Assembly (NCBI RefSeq): GCF_022045235.1
Contig: NW_027266264.1
Location: 13,206,001-13,270,000, forward strand
Source: Haliotis cracherodii
Lineage: Eukaryota
Length of the DNA stretch: 64,000 bases
Reading direction: 5' to 3'
A model generated the notes under the pieces. The model was not told the origin of the DNA, searched no databases, and saw nothing but the letters and a program-made list of their open reading frames with translations. The translations under genes were made by a program, and so were the position numbers. Positions 1-64,000 of the stretch are shown here, piece by piece; the first letter of the stretch is position 1, and each line of letters begins with the position of its first letter.

Positions 1-450
1 AGATAATTAAATTATTCTAATCCTCCTGTGCCAGTTAACAAACGTTTTTGTAAATATTGCCCTGGATGTGTAGAAGATGAAACTCCACTGCTCACTTTAT
101 GATGATATCCGTGTTACCCACCTTCCACAAGTATTTAACCCCACAAATAGCAGCTTAAATAATACTATTGAGCTTGTATATATTCTAAATGATTATAATA
201 TTATTTCAACAGAAAGTAGTATGTGCTACAAAATGGCTGTCCGAAGAAAATCTCACTACCAATAACACCATATATATTTATATTGCTTTTTATATGTTTT
301 AACTTTTTTTTTAACTATGTATTATGTATGGTCTCTCATAACCCACATGGTGGGTGGCAGAGATACTTTATAGTGTACCTTTATAATAATGTATATGCCT
401 ATAACCTGTATCTCCGATGAGACAAAAATAAACAATTTGTCAATGTCATT
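1..450 (+). mobile_element. 3' end relic of a CR1/L2-group LINE
   Basis: Broken frame PVNKRFCKYCPGCVEDE...LHCSLYDDIR resembles the C-terminal Cys/His domain of CR1/L2-group ORF2. It is followed by a short 3' region ending AATAAAC. Confidence 0.55.
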
Positions 451-1651
451 AAAAGTTTGGAATTATTTAATTTTCTTTATGAAAACGTTTTTAATTTAGA
501 TGTATAATTGAAGGATCAAGGTGTACAAGAAGTCTTTACGCTTATTATCTACATTAACTACGATACAAAATCCATTTCTACATCCACATTCTCATTATTC
601 ATTGATATGGGTTTTGTGTTAAATAAAGAAATGCTTCATGGATTTGGTTTGTGTCCATTTGAAAGGAAGCGTGTAAATTACATATATCTATCTGGTTGGA
701 ATGATCCCTCATACTAAATTCAACAGTTAATTAACTTATAAAAGTATGAACCATGGGATTGCTTGATTTTGTTACATGTTCACACTGTACATGCGATTAT
801 TATCTAGTACGAAGAAATACATTGCCCTCCCAAAACATACACACTCATGTTTGATGGTGGCTAAAAAGAAACAAACAAGAAATGATTATTCGATGGTGAT
901 GTATTTCATACAGGTATCATAGTTGTGTTTTGGACCATACGTGTGAGGTTTTTCGGCGATTTTTATCAAACCAGTAACGTTTTGATAACGTTTGTAATGT
1001 TTTGTTCAAATCCATTTTTCAAGTGTATATATTCTTTTACCAGGCAGTTTATATAAATATACACAGGGACTATATACACCAGGAACAGATTATATAGTTT
1101 GTTTTGGTGATCCATGATATGAAGTATGATCTTGTTGAATGTCAACATTGTCACGTTTGTTTTCCTGTTTTGTGAATCTCGTGCTTGGTAAACACGTTAA
1201 TGCTGGTAATAAGAACACTTGGTAAAGAATACCGTGGTATGAGTCAGCGTGTCTTTGCTTTAGAGGACATGTACGGGTACCCCTTTCACTGTACCCTTTG
1301 ACTGTGGGAAGCTAATTCCTGTTTGCGAAACTGATACGCTGTTGCTTTGTGTATATAACTGCTTAGCGAAGGGTGTAGGGATATAGAAGGATGCAGATTT
1401 ATCGTTTGCTTCATAAGCACCTAACACACGTGAAGTTTAATCAGTGGTCTGTTTCGAATATTTCGCTTTCATTTTGTTGAGACAGGTGCGCACATGTATG
1501 AGAGCATTTTACGAGGAGAGAGCAAATCCGTTTCATGGGAATAACATTTATTTATGCTTAACAAATAGAGAAGAGTTTGATTTACGTGCATTTAAAAATT
1601 GACAACATGATGAAAATAAAATAATCATAGTAACTTTTTTCTTTGAGTGTA

Positions 1652-1926
1652 GGGGGCACGGGTGGCCCAGTCGTCTAAGTCGCCGCGATTCGCTGTGCAG
1701 AGTTGTCCCTTGGGCACGCCAGAAACCTAGGATTGTGGGTTCGAATCACGGTTTGGCAACGATTATGTTTCTAGGTTTGTCAGCACCATACCAGTGCTCG
1801 TGGGTTTCACCGAAGTGGTAAACGTCTGTGACCTGCATCACTTCGGGCTTTCCTCCCACATTAAGCTGACACTCCGTGATTTAACTGGAATACTGTTAAA
1901 AGCGGCGTTAAATCCAACTCATTCAC
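1652..1926 (+). mobile_element. tRNA-derived SINE, family B (V-domain-like body)
   Basis: A-box-like TGGCCCAGTCG, B-box GGTTCGAATC, V-SINE-like GGGTTTC...GCTTTCCTCCCAC, (CACT) tail. 12-bp TSD TCTTTGAGTGTA at 1640-1651 and 1927-1938. Confidence 0.9.
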
Positions 1927-2950
1927 TCTTTGAGTGTATAATTATCAGTGGTAGGACATATACTGTTAAGCATTACAGAAGGAAAACGGATGTTATATTT
2001 GAACCTGAACGTCATATTCAGCTTTCATATTAAAATTCATATTTACCAGGAACTAGAGCCGGATATACGTCAGCACTTTGGGAATTATACTGATAAATAT
2101 GAGGGAATGCATCAACATTTTCCTCTTCAAACGATTCCATAATCATATACAACAAAATCTCCGCATGAGTGAACAAACATGCACTTGGTGACCCATAGGT
2201 ACAATGCAGAACTTCCTTGTGCGCAGTGAAAAACTCTTGACTATGATTCGCCATGTCCCTGAAATAATGATTATGCTGATTTGCCTCCAAACTGGACGCT
2301 CACATCACAGCAGAATGTGGACGTCCAATCAATCATGACAACACTCATTCTGCGGTTACCTGTATCCGTCTAATGGGGGCGTCAAAGGCAAGTATATGGT
2401 CATTAACGTGTTTATGTCACATATAAGAAACATATGAGGTGAAAGTCTTGTATCTAAGTCAGTGAGTGAATGTTGTTTTAAGCCGGATACATAAACGTGT
2501 TATATCACGAGTCTGGACCAGGCGTACCGGNNNNNNNNNNNNNNNNNNNNNNNNNNNNNNNNNNNNNNNNNNNNNNNNNNNNNNNNNNNNNNNNNNNNNN
2601 NNNNNNNNNNNNNNNNNNNNNNNNNNNNNNNNNNNNNNNNNNNNNNNNNNNNNNNNNNNNNNNNNNNNNNNNNNNNNNATTTTTTTATTTATAGAAAAAG
2701 TTTTATTTGAATCAGGAAAATACAAGCTTGGGACAAGTGATACTTGCCCCACTGTCAAAACAAAGTTAACTACGGCCTTGTATATACTAGTTACCCATTC
2801 CCCCGATTGTTTTACTGTCAATGTCATTCTAGAACACGAGCGAGTTAGGGACCAATCACCTGATAGGCTGTTTGACGGAGTGGAGGGTTGCTGTGGGGTA
2901 GGTATTGGTGGGATCACAACCCCCAACCCCAACCCAGTCTTTTTCTGCAA

Positions 2951-3240
2951 GAGTGAGTGAGTGAGTGAGTGAGTTGGGCTATTACACCGCTTTTAACAGT
3001 ATTCCAGTTTTATCGAGGCGTGTAAGCTTAATGTGGGAGGAAAGCCCGAAGGGATACAGGTCTCAGACGTTTACCACTTCGGCGAAACCCACGAGCACGG
3101 GTATGGTGCAGACAAACCTAGAAACATAATTGGGGGAACCGGGATTCGAACCCACAATCCTAGGTTTCTGGCGTGTCCAAAGGACGCAACTCTGCACAGC
3201 GAATCACGGCGCCTTAGACGACTGGGCCACCCGTGCCCCT
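2951..3240 (-). mobile_element. SINE family B copy
   Basis: Reverse complement of 1652-1926, with the tail seen as (GAGT)n. Confidence 0.85.
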
Positions 3241-3289
3241 TTTATGAAAGAAGCAGGGCAATTAAGAAAACGAAAGCTAGACTGATGCG

Positions 3290-3452
3290 GGTGAGAGCGT
3301 ATGACTTTTTTCCTGTTTTATCAATATTCCAGCACTATCATGGTGGGGAGCACCAGAAATGGCGTTCAAACATTGTATCCATGTGGGTAACCGAACCCGG
3401 GCCTTTTGTGATGAGCGAACCCTTTAACCACTAGGCTACCTCTCCACCCCTT
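3290..3452 (-). mobile_element. Degenerate SINE family A copy
   Basis: Similar to 8008-8169 (CACCAGAAATGG...AACCACTAGGCTACC). Confidence 0.7.
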
Positions 3453-3839
3453 TACCTTGACTGAGGATAAGTATCGTACCATAGAGTTTAGCCCTTCTAA
3501 ATAATCTAATACGATTAAAGTTTTGTTCGTGGCATGTTTAACTAATGTTACACTATGTTTTCCAGGTCAGTTCGGACGTATATCGTGTCATATACCCACC
3601 TGCCGTGAAAACACTGGCTGCTTTCCATGGACAATGGATATGAAAATGGATGATCCGGTTCTGATGCTGCTGAACAACGGTTCAAGTTACGAATCATAGC
3701 ACTATTTCAAATATTCCTCATCTGCCAACCTTTAACTCTAACATCAAATGTTTGAAGCCCATTTCTGGTGTCCTCAGTTGTGATATAGTTGGAATATTGC
3801 CTAAAACTACGCTCAGAACAACCAAAGGCCTAAACAGGA

Positions 3840-4982
3840 ATGATAAGCAAAATGGACCAGACAACGTCTTCCTCGAATGTCACTGATCCTCCTTGGAATG
3901 TGACCAGAACCCTAGAGGACGTCAATGACGCTATGGCCATAACCCTGCTTCCAGTCATGCTGTACATAGGAGTGTTAATGATCGTTGGTTTTGTCGGCAA
4001 CGCTATGGTAGTCTACGTCTTCATCTTCAAATTCAGACGAGGAACGCAGAACTTCCTCATAACATGTCTGGCCATATTTGATCTGATCAGCTGCATGATT
4101 GCGATGCCCACGGAGATTGTGGACGTCCGTTACTTCTATATGTTTAATTCAGTATTTGCTTGTAAATTATTAACCTTTGTGACGACCTTCTGTGCGATGT
4201 GTTCAGTATTTACATTACTAGGTATCGCAATTGACCGATACATCAAGGTATGCCGCCCTTTAACAAACCAAGTGAAGGTGAAGCATGTAAAGATCTGGAT
4301 TGTTGTTGTCGTGTTCGTTGCACTTGGATTTTCATGGCCCTCCCTGCTCATCTATGGGATACGATCTGCGGATACAGATGTTAAAAACATTACCGGCAAG
4401 GACTGTTCAACAGCAGATCAAATGATTGGTACAGAGTACCCTCTAATCTATAACATTGTGTTGGTGGCTGGTCTCCTGGTCACAACGACTGTGCTCTTGG
4501 TGTTATATGTGTTCATCTTAAAGGCAATCAGGATTCACAGAATCCATATGAAAGCACGGGCTTCTTTTGCATCAGATACGGTTGTTTCCACAATAGAAAT
4601 GTCAAACAAAAATATTTCCGAACCACAATATAAAACTGCCAACATGAGCAGTTTCAAGAAGAGCGAGCGACGGAATAAAACCACAGTGATTGCATTCCTG
4701 GTGACGGTTGTATTTGTGTTAAGCTTCCTTCCTCATCTTGCTCTCATGTGCACCAGAGCCATCATAAAAGACTTCGACCATGACTTAAGGGGATCTTCCC
4801 TTGTTGCATTCAATATATTCATCCGTTCCTATTTTGTCAACTCTGTGGCTAATCCAATTATATACGGTGTCCTCAACTACAAGTTCAGGGAAGAATGTGT
4901 GTGGCTGTTTAATACTGTTCTATGCTGTAGACGTCGTCGTGTTCAAATTACCCAAGAAGCTTCGTTTACATCATTTTCTTGA
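3840..4982 (+). CDS. Class A (rhodopsin-like) GPCR, orphan peptide-receptor-like/chemoreceptor-like, single coding exon
   Basis: 380-aa ORF with 7 hydrophobic segments, GN in TM1, LAIFD in TM2, IDRYIKVCRP, SFLP in TM6, NPIIY in TM7 and N-terminal N-glycosylation sites. Start may be ATG 3852. Candidate upstream splice acceptor TTTTCCAG ending at 3565. Confidence 0.93.
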   Translation: MISKMDQTTSSSNVTDPPWNVTRTLEDVNDAMAITLLPVMLYIGVLMIVGFVGNAMVVYVFIFKFRRGTQNFLITCLAIFDLISCMIAMPTEIVDVRYFYMFNSVFACKLLTFVTTFCAMCSVFTLLGIAIDRYIKVCRPLTNQVKVKHVKIWIVVVVFVALGFSWPSLLIYGIRSADTDVKNITGKDCSTADQMIGTEYPLIYNIVLVAGLLVTTTVLLVLYVFILKAIRIHRIHMKARASFASDTVVSTIEMSNKNISEPQYKTANMSSFKKSERRNKTTVIAFLVTVVFVLSFLPHLALMCTRAIIKDFDHDLRGSSLVAFNIFIRSYFVNSVANPIIYGVLNYKFREECVWLFNTVLCCRRRRVQITQEASFTSFS

Positions 4983-5774
4983 TGAATGTGTTCAATATGG
5001 ATTCTACGCAGAGCATCACAATGTCCGACGTCAAGACCTACATTTAACATGTTTTGTTTTGAGTAACAAAGACGATTTGCATCTTCGTTCGTAATTTAGA
5101 TAATTCTATCATTGAACAGACAGCTCAAATGTGAAATGATCATATTTTGAAGGTCTGCGGTTGTAACAAATAATCATAAGGAATAAACATACCGGTGGTC
5201 TTATACATGTATTCAGATTTTTTAACTGTTAATTGTATTTGTGTTCTAAAATATATGATTATGCTAATCTGGAATAGCGTTGCCAAATATGTCCCCAATT
5301 CTTGACAGGTTAAGAACAAAATGAAATGCTTAGATAGACAGATAATAGAGTCAGGCTTTGAATGTACGCTGTGCAAAGCTGAATTTGAAATAAACAGACC
5401 GTGTCCATTGTATCACATCGAATGACATGTCACATTTCACATGTTAAAACGTATACTGCATTTATGGAGGATGATATGACATGTTATACAAATATTATCA
5501 TGCAAAACCTCTAAAACCTCTGTGACAGTAACGTGACTAGTAAGACATATAAGTAAGATATATATATATGGGGAAATGACATAACAATGCCATTAATTTG
5601 CCAATATAACTCGATGCGCATTATGAAGTACATACATATACCAATGTCGAACCACTGAACTAAATATATAAAACAGTATCTATGTTACTGTCTTTGCGCC
5701 CGGGATCGTGGATGAGCGTAGGAAGACAAGCATATTCACGGTATGTTTCAGTGTTTTGTTGGATACAAATCAAA

Positions 5775-6140
5775 ACACGATAGTCCTGTTTTCCAATTAT
5801 CCCTTAATTTCGGCAAAATTTCAGCAGCTCCAGCCTTAGGTGTCTGCATTCCGCAACGTTTGCTGTACAAGCGAGCATGCTCTTCCTACAAAGATTTCAA
5901 AGAGCGTCAAGGTTGCAACATTCAAGACCACAGTAGTGCTTTCAGTTTTATGGTCGGCATGTCGAGTACATTTTCTAGTTTGATGCATCAGTCACAAAAA
6001 TGATGTCCCATGCAATTCCCTAGTTTGACTTGTACAAAATGTTCCCGTTTTTAGGTGAATAATTGAATTGCCCTTGCATGTGTTTGTGATGGGTGCCACC
6101 GGTGGGGCAGGGTGCGATAAGCTTTTCGCGAACATCTGGT
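5775..6140 (+). mobile_element. Penelope-like element relic (RT C-terminus plus 3' hairpin)
   Basis: LNFGKISAAPALGVCIPQRLLYKRACSSYKDFKER resembles the PLE RT C-terminal motif NFP..SNIP.APAYGVYISQL.RY.RACS.Y.DF (recalled, not searched). It is followed by GGTGCCACCGGTGGGGCAGG, also present at 6463-6482. Confidence 0.55.
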
Positions 6141-7094
6141 TCCCTGTTTACAGGAAGAGATTCAGACTTTGTACTGTTTCATCACACATGTGTCATGTAA
6201 AAAACCCATGATACTGTTATGAGTAAACAAAGGCACATTTGAGTGAGTAAGATAGTTAAAATGTAAAGTCACATCGGCGGTCTTTCAGTATGTTCACTTG
6301 ACGAGCACAGCTCAGGCATCCCAACCATGTGGGAGCAGCGCCAAAAGTGACGCATGCGTAAACACCCTTTTAAAACCGCACTTAGTAACCTTCGAGCCTT
6401 ATTCCACATGGAAGAGATTTTGTTTGTTCGGGTTGACACTTGTTTGCCTTTGCATGTGACGCGTGCCACCGGTGGGGCAGGATGCGCTCACCTTCTCGCG
6501 AACACCTGGTATCATCACTATTTGATAGTGATTCATACACACGTGCTCATGATATGGTCGAATCGTACAATCGACTCTGCTTTCAGCAGATATTTCTTGT
6601 GGCTATTAAAAGGGTTTTGTCGCTTTTATTTCACACAAGGTCGATGTATCGTTTTTGAAGTATTAATATTCTTGCGGAAATATTTCATGTTTTAATGTTT
6701 CAGTATTTTAATGTTTCCTGAAGTAAATAAAAATAAAATAGACTTCAAAACTGAAGACGTTTATTTCTTCAACATCCTCGAAATAAGGAAACCATGTTTG
6801 CTTGTATCATTTGACCTCAGTGAACAATCAGATTCGGCTTCATCAGTTACTTATCAGTTCCGCTAATCACTTGTATGATTAGCAATGACGAACAGGAACT
6901 TGTTTCCTTGTTTACGGGAAGACACTCAGACTTTGTACTGTTTCATCACATGTGTGCCGTATAAAGTATCAGTGTCATGAGCTTTAAACAAAGGCACGAT
7001 TAAGTGAGTGAGTGATTTCAAATGTAAGGTCATATTGGCAGTATTTCAGGCCTGCGTCTAAACCATGTTGAGCATATCATGACACCTTTTTAAA

Positions 7095-7702
7095 ACCGCA
7101 CTCGGCAATATTCCAGCTATATGACGGCGGCTCTGTAAATAATCGAGTCGGGACAAGACAATCCAGTGATTGATGTCATGAGCATCGATTCACGCAATTG
7201 GGAACGATGACATGCCTTAACCAAGTCAGCGAGCCTGACCACCCTAACCCGTTAGTCGCCTCTTACGGCAAGCATAGTCGTCTCTTAAGGCAAGTCTGGA
7301 CCAGACAGTCTAGTGAGTCATGTTATGAACAATGATCCACAAAGCCAGGGTACTATGACCCGCAATCAACCACGTCACCAAGCCTGACAGCCCTAACCAT
7401 GAAGCCTCTTACGACTGGCATAGGTTGCTTGGGGGTCAATTCTAACCCAGAATCTTACCTTGCCAACTTTTTTCGTTTGTTTGTTGTTTAACGTCTCACT
7501 TAGCAATATATCAGCTATCTTCAAATAATCGAATCTGGACTGAACAATCCAGTGATTGACACCATGAACATCGATCTACACATCGGAGATACGATGATAT
7601 GCATCAACCAAGTCAGCGAGCCTGACCACCCGATACCGTTTCTCGCATCTTACGACAAGCATGGGTGGCTGAAGACAATTATAACCCGGATCTTCACGGG
7701 TC
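7095..7702 (-). mobile_element. Cluster of 2-3 SINE family C copies (no tRNA head)
   Basis: Repeated CAATATTCCAGCTATATGACGGCGG...GAGCCTGACCACCC...GATCTTCACGGGTC. The most complete copy is 7474-7702. Confidence 0.85.
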
Positions 7703-8007
7703 ACACTGACAACTACAAGCGCCGGTATGGTGCTCACCGATTATGGCGAACCAACGGTCATATTCGGGCATTATGCAAACGTTCAGAGTAAATAGGAAGT
7801 ACTATTTTATTAATCAGGTGGGCTTAAAGGCGTGATTATGGTTGTTCACAGTTATCATCAACACTGAAGACATGCCGCGGCAGGGATACCAAAAATTGGG
7901 AGCAGGCAGTGTAGCAGCCAGGTGCGTAATCAATCCTCTGTCTCTGGAGAGGCAAGTTTGCTTACTCGTCGCCCAATCCAAAGATGGTGATTATTGAACT
8001 GGTCTGA

Positions 8008-8169
8008 GTGAGTGAGTATGGTTTTACGCCGCTTTTAGCAATATTCCAGCAATATCACGGCGGGGACACCAGAAATGGGCTTCACACATTGTACCCATGT
8101 CGGGAATCGAACCCGGGTCTTCGGCGTGACGAGCGAACGCTTTAACCACTAGGCTACCCGACCGCCCCT
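8008..8169 (-). mobile_element. tRNA-derived SINE, family A, full length
   Basis: On the minus strand: A box TAGCCTAGTGG, B box GGTTCGATTCC, (CACT) tail. 13-bp TSD TGA/TACTGGTCTGA at 7995-8007 and 8170-8182. Confidence 0.92.
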
Positions 8170-8894
8170 TGTACTGGTCTGATTAGTGAGTGATTTCTGT
8201 TATCAAATCGTAGTGAGAGGAATGGCTGACGTGATACGTGTCTTAGACCACGACCATGATTGGGGTGATGACAACATAGAAGCGTATTCAAATCGAATCT
8301 AGGATTCCAAACCACGATAATAGGTTTCTGGCACGTTTAGGGGACGCACCATTGCACCGCGAATAGCGACGCCTTACATGAGTTTCCTAGTCACCCCCTT
8401 CATCCGCCCCCCCCCCCCCCCCCCCGGCCCTGTCAATGACAGCATAGTGGAAAATAAGGACATGCAAACGTGATAACAAAAACAACCTTACGATTCAGAA
8501 TCACAACACTTGAAACTAGTATGTTGTGGATTTATGAGGATTTATACTTTAAAAATGNNNNNNNNNNNNNNNNNNNNNNNNNNNNNNNNNNNNNNNNNNN
8601 NNNNNNNNNNNNNNNNNNNNNNNNNNNNNNNNNNNNNNNNNNNNNNNNNNNNNNNNNNNNNNNNNNNNNNNNNNNNNNNNNNNNNNNNNGAAAATCCCAA
8701 TTCGCTGATTCTCATCTTATTTCTTAACGATGCATATGTATCGCAAATATAAGCTCTCATCTGCAATGACTCAATATTCTTATCATGTAGAAGTCGTGTT
8801 GAACCATTGATATCACTAAAAATATTTCTTCTAACCTGTGCTTAAACACTTATAGAATATATGAAATATCTCAAATATTTTGACTAACCCAAGC

Positions 8895-9102
8895 ATAGAG
8901 AATAGGTCTTCAGCAACCTATGATTGCCGTAAGAGGTGACTAAAGGGATCGGGTGATCAGGTTCGCTGACTAGGTTGATGAATGTCATCGTATCCCAGTT
9001 GCGTAGATCGATGCTCATGATGACTGATCCAGACCTGATTATGTATAGACCACCGTCATATGGTTGGAATATTGCGTCAAACAACAACCAACCAAACAAA
9101 CA
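8895..9102 (+). mobile_element. SINE family C copy
   Basis: GGTCTTCAGCAACC...TTGCCGTAAGAGGTGACTAA...GGAATATTGCG...(AAAC)n. Confidence 0.8.
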
Positions 9103-9555
9103 AAGAAAGCGATCATGAGACATTATTAACAATTTAATAAATACTTTACCCTTGATATATAAATGTCATACCTACAACAGTCAGGTAAAGGTGGACAACT
9201 CGATACCAAAAAATATTATGCAATCGACCAATAACAGCTCTTTCTTGGAAGCACCACACCTCTGCTCCATATAACACAATGAGTTTTATTTCACATTCAA
9301 GCAACTTAAATATTAACATATTTACAGGAATAGGTGGGTAGTGGTATTTATGCTGTAAATGCTAAATAGCTAACTGAGCTTTACTGGCTTTTCATACAGG
9401 AGTATTTGTACAGACTGTCACTGAAAGAAAATATTATTTTAAAAAGTCTACATAAATACAGCAGAAATGTCCACTACTTTCAGGTGAGGTGAGCTGAAAT
9501 GGGGTTTAATGTCGCATTTAAGATTATTGCTATTACATAGCGACGTGGATGCACG

Positions 9556-9592
9556 TGTGTGTGTGTGTGTGTTTGTGTGTTTGTTTGTTTGT

Positions 9593-9632
<40 letters not shown>
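9556..9632. repeat. (TG)n/(TTTG)n microsatellite
   Basis: Directly visible. Confidence 0.95.
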
Positions 9633-9634
<2 letters not shown>

Positions 9635-11269
9635 CCTTTTTGTCCTGCGACTTTACCCTGCGTAAGTTCATTTATGGGCGGTTCAATATCTTCCTGTGTA
9701 ATATCACTATTAATAATGATATTGACATCATCATCAGTACAAAAACTGCACAGCCTCTCATTATACCATAATCTACCTACTCAATAATATCAGAGTCCAC
9801 GGGTATATATTTTAAGGGTATAAATCTTTAGAAATAATCAATCAAATATTACACGAAAACAAAGCCTGAGAAACATTATATCTGAACGCAGAGCAGATTT
9901 GATTTCTCCAAGTATATCTAGGAATATTATTGACATGAATTTCATTTACATTATCGTGTCGCATTCATGAAGGGTTCGTATGATGGAAAAGTGATCTGGT
10001 TCACAGCGAGTATGCCAATTACACACGTCATCCCTGGTACTACAAGGCACGTCAGTTGAGTACGATACATATTTGATACATTATAAACTTGTTAGAAATC
10101 TGTTGTTGTCGTCAATAATAACATCTTTCAAATTACCAGTTCGTGCATTTAAGTTACCAGGAAGAATGATTGGCAGTCTGAAAGTTCATATAACACAGCA
10201 GATAAGCTTTTATATGAGAACTCTATACCCTTATGAATATTTTTGTCCGCAAGAGAAATGTCGTTTCTGTATAGTCAGTAATAACACAGCGCAGTCCATG
10301 TAACAAGGAAGTATGAATACAAACAGGCACTCCCGTGGTAGCTTAACTATCTATAGTTCGTTTAGAGCACAGGTAAATACTTTCGTCCAATGAGTGGTCA
10401 CTAGTTTGGTCAGGTGGAGCACATTTTTATGATGATGAATAAGTGTAAAGTATACAGTTTATGGTGGAGTGAATCTCTCGTTTTTCCTTAAAACAGACAG
10501 GCATTAAACAACAGACTGCACGAATTATACAGTTTAGATGAAATCTTGCGAAAACTTGAGTTTTTGCCTGGACATGTGCAGGTCCTGGATTCGATTCCAC
10601 ACCAGCACAAAAGATCCACCACTGAACAGATGCAAAACATACGAAACTGTTCCACGAGTATTTCCATTTGGCTACAATGTACTTATAGTCTAATCACTGT
10701 ACAGATTCCCCAGATATTTGCACGACACATAGAGCTATTGCAATACCCGACTTACTCAGCCAGTCATATTGCCATCAATGATGAAACATTTGAAAACTTA
10801 GAAAACTTTTAAACAAGCATTTACACACATATGAAGGCGGGCAAAAGCATAATATTATCATGATTTACCTGAATGTATTTTAATCGCCTTATTTACTTGA
10901 GTATGTAAAATGTGAATACATGTCAAATTTTCATTTTTGAGAACACATCAAGTAAACGAAAAAGAAAGAAAATGGGAAGCTACGTATGTCTATATTTTAT
11001 GTCGCAACACAATACGTTATAATGAAATCAAACATTTAGTACATGACGGGAAGAAAAAATAAATATTATTAAGTCAGGTATACATGGTTTCATGATGTAT
11101 TGATATCGTATCCATGAAGGATAAGGAGACAACAAGTTTTAATTTGATGCCAACAACATTTTCAAGATATGGATAATGTCAACATATCGATAGTAAGCTC
11201 CATTTTAGGAAAAGCAAAAACAGATTCATGCAATTGTCTCAACCAGAAGAACATAGTTTGATCCTAATT

Positions 11270-12415
11270 TCAAGTTACTTTTTTAAACGCACGTTTGATC
11301 TCATGCCGAAAGACTGTGTTACAGAAACCGTAGATCAAAGGGTTCAAAGCACACTGGATGTAATACGATTGAAGAACAATATAATACAGCCATGTAGCCG
11401 ATTCTCGGAATTCTGTGGATATGCTTGGGGTGACTAGACTAATGAAATTCATGCAGACAATGGGCAGGTAGGCACAAAATGAGGCCAGACTCACATAGAA
11501 CATTGTTAGTGTCAGTTTAAGAAGAGTTCCTCCACGATGAGGGGTATTTATTGTTGGGCGTTGGTTCATCGATCGGGAGCCCTCATGCATGGAGGCACGA
11601 GGATGAGAACGACGTGAGGCAGTGCTTGTCATCGTAGTTCCCTCGTTGTCATCTAGCTGGGTGTCAGGAACGGAAGTGCATTCCGTAAACCAAGATGCCA
11701 TATTGATTTGGCTTTCTGAAAGAGTTTTGTTTCTCATCAGATCAACATGGCGAGAAATCCCCCGCCACATCAGGTAATACAACACAACGAGGATTAGGAA
11801 CACACCTAAATCCATGAGAATCCAAAACACAAAGCTGATGTTATGGATTATGTCAATATGATACTCGTGAAGATCAGCTAGAGTACATTGGGCAGCGTTG
11901 AGAATGGTATCATTTGTAGCATTAACGGGGAATGAATGTGCTCCATAAATGATGAAAGCAGGGGTTGATAAAGGCAAGGCTATCAAACAAGAAACACCGA
12001 TGACGACTCTTGCCTTTGGTATAGTCATGTGATTTTCAAAGGGCTGGCATATCTTCTTGTATCTTTCCACCGCTATGGCTACAAGCATGAACATTGAAGT
12101 CATGAAACTGAAGTCATGGAACATATGAAACGCTTTGCACAGTACAGGAAACTCCCCAGAGCTGTACAAGTACCTCATGTTGAAAATGGCCAGTGGAAGA
12201 TCAATAACGCATATGAACAAATCCAAAATCGCCACTATCATAATAAAACATCTCAGAGGACTTGGTTTGAAACACCTTAGGTACACAAAACAAACCACAG
12301 AGTTTCCAGTGAAACCTACAAGCATTATGAAGGAGAGAAAAACAATTGCAGGTAGGGCACTGTTCAAATGTGTGTCATTGTAGAGGTAAAGAACATCTTT
12401 ATCTGTTTCAGCCAT
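11270..12415 (-). CDS. Class A GPCR, divergent paralog, single coding exon (381 aa)
   Basis: 7 TM, GN, VAILD, AVERYKKICQP, CAYLP, NPLIY. Splice acceptor TTTTTTCTCTTCCAG puts the exon start at 12447, and GCCATGG Kozak ATG at 12415. The ORF-track extension to 12577 is probably intronic. Confidence 0.9.
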   Translation of the reverse strand: MAETDKDVLYLYNDTHLNSALPAIVFLSFIMLVGFTGNSVVCFVYLRCFKPSPLRCFIMIVAILDLFICVIDLPLAIFNMRYLYSSGEFPVLCKAFHMFHDFSFMTSMFMLVAIAVERYKKICQPFENHMTIPKARVVIGVSCLIALPLSTPAFIIYGAHSFPVNATNDTILNAAQCTLADLHEYHIDIIHNISFVFWILMDLGVFLILVVLYYLMWRGISRHVDLMRNKTLSESQINMASWFTECTSVPDTQLDDNEGTTMTSTASRRSHPRASMHEGSRSMNQRPTINTPHRGGTLLKLTLTMFYVSLASFCAYLPIVCMNFISLVTPSISTEFRESATWLYYIVLQSYYIQCALNPLIYGFCNTVFRHEIKRAFKKVT

Positions 12416-12764
12416 GGCGTTGGAGGGGGAAACTCCTTTATATGGACCTGGAAGAGAAAAAATCATATACTTGAGATATATGTTACTGAAATGGATATGC
12501 ATAGGTAACACCATCATGTAAGCATCTCCATGGCCACAGATCGTTCTCCCCTTCTTGCTGATCTGTTTTTTATGCATATATAGGAATATCTGCTCGGATT
12601 GCCTAAATCACAACAATGTAATTTGGCTAAGACGTTTAAGGCAAGTTCCAGGTGTATCAATGATCTTATATCGTGTAATAATGGTCAAATAGCAACTTCC
12701 CTCCCACCGATTTACCCAATGTCTTTTTCATATTTATGTATGTGTATAAAGATTCAGAGTGACA

Positions 12765-12930
12765 AACAAATCTCCGCTAAACTGTATGACAAGAAGGGTG
12801 TCTTCAACGTTCCATTAGTCAACTTTCCGTTTATGTCGAGCAATATTCCAGCCGCTCCAGCCTTTGGTGTCGATATTTCGCAAATTTTGAGGTACACTCT
12901 AGTTTGCTCTACATATACGTGTTTTATTTT
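12765..12930 (+). mobile_element. Penelope-like element RT C-terminal fragment
   Basis: KLYDKKGVFNVPLVNFPFMSSNIPAAPAFGVDISQILRYTLVCSTYTCF, the same motif as 5775-5910. Confidence 0.65.
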
Positions 12931-13525
12931 ACAAACGGAGATGTACTACTTATGTTTTTAATTTTTGTTTATAAGAAATACATTTTGTTCTTTGTTTACT
13001 GTTTCCTCCACACAAGTAACCTGTATTGGGAGAATGTAGCGGGAAGAATTAAAAACAACATTTGACTAAAGTTTCCAGACATTATCGTAGTGTTATGTGC
13101 TATTTCCCCCTTTCATGGGAAAACGATAAGCTTTATCACATCATTGTAAGGCCGCAAATACTTGTATACGAATAACTCTGTTGTGAGGAGAAATGTTTAA
13201 TATATTGATACAGATTTTGCTCACATTTTCAAGCACTGTATTGATAGAATATTTACATTGATACCGTTCATTTATGTTTCATTTTAAAGTTTTCTATTTC
13301 CTCAATATGTATAAACGGATTGATAACACTGACAGCCCCGTAGCGATTCCCAGTTCCCACCCATGTCGTAATAGGCGAATCGCTGAGTTTCGCATTAAAC
13401 AAACAAACAAGCCTAAGCTGGCAACTCTCTCGTTCATATTATCTACTTCTACCTTGACTGTAACCTTGATCGAACAAGCTTTGAGCAAGAGTCGTATTAT
13501 GCACTTTGAAATCTACGTAGAAAGA

Positions 13526-13804
13526 GGGGGCACGGGTGGCCCAGTCGTCTAAGGCGTCGCGATTCGCTGTGCAGAGTTGCGTCCCTTGTGCACGCCAGAA
13601 ACCTATGATTATGGGTTCGAATCCCGGTTCGCCCCGATCATGTTTCTAGGTTTGTCAGCACCATACCCGTGCTCGTGGGTTTCGCCGAAGTTGTAAACGT
13701 CTGAGACCTGCATCACTTCGGGCTTTCCTCCCACATTCAGCTGACACGCCGCGATATAACTGGAATACTGTTAAAAGCGGCGTTAAACCCAACTCACTCA
13801 CTCA
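13526..13804 (+). mobile_element. SINE family B, full length
   Basis: Collinear with 1652-1926; B box GGTTCGAATCC. Confidence 0.88.
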
Positions 13805-14119
13805 TAAGAACGCTTTTGTTTAACGCTTAAATAACGCTGACGCAATGAAAATGAACGTCTGCGCGCCTTGGGTATGCTGCAAACAGGGTTGGCGCAAAAC
13901 GAGCTTGACAGACGTCGTCGGGCCGGTCGTCCACGAGTGATGTCATGTCAATAAGACAACCATATTAGGTTGGTGCATCCACGGAATCGATGTCAAGCTC
14001 CCACATAACAGCTCGGACAATCCCTGGCAGGACCTTACGCAACCGATTGAGGGAGCGCAGCATTGTAACTTCCACATCACCGTCAGTAACGCCTATTTTG
14101 GTGCAGACAGCATCTGAGG

Positions 14120-14366
14120 TTTGGTTTGCTTGTTGTTTAACGCCTCACCCAGCAATATTCCAGCTATATGAAGGCGGTCTGTTAATAATCGAGTCTAGAC
14201 CCGAAATCCAGTGATTGACATCATGAGCATCGATCCACACAATAGGGATACGATGACATGCATCGGTTTTCAGCGAACCTGACCACCCGATCATGTTAGT
14301 CGCCTCTTACGGCAAACATACATGTAGGTTGCTGAAGACCTATTCTACTCCGGACCTTCACGAGGT
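14120..14366 (-). mobile_element. SINE family C inserted in the Tc1 relic
   Basis: Collinear with 7474-7702. Confidence 0.85.
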
Positions 14367-14729
14367 TTTGAAGACAAGACTGGGACACTATAATGTTCAC
14401 AGAGAAGTCCAGGTTTCATCTGAACAGCTCTGTTGGTCGGGCAAGGGTCAACAGGCGTCCAGTTTAGGGGTGAAACTGTAATGGTATGAGATGGCATCAC
14501 AACTCATGGCAGACCATAAGTCATCATTGTTAATGCCAATTTAAATAGCGTACACTACCGGGATGACATCGTTCGAAATCATGTTGTACGTGCAGGGACG
14601 TAACGACACGTTGCAGCAGGATAGCACGTTTTGTAATATACGTTTTGAAGCAGTTTAACATTACTGTACAGCCATGGCCGGCTGTTTCACACGACATCTA
14701 CCCCATAGAACATGCCTGGGATAGATGAG

Positions 14730-14902
14730 TGAGTGAATGAGTGAGTGAGTTTTGGTTTTACGCCGCTTTTAGAAATATTCCAGCAATATCACGGCGGGGG
14801 ACATCAGAAAAGGGCTTCACACATTGTACCCATGTTTTGAATCGAACCCGGGTCTTCGGCGTGACGAGCGAACGCTTTAACCACTTGGCTACCCGACCGC
14901 CC
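14730..14902 (-). mobile_element. SINE family A inserted in the Tc1 relic
   Basis: 15-bp TSD CCTGGGATA(G/A)ATGAG at 14715-14729 and 14903-14917. Confidence 0.9.
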
Positions 14903-15354
14903 CCTGGGATAAATGAGATTGAACGACACCAACAACGTCAGGACCAGAACCAGCCGGCAACGCCAACTCAGTAGGGTCAATGTTTGGTTGAGAATTGGAA
15001 CAACATCTTCCAGGCTGTTTTCAATCAACTGGAGTCTTCGTCTGTATCAACGCAAATGGTGGTCACATCCGATATAGACATTGTTGATTGAGTTATTACA
15101 CCACCCTTATAGGTCGGGTTTCTGTTTCATGTTACCAGAAATGGTTTTGTCAATGAATTTGTTACGAGGTGAGGTGAAATGGGGTTTAACATCGCGTCCC
15201 AGATTATTGAACTTGTATAGCGACGTGTACGAACCCCGGACCTTACCCACTCCTGGTGGACGCTCTACCACAGGACGACGGTAGACATTGATCAAACGGA
15301 TGACATATTTTGTCGTTATTTTCAACAACATATCATTTACACAGCTTTGTAAGA

Positions 15355-15670
15355 TTTGTTTGTTTCGTTGTTGTTTAACACCGCACTCAGCAATATCCCA
15401 GCATATGACGACGGTCTGTAAATAATCGAGTCTGAACCGGACAATCCACTGATTGATATCCTGAGCATCATCATTGGGATAAAATGACATGAGTAGTATA
15501 TAGTGACACTATACTACTGACATGCATTAACTAAGTCAGCGAGCGTCACCGCCCGATCCCGTTAGTCTCCTTTTACGGCGAGCATAGTCTCCTTTTACGG
15601 CAAGCATAGTCGCCTTTTACGGCAAGCATGTGTTGATGAAGACCGATTCTACCCCGAATCTTCACGGGTC
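15355..15670 (-). mobile_element. SINE family C with triplicated internal hairpin module
   Basis: CCTTTTACGGC(A/G)AGCATAGTC occurs three times at ~15565-15630. Confidence 0.85.
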
Positions 15671-16229
15671 CTACTTTATATGAAGCATGATTACTTTTTC
15701 CCCTTTAGTGTGTATTATAAAAAACAACAACATTAGTCATTGTACTCACAAAGCGTCTGTTGTTTCTCCCGGTTTCTTCCCGGCGTCACAACTGGCCTGC
15801 CTTCCTTGTTTGTGATGATTACAAGGAAATGCAACTAGGAGTTTCACTATGGGTTATTGTTAGTCGCTGTTTCGATTCTGATGGTTCAGAAAGGACGAAT
15901 GAAAAGGTTTTAAATGGATAATTGTTGATAAAAACATTAATAACCAAGTTCGCGGTCTTAGCAATACGGCCCACGGGTGATGGTTCGAATTTAAGTCCGC
16001 CCTGATTTCCTTTTCTGTTTCAGCACCATACCCGTGTTCGTGGGTTCGTCTGTACGTGACCGTACGTGCACTACTCCGTGACAAGTCGTAATGTCATAAT
16101 GAAACTAAAAAAAGTGTCCAAAGCTGCGTTAGACACAGCTCAGTCACTCTTAATAATGCATTTTTAACGCAGTTATATACATTCGGCTTTTGACCCATTC
16201 TGTTGATATTGCGCTTCCTGGCGTATAAA

Positions 16230-16505
16230 ATCGCCTCCGTGGTCTCGTGGACAGAGTGCCTGTACGGACAGCGGAAGGTCAGTGGTTTGACCATCGACCA
16301 CCGCGTCATACAAAAAGATGTTAGAAACCGGTACTTGTTGTTACCGTGTCTATCACTCAAAATTGAACAAGTCGATAAAGTATGAGTGGGATATCTATGC
16401 AGCATGTTTTGTACTATTAATCCGGCAGTAGACCGGGCTAGTACAAGCATGCGCGCGCGCACACACACGCGGAACGAGAGACCCATTCACCTCACCTCAC
16501 CTCCA
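16230..16505 (+). mobile_element. SINE family D (tRNA head, (CTCAC)n tail), degenerate
   Basis: TCGCCTCCGTGGTCTCGTGG...CCGCGTCATACAAAAAGATGTTA..., matching the reverse complement of 35885-36266. Confidence 0.65.
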
Positions 16506-16644
16506 TGCCTGTATACTTAATTGTTGTCACAGACCCCCAGTATTCCAGTTATATCACGGCCTATCAGCTCAATGTGGGAAGAAAGCCCAACGTGATGCAG
16601 ATCTAAAAAAATGGTTGAAATTTCTGTAAATAGTTGTACTCATC

Positions 16645-16900
16645 AGTGAGTCAGATGGGTTTAACGCCGCTTTTAACAGTATTCCAGTTATATCACGGCG
16701 TGTCAGCTCAATGAGGGAGGAAAGCCCGACGTGATGCAGGTCTCAGATGTGTTCCACTTTGAGCACGGGTATGGTGCTGACAAACCTAGAAACAAAATCG
16801 GGGCGAACCGGGATTCGAACCCACAATCATACTAGGTTTCTGGCGTGCCCAAGGGACACAGCGAATCGCGGCGCCTTAAACGACTGGGCCCCCCATGCCC
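16645..16900 (-). mobile_element. SINE family B copy (internally deleted), ending in a poly-C run
   Basis: Reverse complement of 13526-13804. Confidence 0.85.
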
Positions 16901-17454
16901 CCCCCCCCCCCCCCCCCCCCCCCCCATAGTTGTACTCGAATAAACGGAATTGACTATTTTTCATTGAAATGTTCTCGTATACGCCACTTTGTCTTGGCCC
17001 AGGGTATTCTTCCTAATAAATTGAAGATATTGTCTTATAAATGTGTACAGATGCTTCGTCGCACATGCAAACATAAACCTAGAACTATTCTCCTGAATTT
17101 GAGATGAGCCAAACTCACCTATGACATGTTTGTTTTATTTAAAAAATATCCCGATGATTTTCAAAATTGTGTTCTTGTTCTAACATACAAACTATAAGTT
17201 AAAGCTTGTTGAAACACTCAACATGTCACAAATAAAAAAAAAATATGATAACTGTTTATAGAATAGATACATAATAAATACATATTATCAATCAATACAA
17301 CTGTATATTTTTTATTCAAGTTTAACGATAGTTACATTGTGTCAGAAGTGAGTAGGTTATATTTAGCGTCAATCAGGACGAAGCGTACTTTATACGTTAG
17401 AAATGGCATGCATACATGCGATAAGGTTCGTTTAATTATTTTCTCGTAGAACTT

Positions 17455-17993
17455 CAGTATGTGTATTATTTAAATGTATCTATATATCTGTGGTCATTTT
17501 GATATCGAAGTGCATTTATAGCCAAGGTTCACGCAGGTCTTAGGCTTTTAGCCTTTTTGTGACACCCACAAGCAAGCGTATGGTGCCAACAGTATGTGTA
17601 TTACTTAAATGTATCCATATATCTGTGGTCAGCTTGATATCGAAGTGCTTTTATAGCAAGGTTCACACAGGTCTTAGACTTTAAGCCTTTTTGTGACACC
17701 CGAAAGCATGAGTAAGGTGCCAACAGTATGTGTATTATTTAAATGTATCTATATATCTGTGGTCAGCTTGATATCGAAGTGCATTTATAGCCAAGGTTCA
17801 CGCAGGTCTTAGACTTTTAGCCTTTTTGTGACACCCACAAGCATGAGTAAGGTGCCAACAGTATGTGTATTATTTAAATGTATCTATATATCTGTGGTCA
17901 GCTTGATATCGAAGTGATTTTATAGCAAGGTTCACGCAGGTCTTAGACTTTAAGCCTTTTTGTGAAACCCGAAAGCATGAGTAAGGTGCCAAC
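17455..17993. repeat. Tandem repeat, 4 x 134/135 bp
   Basis: Unit starts CAGTATGTGTATTA at 17455, 17590, 17724 and 17859. Confidence 0.95.
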
Positions 17994-18185
17994 AAACCAA
18001 GAATCATAATCGGTGACTCCCTGATTCAAGCAAGTCTGCACAGTGAATTGTGTCGCTCTCGCCGGTTGGACAGCACCAAGCATTTACGTCAGGTAGTCTT
18101 ACTAACATCTAATAAATACGAGTATTCAGACATAATTCCAGCTTTTGTGTGTGGTTAATAAGAGGGGATAACAGCGTTCAGTGTT

Positions 18186-18557
18186 CGATGTTCGTCAAAA
18201 CGTGCCCCTCGTGTTCTTGTACATGTGTTCGATGACCTTTTAGTGTTCGTCCAAACGTGCCCCTCGTGTTCTTGTACATGTGTTCGATGACTTTTAGTGT
18301 TCGTCAAAACGTGCCCCTCGTGTTCATGTACATGTGTTCGATGACTTTTAGTGTTCGTCAAAACATGCCCCTCGTGTTCCTGTGCATGTGTTCGATGACC
18401 TTTTAGTGTTCGTCAAAACGTGCCCCTCGTGTTCCTGTGCATGTGTTCGATGACCTTTTAGTGTTCGTCAATACGTGCCCCTCGTGTTCCTGTGCATGTG
18501 TTCGATGACCTTTTAGTGTTCGTCAATACGTGGCCCTCGTGTTCCTGTGCATGTGTC
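18186..18557. repeat. Minisatellite, ~6.5 x 54/55 bp
   Basis: TTCGTCAAAACGTGCCCCTCGTGTTCCTGTGCATGTGTTCGATGACCTTTTAGTG repeated. Confidence 0.95.
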
Positions 18558-20032
18558 AGATTATACATGTCACTTGGTACCTGTACGTCGTTGGGTAAAC
18601 GCCCCTGTTGTGTCTGTGTCGTTGTCTGTACAGTGGAGGCGCCAGTCAGCACACACATTGCGGTGGCAGCGAAATGGACCGTGACATACCTACTTTAATT
18701 AAGTAAGTTCAGAATTGGTTTGTCAGTTGGTAGATGGTGAATACATATCGTAAATCTGGAAAGTTTGGCGCCCTGAAATTATAGCGTGTGCGTAACAATA
18801 GTTTTAACTGCGTCTGGAATGTTTTGCGACACCATGTCGATGGGGTTACCACAGATGAAACTGCATTTTTTCATATGTTATTTTTTATGTGTAGAAAGCA
18901 GCGTGTTGAAAAGGTAGCTCAGTATCTATCATTGATTTGTTTTAGTTATATGAATGTGTTGTAGTTGACAAGGAAGGGAGTAGTGTGTTCATATAACAGT
19001 AGGTTAAAAGGCTGGCGTATGTCTGCACTACTCAGTGTTCTGAAGGAAACTGACGAGATGTGGCAGGTTGTTGGACTTTCCTGATTAGACTATTGACACT
19101 GAGTGATATCAGGGATATTTATTTAGTAATGTTCCGGGTTGTTTGACAATGTGTGGAATATACGAAATATGCTTCCTCGCATTGTTTGTTTCTTGTTGGT
19201 CTGCACAAATAACAGCGTCATGATCGTGAAACTATTGCGAGTGTGTATCGCTCACAGTTTTCGCAGTACTTTCCAGGTTTGCAATATACTACTGGTGTAT
19301 AGGTGTATCAATATCTGTCAGTTGTTAATTGTTGTAATCCATCACTCCTACTAGAGGGGCTTGATTGTGAACAGATATATCAAATTCAGTCAGAGATTAG
19401 CCATGCAAATACAAGGCTAATCTATTAGACATGCATGATGAATGTGAAGGGCCATGAGTACAAGGTGCAGAGGAGAATGCGAATATGTCGGTTGTTGGTG
19501 GTCGACGTCGTCATTTTGGCCTAAGACGACACCATTGGCATTTCAGGGGCTCATGCATGGTGTATTGAATGGACGTGCTGGTTCGTCTTCACCATTTGAG
19601 AGAGGTTTTTAAAAGCGAGCGTCGACTACCTTTGTTTCAAGATATTACGTTCTGGAGTACAGACAGGTGACACAAGTTGGAGAGCTTTCAGTATCCAACT
19701 CATCGTACATGGGAACAGTAACGATCTTTTCTCGGACTTTGCACGTGTTTGCAAACGTTCACACCTTGTTTGTTGGACATGGCAATTTCGTTGAGTCATC
19801 TGCATCTTTATTAACTCATCCAAATGTTGATGACAAAGCACCACCATTCGTTTATACAAATCGCCTGTTTGAGTGGGACGGATCTAGCTGATGTTGGATG
19901 TCCAGCAAGTTTTGCTTCACATTGAGAAGGTGTACTCGACTGTCAACAGAGAAGCTTTACAATTTTCTATGGTCAGTGTGAAAATTCCGTGCGTTCTTGT
20001 GTGGGAAATGCTTTGTGAAAAGATCCGATTAT

Positions 20033-20478
20033 TTATCCCGCGATATGCCAAGGAGAGGCACGGGCCACCGAGCCGTGGATGCCCGTGCCTATAATAAAAA
20101 CACAAGATGAGATTGGGTTAAATGGCCGAGGGTGTGCAGGTACTAGTGGGCTACTAAGCTGCTAGTTGTGTATACCAAAATGCTACCGTTGCCATGGCCA
20201 CTAGCATGGCATACGGCGATTCGCAGCTAGCGCTGCTGGCCTGAGACTGCTACCACTGTCCGACCCCCACGGTAGCATATTTAAACGCTACCATTGCTTG
20301 GCAACTACCATGCTGCCAAAAGCAGCTATCGCTGCTGGCCTAAGTCAGACTATCGCTGCCCGGCCACAGGTAGCCGGCCAAAGCAAATCCCACTGCCTGG
20401 CCCCATTAGCAAAACCATTGTGCGACTACCGCCGCGGACCCAACTGTCAGCTACCGCTTGACAAGACGACTTCCGCCG
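20033..20478 (-). mobile_element. Isolated 3'-terminal fragment of the YR retrotransposon family
   Basis: Reverse complement of 32470-32914 with scattered substitutions. It ends at the same terminus ...TATCGCGGGATAA. Confidence 0.92.
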
Positions 20479-21603
20479 ACTTAGACCACGACAGGATCCG
20501 ATGTTTAATCATTAAAATGGTCACTCAAACTGCGTTGCGGGAAATCTGAGTGGTATAATTCTTTAGCCCATGGCTAACATTCATTCAAAGAACCCTAGCA
20601 CCTAAAATGCTTAAAGCGCATTTCCAAACCATTTAAATGTGCATGTAGGAGTGTAGATGTTGCTACATGTGACTTTGTCAAGGGGAAGATAACATTTCTT
20701 GTGATGTAATATTTCACATGAAGTGGAGGTACCTGTGTTTATTATACAAGGATGCATTCAGTTGAGAGAGCTTACCATAGGGTCATAGAGGATATCCATA
20801 CATTGGCCCACTTTGGACTTAATAGAACATTGGCGATGAGAAGGCGATCCAACAATGTTTGAAAGATGTAAGGTCACATACCGCACATCATTTACACCAA
20901 GGAAACAGTGCATGTTGTCCACAACTTTTCGAAGTATATACTTACTCCTTCATCAAACGAATACATGCTATGAGGCAGAGAGCAAATATGTATATGTAAG
21001 AACAACAAAAGTAAGGAGATAAGAAAGGTGGAAACTTAAAAAGGGAAGCCAACAGTTGATTGGCACTGACATTTAAGTTGAATTGAACTAAAAATGAGCC
21101 CCCAAAGAACCTGTCGAAAATCTAGATTGTTCATGTAGTCCTATTGCCTTAAAGTGAAGGCTGGGCGGAAGGTAAAAAATATGATCCAGGGACGGTGAGC
21201 TAAACTACTGCAAATCGTACATTTTGTTAGTTTTGATTACCTATATATGGTTGCACACGGACAATGGCCCAGTTTTCATATACGAGTTTACATGTATCAA
21301 TCTGTTCAGGGACTTCCTTCTAGTTGGCAACATGTTTGACCATTATATGTTAAAATCTCCATTTAGCACGAGGAAGAAAAAAATCCTGTTGAATAACATC
21401 CTTGATGTGTTGTATGTACTGGGACCAGTCTCGGAGCTATCTACACCTGATCTGCATGCACATAGCTATATATAGGCAACCTACTTCCTTGGTTGGTAAG
21501 TATTTAAAATGAATGTGATTTGATTTTAGAAATGTGTACGTTCGGATACTAAATCAATAGAACATGTTTATAGTCATAATAAAATGTTTCAATTACGGAT
21601 GAA

Positions 21604-21785
21604 GAGGTGAGATGAGCTGAAATGGGGTTTATCGTCGCGCTCAGGATTATTGACATTATATAGCAACGTGCATGCATGTGTGTATACCATCTTTTAAACG
21701 TCTTTTCGGTATGACGCGGTCGGGGATCGAACCCTGGACCTTCCGCTCATGGAAGACATTCTAGCACTGACCGTGGAGGCGGTCC
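21604..21785 (-). mobile_element. SINE family D, internally deleted
   Basis: GAAATGGGGTTTA..GTCGCG and TATGACGCGGTCGGGGATCGAACC...GGAGGCGGT, as in 35940-36266. Confidence 0.75.
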
Positions 21786-21981
21786 GTATATAAAGGCGTT
21801 TAATTAAAGTATATCCGTTACAGGCTGAGAATGAGAGATTGATGTTCCAAGTAAGCCAAATGGCATCATATATCGATTCCTTAATATTCATAAACTATTT
21901 CTTGTTGATGTTTATAATAACTATTATGGTTTATAAGAAATTCAACCTCATACAACCTCGTTGATATTATGCTGTGAACCG

Positions 21982-22112
21982 ATACCAGATTTGGTATATC
22001 TGGTCGTCCTAATGGTTCTGGGTATTTTCGGAAATATTCTTGTGCTGAACGTGTATCTCAGGAAATTCTACGATTCAACAGCATATTCTACGTGGTGTCC
22101 TCGGCATTCACA
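21982..22112 (+). pseudogene. GPCR pseudogene fragment of the tandem family (TM1 fused to part of TM3)
   Basis: IPDLVYLVVLMVLGIFGNILVLNVYLRKF is joined directly to TACGATTCAACAGCATATTCTACGTGGTGTCCTCGGCATTCAC (TM3 of copies A-E); about 135 bp are deleted. Confidence 0.85.
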
Positions 22113-24184
22113 TATGTTTCGGCGCATAATCAATTGTTCACTGTCTTTGACGTTTTATCTTTACGTGAACTGCGTGGATATTTCGGGCGATGGAGCTTCA
22201 TCATAAGCTCAGAAGTATTTTCCAATTATGCTAAGTAAACTGCGTAAAAATTCAAACTCCTCAACTCCCCACCACCACCCCCTACTGTGTTGCAAAACGA
22301 ACATATTTCTTAAACGTAAAACCTGTGCTTATAAACAGCAGAATCACTGCACTTGTACGCATCAGACGTAATTTACAAATAACATAATTAGATTTAGTTT
22401 CAACAAAACAAATGTCACTGGATTTTCGGGTCTAGTCTAGTTTGACTACAGGCTGCCGTCGCATTAGCAGGGATACTGCTGTGAGGTGTCAAGCAACAAC
22501 AACTTACCCTTTATGCACATTGTGTGTTCCTGCAGGTATCCGAGGTCTGGGTTAATGATACATGTCTTTTCTGATTTTCAATTATCCATTCATATCCATC
22601 CATGTTCATCACTATTTTGCGTTTTACGTCCAACTAAACTACTTCGGCAGATATTCGAAACTGATTATTTTCATGTACGTGAACATCTTTTTAGCATGCA
22701 CTATTTTGCTTCAATGCTGTATGTTTATCTTTGTGTTATACACGCGTGCGATTACCACCCTAAAGCTACGGGACATTATCAAACATACAAATCAATCAAA
22801 GTAACAAAAGCTAAATTTTACATATAGGTGTTTTAATCGTATATGTAGGGACATAGCATGACCTGTCATTGATTCATTTGAGCGTTTAACTTGCCTCGTG
22901 CGCAGGCATGCGGTGAAACAAGAATATTAATAGCATCTAAAATATTTCAGAATAATCTGATAATAATACTCAGGGCTACCACGACATAAATGAGTGGGGT
23001 TATTTATTGATATTTAATACTTCCTCCAGGAAAAATGAATAAATGTAATCTGACCAACTATTATATCAACATGTGTATGTGCGTAACAAAGCGCTCGTAA
23101 TATATGGAAAGTTTTTTTCCGGCATGATTCGGACGTTGGTAAAACCACACGATTGCAAATTATCTAATAAAGGAATATATCTTAACTTTGGATTGTAATA
23201 AAGCGTATAACAGTAATCTACCAAGACGCACCAGTAACAGTGTGAGTCGTGTTGATGTGAGCCCTTTAACACCAACTCACATGTTTGTTTGTTTGTTTGT
23301 TTTACGCCGCACTCAGCAATATTCCAGCTATATGACGGCGGTCTGTAAATAATCGAGTCTGGACCAGACAATCCAGTGTCCTGCAAAGTAAAGCCAGACC
23401 CTGAGCTCCAATACGCTCCCTCGTATTAACATTTTTGAGCTCCAGGTATCTGCATAGTAAAATATACTCAAACATTCATGAGAAACAAAATTATTCTTTC
23501 TTATTTTATTCATTTAATTTTTGGAACTATTATATAAAGTAAAGTTTTAAACCGTAGCGGTTTGAAAAAGTCTTGTCAAAGACAACGTTTTCGATTGATT
23601 TACCTTGTGGGATAAAGTTATTTATCATATAATGGGTAGGTTTCTCGGCAGGATAAAGCCAACGGATAAAAACGATATCCATTGGGGTCATATGCGGATA
23701 GAGATAAAAATATCAAAGGTCAAGTAGGGACTACTTTCACTGTTTATAAACGAACGTGGCGTCATTCGGTGATCGAGTCAGAATTAACCATCGGGAATCT
23801 GGATAAACTACAGGGATAATTGCTATCATTATCAAAAGAACAGTCTAATATACTGAAAATCAGTGTCTAACCGTGACGTAGCTAAGGCATTTTATAAGTT
23901 TGGGCAACTTTGGAGATATAAATTTCGAAACAATTTTGCGAGGGCACGAGGCCTAGCCAAGCGGGATCAGAAGCCATATTTTGTGCTTGTAGACCTCTGC
24001 GGCTTGAAACCTTCTCCACAAATTAAAATAGTTGGATTCACATATGCTCTAATTTATGTATTCCTTATTGTACATTTTCCTTCCTTAGAAAGGGTGAACA
24101 GAGGAAGAAATAATTAAGAGTTTTATTATATTGCGTGTCATATTGTTTCCCCGAGGACATTACTTGTGCTTCACATGTTTTTGG

Positions 24185-24440
24185 TAGTTTGTTGTTTAAC
24201 ACCGCACTCGGTAATATTCCAGCTATATGACGGCAGTCTGAAAACAATCGAGTCTGGACGACGTAGTCCAGTGATGAACATCATGAGCATCGATCTACGT
24301 AGTTGGGATACGATGATATGCACAGCCAAGTCAGCGAGCCGGAACCAGAACCCGTTAGTCGCCTATTACGACAAACATAGTCTCCTTTTAAGGCAAGCAT
24401 ATGTTGCTGAAGACCTTTTCTAACCGTGATCTTCACAGGG
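24185..24440 (-). mobile_element. SINE family C in the intron upstream of GPCR copy A (orthologous copies before B, C, D, E)
   Basis: Same element at ~36762-36988, 42044-42270, 57458-57690 and 62848-63074. Confidence 0.85.
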
Positions 24441-24615
24441 GTTCACATATGCGTTAATATATGCTGATCTCAGTTGGTCATACTTCAGAACTCGTTACAA
24501 GTACCAATAAAGGTCAGGTTCCAGAGAATCACATTTGAGGCATATGCAAAAAACGAAATGTGTCACTACAAACAATCATATTTGCGTTTTATTTCAGGTG
24601 ATCACCAATTCCAAC

Positions 24616-25920
24616 ATGGCCTCAAGGTTCCCAGTCATCTTCTCGGATACGACACATTTCGACAGCGACACGACAGCAGAAGTGAAGTCATCATTAAACA
24701 TCAGCGATGAGGAGAAGAACCGTTATTTATCCCACCTTGACGACTCGATGTTTCCCTTGAGGATACCAGCCGTGGTATATCTTGCCATCCTAATGGTTCT
24801 GGGTATTTTCGGAAACATTCTTGTGCTGATCGTGTACCTTAAGAAATTCAAACCAAGCCCGACCCGTGTGTTTGTGGTGTGTCTGGCTGTGTTTGACCTC
24901 ATGACATGCGTCGTTTCAATCCCAGGGGAGATCCTGGGCATGAGGTACAGTCACACGTTCGACTACCCAGCCGTGTGTAAAATAATACGATTCAACAACA
25001 CATTCTCCGTGGTGTCCTCAGCATTCACGCTCATAGCTGTTACTATAGAGAGATACAGGAAGATATGTCGGCCTTTGAACAAACAGATCACCATCAGAGT
25101 CGCGCGCATCGTGGTAGGGATCGCTGTGTCCGTATCACTAGTCTTCACCATCCCGACAGTTATTGTCAGCGGTAGGAAAACGGTCAAAACAGACAAAGAG
25201 GAAATAACAGGCTTCGAGTGTTCCTTTGACGACGGGTGGCGCGATACTCTGTTCCCCGTGGTCTATATAGGAGTCGAATTCCTTATCTTCTTCGGTTCTC
25301 TGACTGTCCTGGTAGTTATGTACATCCTCATTGGCAGGACTGTGTTTAAACACCGGAAATTTAAATTCCGTCCGGTCAAGGATACGGAACATCACTCTTC
25401 GAATTACACAACCGAGACGTCATTTAAAGATGGAACTGAGAATGGGATCGCCTTCCGTAACATATCGTCACCCACAGCTACTTGCAATATTTCCAATTCA
25501 AACAATGGGACGCTTGGTTTTGACGGTTCGTCTGAGACAAGTTGTACATGTATGAATGACACCTCAGCACAACCCAAGACGTGTAAAGAAGACAAATCCT
25601 CGAATAGTGTGAGATCCATAAGAAATAATGCTGCAAAACCAAAAGAAAAATCAAGGCCCAGAGCGATGAAAACAACGCTTATGTTGTTCATCATCACAGT
25701 GGTGTTCATCATCAGTTTCTTACCTCATCTGATCCTGATGATAACTCGATTTATCAAATCCGACTTTCTGGACTCTTTACAAGGAGCAGGATTCATGGTA
25801 TATAATATATTCCTACGCTCATACTTCATACAGAGTGCAGTTAACTGCATTGTGTACAGTTTCTGCAATGAAAGATTCAGAAATGAGTGGAGGAAACTAC
25901 TCGTTTCTTGTTATCGTTGA
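24616..25920 (+). CDS. Class A GPCR tandem copy A (type I, 434 aa)
   Basis: Acceptor TTTTATTTCAG ends at 24597; AACATGG start at 24616. 7 TM, GN, LAVFD, IERYRKICRP, long Ser/Thr-rich ICL3, SFLP, NCIVY. Confidence 0.93.
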   Translation: MASRFPVIFSDTTHFDSDTTAEVKSSLNISDEEKNRYLSHLDDSMFPLRIPAVVYLAILMVLGIFGNILVLIVYLKKFKPSPTRVFVVCLAVFDLMTCVVSIPGEILGMRYSHTFDYPAVCKIIRFNNTFSVVSSAFTLIAVTIERYRKICRPLNKQITIRVARIVVGIAVSVSLVFTIPTVIVSGRKTVKTDKEEITGFECSFDDGWRDTLFPVVYIGVEFLIFFGSLTVLVVMYILIGRTVFKHRKFKFRPVKDTEHHSSNYTTETSFKDGTENGIAFRNISSPTATCNISNSNNGTLGFDGSSETSCTCMNDTSAQPKTCKEDKSSNSVRSIRNNAAKPKEKSRPRAMKTTLMLFIITVVFIISFLPHLILMITRFIKSDFLDSLQGAGFMVYNIFLRSYFIQSAVNCIVYSFCNERFRNEWRKLLVSCYR

Positions 25921-27697
25921 GGGAAAGCAGCTGATATGTAAGACACGGGAGGAAAGTTTGGAACATAAACAGAACACATTGTCATGTGATGAACGCACAA
26001 CAAACATGTTCAATCATCGGTTAAATGTTTTGCTGTTCATTCCATGCGTTACGGAACGATGACACTTGGATGAATAAATCGTTACAATTTGTTGATAATC
26101 ACAACTTGACGGATGGCTGCCGCTATACAACGATCAATGAAGAGAGACGTGACTTATTGTGACGTTATACATTTATGATACATGTAACACCGTCAAGAAG
26201 CACCAAGGACACGACTTCAGAAACTGCAACGTTGTCTTCTCTGGACCACCTGAGACTGAGAGATTGTCTGCACAAGATGGGTCCACGACAGGAACTGCTA
26301 TGCCTTGTACCGAGACATCCCCATAAAGCCCTATTCTATCTATTTAATTTATCTGTTATCACCTGCTACATCCCCAGTTGACATATTAATAACTTTTAAG
26401 GCATACAGCGACCTGATATAATTTTCAGTAATCTCGACTATCAACATGNNNNNNNNNNNNNNNNNNNNNNNNNNNNNNNNNNNNNNNNNNNNNNNNNNNN
26501 NNNNNNNNNNNNNNNNNNNNNNNNNNNNNNNNNNNNNNNNNNNNNNNNNNNNNNNNNNNNNNNNNNNNNNNNNNNNNNNNNNNNNNNNNNNNNNNNNNNN
26601 NNNNNNNNNGTTACATATATCACATGTAAAATAAGCATCCTGAAACACATGGACGACTAGTAACCAACTGTTCTTCATATGCTGATATTAACACATGTTG
26701 CAGTGGGATCGAAACGATGACTGGAAGGATAGGCTGTTTAGATGTATGTATGTGGAAGACAGCACGGATTGTAACATTGTACCACTAGTTTACCATTATA
26801 ACATCGTAACACCAGTTTACCACGAATCTGATTCTAATGAACGTCATTCATTATCATGCCAACATATCAGATTCAACTCATGTCAGAACTCAACAGATGT
26901 CACTGTATTCCAAGTATCACTTTACACATACACGTAGAAAAGGATGTTTTGCTATTTAGTATCTCAAATAACATGTTTATCACACCCAGAAACCGCAATA
27001 AATATTCAAAATCGATATCTTCAGGATCACGAGTAGCACAGCTACAAGTAAATTTGTAAACGGAAGGTCGAGTCTCCCACTCATTGGTCGCTCGACCTAA
27101 TGTTTTCCAGTAACGACTGCTCGTAAATGCAACATATTGATAGTGATATCATGAATATTTTATGCACGGATAAGTTGTAATGGATAAGTTGCAAACGTTT
27201 CATTCGAGTTATATACGTGCATGTCAATATTTTACTGTCTTTTGATGTTAAGGTGATCTAATTCTTGTGATTTTCAAATTGAAACATTGTTAGACATATT
27301 TATGCTTCACAATTGTATCAGGAAATAAATAAAATCTCACTCTGTTGTCTCTTGTTATCACATACGTATAAACCAACATCTGTCCATCAAAATAATACAC
27401 AGACTGGAAACATTTCTCCTTTCATCGACTCGTGTTTCAATATTTACATTTAGTACTAACTACTAAATGACTTTATCGCGCGTATCCAAACCATGGGCTA
27501 ATTACGTCTGTAACCCAATCACCCCTCGTAACTCAATCACCCCGGGCCACCACTCGGCACCGTGCCCGGGGAATAATCCCGCGCAAGCATCATCCCGCCC
27601 TTTGTTAGTCCGTCATTCGCGAGCAGCCCTTCCCCAAGTACACACGTGTGTCACTGTATCTAATCGCTTTCCCATTTTACGTTTCCTTTGTACCCAG

Positions 27698-27832
27698 TCG
27701 CGAACGTTTCGCCGATTACGCTTTGAATACCATCTATTCCAACACTCGCCGTATCGCATTTACACAATCGCGACCGTTTCGCCGATTACGCTTTGAATAC
27801 CATCTATTTCAGCACTCGCCGTATCGCATTTA
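27698..27832 (+). repeat. 2 x 70-bp direct repeat in the 5' leader of the retrotransposon
   Basis: TCGCGA(A/C)CGTTTCGCCGATTACGCTTTGAATACCATCTATT... at 27698 and 27768. Confidence 0.9.
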
Positions 27833-27910
27833 TTCCGCTCTACTCCCGAACTTCACCCTCGGGACAATTTACGCTTGTGGAATACCAACTCACCACCCCG
27901 ACTTTTCGTG

Positions 27911-29056
27911 ATGCCTCCCAAGAGAAGAGCAACCGTCAACCACAAGCTTGTGAGGGGAGCCAAGCAGGCCAGGACAACCAGAAGACAAACCCCGGGAGTA
28001 CACATTGTACTGGAGACAACAGCTGATGGCGAGTCTGCCAATTACGGAAATATCGAAGGTGGCAACAGAATTAACGTACAATCGGCGCAGCTTGTAAATG
28101 CCGCGCAGGTTGCCAACTCGGCTACCCAGGTAAACGAGCAACTGGGAAAAATACTCCAGTTGCTGGAACATACAGCGCCCGGCCCGGTTAGCGCAAACCA
28201 ACAGGTAAGGCTTGGTTTTAGTTCTCCCGCCATTTCGCCCAACATAGGGAGAATCCCCGATGCGCACAACGAGGCCGACGGTGACGCGGCCCCAGCCAAT
28301 CACATCGCCGGATACGGGGATTCCCTTTCCTTCCGTGCGGACGGAATAGACGCGCACGTCAAACAACAGGTGAGGGAAAAAATCTGGCCTGGCGAGTATG
28401 TCGACCTCGGCACAATACTACCAAACACCGAGGGAAGTCACGAGGACGGTACGATTACCATGGCGTATGACTCCTCAGGTAAGGTAATTTTTAAACCAAT
28501 AAAACAGCAACCAAAGCGCCTGTCCCTGGCAAGCTGGACTTCAGCTTTCCACATTTTCATGTGTACTTACGTTAGTAGGCACTCCGAGGTCCGCACAACC
28601 CAAGGGTTGCTGTCCTACATGGAAACCATAAGAACGGCGGCACTTCGATTCGGGGGGGATGCCTGGTCAACCTACGACCAACAATTCCGACACAGAATGT
28701 CAAGGGACCCCTCACGACGCTGGGACAACATCGACGGGGAGTTGTGGCTGAAGTACATGGTAACACAGCCGGTACTACAACCAGAATCAGGCGGACGGGG
28801 CGCAATGACACGCGTACAGGGGGACATCGCCAGTCAGGTATGCTGGGATTTCAATAAATTTGGCTGTAGCAGGGTCAACTGTAAGTACACTCACAAATGC
28901 GGTAAGTGTGGCAAACATTCCCATAGCTCTAGGACCTGCTTTCGAGGGAATGGGGTCCAACCGACCCCATACAAGCCCAATCAGCCCTTTCCTAACAGAA
29001 AACCAGCCGGCAAGGCAGGTAAATTCAGTGGCCCCTTCCCCCGTGGATCTCAATGA
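27911..29056 (+). CDS. gag: Gag-like ORF1 of the YR retrotransposon
   Basis: Starts MPPKRR. Carries KIW.GEYVDL, W..YD.QFR and C-terminal CWDFNKFGCSRVNCKYTH + CGKCGKHSHSSRTC zinc fingers, typical of DIRS/Ngaro ORF1. Confidence 0.88.
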   Translation: MPPKRRATVNHKLVRGAKQARTTRRQTPGVHIVLETTADGESANYGNIEGGNRINVQSAQLVNAAQVANSATQVNEQLGKILQLLEHTAPGPVSANQQVRLGFSSPAISPNIGRIPDAHNEADGDAAPANHIAGYGDSLSFRADGIDAHVKQQVREKIWPGEYVDLGTILPNTEGSHEDGTITMAYDSSGKVIFKPIKQQPKRLSLASWTSAFHIFMCTYVSRHSEVRTTQGLLSYMETIRTAALRFGGDAWSTYDQQFRHRMSRDPSRRWDNIDGELWLKYMVTQPVLQPESGGRGAMTRVQGDIASQVCWDFNKFGCSRVNCKYTHKCGKCGKHSHSSRTCFRGNGVQPTPYKPNQPFPNRKPAGKAGKFSGPFPRGSQ

Positions 29057-30646
29057 AATGGCACCCTGGTTACGCCAATATGCTAGGGTCAATTACAGAG
29101 ATGCAAATTATTTATGGGTAGGTTTTAGCTTTGGCTTTAAGCTCGAGTTCTAGGGAAGCCGCACGGGTCGCCTGGCACGAAACTTGCGATCAGCCACACA
29201 CCAAGATACGGCAGGCTACGTGAAACAAAAACTACAAAAGGAAGTCGACCTTGGCAGGATGGCGGGCCCCTTCAAGGACACCCCCCTAGACAACCTCCAA
29301 GTATCCCCAATAGGCCTGGTGACCAAGAAGCAGCCAGGATATGGTCAGCACCTGGGTAAGCATGCGGAGGAATTCCGTCTAATTCACCATCTATCCTATC
29401 CCAGGGGTAAATCTATAAATGACTTCATAGACACAGAGGCCTGCTCCGTTGTGTACGCCAGATTTGATGAAGCTACCCAGATGGTGCAACAACTGGGAAA
29501 GGGAGCATTACTAGCAAAATTCGACATTCAGTCGGCCTTTAGAATTATACCAGTCCACCCATCCGATTTCGAGCTGCTAGGCATCAGATTCGAATTGAGT
29601 TCTATTTCGATAAATGCTTACCATTTGGCTGCTCCATATCTTGCGCCATATTTGAAACGTTTAGTACCTTCTTGCAATGGTGCATGCAATCGCATCTTCC
29701 AACGTGTCCGGTCATGCATTACCTGGATGACTTCCTAACGGGGGGCAGAGCAGGCACCAGCCACTGCTCAGACAACCTCAACGGATGCGTGAATACACTT
29801 GAACAGCTTGGGGTTCCTATTGCGCACGACAAGACGGTGGGCCCCACAACCAAACTGACATTCCTAGGGCTGGAAATCGACACCATTGCAATGCAGATCA
29901 GAATCCCAGAGCCCAAGATCAAGGAGGCAACAAGGGAAATCCAAGACATCCTGTCAACAGGTAACATCAAGGTCACAAAAAGGGCCCTTCAGTCCCTCAT
30001 AGGCAAGCTTAACTTTATGTGCAGGGCTATACCAATGGCAAGGGCATTCAGCCGCAGGCTAATCGATCTGCTTAGCAAAGGTAAGCAACCATTTCACCAC
30101 ATTAGGATTACCAGCTGGGTCAAGGAAGACCTACAAATGTGGTTAACATTTCTTACGAGTTATAACGGCATTTCAGTGTTTCAGGACCAACTATGGGTGG
30201 ACAGCGATTTCCTCCAGCTGTTTTCAGACGCAGCGGGTGGCGCCGGCTTTGGGGCCTACATGCAGGGCAAATGGTTTAACGGCGCATTGCCACCCCAGTG
30301 GGTGACGGATGGAACTACACGGGACTTGACGCTCCTGGAGCTGTTCCCCATCACACTGGCCATCCAAATCTGGGGCAAGCAACTCGCAAACAAAAAGGTC
30401 CTCTTTTACTGCGACAACCAAGCCGTCGTAACAATAATCAACAAGCAGTCAACCAAGGCCCCCAGAGTGATGAGCCTACTCCGTCGCCTAATCCTGCAGT
30501 GTCTCCGATATAATATTATGTTTAAGGCAAAGTATGTATGTTCCACTGCTAACACTATTGCCGATGCTCTCTCGAGGTTTCAGCTCAAACGCTTCCGAGA
30601 GGATCAGAACCCCACACCTATCCCGTGCAACATATGGCTGATCTGA
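28860..30646 (+). pseudogene. pol: Reverse transcriptase-RNase H ORF with one in-frame stop and one frameshift
   Basis: GFSFGFKLEF*G (TAG 29151-29153), GRMAGPF, SPIGLV.KK, FRLIHHLSYP, AKFDIQSAF; frameshift near 29598 (should read FYFDKCLPFG); HYLDDF; RNase H motifs FSDAA, LELFPI, CDNQAVV, IADALSR. Start position uncertain. Confidence 0.92.
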
Positions 30647-31557
30647 GGCAGGAAGCCGGCAGACTCCTACAACAATCTCTGTCTACTAATACATGGGCCA
30701 CTTACCAAACAGGCATCAATGCCTTGCACCAGTTCCGGTCCGCACACCAGCTACAAGAGGTGTGGCCAGTCCCGCTGGATCAGGTCGTAAACTTTATTGC
30801 TTATCTGTCAGTCACTCACCACTCCCCTAACACAGTCAAGACTTACATTGCAGCGCTGTCTTCACACCACAAATTCCACGGGCTCACCGACTGTACAAAC
30901 CATTTCCTGGTAGGCAAGATTGTAACCGGCTTACACAAATCAGCGGGCCGACCAGACACCAGAAAACCGATCACTGCAGATCTGCTGCAGGTAGTAACCA
31001 ACAATCTGCCTCACGTATGCTCATCAGCATATGAAGCCAGGCTGTTCAAGGCAGTCTACTGCACAGCATTCTTCGGTTTCTTTAGGGTTAGCGAACTCGT
31101 CCAAACTGGACCCTCAAAAACAGGTTGCGCCATCCAGAATTTAAGCTTCTCGGGCAACCCCCAGCAGCTTTCAATCCATTTACCACACTCAAAGTCTGAT
31201 CAGTACAGGATGGGGACAACAGTTACAATGTCACCTATACCAGGTAATCCGCTATGTCCGGTAGTCGCCATCAAGCACTACCTGGAGGCGCGCCCCTCCG
31301 GCCCACAACATGCATTCGTCCACTTTGACCATTCCCCCGTTACAAGGTACCAATTCCAGGCACTCCTAAAAAAGGCCTTAGCACACAGCAACATAAACAC
31401 GGCCTGCTATTCTTCGCACTCCTTCCGCATTGGGGCAGCCACATCAGCAGCCATGAACGGGGTGCCTGAACACCTCGTACAACAATACGGCAGGTGGAAA
31501 TCAGATTGCTACAATGCTTACATACGCTTACCAACAAATTCAATGTTGCACAATTAA
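30634..31557 (+). CDS. Tyrosine recombinase (phage integrase family), intact
   Basis: Catalytic set FRVSE (R), SKSDQ (K), HSFR, GRW and Y in DCYNAY; overlaps the end of RT-RH. Confidence 0.95.
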   Translation: MADLRQEAGRLLQQSLSTNTWATYQTGINALHQFRSAHQLQEVWPVPLDQVVNFIAYLSVTHHSPNTVKTYIAALSSHHKFHGLTDCTNHFLVGKIVTGLHKSAGRPDTRKPITADLLQVVTNNLPHVCSSAYEARLFKAVYCTAFFGFFRVSELVQTGPSKTGCAIQNLSFSGNPQQLSIHLPHSKSDQYRMGTTVTMSPIPGNPLCPVVAIKHYLEARPSGPQHAFVHFDHSPVTRYQFQALLKKALAHSNINTACYSSHSFRIGAATSAAMNGVPEHLVQQYGRWKSDCYNAYIRLPTNSMLHN

Positions 31558-31604
31558 ATCAAATAGTCTTTCATGGTACTTACTACACTTCTTATTGTTT
31601 ACAG

Positions 31605-32149
31605 TTTGGATGGTGGGATCCAGCTACATGGCCAGGGCTAGGCAGTACTTGCTCCTGAAGGGCACCAGCCCGAACCAACCGAGGATGCTATGGCTGGCAC
31701 GAGGGGGGATGAGGTGGAAGGAGCTGGACACCATTCTGGATGCACAGGTCAAGGCGACACGGCGTAGCCCCAGAGCCCTCATCATTCACCTGGGCTCCGA
31801 CGACCTGTGCTCGGTCAAAGGCAGCCAACTCTACCTTGACATGGTGGCATCAGTCCTTCGGATACAACTCCAGCTTCCTGACACCAAGATCATCGTATCC
31901 TCAATGCTGCCCAGGCGCTACTGGCACGATGCCAGGGATCCACGAAAGATCGAGGGGATGCGGAAGAATATCAACCGCCGACTGACCAACCGAGTCAAAG
32001 AGCTCGGCGGTACAACAGTGCCACATCCCCAGATCCTGGCATCTGACAAGACATGGTACGCCTGGGAGGGCGTCCACCTCAGTGACAAAGGACTGTGTGT
32101 GTTTACGGACAATTTATTGCATGCCCTGGCGCTCGTTTTGCGCCAGTAA
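31605..32149 (+). CDS. SGNH/GDSL hydrolase-like ORF of the retrotransposon
   Basis: Blocks VGSS, RGG, IHLGSDD and EGVHL correspond to GDS / G / GxND / DGxH. Begins after a strong splice acceptor (AG at 31603-31604); first ATG is 31610. Confidence 0.85.
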
Positions 32150-33527
32150 GGATATTATCTCCACAGGTTAGTGTTTCCTTTCAGTACATAAGCAAGCCGG
32201 GCAACAATGCTATCTCCGCGTATCGCGTGGCCGTGGGTGTGGGGTAGCACTCTGGTACTTTGTGGCGGGGTTCTTGTGGGCTACACTGCTAGTAACAAAT
32301 TAACTTGCTTCCAAATTAATACTCGTGCTTAAGGCTACCTGCTTTTCAGCGGGAACCTTTCCGGGGTTACCTGCTTCTCAGTGGGAACCTTGTCTTCCCG
32401 ACTTTTCAGCCGGGGAATCGTAGAATAACATACGTTGGGGCAAACAGTTGCCACGTATATGGGCCCGGCGGCGGAAGTCGTCTTGTCAAGCGGTAGCTGA
32501 CAGTTGGGTCCGCGGCGGGAGCCGCACAATGGTTTTGCAAATGGGGCCGGGCAGTGGGATCTGCTTTGGCCGTCTACCTGGGGCCGGGCAGCGGCAGTCT
32601 GACTTAGGCCAGCAGCGTGGAGCTGCTTTTGGCAACGTGGGAGTTGCCAAGCAATGGTAGCGTTTAAATATGCTACCGTGGGGGCCGGACAGCGGTAGCA
32701 GTCTCAGGCCAGCAGCGCTAGCTGCAATCGCCGTCGGCCACGCGCGTGGCCATGGCAACGGTAGCATTTTTGGTATATACAATTAGCAGCTAAGTAGCCC
32801 ACTAGTACCTGCACACCCTCGGCCATTTAACCCAATCTCATCTTCTGTTTTATTACAGGCACGGGCACCAACGGCTCGGTGGCCCGTGCCTCTCCTTGGC
32901 ATATCGCGGGATAATTGATATCAAAAGCCACCTTAGTGAGATTATATCTGTACGGAAGCGTAGTAGGGCACGGTGAATTGTTTTGTCAAAGTATCTGCCA
33001 CGAAGGACTTATTATCTCCTACGTAGGACTTACTATGGACTAGAATAACTATATCCTACGTAGGACTTAGTATGGACTAGAATAACCATCTCCTACGTGG
33101 GACTTAGTATCTCCTACGTAGGAGATAGTAAGTCCTACGTAGGAAATAGAATATAACCTTTTATTCCTCCATAAAGAAGAGTACAAAAAAAGCAGAAACT
33201 AATAGATGAACATTTATCAGAACAACATATTATTTTGCATGAAATATGCAGAATGGTAATGCTGATGTATTGAGAGTTAGTTGAACACCATTTTAAACAT
33301 TGGCTTGACATATTTTACACACACTCGTGCAAAGTCATCAGCATCTTTGTCACATAGTCTGTAATCTGTTCTACAAGACAACATGCATTCAGTGAGCTTT
33401 GCTGAGTCCATACCATGCAGGTAGCAGCTAAAGTCGACATCACCGATATTGATCAACTCCATCCAGAGCTGATCACGAATATCGCACGTACATCGCACGT
33501 GTTATCACATACGTATAAACCAACATC

Positions 33528-35166
33528 ATCATCGTATCCTCAATGCTGCCCAGGCGCTACTGGCACGATGCCAGGGATCCACGAAAGATCGAGGGGATGC
33601 GGAAGAATATCAACCGCCGACTGACCAACCGAGTCAAAGAGCTCGGCGGTACAACAGTGCCACATCCCCAGATCCTGGCATCTGACAAGACATGGTACGC
33701 CTGGGAGGGCGTCCACCTCAGTGACAAAGGACTGTGTGTGTTTACGGACAATTTATTGCATGCCCTGGCGCTCGTTTTGCGCCAGTAAGGATATTATCTC
33801 CACAGGTTAGTGTTTCCTTTCAGTACATAAGCAAGCCGGGCAACAATGCTATCTCCGCGTATCGCGTGGCCGTGGGTGTGGGGTAGCACTCTGGTACTTT
33901 GTGGCGGGGTTCTTGTGGGCTACACTGCTAGTAACAAATTAACTTGCTTCCAAATTAATACTCGTGCTTAAGGCTACCTGCTTTTCAGCGGGAACCTTTC
34001 CGGGGTTACCTGCTTCTCAGTGGGAACCTTGTCTTCCCGACTTTTCAGCCGGGGAATCGTAGAATAACATACGTTGGGGCAAACAGTTGCCACGTATATG
34101 GGCCCGGCGGCGGAAGTCGTCTTGTCAAGCGGTAGCTGACAGTTGGGTCCGCGGCGGGAGCCGCACAATGGTTTTGCAAATGGGGCCGGGCAGTGGGATC
34201 TGCTTTGGCCGGCTACCTGGGGCCGGGCAGCGGCAGTCTGACTTAGGCCAGCAGCGTGGAGCTGCTTTTGGCAACGTGGGAGTTGCCAAGCAATGGTAGC
34301 GTTTAAATATGCTACCGTGGGGGCCGGACAGCGGTAGCAGTCTCAGGCCAGCAGCGCTAGCTGCAATCGCCGTCGGCCACGCGCGTGGCCATGGCAACGG
34401 TAGCATTTTTGGTATATACAATTAGCAGCTAAGTAGCCCACTAGTACCTGCACACCCTCGGCCATTTAACCCAATCTCATCTTCTGTTTTATTACAGGCA
34501 CGGGCACCAACGGCTCGGTGGCCCGTGCCTCTCCTTGGCATATCGCGGGATAATTGATATCAAAAGCCACCTTAGTGAGATTATATCTGTACGGAAGCGT
34601 AGTAGGGCACGGTGAATTGTTTTGTCAAAGTATCTGCCACGAAGGACTTATTATCTCCTACGTAGGACTTACTATGGACTAGAATAACTATATCCTACGT
34701 AGGACTTAGTATGGACTAGAATAACCATCTCCTACGTGGGACTTAGTATCTCCTACGTAGGAGATAGTAAGTCCTACGTAGGAAATAGAATATAACCTTT
34801 TATTCCTCCATAAAGAAGAGTACAAAAAAAGCAGAAACTAATAGATGAACATTTATCAGAACAACATATTATTTTGCATGAAATATGCAGAATGGTAATG
34901 CTGATGTATTGAGAGTTAGTTGAACACCATTTTAAACATTGGCTTGACATATTTTACACACACTCGTGCAAAGTCATCAGCATCTTTGTCACATAGTCTG
35001 TAATCTGTTCTACAAGACAACATGCATTCAGTGAGCTTTGCTGAGTCCATACCATGCAGGTAGCAGCTAAAGTCGACATCACCGATATTGATCAACTCCA
35101 TCCAGAGCTGATCACGAATATCGCACGTACATCGCACGTGTTATCACATACGTATAAACCAACATC
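33528..35166 (+). repeat. 1639-bp tandem duplicate of 31889-33527 (retrotransposon 3' end plus host flank)
   Basis: Constant 1639 offset (e.g. ORF ends 32149 and 33788); one substitution seen (32573 T vs 34212 G). Confidence 0.95.
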
Positions 35167-35884
35167 TGTCCATTAAAATAATACACAGACTGGAAACATT
35201 TCTCCTTTCATCGACTCGTGTTTCAATATTGGATATCAAAAGCCACCTTTGAGAGATTTTATCTGTACGGAAGCGTAGTAGGGCACGGTGAATTGTTTTG
35301 TCAAAGTATCTGCTACGTAGGACTTAGTATGGCCTAGAATTACTATCTCCTACGTAGGACTTACTATGGACTAGAATAACTATCTCCTACGTGGAAAGGT
35401 GGGGCATGGGTCTTCTTCTACTTTTGCATAATGCAAATACTTGTTCTGGTTCATAACATGAAATCGTGTGGTTGACATAGAGTGACCGTTTTATAATTAC
35501 AAGATTAAACGCTAGATACAATATATCATATCTAATTTCATCGATGTATGTACATGGTTTTCCCTAGGCTCTAATATCGGACCGTTATCGTGACTGTGTC
35601 TACTAGAAACGTTTTGGAGATCTTTGCATCCCCTCCCACTCCTCACAGAAACACTGGATGTTAGGCTACTTAAATATACCAACACTGACAGCAAACTAGA
35701 TTTCACTCCCTACATGCGATCGATTTGACCAGAAGCCACGGATGTGGTGTNNNNNNNNNNNNNNNNNNNNNNNNNNNNNNNNNNNNNNNNNNNNNNNNNN
35801 NNNNNNNNNNNNNNNNNNNNNNNNNNNNNNNNNNNNNNNNNNNNNNNNNNNNNNNNNNNNNNNNNNNNNNNNNNNNNNNNNNGT

Positions 35885-36266
35885 TGAGTTGAGTTGAGGT
35901 GATGCGAGCGGGGAAGCGAGGCGAGGCGAGGCAAGGTGAGGAGAGGTGAAATGGGGTTTAACGTCGCGTCCAAGATTATTACACTTATAAAGCGACGTGC
36001 ATTCAATGACTGATGACGATTAATACTGCTAGCCCACGGAGATAACATCCTGCAGTTTAACACGAATACCCGACTCAGACATACTACTCACAGTATACTG
36101 ACTCCAAGTTGACCAGTCCTTGTTTTAGCCCCGTAATGCCCAACGCGAGACAGGGTAACAACAAGTACCATATTTTAACGTCTTCTTGTATGACGCGGCC
36201 GGGGATCGAATTCCGAAACGTCCGCTCTCCTGGCGGACGCTCTACCGCTAGACCACGGAGGCGGTT
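35885..36266 (-). mobile_element. SINE family D full length (also 41107-41549 and 61876-62351)
   Basis: Minus-strand tRNA head ACCGCCTCCGTGGTCTAGCGGTAGAGCGTCCGCC...TTCGATCCCCGGCCGCGTC, with pentanucleotide tails (CTCAC/CTCAA/GCACC)n. Confidence 0.85.
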
Positions 36267-37156
36267 GCCATGGATGTGAAGATTCATGCATGTGATTAAG
36301 CCAACACATTCGTTATTCTTCATCAGCAATACAAACCCTAGCTATATGTACGACTAAATCATGCTCTATTCAAATATGAGGACGCTTTTTTATGACATGT
36401 CAAATACAGGGAACACTTCCTGGTTGATAGAAATGCGTTCTTTTCAGTTTACACATAACAAAGGGAGCATTTAAGCTGGGCATACATACAACTGCAACGA
36501 GAAGGGGTGTCACGACATACGGGTAAGTACAGTTCTAGAAAACGACATCTTGCATCCATTGCATCTGAAACAATATTGTGGTGTGTGAGTTCGGTTTAAC
36601 GCCGCTTTTAAAAGTGTTCCAGTTATATCGCGGCGTGTCAGCTTAATGTGGAAGGAAAGCCCGAAGTGGTGCACGTCTCAGACATTTCCCACTTCGGTGA
36701 AACCCACGAGCATGGGTATGGTGCTGACAAACCTAGAAATATAATCGGGGCGAACCGGGATCCAGCTGTATGACGGCGGTATGCAAGTAATCGAAGCTGG
36801 ACCACACAATCCAGTAATTGAGATTATGAGCATCGATCTACGCAGTAGGGATACGATGACATGCATCAACCATGTCAGCGAGCCTGACAACCAGAACCCG
36901 TTAGTTGCCTTTTACGACAAACATAGTCGCCTTTTACGGCAAGCATATGTTGCTGAAAACCTATTCTACCCGTGATCTTCACATGGGTTCACATATGCGT
37001 TAGTATATGCTGATCTCAGTTGGTCATACTTCACATCTCGTTACAAGTACCAATAGTAAGGGTTCAGAGTATCACATTTGAGGCATATGAAAAACGAAAT
37101 ATGTCACTACAAACAATCATATTTGCGTATCATTTCAGGTGATCACCAAATCCAAT

Positions 37157-38464
37157 ATGGCCTCAAAGTCGCCAGTCATCTTCTCGGATACGACACATTT
37201 TGGTGTAGACAACACGACAGCGGAAGTGACGTCATCATTAAATATCAGCGATGAGGAGAAGAACCGTTATCTATCCCACCTTGACGACTCGATGTTTCCC
37301 TTGAGGATACCAGCCGTGGTATATCTTGCCATCCTAATGGTTCTGGGTTTTTTCGGAAACATTCTTGTGCTGATCGTGTACCTTAAGAAATTCAAACCAA
37401 GCCCGACCCGTGTGTTTGTGGTGTGTCTGGCTGTGTTTGACCTCATGACATGCGTCATTTCAATCCCAGGGGAAATCCTGGACATGAGGTACAGTCACAC
37501 GTTCGACTACCCAGCCGTGTGTAAAATGATACGATTCAACAGCACATTCTCCGTGGTGTCCTCAGGATTCACGCTCATAGCTGTTGCTATAGAGAGATAC
37601 AGGAAGATATGTCGGCCTTTGAACAAACAGATCACCATCAGAGTCGCGCGCATCATGGTAGGGATCGCTGTGTCCGTATCACTAGTCATCCCCATCCCGA
37701 CAGTTATTGTCAACGGTAGGAAAACGGTCAAAACAGACAAAGAGGAAATAACAGGCTTCGAGTGTTCCTTTGATGACGGGTGGCGCGATACTCTGTTCCC
37801 CGTGGTCTATATAGGAGTCCTATTCCTCATCTTCTTCGGTTCTCTGAGTGTCCTGGTAGTTATGTACATCCTCATTGGCAGGACTGTGTTTAAACACCGG
37901 AAATTTAAATTCCGTCCGGCAAAGGATACGGAACATCACTCTTCGAATTACACAACCGAGACGTCATTTAAAGATGGAACTGAGAATGGGATCGCCTTCC
38001 GTAACATATCGTCACCCACAGCTACTTGCAATATTTCCAATTCAAACAATGGGACGCTTGGTTTTGACGGTTCGTCTGAGACAAGTTGTACATGTATGAA
38101 TGACACCTCAGCAAATCCCAAGACGCGTAAAGAAGACAAATCCTCGAATAGTGTGAGATCCATAAGAAATAATGCTGCAAAACCAAAAGAAAAATCAAGG
38201 CCCAGAGCGATGAAAACAACGCTTATGTTGTTCATCATCACAGTGGTGTTCATCATCAGTTTCTTACCTCATCTGATCCTGATGATAACTCGATTTATCA
38301 AATCCGACTTTCTGGACTCTTTACAAGGAGCAGGATTCATGGTGTATAATGTATTCCTACGCTCATACTTCATACAGAGTGCAGTTAACTGCATTGTGTA
38401 CAGTTTCTGCAATGAAAGATTCAGAAATGAGTGGAGGAAACTACTCGTTTCTTGTTATCGTTGA
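37157..38464 (+). CDS. Class A GPCR tandem copy B (type II, 435 aa)
   Basis: Intact ORF; acceptor ends at 37138; same motifs as copy A. Confidence 0.93.
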   Translation: MASKSPVIFSDTTHFGVDNTTAEVTSSLNISDEEKNRYLSHLDDSMFPLRIPAVVYLAILMVLGFFGNILVLIVYLKKFKPSPTRVFVVCLAVFDLMTCVISIPGEILDMRYSHTFDYPAVCKMIRFNSTFSVVSSGFTLIAVAIERYRKICRPLNKQITIRVARIMVGIAVSVSLVIPIPTVIVNGRKTVKTDKEEITGFECSFDDGWRDTLFPVVYIGVLFLIFFGSLSVLVVMYILIGRTVFKHRKFKFRPAKDTEHHSSNYTTETSFKDGTENGIAFRNISSPTATCNISNSNNGTLGFDGSSETSCTCMNDTSANPKTRKEDKSSNSVRSIRNNAAKPKEKSRPRAMKTTLMLFIITVVFIISFLPHLILMITRFIKSDFLDSLQGAGFMVYNVFLRSYFIQSAVNCIVYSFCNERFRNEWRKLLVSCYR

Positions 38465-41400
38465 GGGAAAGCAGCTGATATGTAAGACACGGGAGGAAAG
38501 TTTGGAACATAAACAGAACACATTGTCATGTGATGAACGCACAACAAACATGTTCAATCATCGGTTAAATGTTTTGCTGTTCATTCCATGCGTTACGGAA
38601 CGATGACACTTGGATGAATAAATCATAACAATTTGTTGATAATCACAACTTGACGGATGGCTGCCGCTATACAACGATCAATGCAGAGAGACGTGACTAA
38701 TTGTGACGTTATACATTTATGATATATGTAACACCGTCAAGAAGCAACAAGGAGACGACTTCAGAAACTGCAACGTTGTCTTCCCTGGACCACCTGAGAC
38801 TGAGAAATTGTCTGCACAAGATTGGACCACGACAGGAACTGCTATGCCTTGTACTGAGACATCCTCATTAACCCCTATTCTATCTATTAAATTTATCTGT
38901 TATCACCTGCTACATCCGCAGTTGACATATTAATAACTTTTAAGGCATACAGCGACCTGATATAATCTTCAGCAATCTCGACTACCCAGTGCAGTGATGC
39001 TATCGCTATATTATACATTTATCTCTATATTATACATATATATCTATGACCCTTGGTGCACTTTGATACATATATCACATGTAAAATAAGCATCCTGAAA
39101 CACATGGACGACTAGTAACCAACTGTTCTTCATATGCTGATATTAACACATGTTGCAGTGGGATCGAAACGATGACTGGAAGGATAGGCTGTTTAGATGT
39201 ATGTATGTGGAAGACAGCACGGATTGTAACATTGTACCAATAGTTTACCATTATAACACCGTAACACCAGTTTACCATGAATCTGATTCTAATAAATGTC
39301 ATTCATCATCATGCCAACATATCAGATTCAACTCATGTCAGAACTCAACAGATGTCACTGTATTCCAAGCATCACTTTACACATACACGTAGAAAAGGAT
39401 GTTTTGCTATTTATCTCAAATAACATGTTATTCACACCCAGAAACCGCAATCAATATTCAAAATCGATATCTTCAGGATCACGAGTAGCACAGCTACAAG
39501 TAAATTTGTAAACGTAAGGTCGAGTCTCCCACTCATTGGTCGCTCGACCTAATGTTTTCCAGTAACGACTGCTCGTAAATGCAACATATTGATAGTGATA
39601 TCATGAATATTTTATGCACGGATAAGTTGTAATGGATAAGTTGCAAACGTTTCAGTCGAGTTATATACGTGCATGTCAATATTTTACTGTCTTTTGATGT
39701 TAAGGTGATCTAATTCTTGTGATTTTCAAATTGAAACATTGTTAGACATATTTATGCTTCACAATTGTATCAGGAAATAAATAAAATCTCACTCTGTTGT
39801 CTCTTGTTATCACATACGTATAAACCAACATCTGTCCATCAAAATAATACACAGACTGGAAACATTTCTCCTTTCATCGACTCGTGTTTCAATATTTGAT
39901 ATCAAAAGCCACCTTAGTGAGTTTATATCTGTACGGAAGCGTAGTAGGGCACGGTGAATTGTTTTGTCAAAGTATCTGCCACGAAGGACTTATTATCTCC
40001 TACGTAGGACATACTATCTCCTACGTAGGACTTACTATGGACTAGAATAACTATATCCTACGTAGGACTTAGTATGGACTAGAATAACCATCTCCTACGT
40101 GGGACTTAGTATCTCCTACGTAGGAGATAGTAAGTCCTACGTAGGAAATAGTATATAACCTTTTATTCCTCCATAAAGAAGAGTACAAAAAAAGCAGAAA
40201 CTAATAGATGAACATTTATCAGAACAACATATTATTTTGCATTAAATATGCAGAATGGTAATGCTGATGTATTGAGAGGTAGTTGAACACCATTTTAAAC
40301 ATTGGCTTGACATATTTTACACACACTCGTGCAAAGTCATCAGCATCTTTGTCACATAGTCTGTAATCTGTTCTACAAGACAACATGCATTCAGTGAGCT
40401 TTGCTGAGTCCATACCATGCAGGTAGCAGCTAAAGTCGACATCACCGATATTGATCAACTCAATCCAGAGCTGATCACGAATATCGCACGTACATCGCAC
40501 GTGTTATCACATACGTATAAACCAACATCTGTCCATCAAAATAATACACAGACTGGAAACATTTCTCCTTTCATCGACTCGTGTTTCAATATTGGATATC
40601 AAAAGCCACCTTTGAGAGATTTTATCTGTACGGAAGCGTAGTAGGGCACGGTGAATTGTTTTGTCAAAGTATCTGCTACGTAGGACTTAGTATGGCCTAG
40701 AATTACTATCTCCTACGTAGGACTTACTATGGACTAGAATAACTATCTCCTACGTGGAAAGGTGGGGCATGGGTCTTCTTCTACTTTTGCATAATGCAAA
40801 TACTTGTTCTGGTTCATAACATGAAATCGTGTGGTCGACGTAGAGTGACCGTTTTATAATTACAAGATTAAACGCTAGATACAATATATCATGTCTAATT
40901 TCATCGATGTATGTACATGGTTTTCCCTAGGCTCTAATATCGGACCGTTATCGTGACTGTGTCTACTAGAAACGTTTTGGAGATCTTTGCATCCCCTCCC
41001 ACTCCTCACAGAAACACTGGATGTTAGGCTACTTAAATATACCAACACTGACAGCAAACTAGATTTCACTCCCTACATGCGATCGATTTGACCAGAAGCC
41101 ACGGATGTGGTGTGGTGTGGTGCGGTGCGGTGCGGTGCGGTGCGGGGTAGGGAGGGGTGAGTTGAGTTGAGTTGAGTTGAGGTGATGCGAGCGGGGAAGC
41201 GAGGCGAGGCGAGGCAAGGTGAGGAGAGGTGAAATGGGGTTTAACGTCGCGTCCAAGATTATTACACTTATAAAGCGACGTGCATTCAATGACTGATGAC
41301 GATTAATACTGCTAGCCCACGGAGATAACATCCTGCAGTTTAACACGAATACCCGACTCAGACATACTACTCACAGTATACTGACTCCAAGTTGACCAGT

Positions 41401-42438
41401 CCTTGTTTTAGCCCCGTAATGCCCAACGCGAGACAGGGTAACAACAAGTACCATATTTTAACGTCTTCTTGTATGACGCGGCCGGGGATCGAATTCCGAA
41501 ACGTCCGCTCTCCTGGCGGACGCTCTACCGCTAGACCACGGAGGCGGTTGCCATGGATGTGAGGATTCATGCATGTGATTAAGCCAACACATTCGTTATT
41601 CTTCATCAGCAATACAAACCCTAGCTATATGTACGACTAAATCATGCTCTATTCAAATATGAGGACGCTTTTTATGACATGTCAAATACAGGGAACACTT
41701 CCTTGTTGATAGAAATGCGTTCTTTTCAGTTTACACATAACAAAGGGAGCATTTAAGCTGGGCATACATACAACTGCAACGAGAAGGGGTGTCACGACGT
41801 ACAGGTAAGTACAGTTCTAGAAAACGACATCTTGCATCCATTGCATCTGAAACAATATTGTGGTGTGTGAGTTCGGTTTAACGCCGCTTTTAAAAGTGTT
41901 CCAGTTATATCGCGGCGTGTCAGCTTAATGTGGAAGGAAAGCCCGAAGTGGTGCACGTCTCAGACATTTCCCACTTCGGTGAAACCCACGAGCATGGGTA
42001 TGGTGCTGACAAACCTAGAAATATAATCGGGGCGAACCGGGATCCAGCTGTATGACGGCGGTATGCAAGTAATCGAAGCTGGACCACACAATCCAGTAAT
42101 TGAGATTATGAGCATCGATCTACGCAGTAGGGATACGATGACATGCATCAACCATGTCAGCGAGCCTGACAACCAGAACCCGTTAGTTGCCTTTTACGAC
42201 AAACATAGTCGCCTTTTACGGCAAGCATATGTTGCTGAAAACCTATTCTACCCGTGATCTTCACATGGGTTCACATATGCGTTAGTATATGCTGATCTCA
42301 GTTGGTCATACTTCACATCTCGTTACAAGTACCAATAGTAAGGGTTCAGAGTATCACATTTGAGGCATATGAAAAACGAAATATGTCACTACAAACAATC
42401 ATATTTGCGTATCATTTCAGGTGATCACCAAATCCAAT

Positions 42439-43746
42439 ATGGCCTCAAAGTCGCCAGTCATCTTCTCGGATACGACACATTTCGGTGTAGACAACACGAC
42501 AGCGGAAGTGACGTCATCATTAAATATCAGCGATGAGGAGAAGAACCGTTATCTATCCCACCTTGACGACTCGATGTTTCCCTTGAGGATACCAGCCGTG
42601 GTATATCTTGCCATCCTAATGGTTCTGGGTTTTTTCGGAAACATTCTTGTGCTGATCGTGTACCTTAAGAAATTCAAACCAAGCCCGACCCGTGTGTTTG
42701 TGGTGTGTCTGGCTGTGTTTGACCTCATGACATGCGTCATTTCAATCCCAGGGGAAATCCTGGACATGAGGTACAGTCACACGTTCGACTACCCAGCCGT
42801 GTGTAAAATGATACGATTCAACAGCACATTCTCCGTGGTGTCCTCAGGATTCACGCTCATAGCTGTTGCTATAGAGAGATACAGGAAGATATGTCGGCCT
42901 TTGAACAAACAGATCACCATCAGAGTCGCGCGCATCATGGTAGGGATCGCTGTGTCCGTATCACTAGTCATCCCCATCCCGACAGTTATTGTCAACGGTA
43001 GGAAAACGGTCAAAACAGACAAAGAGGAAATAACAGGCTTCGAGTGTTCCTTTGATGACGGGTGGCGCGATACTCTGTTCCCCGTGGTCTATATAGGAGT
43101 CCTATTCCTCATCTTCTTCGGTTCTCTGAGTGTCCTGGTAGTTATGTACATCCTCATTGGCAGGACTGTGTTTAAACACCGGAAATTTAAATTCCGTCCG
43201 GCAAAGGATACGGAACATCACTCTTCGAATTACACAACCGAGACGTCATTTAAAGATGGAACTGAGAATGGGATCGCCTTCCGTAACATATCGTCACCCA
43301 CAGCTACTTGCAATATTTCCAATTCAAACAATGGGACGCTTGGTTTTGACGGTTCGTCTGAGACAAGTTGTACATGTATGAATGACACCTCAGCAAATCC
43401 CAAGACGCGTAAAGAAGACAAATCCTCGAATAGTGTGAGATCCATAAGAAATAATGCTGCAAAACCAAAAGAAAAATCAAGGCCCAGAGCGATGAAAACA
43501 ACGTTTATGTTGTTCATCATCACAGTGGTGTTCATCATCAGTTTCTTACCTCATCTGATCCTGATGATAACTCGATTTATCAAATCCGACTTTCTGGACT
43601 CTTTACAAGGAGCAGGATTCATGGTGTATAATGTATTCCTACGCTCATACTTCATACAGAGTGCTGTTAACTGCATTGTGTACAGTTTCTGCAATGAAAG
43701 ATTCAGAAATGAGTGGAGGAAACTACTCGTTTCTTGTTATCGTTGA
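42439..43746 (+). CDS. Class A GPCR tandem copy C (type II, 435 aa)
   Basis: Intact ORF, 5282 bp after copy B; differs from B by L->F in KTT(L/F)M. Confidence 0.93.
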   Translation: MASKSPVIFSDTTHFGVDNTTAEVTSSLNISDEEKNRYLSHLDDSMFPLRIPAVVYLAILMVLGFFGNILVLIVYLKKFKPSPTRVFVVCLAVFDLMTCVISIPGEILDMRYSHTFDYPAVCKMIRFNSTFSVVSSGFTLIAVAIERYRKICRPLNKQITIRVARIMVGIAVSVSLVIPIPTVIVNGRKTVKTDKEEITGFECSFDDGWRDTLFPVVYIGVLFLIFFGSLSVLVVMYILIGRTVFKHRKFKFRPAKDTEHHSSNYTTETSFKDGTENGIAFRNISSPTATCNISNSNNGTLGFDGSSETSCTCMNDTSANPKTRKEDKSSNSVRSIRNNAAKPKEKSRPRAMKTTFMLFIITVVFIISFLPHLILMITRFIKSDFLDSLQGAGFMVYNVFLRSYFIQSAVNCIVYSFCNERFRNEWRKLLVSCYR

Positions 43747-45196
43747 GGGAAAGCAGCTGATATGTAAGACACGGGAGGAAAGTTTGGAACATAAACAGAA
43801 CACATTGTCATGTGATGAACGCACAACAAACATGTTCAATCATCGGTTAAATGTTTTGCTGTTCATTCCATGCGTTACGGAACGATGACACTTGGATGAA
43901 TAAATCATAACAATTTGTTGATAATCACAACTTGACGGATGGCTGCCGCTATACAACGATCAATGAAGAGAGACGTGACTAATTGTGACGTTATACATTT
44001 ATGATATATGTAACACCGTCAAGAAGCAACAAGGAGACGACTTCAGAAACTGCAACGTTGTCTTCCCTGGACCACCTGAGACTGAGAAATTGTCTGCACA
44101 AGATTGGACCACGACAGGAACTGCTATGCCTTGTACTGAGACATCCTCATTAACCCCTATTCTATCTATTAAATTTATCTGTTATCACCTGCTACATCCG
44201 CAGTTGACATATTAATAACTTTTAAGGCATACAGCGACCTGATATAATCTTCAGCAATCTCGACTACCCAGTGCAGTGATGCTATCGCTATATTATACAT
44301 TTATCTCTATATTATACATATATATCTATGACCCTTGGTGCACTTTGATACATATATCACATGTAAAATAAGCATCCTGAAACACATGGACGACTAGTAA
44401 CCAACTGTTCTTCATATGCTGATATTAACACATGTTGCAGTGGGATCGAAACGATGACTGGAAGGATAGGCTGTTTAGATGTATGTATGTGGAAGACAGC
44501 ACGGATTGTAACATTGTACCAATAGTTTACCATTATAACACCGTAACACCAGTTTACCACGAATCTGATTCTAATAAATGTCATTCATCATCATGCCAAC
44601 ATATCAGATTCAACTCCTGTCAGAACTCAACAGATGTCACTGTATTCCAAGCATCACTTTACACATACACGTAGAAAAGGATGTTTTGCTATTTATCTCA
44701 AATAACATGTTATTCACACCCAGAAACCGCAATAAATATTCAAAATCGATATCTTCAGGATCACGAGTAGCACAGCTACAAGTAAATTTGTAAACGTAAG
44801 GTCGAGACTCCCACTCATTGGTCGTTCGACCTAATGTTTTCCAGTAACGACTCCTCGTAATGATGTCATGACTATTTTATGCACGGATAAGTTGTTATGG
44901 ATAAGTTGCAAACGTTTCAGTCGAGTTATATACGTGCATGTCAATATTTTACTGTCTTTTGATGTTAAGGTGATCTAATTCTTGTGATTTTCAAATTGAA
45001 ACATTGTTAGACATATTTATGCTTCACAATGATATCAGGAAATAAATAAAATCTCACTCTCTTGTCTCTTGTTATCACATACGTATAAACCAACATCTGT
45101 CCATTAAAATAATACACAAATTCGAAACATTTCTCCCTTCATCGACTCTAGTTTTTATATTTGATATCAAAAGCCACCTTTGGGAGATTATATCTG

Positions 45197-45582
45197 TACG
45201 GAAGCGTAGTAGGGCACGGTGAATTGTTTTGTCAAAGTATCTCCTACGTAGGACTTACTATGGACTAGAATAACTATCTCCTACGTAGGACTTACTATGG
45301 ACTAGAATAACTATCTCCTACGTAGGACTTAGTATGGCCTAGAAATACTATCTTCTACGTAGGACTTAGTATGGCCTAGAATTACTATCTCCTACGTAGG
45401 ACTTAGTATGGACTAGAATAACTATCTCCTATGTAGGACTTAGTATCTCCTACGTAGGACTTAGTATCTCCTACGTAGGAGATAGGAAGTCCTACGTAGG
45501 TGATGGTAATTCCTACTTAGGAGATACTTAGTCCTATGTAGGAGATACTTAGACAAAACCGTGGCCCTACTACGCTTCCGTA
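45197..45582. mobile_element. Non-autonomous DNA transposon (MITE), IS3EU-like
   Basis: TIRs TACGGAAGCGTAGTAGGGC-CACGGT / ACCGTGGCCCTACTACGCTTCCGTA; 6-bp TSD TATCTG (45191-45196, 45583-45588); interior is an array of palindromic TCCTACGTAGGA units. Confidence 0.85.
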
Positions 45583-46304
45583 TATCTGTGTATTCAAAAG
45601 CATACTAAGTACTATTAAGGTCATGCCAAGAAACAAAATGTTGATTATACATGTATATTCTTACCCACAAGCAGTGTATGGACTAAACGTCCAATCTTAT
45701 AACAATTTTGTTAAACTCATGATGTATGTCTTAGTCTAAGATGCTGTCTTTTATCCTGCAATGGAGTAACAGTTTGAGTTCCACATAATGGACTGACGTT
45801 ATGGCGCTGTTCAAATTACCTCCCTATCTAACGTATCCTTGGTAACTTTGTTCTTTCATAACCGTCAAGGAAGATGGTGCTATAATATACTTTAACTATA
45901 ATAGTTCAGGGCAAATCTATACTTTATTACACCACACATGGGGAAGAGCAAACTATATTTCTTAACTAGATAATTGGTATTGACAGTAGGTTTATACATA
46001 TCACCAACGTTTAGAGCATGCAGATACATTAACAGTTTGCGTGTTAAAATACAACTAAATGTCATATATCATTTTATATATTGCGGTAAGCTGTCATCTG
46101 ATATGGTGACTCCAAGTGTATGATATACATGTTCATATTTGAGTTGTTTCCTGTCGAAACGTGTTGTTATGTCCTGAATTTGGATGCAATCTGGAAAAGT
46201 GGGGCATGGGTCTTCTTCTACCTTTGCATAATGCAAATACTTGCTCTGGTTCATAACATGAAATCGTGTGGTCGACGTAGAGTGACCATTTTATAATTAC
46301 AAGA

Positions 46305-47200
46305 CCACTGTGAAAGCTGCTGGACTCGTGAATATCCAATCAGCACAGCTATTGGAACTTGTGTGTCTAGACTACCTAAAGCTCGAGGACCCCAAGAGAG
46401 GTTATGAAAACATCCTTATCATTACAGACCACTTTACCCGTTATGCCATTGCCATCCCAACTCTCAACCAATCAGCCAAGACCACAGAGCAAGAGTACTA
46501 TTTGATAATTTCCTAGTACACTACGGATTTCCAGCTTAACTCCTTAGCGACCAAGGAAGACACTTTGAGGGGAATATCATCAAAGAGTTGTGCCAACTAA
46601 CTGGAATCAAGAAGACAAGAACGACGCCATATCATCCCCAAGGAAATGGTATGACGAAACGTTTTAATCACACTCTAATGAACATGTTGGGCACTCTGGA
46701 TGAAGAAAGGAAATCAGACTGGAAAACCTATATCTCACCTCTTGTACACTCGTACAATGCAACCCGGCATGAGAACACAGGATTCACCCCATTCTATCTC
46801 ATGTTTGGACGACATCCATGGCTCCCTATAGATGCTTTCCTGGGAACCATAGTTAGAGAAGGACAAGTGAATCGCTCCCAGTATGCTCAGAATCTAAGGA
46901 AACGACTGCGATTCGCCTACAACATTGCCTCCAAGGAAGCTTGGAAAGCAGGCCATCGCCACAAGCACCAGTATGACAAGAAGGCCAAGGAGTCCCCTCT
47001 TCAATCTGGTGACAGAGTTTTAATACGACTGGTTGGACTGACAGGAAGGAACAAACTCTCTGACAAGTAAGCCAGAGATGTCTACACGATTGTGAAACAG
47101 CCAAATTTGGATATCCCTGTCTACTGTGTGAAGCAAGAGAGTGGAAAAGGGACAATGAAGACTCTTCATCGCAATATGCTTCTGCCACTTCAATTTGTTT
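46305..47200 (+). pseudogene. Ty3/Gypsy integrase, 5'-truncated and decayed
   Basis: LVCLDY, ITDHFTRYA, LLSDQG..FE, TTPYHPQGNGMTKRFN (catalytic E->K), TGFTPFYLMFGR, TLHRNMLLP; contains stops and a frameshift. Confidence 0.92.
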
Positions 47201-48123
47201 CCCCTCCATCAGTCCCAACCAGAAACCACCCACAACAGAACTCTAGATGCAGCCAAAAATCAACTTCTCTTCAAGTGAAGGAATACCTTGCTGCTGAAGG
47301 AGCTTCTGACGAAGACAGTGAAGAGGGAATTGTACTGTTACCAAGACTTAGGAGTGAAGCAAGATCTAGAGCCCAGTCTGACATTCACGTGTCAGGCAAC
47401 GATCACACGTCCAGTGATCATCCAACTGAATATAGTTCTTCCTACAGTCTTACCAAGGATTCTCTTGCGTCTTCTGTGTCGGGTGGATACCCAGAGGACC
47501 ATTAGACCCAGCCAAAGATTCAAGAATCAGGTCCCTTGTACTCATCACCCGATGTTTTGCAAGATCCATCAGTAGCAGCTACATCACCTGATAGCATTTC
47601 CCATACAGGTTCTGCTCCAGATGGTTCGACCTACCAGTCGTATCCTAGTATATCTGAAGAACCTGTGGATGTTGCAGCCTCTCCTGTTAACATTGTTGGA
47701 TCTCCTCCAGCTCCATCCCAAACTGACTGTCCAAAGTCGGGGAGGCCTACCCGACGGAGAACATGTCCTTGCCTGGATGAGGAGCGAGGAGTGGGTTACC
47801 AACTTTGTTGTACCAACGAACAAGCCAGACGGAACAGACGAATAGCATCTTTGTATAGCATCATTTGATAGATTGTATATAGTTGTATTCAGCAGTTGTA
47901 GTTTGTATGTGTTGCTCAAGTTCTGTGTTTTGCCTGTGTTTTCATTCAATGGGAATAGCATCATTCAAACCTATGTTGTTCACTGTGTAAGTTAATCTGC
48001 ATAAGTTCCTCCGATGATTTCTCGTCTTTGGATCATTACCCAGCAACCCTTTTCCCAATGACTTCTTCTCACTGGTTCATCATTTTCAATGTTGGGGACA
48101 TCATTTTCTAAAAGGGGGGAATA

Positions 48124-49352
48124 TGTCGCCGGCCTTCTACTTTTATCCATCGTAAGGCCGCTCCTCCACTGTCTGCATGTAATGAGTTGTGCGTGCTACC
48201 CGTACCTGGCTTGACGCCTAATTCAGGGGCTTCTACCTGTGACGTCACGGAAATTTGAACGCACAGTCAATTGTCACCTGTCAGCCTGGTAGGTTTGGCC
48301 GACAGCACTCAACACTTTTCTCATGTTGACGTTTCATGTTACAGGTAAGCACTTCCCTTGTATATGCCTTCTACATCTATATCTTATTGCTAGTGTATCA
48401 ATTATATGGAATATATTACTTAATAACCAATCAAGTAATGTAACTTCAAGTTGGTAAATGGGCGGCCGGGTAGCCTAGTGGTAAAAGCGTTCGCTCGTCA
48501 CGTCGAAGACCCGGGTTCGATTCCCGACATGGGTACATTGTGTGAAGCCCATTTCTGGTGTCCCCCGCCGTGGCATTGCTGGAATATTGCTAAAAGCGGC
48601 GTAAAACCATACTCACTTACTCAAGTTGGTAAAGAATCGATCGCGTATATTGTAAACATCGCGCTATTCGCTATTACTAACTTAATCACTGCACTAGCAT
48701 AGCACGGCCGACAGCACTCAACACTTTTCTCATGTTGACGTTTCATGTTACAGGCAAATAAATATTTGTCTGGGACGACTAGAAGCCTGAACCTGCGACA
48801 AATAAAATACATTGTGCTGTACAGACCTACATAGCATGCTGTGACAGCGCACTGCATTATTGAAACGGCTGAAGAAATGCATATGTAGCCTAGTTTTAGA
48901 CTTTGCACTTGTTTTGTGTACAGATGTGATGGCGAGGTTAGGATAACCTGACACACATGAGCATTTATAGCCATGTTAACCTGTACTAGTTGACTGCCAA
49001 GGTTGAACCACGGACTTGTAATTATATAGGTCCGTGGTTGAACTCATTCATGTGTGGAAAATGTTGTCGAGGCATCTGTACATCTTCTTCGTCGAAATGC
49101 ATTATTAATGTACATCAAGATGAGGCATCATATACATTCATATATATTTGTTGAGCACGAAACCATGAAGTGTAGCAAGGAACTATGGGCGGCCATGTAG
49201 CTTCAAAATCTTATATCACTGAACTTTGGTCAAGGTGTATTCAGTAAACAAAGATCTGAGGGGCTGTATTTCCTTCATCGAACACACGCTGCGTTCATCA
49301 CAGTTTGTGACCTTCTAATCTAATTGGGAATCATGCAGTTGTTAGGCTTACA
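48124..49352 (+). mobile_element. 3' LTR of the Gypsy element
   Basis: Polypurine tract AAAAGGGGGGAA at 48110-48121, then TGTCGCC...GGCTTACA imperfect terminal inverted repeats. The right boundary is inferred because no second LTR is available. Confidence 0.65.
48459..48620 (+). mobile_element. SINE family A inserted in the LTR
   Basis: A box TAGCCTAGTGG, B box GGTTCGATTCC; 13-bp TSD TCAAGTTGGTAAA at 48446-48458 and 48621-48633. Confidence 0.93.
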
Positions 49353-49354
49353 GA

Positions 49355-49700
49355 AGTAGTTGTGCACAGCGCTCCAGGACCGCTCCTGGCTTCTGATTGG
49401 TCTGTGACGTCACATCCGGTCACGTGACCTGCACATGCGCGCAGGGCATGCTGGGAGTTGCGCGCGCATCTAAGATGGCGTCGCATCCGTTTCCGGTGTC
49501 GTGCGCCTTCAAGATGGGGTCTCATCCGTTTCCGGTGGCGTGCTCACCTCCAAGATGGCGTCGCCTCCGTTTCCGATGTCGTGCGCCTCCAAGAGGGCGT
49601 TGCCTCCGTTTTTCCGGTGGCGCGCGCACCTCCAAGAGGGCGTCGCTTCCGTGTCACGTGGTGCGCGCACCTCCAAGAGGGCGTTGCCTCCGTTTTCCGG
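49355..49700 (+). promoter_or_regulatory. CpG-rich motif cluster with ~6 x 39-43 bp repeats; possible Polinton/Maverick terminus
   Basis: Starts AGTAGT. Contains CCAAT, CRE, GTCACGTGAC, NRF1-like, ZNF143-like, and repeated YY1 (AAGATGGCG) and ETS (TTTCCGG) motifs. Confidence 0.45.
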
Positions 49701-50259
49701 GGGAGGAGCAGGAGGAGGAGGAGGGAAGGGGTAAAAAAAAACACAGAGAAGCGGTCGTAAAATGTGAACAAGATCGCCATGGTTGATGTGGGTGTGGTGG
49801 TTCTAAACATAGACAAGGCGGTGGTAGTGAAGGGAGGAGGGAGGGTGGTAGTGGTAAAGGGAGGGAGGGAGGAGGTGGGAAGGGAGTCGGGTTCTTTGTT
49901 TTGTTTTGTTTTAGTGGGTGTGTGGCGATGGCATGTGGAGATGATAGCTCACTGAGACGAGCTTATCATACACAGTCGACGACTCTGCCACTTTGTTGCT
50001 AGGTTGACGTCATATCGGCGAAGGATCTTGCAACAACATTCCACAAATCATGTCATCGGGTATGGTGATGTGTTTGTCAACTTTGAGGTGTAAGGTTTCG
50101 TTTCACAAGGCGGTCGTGTATTGTAGCCCACTATGACAGCCGTTCGTCTAAGTTAAAAGTCGGTGAGTGGCGAATTTAAAGGTGCTAAAGGTGTTGGCTG
50201 AATTCTAAAGGTGAATCGACAGGCACAGACATGAACGTGATGTAAGTATATGCCTACGT

Positions 50260-51385
50260 ACTGTCATTCGTGTCTCCATGCAAACAGGGTGCCACGCGTG
50301 ACGACAAACAGACGTTGACGTTGATCCATAGGATGATTATTACTATGAATTATACCGAGGAGTTGGCTCTCGTGTAGGATGACATGTGTACTGTCACACG
50401 TGTCTTCATGTACACGTCATGTACTTCGTGTTGCCATGCAAACGCGGTGACACGCGTGACTACAAACACATGTTTATCCTTAGGATGATGACGTTGTCAT
50501 TCGTTCATGATCATTTATGCCGAGGTGCTGGCACTCGTGTAGGTTGACATGCGTACTGTCACGCGTGTCTTCATGTACGCGTACTGTCATTCGTGTCTCC
50601 ATGCAAGCATGGTGCCACGCATGACGACAAACACACGTTTATCCATTAGATTACATAGGATGATGACGTTGTCATTCGATCGTTCATTTATACCGAGGTG
50701 CTAGCACTCGTGTATGTTGACATGCGTACTGTCACGCGTGTCTCCATGCAAACGTGATGTACTTCATGTCTTCAAACACACATGGTGTACTACGTCTCTC
50801 CATGTAAACGTGATGTACTTCATGTCTCCATGCAAAACGTAGTGTCATGTGTGTGTCTTCAAACAGACGTTGATCCATAGGATTATGACGTTGTCACTTG
50901 TTTATTTATACCGAGGAGTTGGCTCTCGTGAAGGTCTACATACGTACTGTCACGTGTATCTCCATGCAAACGTCATGTACTTCGTGTTACCATGCAAACG
51001 TGGTGCCACGCGTGACTACAAACACGTGTTTATCCTTAGGATGATGACGTTGTCATTCGTTCATCCATGCCGAGGAGTTGGCACTCGTGTATGTCTACAT
51101 ATCTGTTACCATTTGTGTTTCCATGCAAACGTCATGTACTACGTGTTTCCATGCAAACGTGATGCCATGCGTGACTACAAACAGACGTTTATCCATAGGA
51201 TTATTATTTATACCGAGGAGTTGGCACTTGTGTATGTTTGCATGTGTACTGTCACACGTGTCTGCAAACAGACGTGGTGTACTTCGTGTCTTCAAACACA
51301 CATGCTGTACTACGTGCCTCCATGCAAACGTGATGAACCAAGTCTCTCCATGTAAACGTGGTGCCACGCGTGTCTTCAAACACGT
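50260..51385. repeat. Complex satellite array (CCATGCAAACGTG core), left arm
   Basis: Degenerate tandem units; the inverted copy is at 53880-55092. Confidence 0.9.
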
Positions 51386-51584
51386 CAGACAGTTGCATCG
51401 AGGCGACATGGTTGATCTCTCCTTCAGTGCTCGGACTGTGACTATGTGCGTGGCTTCGCTTGTTTTGTAGGAGAAGCACTGAAACCCTGCTTCCTGATTG
51501 GTCGAAAACGCAGCACGCTGATTGGTTCGTTCCGGCGCCTGGTCTCGGATCTTTTTTTTCCAAACCGGAAATACCCTTGTGATG

Positions 51585-52603
51585 GATGTACAGTCAGTCT
51601 GTCTTACAGTGGTGTACATTCAGTCTTACAGGGTTGCATGGTCAATATTACATGGGGTGTACACTTAGTCTTACAGGGATGTACACTCAGTCTTACAGTG
51701 GTGTACACTCAGTCTTACAGGGTTGTACACTTAGCCTGACAGTGGTGTACAGTCACTCTTACAGACTTGTACAGTCTGTCTTACGGGGTTGTAAAATCAT
51801 TCTTAAGGGTTCTACAATCATTCTTAAGGGTTCTACAGTTCTTACAGGGGGGTTGTACAGTCAACCTTACAGTGGTGTACACGTAGTCGTACAGGGTTGT
51901 ACATTCAATCTTACAGTGGTGTACACTTAGTCTTACAGGGTTGTGCACTCAGTCTTACAGGGTTGTACAGTCAGTCTTACAGGGTTGCATGGTCAATATT
52001 AAATGGGGTGAACAGTCAGTCTGACAGAGTTTTACAGTCTGTCTTGCAGAGTTGTACAGTCAATCTAAAGGAGTTGTACAGTCAGTCTTACTGTGGTGTA
52101 CAGTTAGTCTTACAGTGATGTACACTCAGCCTTAAAGGGTGTACAGTCAGTCTTACAGTGGTGTACACTTAGTCTTACAGGGTTGTAAGTCAATCTTACA
52201 GCGGTGTACAGGTTGTCTTACAGGGTTGCACAGTCAATCGTACAGTGGTGTACACTTAGTCTTACAGGGTTGTGCACTCAGTCTTACAGGGTTGTACAGT
52301 CAGTCTTACATGGGTAGACAGTCAATCTTACAGGGGTGTACGGTCATTCTAAAGGGTTGGACAGTTAGTCTCACAGGGTTGTACATTCAATCTTACAGGG
52401 TTGCATGGTCCATATTAAATGGGGTCTTACAGTGATGTACACTCAGCCTTAAAAGGTGTACAGTCAGTCTTACAGTGGTGTACACTTAGTCTTACAGGGA
52501 TGTACACTCAGTCTTACAGTGGTGTACAGTCAGTTTTACGGTGTTGTACGGCCTGCCTTACGGGGTTGTAAAATCATTCTTAAGGACAGTACATTCAGTC
52601 TTA
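51585..52603 (+). repeat. 21-22-bp minisatellite (CAGTCAGTCTTACAGGGTTGTA)n
   Basis: Directly visible. Confidence 0.95.
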
Positions 52604-52829
52604 CTTCCTAACTGATAATATAACAGTAAGGAAGTACGTATATCATCAAATAGGAAGTACGTATGGCAATGTCGAATGAGGGAACCCCTCTCGATGGCTT
52701 CCATGAACCAATTCGTGGCCTATCTCATTAAATCAAATCTTAGTTTTCGCTACTGATTGGTAAAACTCTGAGGACATCCCAGTTACGGCCACGTCAGAAC
52801 GACCTTTCATCCGACCAATCAGAATGTCG

Positions 52830-53632
52830 GTAAGACTGAGTGTACACCCCTGTAAGACTGACTGTACACCCCTGTAAGACAGACGTATATCCCTTATGGC
52901 TGACTGTACAACTCTGTAAGACTGACTGTGCACCCCTTAAGACTGACTTACATCATACAAGGTTGACTGTACATCCATGTAAGACTGACTGTACACCCAT
53001 GCAAGACTGTCTGTGCAACTCTGTAAGACTGACTGTACACTCATGTTAGACTGACTGTACATCCCTGTAAGGTTGACTGTACACCCATGTAAGGCTGACT
53101 GTACATCCATATTGATTTCAACATAGTTATAAAACTGATTGCTCACTGATGTACGACTGACAGTACGCTCGGGTAATACTGCCGGTAACCTTGTACGATT
53201 GAATAAACTTACATCAACTGACTGTACACCCCTTAAGACTCACTGCACAACTCTGTAAGACTGAATGTACACTCATGTGCAAGACTGAGTGTACAACCCT
53301 GTAAGACTAAATGTACACCACAGTAATACTGATTGTACACCACTGTAAGACTGACTATACAAGTTCTTAAGATTGACTGTACAGCCCTGTAAGACAGACT
53401 GTACTGTCCTTAGGAATGATTTTACAACCCCGTAAGACTGACTGTACAACTCTGTAAGAGTGACTGTACACCACTGTCAGGCTAAGTGTACAACCCTGTA
53501 AGACTGAGTGTACACCGCTGTAAGACTGAGTGTACACCCCTGTAAGGCTGAGTGTACACCCCATGTAATATTGACCATGCAACCTTGTAAGACTGAATGT
53601 ACACCACTGTAAGACAGACTGACTGTACATCC
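52830..53632 (-). repeat. Same minisatellite in inverted orientation (TAAGACTGACTGTACACCCCTG)n
   Basis: Reverse complement of the 51585-52603 units. Confidence 0.95.
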
Positions 53633-53879
53633 ATCACAAGGGTATTTCCGGTTTGGAAAAAAAAGATCCGAGACCAGGCGCCGGAACGAATCAATCAGCG
53701 TGCTGCGTTTTTCGACCAATCAGGAAGCAGGGTTTCAGTGCCTCTCCTACAAAACAAGAGCGAAGCCACGCACAGTGCACACCATCTCACCCAAAAGAAC
53801 GCTTTTCATCCTTTGCTTTGTCAACCCAAACAACAATCCAAAACAAAGAACCCACACCCTCCCTAGTCCTCTTGGAGGA

Positions 53880-55092
53880 ACACGTCTATGCGTGACACCA
53901 CCATGGTACATCTCAAAATAAAATATGTATGTATGTATGGTTGTGTACACGAGTGGCATCACGTTTGCCTGGAGACAGGAATCAAACACCACGAATGTCT
54001 ATCGATCAGTAACGTCTGTTTGAAGACACGCATGACACCACGTTTGCATGGAGACACGCGTGACACTACTTTCGCATCGCGACACGAAGTACATCACGTT
54101 TGCAAACGTCACGCATTTATATCGATCTACACTTCTAGTAACGGGTTTGTAGTCACGCGTGGCACAACGTTTTGCATGGAGACACGCATGACACCAAGTT
54201 TGCATGGAGATACGAAGTACATCACGTTTAATGGAGACACGCGTGACAGTACACATGTAGACATACACGAGTACCAACTCCTCAGCAGGGATGAGTGAGT
54301 GACAACGTCATCATCCCATGGATAAATGTTTGAAGACACGCGTGGCACCACGTTTACATGGAGAGACTTTGTACATCACGTTTGCATGGAGGCACGTAGT
54401 ACAGCATGTGTGTTTGAAGACACGAAGTACACCACGTCTGTTTGCAGACACGTGTGACAGTACACATGCAAACATACACAAGTGCCAACTCCTCGGTATA
54501 AATAATAATCCTATGGATAAACGTCTGTTTGTAGTCACGCATGGCATCACGTTTGCATGGAAACACGTAGTACATGACGTTTGCATGGAAACACAAATGG
54601 TAACAGATATGTAGACATACACGAGTGCCAACTCCTCGGCATGGATGAACGAATGACAACGTCATCATCCTAAGGATAAACATGTGTTTGTAGTCACGCG
54701 TGGCACCACGTTTGCATGGTAACACGAAGTACATGACGTTTTACATGGAGATACACGTGACAGTACGTATGTAGACCTTCACGAGAGCCAACTCCTCGGT
54801 ATAAATAAACGAGTTACAACGTCATAATCCTATGGATCAACGTCTGTTTGAAGACACACACATGACACTACGTTTTGCATGGAGACATGAAGTACATCAC
54901 GTTTACATGGAGAGACGTAGTACACCATGTGTGTTTGAAGACATGAAGTACATCACGTTTGCATGGAGACACGCGTGACAGTACGCATGTCAACATACAC
55001 GAGTGCTAGCACCTCGGTATAAATGAACGATCGAGTGACAACGTCATCATCCTACGTAGTCTAATGGATAAACGGGTGTTTGTCGTCACGCG
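53880..55092. repeat. Complex satellite array, right (inverted) arm
   Basis: 54327-55092 is the near-exact reverse complement of 50618-51382. Confidence 0.9.
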
Positions 55093-55270
55093 CGATTTCT
55101 GTGATGAGTGAAGAACTGTATGTGTGTGTGCACGTGCGTGCNNNNNNNNNNNNNNNNNNNNNNNNNNNNNNNNNNNNNNNNNNNNNNNNNNNNNNNNNNN
55201 NNNNNNNNNNNNNNNNNNNNNNNNNNNNNNNNNNNNNNNNNNNNNNNNNNNNNNNNNNNNNNNNNNNNNN

Positions 55271-55931
55271 CACAATGACTTCAAGTGTAAAGTGTTCATT
55301 TCCGGGTGGTGCAAAATTGACAGCAAATCGCTACGTGAATCAAATTCAAATTCTTCAACCTCACCTTTTTCCAATCATTGACCGCCAGAGGGAGCTGTCT
55401 CAACAGGAAAACGCTCTACCGCACATAGCTCGTGTCACGCGAGACTACCTTCATAATGCCAACTTCAACGACTTGCCCTGGCCGTCGAGATATCCAGATC
55501 TTAACCCAACTGAACTCCTCTTGGATGAACTCGGTCGACGTGTACGTCAACGTCAGAACACGCCACAGACACTCCCACAACTGGCCAACGCGTTACAAGC
55601 AGAATGGCGCAGAATTCCGCAGGACAGTATTCGTACACTTATCCAGTCAGTGCCGAGGGGATGCAGAGCCGTGATTGCTGCCCGGGGCGGTCACACGAGA
55701 TACTGAGATACACGAGATACAGTGCAATCTTGTGGCCTTATGTGACATGACAATGAACATTTCCAATGCCTTTGTACAACGACAACATGTGACTATCGAG
55801 CACCAAAATTTCATATTTTTATCTATGATATTAAATTAAATATATCGACTTTATTGGGTACAAAAAAATTACAAAAAAATTACTAAATTTACTAAAAATC
55901 TATCTGTGCGTTTCTTTTTTTGAAGAGTGTA
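55271..55931 (+). mobile_element. Tc1/mariner transposon 3' part with right terminus
   Basis: QQENALPH, WPSRYPDLNPTE, GGHTRY* (ends 55706). Ends ...TTTTTGAAGAGTG followed by TA (55930-55931). Confidence 0.85.
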
Positions 55932-55939
55932 TGTGTTAC

Positions 55940-56175
55940 AACCGTAAAAGGCGACTATGTTTGTCGTAAAAGGCGTTCTGGTGGCCAGTCGCGCTGACTT
56001 GGTTGATGCATGTCATCGTATCCCAACTACGTGGATCGATGCTCATGATGTCAATCACTGGATTATCTGGTCCAGACTCGATTATTTACAGACCGCCGCC
56101 ATACAGCTGGAATATTCCTGAGTGCGGGGTTAAACAAACAAACAAACAAACAAACAAACAAACAAACAAACAAAC
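55940..56175 (+). mobile_element. SINE family C with (AAAC)n tail
   Basis: CCGTAAAAGGCGACTA...GGAATATTCCTGAGTGCGGGGTTAAACAAAC. Confidence 0.85.
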
Positions 56176-57856
56176 ATGTGAGTTGGTGATAAATGGCTCA
56201 CATCAACACTACTCACACTACCACTGGTGAGTCTTGGTAGATCACTGTTATACGCTTTATTACAAAACAAAGTTAATAAATATTCCTTTATTAGATTATT
56301 TGCAACCGTCTGGTTTTACCAACGTCCGAATCATGCCGGAAAATAACTTTCCATATATTACGGGCGTTTTGTTACGCACATACACATGTTGATACAATAG
56401 TTGGTCAGATTACATTTATTTATTTTTCCTGGAGAAAGTATTAAGTATCAATAAATAAACCAACTCATTTATGTCGTGGTAGCCCTGAGTATTATTATCA
56501 GATTATTCTGAAATATTTTAGATGCCAATAATATTCTTACTTCATCGCATGGCTTCGCACGAGGCAAGTTAAACGCTCAAATGAATCAATGACAGGTCAT
56601 GCTGCGTCCCAACATATGCGATTAAAAGATCTATATGTAAAATTTAGCTTTGGTTACTTTGATTGATTTGTATGTTTCATAATGTCCCGGACTTTTAGGG
56701 TGGTAATCGCACGCGTGTATAACACAAAGATAAACATACAACATTGAAGCAAAATAGTGCATGCTAAAGAGATGTTCTCGTACATGAAAATATATGACGC
56801 CAAATGACAGAATAATCCTATTCGAATATCTGCCGAAGTAGTTTTAGTTGGACGTAAAATGCAAAATAGTGATGAACATATATATGAATGGATAACTGAA
56901 AATCAGTAAAGACATGTATCATTAACCCAGACCTCGGATACCTGCAAAGTGTGTTAGTTTGTTTTGTTTGTTGTTTTACGCCGCACTCAGCAATATTCCA
57001 GCTATATGACGGCGGTCTGTAAATAATCGAGTCTGGACCAGATAATCCAGTGATTCTTTCTTATTTTATTCATTTAATTTTTGGAACTAATATGTAAAGT
57101 AAAGTTTTAAACGGTAGCGAGTTGAAAAGACAACTTGCGTTTTCGATTGATTTACCTTGTAGGATAAAGTTATGTACAAGGCATTGCGTCCTGGAATTAT
57201 TTGATTATGAGAATACCAAAACGACGTGATCGTGTCAGAAGAACTGTAGCTTTAGTAATATATATGTTTGGTAATTCAAGGGCACAATTTCATAGACAAA
57301 TATATGCCTCAGATGATTCCCAGATATTATGAATTCCTTATTGTACATTTTCCTTTCTTAGAAAGGGTGAACAGAGGAAGAAATAATTAAGAGTTGTATT
57401 ATATTGCGTGTCATGTTGTTTCCCCGAGGACATTACTTGTGCTTCATATTTTTTTGGTAGTTTGTTGTTTGACACCGCACTCGGTAATAATCCAGCTATA
57501 TGACAGCGGTATGTAAGTAATCGAAGCTGGACCACACAATCCAGTGATGGAGATCATGAGCATCGATCTACGTAGTTGGGATGATATGACATGCTTCAAC
57601 AAAAACCCGTTAGTCGCCTTTTACGTGTAACATAGTCGCCTTTTACGGCAAGCTTATTTTGCTGAAAACCTATTTTACCCGGATTTCTTCACATATGAGT
57701 TAGTATATGCTTCTTTCAGTTGGTCATACTTTAGATCTCGTTACAAGTACCAATAGTCAGGTTCCAGAATATCACATTTGAGGCATGTGAAAAACGAAAT
57801 GTGTCACTACAAGCAATCATATTTGCGTTTTATTTCAGGTGATCACCAAATCCAAT

Positions 57857-59161
57857 ATGGCCTCAAGGTCGCCAGTCATCTTCTCAGACACGACACATTT
57901 CGACAGCGACACGACAGCGGAAGTGAAGTCATCATTAAACATCAGCGATGAGGAGAAGAACCGTTATCTATCCCACCTTGACGACTCGATGTTTCCCTTG
58001 AGGATACCAGCCGTGGTATATCTTGCCATCCTAATGGTTCTGGGTATTTTCGGAAATATTCTTGTGTTGATCGTGTACCTTAAGAAATTCAAACCAAGCC
58101 CAACCCGTGTGTTTGTGGTGTGTCTGGCTGTGTTTGACCTCATGACATGCGTCATTTCAATCCCAGGGGAAATCCTGGGCATGAGGTACAGTCACACGTT
58201 CGACTACCCAGCCGTGTGTAAAATGATACGATTCAATAGCACATTTTCCGTAGTGTCCTCAGGATTCACGCTCATAGCTGTTGCTATAGACAGATACAGG
58301 AAGATATGTCGGCCTTTGAACAAACAGATCACCATCAGAGTCGCGCGCATCATGGTTGGGATCGCTGTGTCCGTATCACTAGTCCTCACCATCCCGACAG
58401 TTATAGTCTACGGCAGGAAAACGGTCAAAACAGACAAAGAGGAAATAACAGGCTTCGAGTGTTCCTTTGATGACGGGTGGCGCGGTACTCTGTTCCCCGT
58501 GGTCTATATAGGAGTCCTATTCCTCATCTTCTTCGGTTCTCTGAGTGTCCTGGTGGTTAACTACATCCTCATTGGCAGGACTGTGTTTAATCACCGGAGA
58601 TTTAAATTCCGTCCGGCAAAGGATAAGGAACATCATTCTTCGAATTACGCAACCGAGACGTCATTTAAAGATGGAACTGAGAATGGGATCGCCTTCCGTA
58701 AAATATCGTCACCCACAGCTACTTGCACTGTTTCCAATACAAATAATGGGACGCTTGGTTTTGACGGTTCGTCTGAGACAAGTTGTACATGTATGAATGA
58801 CACCTCAGCACAACCCAAGACGCGTGAAGAAGACAATTCCTCGAAAAGTGTGAGATCCATAACAAATAATGATGCAAAACCCAAAGAAAAATCAAGGCCC
58901 AGAGCATTGAAAACAACGCTTATGTTGTTTATCATCACAGCGGTGTTCATCATCAGTTTCTTACCTCATCTGATCCTGTTGATAACTCGATTTATCAAAT
59001 CCGACTTTCTGGACTCTTTACAAGGAGCAGGATTCATGTTGTATAATGTATTCCTACGCTCATACTTCATACAGAGTGCAGTTAACTGCATTGTGTACAG
59101 TTTCTGCAATGAAAGATTCAGAAATGAGTGGAGGAAACTACTCGTTTCTAGTTGTCGTTGA
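57857..59161 (+). CDS. Class A GPCR tandem copy D (type I, 434 aa)
   Basis: Intact ORF; acceptor ends at 57838; IDRY instead of IERY; many private ICL3 substitutions. Confidence 0.93.
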   Translation: MASRSPVIFSDTTHFDSDTTAEVKSSLNISDEEKNRYLSHLDDSMFPLRIPAVVYLAILMVLGIFGNILVLIVYLKKFKPSPTRVFVVCLAVFDLMTCVISIPGEILGMRYSHTFDYPAVCKMIRFNSTFSVVSSGFTLIAVAIDRYRKICRPLNKQITIRVARIMVGIAVSVSLVLTIPTVIVYGRKTVKTDKEEITGFECSFDDGWRGTLFPVVYIGVLFLIFFGSLSVLVVNYILIGRTVFNHRRFKFRPAKDKEHHSSNYATETSFKDGTENGIAFRKISSPTATCTVSNTNNGTLGFDGSSETSCTCMNDTSAQPKTREEDNSSKSVRSITNNDAKPKEKSRPRALKTTLMLFIITAVFIISFLPHLILLITRFIKSDFLDSLQGAGFMLYNVFLRSYFIQSAVNCIVYSFCNERFRNEWRKLLVSSCR

Positions 59162-59710
59162 GGGAAAGCAGCTGATATAGAAGACACGGGAGGAAACTTT
59201 GGAACATAAACAGAACACTTTGTCATGTGATGAACGCACAACAAACATGTTCAATCATCGGTTAAATGTTTTGCTGTTCATTCCATGCGTTACGGAACGA
59301 TGACACTTGGATGAATAAATCGTAACAATTTGTTGATAATCACTACTTGACGGATGGCTGCCGCTATACAACGATCAATGAAGAGAGACGTGACGTATTG
59401 TGACGTTATACATTTATGATACATGTAACACCGTCAAGAAGCACCAAGGAGACGACTTCAGAAACTGCAACGTTGTCTTCTCTGGACCACCTGAGACTGA
59501 GAGATTGTCTGTACAAGATGGGTCCACGACAGGAACTGCTATGCCTTGTACCGAGACATCCCCATGTAGCCCTATTCTATCTATTTAATTTATCTGTTAT
59601 CACCTGCTACATCCGCAGTTGACATATTAATAACTTTTAAGGCATACAGCGACCTGATATAATTTTCAGTAATCTCGACTACCAACATGTGCATATTATA
59701 CATATACATA

Positions 59711-59716
<6 letters not shown>

Positions 59717-59788
<72 letters not shown>
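59717..59788. repeat. (TA)n microsatellite
   Basis: Directly visible; the orthologous position after copy A is the N gap 26449-26609. Confidence 0.95.
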
Positions 59789-59792
<4 letters not shown>

Positions 59793-62700
59793 GACCCTTG
59801 GTGCACTTTGTTACATATATCACATGTAAAATAAGCATCCTGAAACACATGGACGACTAGTAACCAACTGTTCTTCATATGCTGATATTAACACATGTTG
59901 CAGTGGGATCGAAACGATGACTGGAAGGATAGGCTGTTTAGATGTATGTATGTGGAAGACAGCACGGATTGTAACATTGTACCACTAGTTTACCATTATA
60001 ACATCGTAACACCAGTTTACCACGAATCTGATTCTAATGAATGTCATTCATTATCATGCCAACATATTATATTCAACTCATGTCAGAACTCAACAGATGT
60101 CACTGTATTCCAAGCATCACTTTACACATACACGTAGAAAAGGATGTTTTGCTATTTAGTATCTCAGATAACATGTTTATCACACCCAGAAACCGCAATC
60201 AATATTCAAAATCGATATCTTCAGGATCACGAGTAGCACAGCTACAAGTAAATTTGTAAACGTAAGGTCGAGTCTCCCACTCATTGGTCGCTCGACCTAA
60301 TGTTTTCCAGTAACGACTGCTCGTAAATGCAACATATTGATAGTGATATCATGAATATTTTATGCACGGATAAGTTGTAATGGATAAGTTGCAAACGTTT
60401 CAGTCGAGTTATATACGTGCATGTCAATATTTTACTGTCTTTTTATGTTAAGGTGATCTAATTCTTGTGATTTTCAAATTGAAACATTGTTAGACATATT
60501 TATGCTTCACAATTGTATCAGGAAATAAATAAAATCTCACTCTGTTGTCTCTTGTTATCACATACGTATAAACCAACATCTGTCCATCAAAATAATACAC
60601 AGACTGGAAACATTTCTCCTTTCATCGACTCGTGTTTCAATATTTGATATCAAAAGCCACCTTAGTGAGATTATATCTGTACGGAAGCGTAGTAGGGCAC
60701 GGTGAATTGTTTTGTCAAAGTATCTGCCACGAAGGACTTATTATCTCCTACGTAGGACTTATTATCTCCTACGTAGGACATACTATCTCCTACGTAGGAC
60801 TTACTATGGACTAGAATAACTATATCCTACGTAGGACTTAGGATGGACTAGAATAACCATCTCCTATGTAGGACTTAGTATCTCCTACGTAGGAGATAGT
60901 AAGTCCTACGTAGGAAATAGTATATAACCTTTTATTCCTCCATAAAGAAGAGTACAAAAAAAGCAGAAACTAATAGATGAACATTTATCAGAACAACATA
61001 TTATTTTGCATTAAATATGCAGAATGGTAATGCTGATGTATTGAGAGGTAGTTGAACACCATTTTAAACATTGGCTTGACATATTTTACACACACTCGTG
61101 CAAAGTCATCAGCATCTTTGTCACATAGTCTGTAATCTGTTCTACAAGACAACATGCATTCAGTGAGCTTTGCTGAGTCCATGCCATGCAGGTAGCAGCT
61201 AAAGTCGACATCACCGATATTGATCAACTCCATCCAGAGCTGATCACGAATATCGCACGTACATCGCACGTGTTATCACATACGTATAAACCAACATCTG
61301 TCCATCAAAATAATACACAGACTGGAAACATTTCTCCTTTCATCGACTCGTGTTTCAATATTGGATATCAAAAGCCACCTTTGAGAGATTTTATCTGTAC
61401 GGAAGCGTAGTAGGGCACGGTGAATTGTTTTGTCAAAGTATCTGCTACGTAGGACTTAGTATGGCCTAGAATTACTATCTCCTACGTAGGACTTACTATG
61501 GACTAGTATTACTATCTCCTACGTGGAAAGGTGGGGCATGGGTCTTCTTCTACTTTTGCATAATGCAAATACTTGTTCTGGTTCATAACATGAAATCGTG
61601 TGGTGGACGTAGAGTGACCGTTTTATAATTACAAGATTAAACGCTAGATACAATATATCATGTCTAATTTCATCGATGTATGTACATGGTTTTCCCTAGG
61701 CTCTAATATCGGACCGTTATCGTGACTGTGTCTACTAGAAACGTTTTGGAGATCTTTGCATCCCCTCCCACTCCTCACAGAAACACTGGATGTTAGGCTA
61801 CTTAAATATACCAACACTGACAGCAAACTAGATTTCACTCCCTACATGCGATCGATTTGACCAGAAGCCACGGATGTGGTGTGGTGTGGTGCGGTGCGGT
61901 GCGGTGCGGTGCGGTGCGGTGCGGTGCGGTGCGGTGCGGTGCGGTGCGGGGTGGGAGGGGTGAGCTGAGTTGAGTTGAGTTGAGGTGATGCGAGCGGGGA
62001 AGCGGGGCGAGGCGAGGCAAGGTGAGGAGAGGTGAAATGGGGTTTAGCGTCGCGTCCAAGATTATTACACTTATAAAGCGACGTGCATTCAATGACTGAT
62101 GACGATTAATACTGCTAGCCCACGGAGATAACATCCTGCAGTTTAACACGAATACCCGACTCAGACATACTACTCACAGTATACTGACTCCAAGTTGACC
62201 AGTCCTTGTTTTAGCCCCTTAATGCCCAACGCGAGACAGGGTAACAACAAGTACCATATTTTAACGTCTTCTTGTATGACGCGGCCGGGGATCGAATTCC
62301 GAAACGTCCTCTCTCCTGGCGGACGCTCTACCGCTAGACCACGGAGGCGGTTGCCATCGATGTGAGGATTCATGCATGTGATTAAGCCAACACATTCGTT
62401 ATTCTTCATCAGCAATACAAACCCTAGCTATATGTACGACTAAATCATGCTCTATTCAAATATGAGGACGCTTTTTTATGACATGTCAAATACAGGGAAC
62501 ACTTCCTGGTTGATAGAAATGCGTTCTTTTCAGTTTACACATAACAAAGGGAGCATTTAAGCTGGGCATACATACAACTGCAACGAGAAGGGGTGTCACG
62601 ACGTAGAGGTAAGTACGGTTCTAGAAAACGACATCTTGCATCCATTGCATCTGAAACAATATTGTGGTGTGTGAGTTCGGTTTAACGCCGCTTTTAAAAG

Positions 62701-63242
62701 TGTTCCAGTTATATCGCGGCGTGTCAGCTTAATGTGGAAGGAAAGCCCGAAGTGGTGCACGTCTCAGACATTTCCCGCTTCGGTGAAACCCACGAGCATG
62801 GGTATGGTGCTGACAAACCTAGAAATATAATCGGGGCGAACCGGGATCCAGCTGTATGACGGCGGTATGCAAGTAATCGAAGCTGGACCACACAATCCAG
62901 TAATTGAGATTATGAGCATCAATCTACGCAGTAGGGATACGATGACATGCATCAACCATGTCAGCGAGCCTGACAACCAGAACCCGTTAGTTGCCTTTTA
63001 CGACAAACATAGTCGCCTTTTACGGCAAGCATATGTTGCTGAAAACCTATTCTACCCGTGATCTTCACATGGGTTCACATATGCGTTAGTATATGCTGAT
63101 CTCAGTTGGTCATACTTCACATCTCGTTACAAGTACCAATAGTAAGGGTTCAGAGTATCACATTTGAGGCATATGAAAAACGAAATATGTCACTACAAAC
63201 AATCATATTTGCGTATCATTTCAGGTGATCACCAAATCCAAT

Positions 63243-64000
63243 ATGGCCTCAAAGTCGCCAGTCATCTTCTCGGATACGACACATTTCGGTGTAGACAACA
63301 CGACAGCGGAAGTGACGTCATCATTAAATATCAGCGATGAGGAGAAGAACCGTTATCTATCCCACCTTGACGACTCGATGTTTCCCTTGAGGATACCAGC
63401 CGTGGTATATCTTGCCATCCTAATGGTTCTGGGTTTTTTCGGAAACATTCTTGTGCTGATCGTGTACCTTAAGAAATTCAAACCAAGCCCGACCCGTGTG
63501 TTTGTGGTGTGTCTGGCTGTGTTTGACCTCATGACATGCGTCATTTCAATCCCAGGGGAAATCCTGGACATGAGGTACAGTTACACGTTCGACTACCCAG
63601 CCGTGTGTAAAATGATACGATTCAACAGCACATTCTCCGTGGTGTCCTCAGGATTCACGCTCATAGCTGTTGCTATAGAGAGATACAGGAAGATATGTCG
63701 GCCTTTGAACAAACAGATCACCATCAGAGTCGCGCGCATCATGGTAGGGATCGCTGTGTCCGTATCACTAGTCATCCCCATCCCGACAGTTATTGTCAAC
63801 GGTAGGAAAACGGTCAAAACAGACAAAGAGGAAATAACAGGCTTCGAGTGTTCCTTTGATGACGGGTGGCGCGATACTCTGTTCCCCGTGGTCTATATAG
63901 GAGTCCTATTCCTCATCTTCTTCGGTTCTCTGAGTGTCCTGGTAGTTATGTACATCCTCATTGGCAGGACTGTGTTTAAACACCGGAAATTTAAATTCCG
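63243..64000 (+). CDS. Class A GPCR tandem copy E (type II), runs off the window
   Basis: Acceptor ends at 63224; ATG at 63243; open to the end of the window; matches B/C apart from YSHT->YSYT. Confidence 0.9.
   Translation, partial: MASKSPVIFSDTTHFGVDNTTAEVTSSLNISDEEKNRYLSHLDDSMFPLRIPAVVYLAILMVLGFFGNILVLIVYLKKFKPSPTRVFVVCLAVFDLMTCVISIPGEILDMRYSYTFDYPAVCKMIRFNSTFSVVSSGFTLIAVAIERYRKICRPLNKQITIRVARIMVGIAVSVSLVIPIPTVIVNGRKTVKTDKEEITGFECSFDDGWRDTLFPVVYIGVLFLIFFGSLSVLVVMYILIGRTVFKHRKFKF

What the first reader, a model, noticed from the sequence alone, without database searches (positions are those of the whole stretch)
27446..27489. Joined ends of the YR retrotransposon fold into an attC-like hairpin with a bubble at the crossover
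Seen: joining the 3' end (32896-32914), the shared TT and the 5' end gives TTGGcATAtCGCGgGATAA-tta-CATTTAGTA [loop CTAAC] TACTAAATG-act-TTATCgCGCGTATCCAA. The arms pair over ~25 bp: a perfect 9-bp inner stem (27447-27455 with 27461-27469) and an outer stem (32896-32914 with 27473-27489) carrying two extrahelical bases and one mismatch. An unpaired 3-nt bubble separates the stems and contains the TT where recombination with the host occurred. Known: DIRS-order elements are thought to integrate from a circular cDNA using their tyrosine recombinase. Integron attC sites and CTX phage attP are folded single-stranded YR substrates with paired arms, an unpaired spacer and, for attC, extrahelical bases. 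Inference: this lineage may build its recombination site by folding a single-stranded circle junction, with the junction-complementary sequence at the 5' tip rather than in an internal ICR. The same pairing could bring the two ends together for circularisation.
Basis: partly seen in the sequence, partly recalled or inferred. Interest (0 to 1): 0.88.

Follow-up and report, generated by a model that had tools for sequence, protein, structure and literature searches.

The report
Hairpin at Ngaro retrotransposon repeat junction
When the two ends of this abalone jumping gene are joined they form a two-stem DNA hairpin that is kept in distant relatives and sits exactly where the element joins host DNA, which gives a testable clue to how recombinase-carrying retrotransposons integrate.

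Summary
The pairing is real. The joined ends fold at -18 kcal/mol (z = -6.4). The same sequence also exists contiguously in the genome.

The element is a young Ngaro-type tyrosine-recombinase (YR) retrotransposon of Haliotis cracherodii with split direct repeats. The window copy is a frameshifted A-int-B derivative, so the claim of "no internal copy of the junction" is wrong.

The junction has an outer stem, a bubble of about 3 nt and an inner hairpin of 8-9 bp. It recurs at the B|A boundary in:
- four abalone families (55-71% YR identity);
- two further abalone sites and one metagenome contig that match the pattern;
- a metagenomic clade at about 30% identity with unrelated sequence.

Eight of 19 pairs show compensatory changes.

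The exchange point is not a shared TT. It lies after a TA(A/T) triplet at the end of the outer-left arm. Targets carry that triplet on the 5' side only, and 3' flanks are random.

Most likely this is the recombinase's attachment site. The geometry and the single-point joints favour use in folded form, but double-stranded use or an RNA/cDNA role is not excluded. The attC-like extrahelical bases are not conserved.

The parts
27440..27443 (+). Host letters ATAT directly 5' of the element. This is the target triplet T-A-(T/A) that mimics the end of repeat B.
   Evidence: In 22 independent insertions, position -2 is A in 22, -3 is T in 20 and -1 is T in 18. Family 3 shows TAA in 10 and TAT in 3 of 13.
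27444..27674 (+). Repeat A (231 bp). It is the only A in the window copy. In full copies it recurs as A2 directly after B1.
   Evidence: A1 and A2 are 100% identical in 8 of the 10 full-length long copies compared.
27444..27446 (+). Left side of the bubble (TTA), the first letters of the element.
   Evidence: Copy L006 has CTA here and also at its internal B1|A2 junction.
27447..27469 (+). Inner hairpin: 9-bp stem with a 5-nt loop. The core CATTTAG/CTAAATG is invariant in the mollusc families.
   Evidence: The pattern is found 155 times in the genome against 0 for the reversed control.
27470..27472 (+). Right side of the bubble (ACT).
   Evidence: The length of 3 nt is kept in seven aligned mollusc-type junctions while the letters vary.
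27473..27489 (+). Outer-right arm, which pairs with the end of repeat B.
27680..27819 (+). Two tandem 70-bp units in the leader between A and gag.
   Evidence: D2, 86% identity.
27875..29056 (+). Gag-like ORF (393 aa) with a weak CCCH zinc-finger match.
29028..30646 (+). RT/RNase H gene. It is intact (544 aa) in copy L003 but interrupted by a frameshift near 29594 in the window copy.
   Evidence: (RVT_1 E = 4e-15).
30625..31557 (+). Tyrosine recombinase with the catalytic R, K, HxxR, W and Y all present.
   Evidence: PF00589, 34 bits. One search shows invariant R154, K190, H265, R268, W291 and Y299.
31514..32149 (+). GDSL/SGNH hydrolase-like ORF, as in vertebrate Ngaro elements.
   Evidence: 33.6 bits in L003, cut-off 32.9. 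PMC9210276.
32261..32914 (+). Repeat B (654 bp). The element ends at ...GGGATAA.
32858..32890 (+). GC-rich hairpin inside B, just upstream of the outer-left arm.
   Evidence: z = -4.4. Counterparts with other letters occur in three more abalone families.
32896..32914 (+). Outer-left arm. The crossover lies directly after 32914.
33528..35166 (+). Tandem duplicate (99.9%) of 31889-33527: the element's last 1,026 bp plus 613 bp of host flank. It is not an A2-x-B2 module.
35220..35240 (+). Paralogous empty site in the next unit of the host's ~677-bp tandem repeat.

Best explanation
The 'joined ends' are the B|A junction of an Ngaro-type retrotransposon with split direct repeats (gag, RT/RNase H, tyrosine recombinase, GDSL hydrolase).

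Shown:
- Full copies are A1-int-B1-A2-x-B2 and hold the junction as contiguous DNA (B1|A2).
- The junction is a compound palindrome: an outer stem made of the end of B and a site 30 nt into A, a bubble of about 3 nt per side, and an inner 8-9-bp hairpin.
- This architecture is kept, with compensatory changes, from abalone families to relatives with about 30% recombinase identity.
- Element and host are joined at one phosphodiester, directly after a TA(A/T) triplet that closes the outer-left arm.
- Targets carry the same triplet on that side only.

Inferred:
- The palindrome is the attachment site on which the element's recombinase acts. The enzyme would bind the arm 5' of the scissile bond in both partners.
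- The two outer arms lie 29-31 bp apart in duplex DNA, and the crossover is not inside the 8-7-8 inner palindrome. The site is therefore probably used folded, as a hairpin on single-stranded cDNA or as a cruciform.
- In the folded form the outer and inner stems would act as two stacked binding boxes. A single strand exchange would be completed by replication, as in integron attC or CTX phage.
- In a linear single strand the same pairing would also bring the 3' end of B next to the 5' end of A.

My odds: attachment site of the recombinase about 0.6, and within that, use in folded single-stranded form about 0.35 overall.
For: - Sequence and fold.
- Split repeats and a contiguous B1|A2 in at least 12 loci.
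- Same architecture in abalone families at 71%, 58% and 55% recombinase identity.
- Same architecture in metagenome relatives. L047 is 49% identical. L097, L099, L101, L106 and L126 are 30-33% identical, with wholly different letters, and the hairpin lies exactly at the B1 end.
- Covariation on seven aligned junctions: 91% of cells pair against 79.5 +/- 2.2 in shuffles and about 33% when the partners are slid. Eight pairs change on both sides.
- Chance rate: 13 such compound palindromes in 567 kb of relatives against 1-3 in shuffles, and at least 6 of the 13 lie directly after a B1 repeat end (one B boundary, L074, is cut by its contig end).
- Crossover and one-sided target. The 3' end is ...ATAA followed by any letter in 22 of 22. 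No products of a staggered 6-8-bp overlap are seen.
- Recombinase catalytic residues are intact.
- DIRS-1 makes single-stranded cDNA intermediates and needs its junction-complementary region (PMC7192593). The same paper cites a trinucleotide-at-the-junction rule for DIRS-like elements.
Against: - Inverted repeats bound by one protein covary in duplex DNA too, so covariation does not prove folding.
- No biochemical or intermediate data exist for any Ngaro element.
- A 3-nt bubble is shorter than the 6-8-nt spacer of known recombinase sites.
- The bulged bases of family 1 are not conserved, so that part of the attC analogy fails.
- The sense strand folds better in 10 of 13 junctions and holds most of the G.T pairs. 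This points to RNA or plus-strand DNA rather than the antisense cDNA seen in DIRS-1.
- A closed circle made from a full copy would hold two identical junctions. Yet 0 of 22 insertions are opened at B1|A2, which no simple circle model explains.
- The primary Ngaro papers could not be read, so the palindrome may already be described.
Confidence: 0.6

Rival explanations
1. It is a conventional double-stranded recombination site on a duplex circular cDNA. The four arms (outer-left, inner-left, inner-right, outer-right) would be protein-binding boxes arranged as a palindrome and never extruded. The recombinase cuts next to the outer-left box, and the inner palindrome is an accessory or second binding site.
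For: - Symmetric boxes covary in duplex sites as well.
- The inner 8-7-8 palindrome has the dimensions of a classical core.
- The accepted model for DIRS-order elements ends in a duplex circle (PMC7192593).
Against: - The crossover lies 11 nt outside the inner spacer.
- The partner arm of the cleaved box is 29-31 bp away.
- Both host joints sit at the same bond, and 0 of 22 insertions are of the type a staggered overlap would give half the time.
- The target is recognisable on one side only.
Confidence: 0.2
2. The structure works at the RNA or cDNA level and not as a recombinase substrate. One option is a self-priming fold like that of Tf1, where a primer:PBS duplex encloses a stem-loop and is cut at its edge. 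Another is a clamp that holds the two ends of a linear single-stranded cDNA together for end repair or circle closure. The B|A boundary would then mark a nucleic-acid end made by RNase H or RT.
For: - The sense strand is the more stable in 10 of 13 junctions. G.T pairs run about 7-8 against 2, and they are tolerated in RNA.
- Outer duplex, inner stem-loop and a cut at the duplex edge resemble the Tf1 self-primer (from my own knowledge, not tested here).
- DIRS-1 cDNA is mostly linear and single-stranded.
- This role is not exclusive of the attachment-site reading.
Against: - The target carries the same TA(A/T) as the end of B. That is the signature of a sequence-reading recombinase and not of a cDNA end.
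- Family 1 prefers a T at -1 where its own end has A. This argues against microhomology priming.
- Extending the B end on the A arm would copy the palindrome's complement and not the observed junction letters.
Confidence: 0.17
3. It is chance or a neutral remnant: short leftover terminal inverted repeats of a DIRS1-like ancestor, with no present role.
For: DIRS1-like elements have inverted terminal repeats, so a short relic is conceivable.
Against: - z = -6.4.
- The architecture is kept at about 30% protein identity with different letters.
- Compensatory changes are present.
- The excess over shuffles is about five- to tenfold, and the sites are placed exactly at B ends.
Confidence: 0.03

Closest known systems
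Ngaro superfamily (DIRS order) retrotransposons with split direct repeats A1-[ORFs]-B1A2B2
   Same: - Gag, RT/RNase H, tyrosine recombinase, no methyltransferase.
- Extra SGNH/GDSL hydrolase ORF, as in frog and fish Ngaro.
- Split direct repeats downstream of the recombinase, and no target-site duplication.
   Different: - A unique spacer x (76-317 bp) lies between A2 and B2 in every relative seen here.
- The compound palindrome at B|A is not mentioned in any paper I could read.
- Many copies are A-int-B or A-x-B derivatives.
DIRS-1 circle junction and internal complementary region (Cappello model; Malicki et al. 2020)
   Same: - An internal copy of the joined ends preserves the junction sequence.
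- A short family-specific triplet at the junction is also found in the target.
- Single-stranded cDNA intermediates are documented for DIRS-1.
   Different: - DIRS-1 has long inverted terminal repeats and a complementary ICR.
- Here the internal copy has the same polarity (B1|A2). Complementarity is limited to 17-19 nt plus a hairpin within the junction itself.
Integron attC sites (folded bottom strand recombined by IntI)
   Same: - An imperfect palindrome folds into two stacked paired boxes separated by an unpaired spacer.
- Structure is conserved more than sequence.
- The crossover lies at a conserved triplet at a box edge.
- Joints sit at a single point, with no overlap products.
   Different: - Extrahelical bases are not conserved here.
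- The bubble is 3 nt.
- The recombinase is not an IntI, and its extra domain was not examined.
- It is a eukaryotic retroelement.
- Single-strand use is unproven.
CTX phage attP(+): a folded single strand recombined with dif by XerCD
   Same: - A forked hairpin of two inverted sites in a single-stranded genome mimics a duplex site.
- One strand exchange is completed by replication.
   Different: - CTX uses host recombinases and a specific chromosomal site.
- Here the enzyme is element-encoded and the target is a loose TA(A/T).
Tf1/Tf2 self-priming structure (primer:PBS duplex enclosing the U5-IR stem-loop)
   Same: - An outer duplex between distant segments of one strand encloses a short hairpin.
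- A cut at the edge of the outer duplex defines an end.
   Different: - The Tf1 structure is at the RNA 5' end and is cut by RNase H to prime DNA synthesis.
- Here the site coincides with the host-element exchange point and with a target motif.
VIPER and its short derivative SIRE in Trypanosoma cruzi
   Same: A2, a short exclusive region and B2 together form a unit that also occurs alone, like the solo A-x-B units found here (PMC6681497).
   Different: It is a kinetoplastid lineage, and nothing is reported about a junction palindrome.

Membership tests
Ngaro-like retrotransposon (DIRS order) | Reverse transcriptase and RNase H | tested here: met
   In the intact copy L003, RVT_1 scores E = 4e-15 with weak RNase H matches. 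The window copy is frameshifted.
Ngaro-like retrotransposon (DIRS order) | Tyrosine recombinase instead of a DDE integrase | tested here: met
   PF00589 scores 34 bits against a cut-off of 27.1. R, K, HxxR, W and Y are invariant in the alignment.
Ngaro-like retrotransposon (DIRS order) | Split direct repeats A1 ... B1 A2 B2 downstream of the recombinase | tested here: met
   Met in at least 12 copies of the family and in families 2 and 3. The window copy itself has only A and B.
Ngaro-like retrotransposon (DIRS order) | No methyltransferase domain | tested here: met
   Pfam scans of all ORFs show none.
Ngaro-like retrotransposon (DIRS order) | Optional SGNH/GDSL hydrolase ORF after the recombinase | tested here: met
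   Lipase_GDSL_2 scores 33.6 bits against a cut-off of 32.9 in L003. This ORF is described for frog Ngaro (PMC9210276).
DIRS1-like element | Long inverted terminal repeats plus an internal complementary region, and a methyltransferase domain | tested here: not met
   Only 17-19 nt of terminal complementarity were found, with no inverted internal region and no methyltransferase.
attC-type folded recombination site | An imperfect palindrome that folds into two paired boxes around an unpaired spacer, with structure conserved more than sequence | tested here: met
attC-type folded recombination site | Conserved extrahelical bases that set strand choice | tested here: not met
   The bulges of family 1 have no counterpart in families 2, 3 and 55 or in L047.
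attC-type folded recombination site | Only one strand is recombined and replication resolves the product | not testable with these tools
   The evidence is indirect only: single-point joints and a one-sided target motif.
Canonical duplex core site (loxP, FRT, dif type) | Two inverted arms flank a 6-8-bp overlap within which strands are exchanged | tested here: not met
   The inner 8-7-8 palindrome has the right size. However, the host-element joints lie 11 nt outside its spacer, and the outer arms are 29-31 bp apart.
Tf1-type self-primer | The RNA is cleaved at the duplex edge and the released end primes cDNA synthesis | not testable with these tools
   Only contigs of uncertain library type were available.

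The most novel reading that the evidence does not exclude
Ngaro-type retrotransposons integrate through a folded single-stranded hairpin formed by their own repeat junction. The element-encoded tyrosine recombinase would cut one strand at the stem-bubble edge and exchange it with a duplex TA(A/T) target, and replication would finish the job. This would be a eukaryotic counterpart of integron attC and CTX-phage integration. [quoted passage not shown]
Probability: 0.3. Interest if true: 0.85.

Novelty: new member of a known kind. Interest (0 to 1): 0.62.

Why it matters
No integration mechanism has been shown experimentally for any tyrosine-recombinase retrotransposon, and the recombinase's substrate is unknown.

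This work pins the exchange point to one bond. It shows a structured site around that bond that is conserved and covaries across deep divergence. It also shows that the joints lack the footprints of a classical staggered exchange.

That turns a vague model ('a circle recombines with the target') into defined oligonucleotide substrates and clear predictions. It also corrects the element's anatomy: the family has split direct repeats, a spacer x, and frequent A-int-B and A-x-B derivatives. This matters for annotating such elements in mollusc genomes.

Tried and rejected
Readings tested and rejected:
- Shared-TT crossover. Only 3 of 22 3' flanks start with TT, and family 3's 3' flanks do not share its bubble triplet.
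- Crossover inside a shared ATA triplet. It predicts ATAATTA at the left joint, but most copies read ATATTTA.
- Tn916-like exchange with a heterologous 6-7-bp overlap. It predicts half of the insertions starting inside the hairpin and ending with extra junction letters. None of 22 do.
- Inner palindrome as the crossover core. The joints lie outside it.
- Microhomology priming by the target 3' end. Family 1 prefers a terminal mismatch.
- Short A-int-B copies as a separately transposing lineage. They are scattered among long copies on 13 informative sites, which means at least four or five independent origins. There are no fixed B1/B2 differences that would tell homologous from site-specific deletion.

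- Pieces taken for the 47-54%, 56-66%, 74% and 89-90% abalone families did not contain a junction.
- Read laying returned only contigs of uncertain library type. These gave no transcript ends and no proof of circles.
- The primary Ngaro papers are not held in the library.
- No paper in the library links Ngaro with a hairpin or palindrome.

The short consensus line printed by DNA alignment for the 70-nt junction was not used.

Full report
**The observation.**
- The element begins TTA (27444-27446). A perfect 9-bp/5-nt-loop hairpin follows (27447-27469), then ACT, then a 17-nt arm (27473-27489).
- That arm pairs with the last 19 nt of the element (32896-32914, ending GGGATAA).
- As single-stranded DNA the joined sequence folds at -18.2 kcal/mol against -5.2 +/- 2.0 for shuffles (z = -6.4). 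The complementary strand gives -15.2 (z = -5.4).

**What the element is.**
- The ORFs are a gag-like protein, RT/RNase H, a tyrosine recombinase (YR) with all catalytic residues, and a GDSL/SGNH hydrolase. There is no methyltransferase. This is the gene set of Ngaro-like elements, including the hydrolase known from frogs (PMC9210276).
- The genome is that of the black abalone, Haliotis cracherodii. The recombinase is 99% identical to a protein of that species, and a hit's contig length equals that of contig C1.
- An earlier scan note on the same genome described the same gene set.

- A search of the whole genome found more than 20 copies at about 99% identity.
- In most of them the 3' end is followed at once by a second copy of the first 231 bp (A2). 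A unique 288-317-bp spacer (x) comes next, then a second copy of the last 655 bp (B2).
- The family therefore has split direct repeats, A1-int-B1-A2-x-B2. The 'in-silico joined ends' stand as real contiguous DNA at B1|A2.
- The window copy and six others are A-int-B only. On 13 informative sites these short copies are scattered among long ones, so they arose several times.
- Solo A-x-B units with normal joints also exist. They recall SIRE of VIPER (PMC6681497).
- The window copy is also defective, with a frameshift in RT.

**Where the crossover is.**
- In 22 independent insertions the 3' end is always ...GGGATAA followed by any letter. TT follows in 3 of 22.
- The 5' flank is conserved: A at -2 in 22 of 22, T at -3 in 20, T at -1 in 18.
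- Family 3 behaves alike. Its B ends in TATAA, its 5' flanks end in TAA (10) or TAT (3) of 13, and its 3' flanks are unrelated to its bubble triplet.
- The target therefore shares TA(A/T) with the end of B, and exchange occurs directly after it, at the edge between outer stem and bubble. This is the trinucleotide rule already proposed for DIRS-like elements (PMC7192593), not a shared TT.
- The paralogous empty site in the window (35220-35240) is compatible with either reading for this one copy.
- Copy L006 carries CTA instead of TTA both at its 5' end and at B1|A2. This is direct evidence that the two are copied from one another during a cycle.

**Conservation.**
- The genome holds many diverged families.
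- Families at 71%, 58% and 55% recombinase identity show the same design at B|A. B ends in ATAA. A 3-nt bubble follows, then an inner stem on the core CATTTAGT/ACTAAATG with a 5-8-nt loop, 3 nt more, and an arm beginning TTAT.
- The outer arms differ but stay complementary:
  - family 1: CGCGGGATAA with TTATCGCGCG
  - family 2: CCTGCAATAA with TTATTGCAGG
  - family 3: CCTTATATAA with TTATGTTAGG
  - family 55: GTTTCAATAA with TTATTGAAAT
- On seven aligned junctions (alignment A2), 91% of cells pair against 79.5 +/- 2.2 in shuffles and about 33% with slid partners. Eight of 19 pairs change on both sides, including the eighth inner pair (T-A to C-G).
- The core pattern occurs 155 times in the genome against 0 for its reversed control.
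- Metagenome contigs encoding relatives extend this. L047 (49% identity) has the mollusc design.
- A clade at 30-33% identity has the same split repeats with a spacer x, and B ending in GTTAA. It has a compound palindrome with quite different letters exactly at the B1 end. The clear cases are L097, L099, L101, L106 and L126. L084, L096 and L119 have looser versions, and L117 has only a simple hairpin.
- Strictly defined compound palindromes number 13 in 567 kb of these loci against 1-3 in shuffles. At least six of the 13 lie directly after a B1 repeat end, although the B boundary of L074 is cut by its contig end.
- The bubble letters vary as if random, except a T facing a T next to the outer stem in five of the seven aligned mollusc-type junctions.
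- The bulged bases of family 1 are not conserved.

**How it most likely works.**
The coincidence of a conserved structured site, the exact exchange point and a matching target triplet makes this the element's attachment site for its own recombinase (about 0.6). Three facts argue that it is not a classical duplex core:
- The inner palindrome has classical 8-7-8 dimensions, but the crossover lies 11 nt outside its spacer.
- The arm symmetric to the cleaved one lies 29-31 bp away.
- Both host joints lie at one bond, with none of the products expected from a staggered overlap, and the target motif is one-sided.

In folded form the site becomes a quasi-continuous stem with two boxes and a small bubble at the cut. 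A single strand exchange completed by replication would give exactly these joints. DIRS-1 is known to make single-stranded cDNA. This step is inference (about 0.35 overall).

Several points weigh against it:
- Covariation alone cannot tell folded from duplex use.
- The sense strand folds better in 10 of 13 junctions and holds most G.T pairs. That fits RNA or plus-strand DNA better than antisense cDNA.
- None of 22 insertions is opened at the identical B1|A2 site, which simple circle models do not explain.

An RNA or cDNA role remains a live rival or an additional role. It could be a Tf1-like self-priming fold or a clamp joining the ends of a linear strand.

**Reads.**
Four public runs hold the sequence, but only as contigs of uncertain library type. 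One contig runs from B through A into the leader, and another from A through x into B. Neither proves circles or transcripts. Two other coded organisms hold about 43% of the sampled words, so close relatives of the family occur in other species.

**Novelty and limits.**
- The element is a new member of a known kind.
- I found the junction palindrome, its covariation and the single-point, one-sided joints in no paper available to me. The primary Ngaro papers could not be read.
Named-species relatives and several abalone families therefore remain unexamined.

Noticed in passing
window 31889-35166 and 35139-35395: The element's last 1,026 bp plus 613 bp of host flank are duplicated in tandem (33528-35166, 99.9%). 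The host DNA here is itself a ~677-bp tandem repeat, and its next unit offers a paralogous empty site.
   Followed up: partly
L003:7223-7539; L031:7552-7709; L033:704-960; metagenome loci L084-L126: A unique spacer x (76-317 bp, different in each family) lies between A2 and B2 in every split-repeat relative seen. Its role is unknown. The usual A1-B1A2B2 formula does not mention it.
   Followed up: partly
L128:445-1634 (minus strand); L129:633-1814: Solo A-x-B units of about 1.2 kb have normal joints (ATAT or ATAA before TTA, and GGGATAA then host). They are SIRE-like derivatives or integrated mini-circles. A copy on contig C5 carries two A-x-B modules in tandem (x at 31734587 and 31735764).
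   Followed up: partly
L006:1510-1512 and 6998-7000: One copy has CTA instead of TTA as its first three letters, both at its 5' end and at its internal B1|A2 junction. The two sites are therefore copied from one another.
   Followed up: no
window 32858-32890; matching places in L031, L033 and L042: A GC-rich hairpin lies about 20-55 nt before the end of repeat B in four abalone families, with different letters (z from -2.3 to -4.4). It is not seen in the distant clade.
   Followed up: partly
window 32992-33148: The host flank holds nested palindromic repeats built on TCCTACGTAGGA.
   Followed up: no
window about 29594 and 30600: Relative to copy L003, the window copy has a frameshift in the RT/RNase H gene and a 15-nt in-frame gap just before the recombinase ORF.
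   Followed up: partly
L084, L096, L097, L101 and L106, around their B1 ends: In the distant clade the motif GTAG, then 0-2 letters, then GTTAA closes repeat B. It recurs in the loop plus right arm of the inner hairpin, as if a second copy of the cleaved box lay inside the hairpin.
   Followed up: no
G000:C67:43037179-43082300: Five recombinase genes of the 47%-identity family lie in a tandem array, four of the five about 9.8 kb apart. The pieces fetched for this family (L034, L035) showed neither split repeats nor the hairpin.
   Followed up: partly
runs X5-X22 laid on L003:4300-8300: Two other coded organisms hold about 43% of the 31-letter words of B1-A2-x-B2 at 95-99% likeness. Near-identical relatives of this family therefore occur in other species.
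   Followed up: no
run X1 contig on L003:6347-7222: One contig runs from B1 through A and continues into the leader that follows A1, not into x. It is either a tandem or circle joint or an assembler's path through the repeat.
   Followed up: no

Follow-up and report, generated by a model that had tools for sequence, protein, structure and literature searches.

A predicted RNA fold in the split direct repeat of a Ngaro retrotransposon from Haliotis cracherodii as a candidate 3'-end switch

The window, i.e., the whole stretch of DNA that was analysed, comprises 64,000 nt of the Haliotis cracherodii genome (GCF_022045235.1, NW_027266264.1:13,206,001-13,270,000, forward strand). The region under study, 32150-32914, comprises 115 nt of upstream sequence and the B repeat of a Ngaro (tyrosine-recombinase) retrotransposon; the element is young and adds a new member to a known group. 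The ends of the element were set by 30 left and 30 right flanks. The following features were identified:

27444-32914, plus strand: Ngaro copy of the form A1-ORFs-B1, lacking A2-spacer-B2 and a target duplication
27444-27674, plus strand: split direct repeat A1, which reappears as A2 right behind B1 in 16 of 30 loci
27447-27485, plus strand: half of the B|A junction hairpin that lies in A, with its inner stem at 27447-69 and its outer arm at 27472-85; ATAA-N6-TTAK...N6-TTAT in 7 of 7 families
27797-29056, plus strand: gag-like ORF with a weak CCCH zinc-finger match (PF22628, E 0.002, below the cut-off)
28809-30646, plus strand: RT/RNase H gene (PF00078, E 2.5e-9)
30553-31557, plus strand: tyrosine recombinase ORF (PF00589, E 3.9e-8; PF02899)
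31457-32149, plus strand: SGNH/GDSL hydrolase ORF (PF13472, E 6e-6, below the curated cut-off)
32265-32914, plus strand: split direct repeat B1 (650 nt), defined by family flanks and repeat layout
33789-34553, plus strand: second copy of the region, generated by a 1639-bp tandem duplication (31889-33527 and 33528-35166, 99.9% identity)
20033-20478, minus strand: older, 5'-truncated B fragment with intact 3' end (93% identity)

The element encodes RT/RNase H and a tyrosine recombinase, and no DDE integrase was found; its five ORFs gave no match to a methyltransferase domain. The family has direct repeats, and no long inverted repeats of the DIRS1 type with an ICR were found. The left flanks carry a T at -3 in 28 of 30 cases and an A at -2 in 29 of 30, which is a short identity with the circle junction. 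Empty sites near 39892, 45157, and 60640 within the window revealed that this insertion occurred without target duplication. The RT/RNase H gene is fragmented in this copy by a stop codon at 29151-53 and a frame change between the ORFs at 29154 and 29543. Two tandem repeats of 70 nt are located between A1 and gag (27680-27832). The element resides within one unit of a host tandem duplication with units of about 5.3 kb (24054-26448, 35883-45485, and 57327-64000). Each unit contains an intronless rhodopsin-family GPCR ORF (37091-38464, which was profile-scanned, with copies at 24511, 42373, and 57791), and additional GPCR ORFs are found at 3834-4982 and 11270-12607. A palindromic TCCTACGTAGGA-type array in the host flank (32992-33149) is present again in other duplication units. 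The 1639-bp duplication (31889-35166) is very recent, covers the 3' end of the element and its flank, and is possibly an assembly artefact.

A genome search for the element yielded 316 candidates, 40 of which were scored, all being 99-100% identical. Among the 30 family-1 loci returned, 16 have the full A1-ORFs-B1-A2-spacer-B2 layout, and the other 14, including the window copy and its duplicate, end after the first B. In the 16 loci the 3' end of the element is followed by its first 230 nt, a spacer of about 295 nt, and 32265-32914 again. Searches with two hydrolase proteins uncovered six further families (f2-f7), and the hydrolases of the families are 35-57% identical. At least one copy of each of the seven families exhibits the A1-ORFs-B1-A2-X-B2 layout (X, spacer), with B lengths of 320-680 nt and A2-B2 spacers of 100-300 nt. 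Because the family carries this layout, the region is not a substitute for repeats: the preliminary description was wrong in regarding it as a replacement of missing terminal repeats, since it is itself the B split direct repeat. A metagenome scan returned 12 loci, and the 3' sequence was read in five: L203 contains the whole fold described below, L202 breaks off early, and L201, L205, and L206 had nothing usable. L203 stems from another organism, its hydrolase is 34% identical, and it has the same junction.

Several variations of the layout were observed. Solo A-spacer-B elements are common (L231, L235, L239, L242, and many of L243-L302), B2 is present without an upstream B1 in 12 of 30 family-2 and 15 of 30 family-3 spacer loci, and extra tandem A or A-spacer-B units occur in L028, L219/L220, and L120. 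The A2/spacer border of families 1-6 is a CCCACCC-type run of varying length (L013:2495-2515), G-rich on the minus strand, which might serve for priming or as a stop signal. Families 1 and 2 have kept a 3' splice-site-like ACAG|GTACCAG in their spacers (L013:2560-2625; L113 spacer).

The region 32150-32914 had been proposed to form a large closed structure, and its predicted folding energy of -320.2 kcal/mol is indeed better than that of shuffled sequences (z -4.28, 0 of 20 shuffles as good). With 12 shuffles the z value was -4.89, compared to +1.6 to -3.1 for 13 other stretches of 765 nt, six of them from the same element. The fold and the adjacent elements are composed of the following parts:

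32227-32245, plus strand: 5' arm of helix P1, specific for B1 and outside the repeat; replaced in B2 by an arm at the spacer end
32246-32268, plus strand: P2 hairpin (GCAC-N4-GTGC type) and conserved TGGCR linker, in which B begins; also in L203
32269-32293, plus strand: 5' strands of P3 and P4; start of the B1/B2 hand-over zone
32294-32781, plus strand: looped-out domain of repeated small hairpins, the number and length of which vary between families
32782-32826, plus strand: 3' strands of P4, P3, and P1 in the predicted fold
32829-32856, plus strand: putative 3' end of the RNA when in B2 (CCA, about 32832-34), then a U-rich tract; from aborted insertions, one contig break, and spacing
32857-32891, plus strand: terminal hairpin in the predicted fold
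32899-32914, plus strand: B-side half of the junction hairpin, with the crossover directly after ATAA; from flanks and the layout of the seven families

Four segments had been suggested to close the structure. Three of them are predicted for the window copy with high pair probabilities, i.e., 32228-41:32812-25 (13/14, p 0.92), 32276-84:32794-802 (9/9, p 1.0), and 32286-93:32782-89 (8/8, p 0.95), in contrast to 32254-59:32804-09 (p 0.0). The latter depends on an A at 32257, which is present in only three loci, the window copy and its tandem duplicate among them, versus a G in 130 loci. In the relatives, the bases 32254-59 are part of a small hairpin, and the partner of 32804-09 is 32269-74; P2 is broken in the window copy by a private change. 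The inner hairpins and the terminal hairpin reported before are present in the predicted fold. The GNRA character of the loops is not conserved, because 17 of 28 older copies have a T at 32519 and the homologous loops of other families are GCAA, TCAA, or AATA. The sequence changes cited for the older fragment at 20 kb could be recovered, but they are one-sided wobble transitions and are therefore weak evidence for pairing on their own. As the antisense strand also beats the shuffles, the z value alone does not indicate the strand; the hand-set stems contain 11 G-U versus one A-C pair, which favours the sense strand. For the same reason, a minus-strand reading of P3 as a "cryptic ICR" was dropped.

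All seven families fold better than shuffled sequences, with z values of -3.1 to -11.7 for the sense strand, and this is also true for the antisense strand. Common to the families are the closing helix P1, the small hairpin P2, the TGGCR linker, and the long helix P3; the predicted fold of B1 of family 6 is devoid of P1. When one copy of each of the seven families was compared, the P3 strands paired with their own partners at 95 of 112 positions, which was equalled by only 6 of 5040 partner swaps (the best register was chosen per family, which favours this result). At least two Watson-Crick pair types occur in 12 of the 16 P3 columns. In a MAFFT alignment of eight sequences from five families, pairing is seen in 87% of the cells, and two-sided changes occur in 5 of 35 pairs. 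The number of cells with double changes in this five-family alignment surpassed 500 of 500 shuffles, whereas its covariation score was not significant (126/500) and its pair count not clearly so (36/500). The recurrence of the closing helices with compensatory changes in seven families supports the view that the structure is selected and functional.

Could the folding simply be a functionless by-product of duplicated palindromic DNA motifs? The inner domain consists of tandem-duplicated motifs, which inflates the z value, the antisense strand scores equally, and one control stretch reached a z of -3.1. However, the long-range helices covary across families despite the divergence of their hydrolases, and they recur in another organism, as exemplified by L203 (z -3.4). 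We regard this explanation as extremely improbable.

B2 lacks the P1 5' arm, because B starts in the linker. At the end of the spacer, families 1-6 contain AATAAA, 1-4 nt, and an arm that is predicted to pair with the P1 3' strand (6 of 6, and thus 6 of 7 families overall) and to close B2 with p 0.37-1.0. Among 720 swaps, the own-family pairing of this arm takes rank 2, and in 6 of 6 families no other 15-mer of A2 plus X scores better than the arm. Compared to composition shuffles the pairing is strong in families 1, 3, and 4 (12, 2, and 1 of 1000) and weak in families 2, 5, and 6 (158, 60, and 93 of 1000). The closing helix is followed by 9-12 nt ending with CCA and then by a U-rich tract. 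Between the hexamer and this site there are 10-15 unpaired nt (15 nt in family 6), compared to about 280-610 nt along the linear sequence. In families 1-6, B1 has no AATAAA between the stop codon and the junction; family 2 has three ATTAAA there. The spacer end of family 7 contains neither hexamer nor arm. Instead, an AATAAA is found inside B (B+275), with CCA and a U-rich tract 17 nt behind it, and the B1 arm is predicted to cover the CCA/U-rich site. L203 resembles family 7, with ATTAAA.

Based on these predictions we propose that the B fold is a 3'-end switch, which would distinguish the two identical repeats by structure-bridged polyadenylation similar to that of HTLV-1, a reading that we hold to be rather probable, with considerable room for doubt. 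In B2, the fold would be closed by the spacer arm, and AAUAAA, located about 585 nt upstream, would come to lie beside the likely cleavage site at about 32832-34. In B1, the other arm, which has no AAUAAA, would close the same strand, and transcripts would read through. The proposal presumes that the fold forms in vivo and that the hexamer is used at a distance. The hexamer lies outside of B in six of seven families, a juxtaposing fold is predicted and appears to covary, and the position of the RNA end is deduced only from aborted copies. The window copy, missing the spacer and B2, would be devoid of a bridged signal.

Alternatively, the fold might be nothing but a packaging or reverse transcription signal, with inner hairpins that bind Gag, a three-way junction that serves as RT template switch or for plus-strand priming, and an incidental link to AATAAA. 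This agrees with the finding that B starts within the conserved linker in all seven families, irrespective of where the hexamer lies, and with the recurrence of small hairpin motifs inside the looped-out domain of families 1-5. It also fits the finding that, among 32 older family-1 copies, changes common to at least four copies break pairs less often than private changes (9/45 versus 136/336, p 0.008). When the young copy was folded, 0 of 21 common changes were pair-breaking, a value biased by this choice; folding of two old copies gave 5/21 and 5/22. Such a signal gives no reason for the position of the hexamer right next to the closing arm in 6 of 6 families, nor for its shift to the inside of B in the arm-less family 7. 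We therefore judge an exclusive packaging or RT signal to be quite unlikely; as a second role it is compatible with the bridging model.

The closed domain has also been considered as an intron, with a donor-like site at 32166, an acceptor-like site at 32858, and ends brought into proximity by the helix. While upstream donor-like GT motifs and a pyrimidine tract with AG exist in four of the first five families, family 5 has no AG there, and B2 has the fold but no such donor, which makes splicing very improbable. A search with a spliced-copy pattern had 0 matches in the genome and no joint was found in the contigs of four runs; these blanks carry no weight as evidence.

Truncated copies were used to locate the RNA end for which the bridging model calls, after the site had been predicted to lie at 32830-45. 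Family 1 has 22 distinct truncated B ends (88 are intact), and two independent copies stop at one and the same base, 32832; none of the ends in families 2-7 is at the site. In these copies, L091/L307 (with L332) and L303, the left end is normal, the right end falls at 32831-32, and target duplications of 17 and 12 nt, respectively, are present. A third copy with a duplicated target, L312, ends 50 nt earlier near 32783 (target duplication of 21 nt). The check for target duplications comprised 14 truncated loci, nine with a usable left end, and 14 intact controls, none of which had a repeat of more than 9 nt. These one-ended insertions combine a precise recombinase-type left end with a truncated right end, and the family normally makes no duplications. 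The truncated copies may represent failed insertions, the free end of which would mark the start of the cDNA and thus the end of the RNA. One contig breaks at 32833, which is only a weak hint, because it is a single contig and a search of the genome did not recover the joint. No fossil copy with a poly(A) tail was detected among the fetched loci or by a pattern search of the genome, and no poly(A) junction was present in the contigs of four runs; none of these runs is on record as RNA, and contigs are unsuited to reveal where an RNA ends.

Self-cleavage would be another possible source of a discrete DNA end at 32832, and the primer of DIRS-order elements is described as unknown (PMC7192593). 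A catalytic or protective role might thus be envisaged, e.g., as a ribozyme that cleaves itself, as a 3' end that primes its own extension, or as a poly(A)-binding loop of the ENE type. However, a scan with the Rfam covariance models over 27300-33100 gave no match (best E 1.9), and the lack of conservation of the GNRA loops speaks against it as well. The ENE triple helix has a conserved U-rich internal loop between helices (PMC12501189), whereas the internal loops of P3 have at most 3 unpaired nt per side, are paired in most families, and are U-rich in few. A catalytic or protective role is therefore highly improbable. Of the functional element suggested in the preliminary description, the selected structure has gained support from the covariation over seven families, while the evidence leans to RNA 3'-end formation and repeat regeneration over catalysis.

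The comparison of B1 and B2 encompassed 20 intact family-1 pairs of the 30 loci, after exclusion of eight incomplete loci and two with a damaged B2. Ten private variants from B+66 to +627 are common to B1 and B2 of the same copy. The sole recurrent B2-specific variant is at +6, in 11 of the 20 copies; an older copy shares one at +35. Because private variants are shared and the recurrent B2-specific variant is found only at +6, most of B2 is normally replaced by a copy of B1, almost to its start. The hand-over between B2-derived and B1-derived sequence is near the B start, after +8 in 11 copies and, in two copies, by +35 and +66. Two independent family-2 copies have retained a 4-nt deletion at B+51-55, within an AT repeat, that is present in B1 but not in B2, from which it follows that B2 was inherited to at least 66 nt past the hexamer. 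B1 and B2 of family 7 are identical over 369 nt, with the hexamer at +275.

A hand-over this close to the start would be expected if the spacer AATAAA were an ordinary signal and the RNA were cut a short distance behind it. The end of the RNA would then lie within the first tens of bases of B2, dock on the B1 closing strand, and guide the transfer that rebuilds B2. In families 1-6, B begins 11-15 nt past the hexamer, and a G/U-rich tract is present at the ordinary distance behind it. Such a short RNA end would be the simple account of the re-copying of B2, and the long end would need displacement synthesis back to the junction. Yet inheritance of B2 extends to +55 in family 2, as judged from a single lineage event within an AT repeat, and the aborted insertions extend to +569 and +520. 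In addition, the family-7 repeats are identical upstream of their internal hexamer, and therefore identical repeats do not require a short RNA. Cleavage near the hexamer appears to be unlikely, but it deserves to be taken seriously.

The bridging model is backed by the layout, the covarying helices, the hexamer plus arm in six of seven families, the lack of AATAAA in B1 of families 1-6, the arrangement in family 7 and L203, the ends at 32832, and the B2 sequence inherited past the hexamer in family 2. Several observations count against it, i.e., the unpaired spacing of 10-15 nt, which is smaller than the 15-23 nt quoted in PMC12789967, the lack of a poly(A) junction in the contigs, the fetched loci, and the genome pattern search, the G/U-rich tract near the hexamer, the origin of most of B2 as a copy of B1, the end of L312, the fact that only 2 of 22 ends are at the site, the weak arm pairing in families 2, 5, and 6, the covariation score of the five-family alignment, and the three ATTAAA in B1 of family 2. 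In the subsequent steps of the model, minus-strand cDNA would begin at the RNA end at about 32832-34. After the jump to A2, RT would re-copy B1 and displace the first copy of B2 back to the P2-linker-P3 junction. The recombinase would next insert the product at the folded B|A junction.

In all seven families, this B|A junction is made up of ATAA, a 6-nt spacer, and TTA, followed by a short loop and then by the same arrangement in mirror image. When folded, it forms two stems around the partly unpaired 6-nt spacer (7 of 7 families), and the crossover is located at the border of an internal loop. The targets match solely left of the crossover, and the DNA folding energies of the junction indicate no strand preference. 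Complementarity of 27572-83 and 32211-23 to the extreme 3' end had been noticed before, and both can indeed pair (-15.2 and -14.7 kcal/mol, respectively), but the conserved partner is 27472-85 (-16.6 kcal/mol). Compared to 27572-83, the junction hairpin is the better account of the 5'-3' complementarity. None of 30 left ends (L031-L060) has B upstream, which argues that insertion uses B2|A1 and not the identical internal B1|A2.

Folded single-stranded sites of tyrosine recombinases are well known from the integron attC and the CTXphi attP, and dif-type cores have the arrangement TAA-N6-TTA. The B|A junction is similar in its TAA-N6-TTA spacing and in the two predicted stems around a partly unpaired 6-nt spacer. 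It differs in belonging to a eukaryotic retroelement and in the absence of a strand preference of the DNA fold. The Ngaro cycle as a whole might thus proceed on folded single strands: a two-state RNA clamp would bridge the hexamer over up to 610 nt and mark the RT hand-over, and one strand would be joined at the attC-like junction. We consider this extended scheme possible but doubtful. If true, the products of failed events would have a precise end on one side, an end at the RNA 3' terminus on the other, and a target duplication. The replication of retrotransposons with split direct repeats (Ngaro, PAT, VIPER) rests on models, and in the literature found experiments exist for DIRS-1 only. The locus yields base-level predictions for the RNA end, the discrimination of identical repeats, the RT hand-over, and the recombinase cut.

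Ngaro elements are defined by the A1-ORFs-B1-A2-B2 layout (PMC9210276). The Xenopus element DIRS-53_XT, a Ngaro-like tyrosine recombinase element with an SGNH hydrolase, likewise has gag, RT/RNase H, tyrosine recombinase, and hydrolase in overlapping ORFs, and elements of this type have A1 on the left, B1-A2-B2 on the right, and copies with lost repeats (PMC9210276). Solo AB repeats have also been reported for the Cafeteria elements (PMC8547959). In contrast to the Ngaro-like elements of PMC9210276, with a B of 152 bp, B comprises 320-680 nt here and a spacer of 100-300 nt separates A2 and B2; neither an RNA structure nor a poly(A) site nor a fold of the junction is described for them in the available text of that source. 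DIRS-1 of Dictyostelium, for which a single-stranded cDNA is known, is also a tyrosine recombinase retrotransposon with an RNA that lacks the element ends; an internal copy of the junction between end and start serves to rebuild them (PMC7192593). However, it has inverted repeats with an ICR (PMC7192593), whereas direct split repeats and no match to a methyltransferase were found here. Our literature searches, the results of which did not include the founding Ngaro papers, returned no description of the fold, of Ngaro polyadenylation, or of an RNA structure.

The closest parallel to the proposed switch is found in viruses. Structure-bridged polyadenylation by the Rex response element was reportedly described by Ahmed et al. 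in 1991. In HTLV-1 a fold bridges a hexamer outside of the repeat over 228 nt (PMC3694450, PMC12789967). As proposed here, only the last repeat of HTLV-1 and HTLV-2 as well as BLV has the hexamer, and a long fold, the Rex response element, is proposed to carry it to the distant cleavage site and a U/GU-rich element (PMC3694450, PMC12789967). The differences from HTLV-1 are the lack of sequence homology and of a Rex-like protein, a gap of up to about 610 nt, the use of the hexamer, which is only predicted here, and a closing arm that is outside of the repeat and exists in two versions. If true, the mechanism would be a variant of one known from deltaretroviruses, of which none was found described for Ngaro. 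HTLV-type 3'-end formation would then have evolved independently in a cellular retrotransposon, providing both the RNA end and the strand-transfer point, and a poly(A) signal acting over about 600 nt would more than double the distance bridged in HTLV-1.
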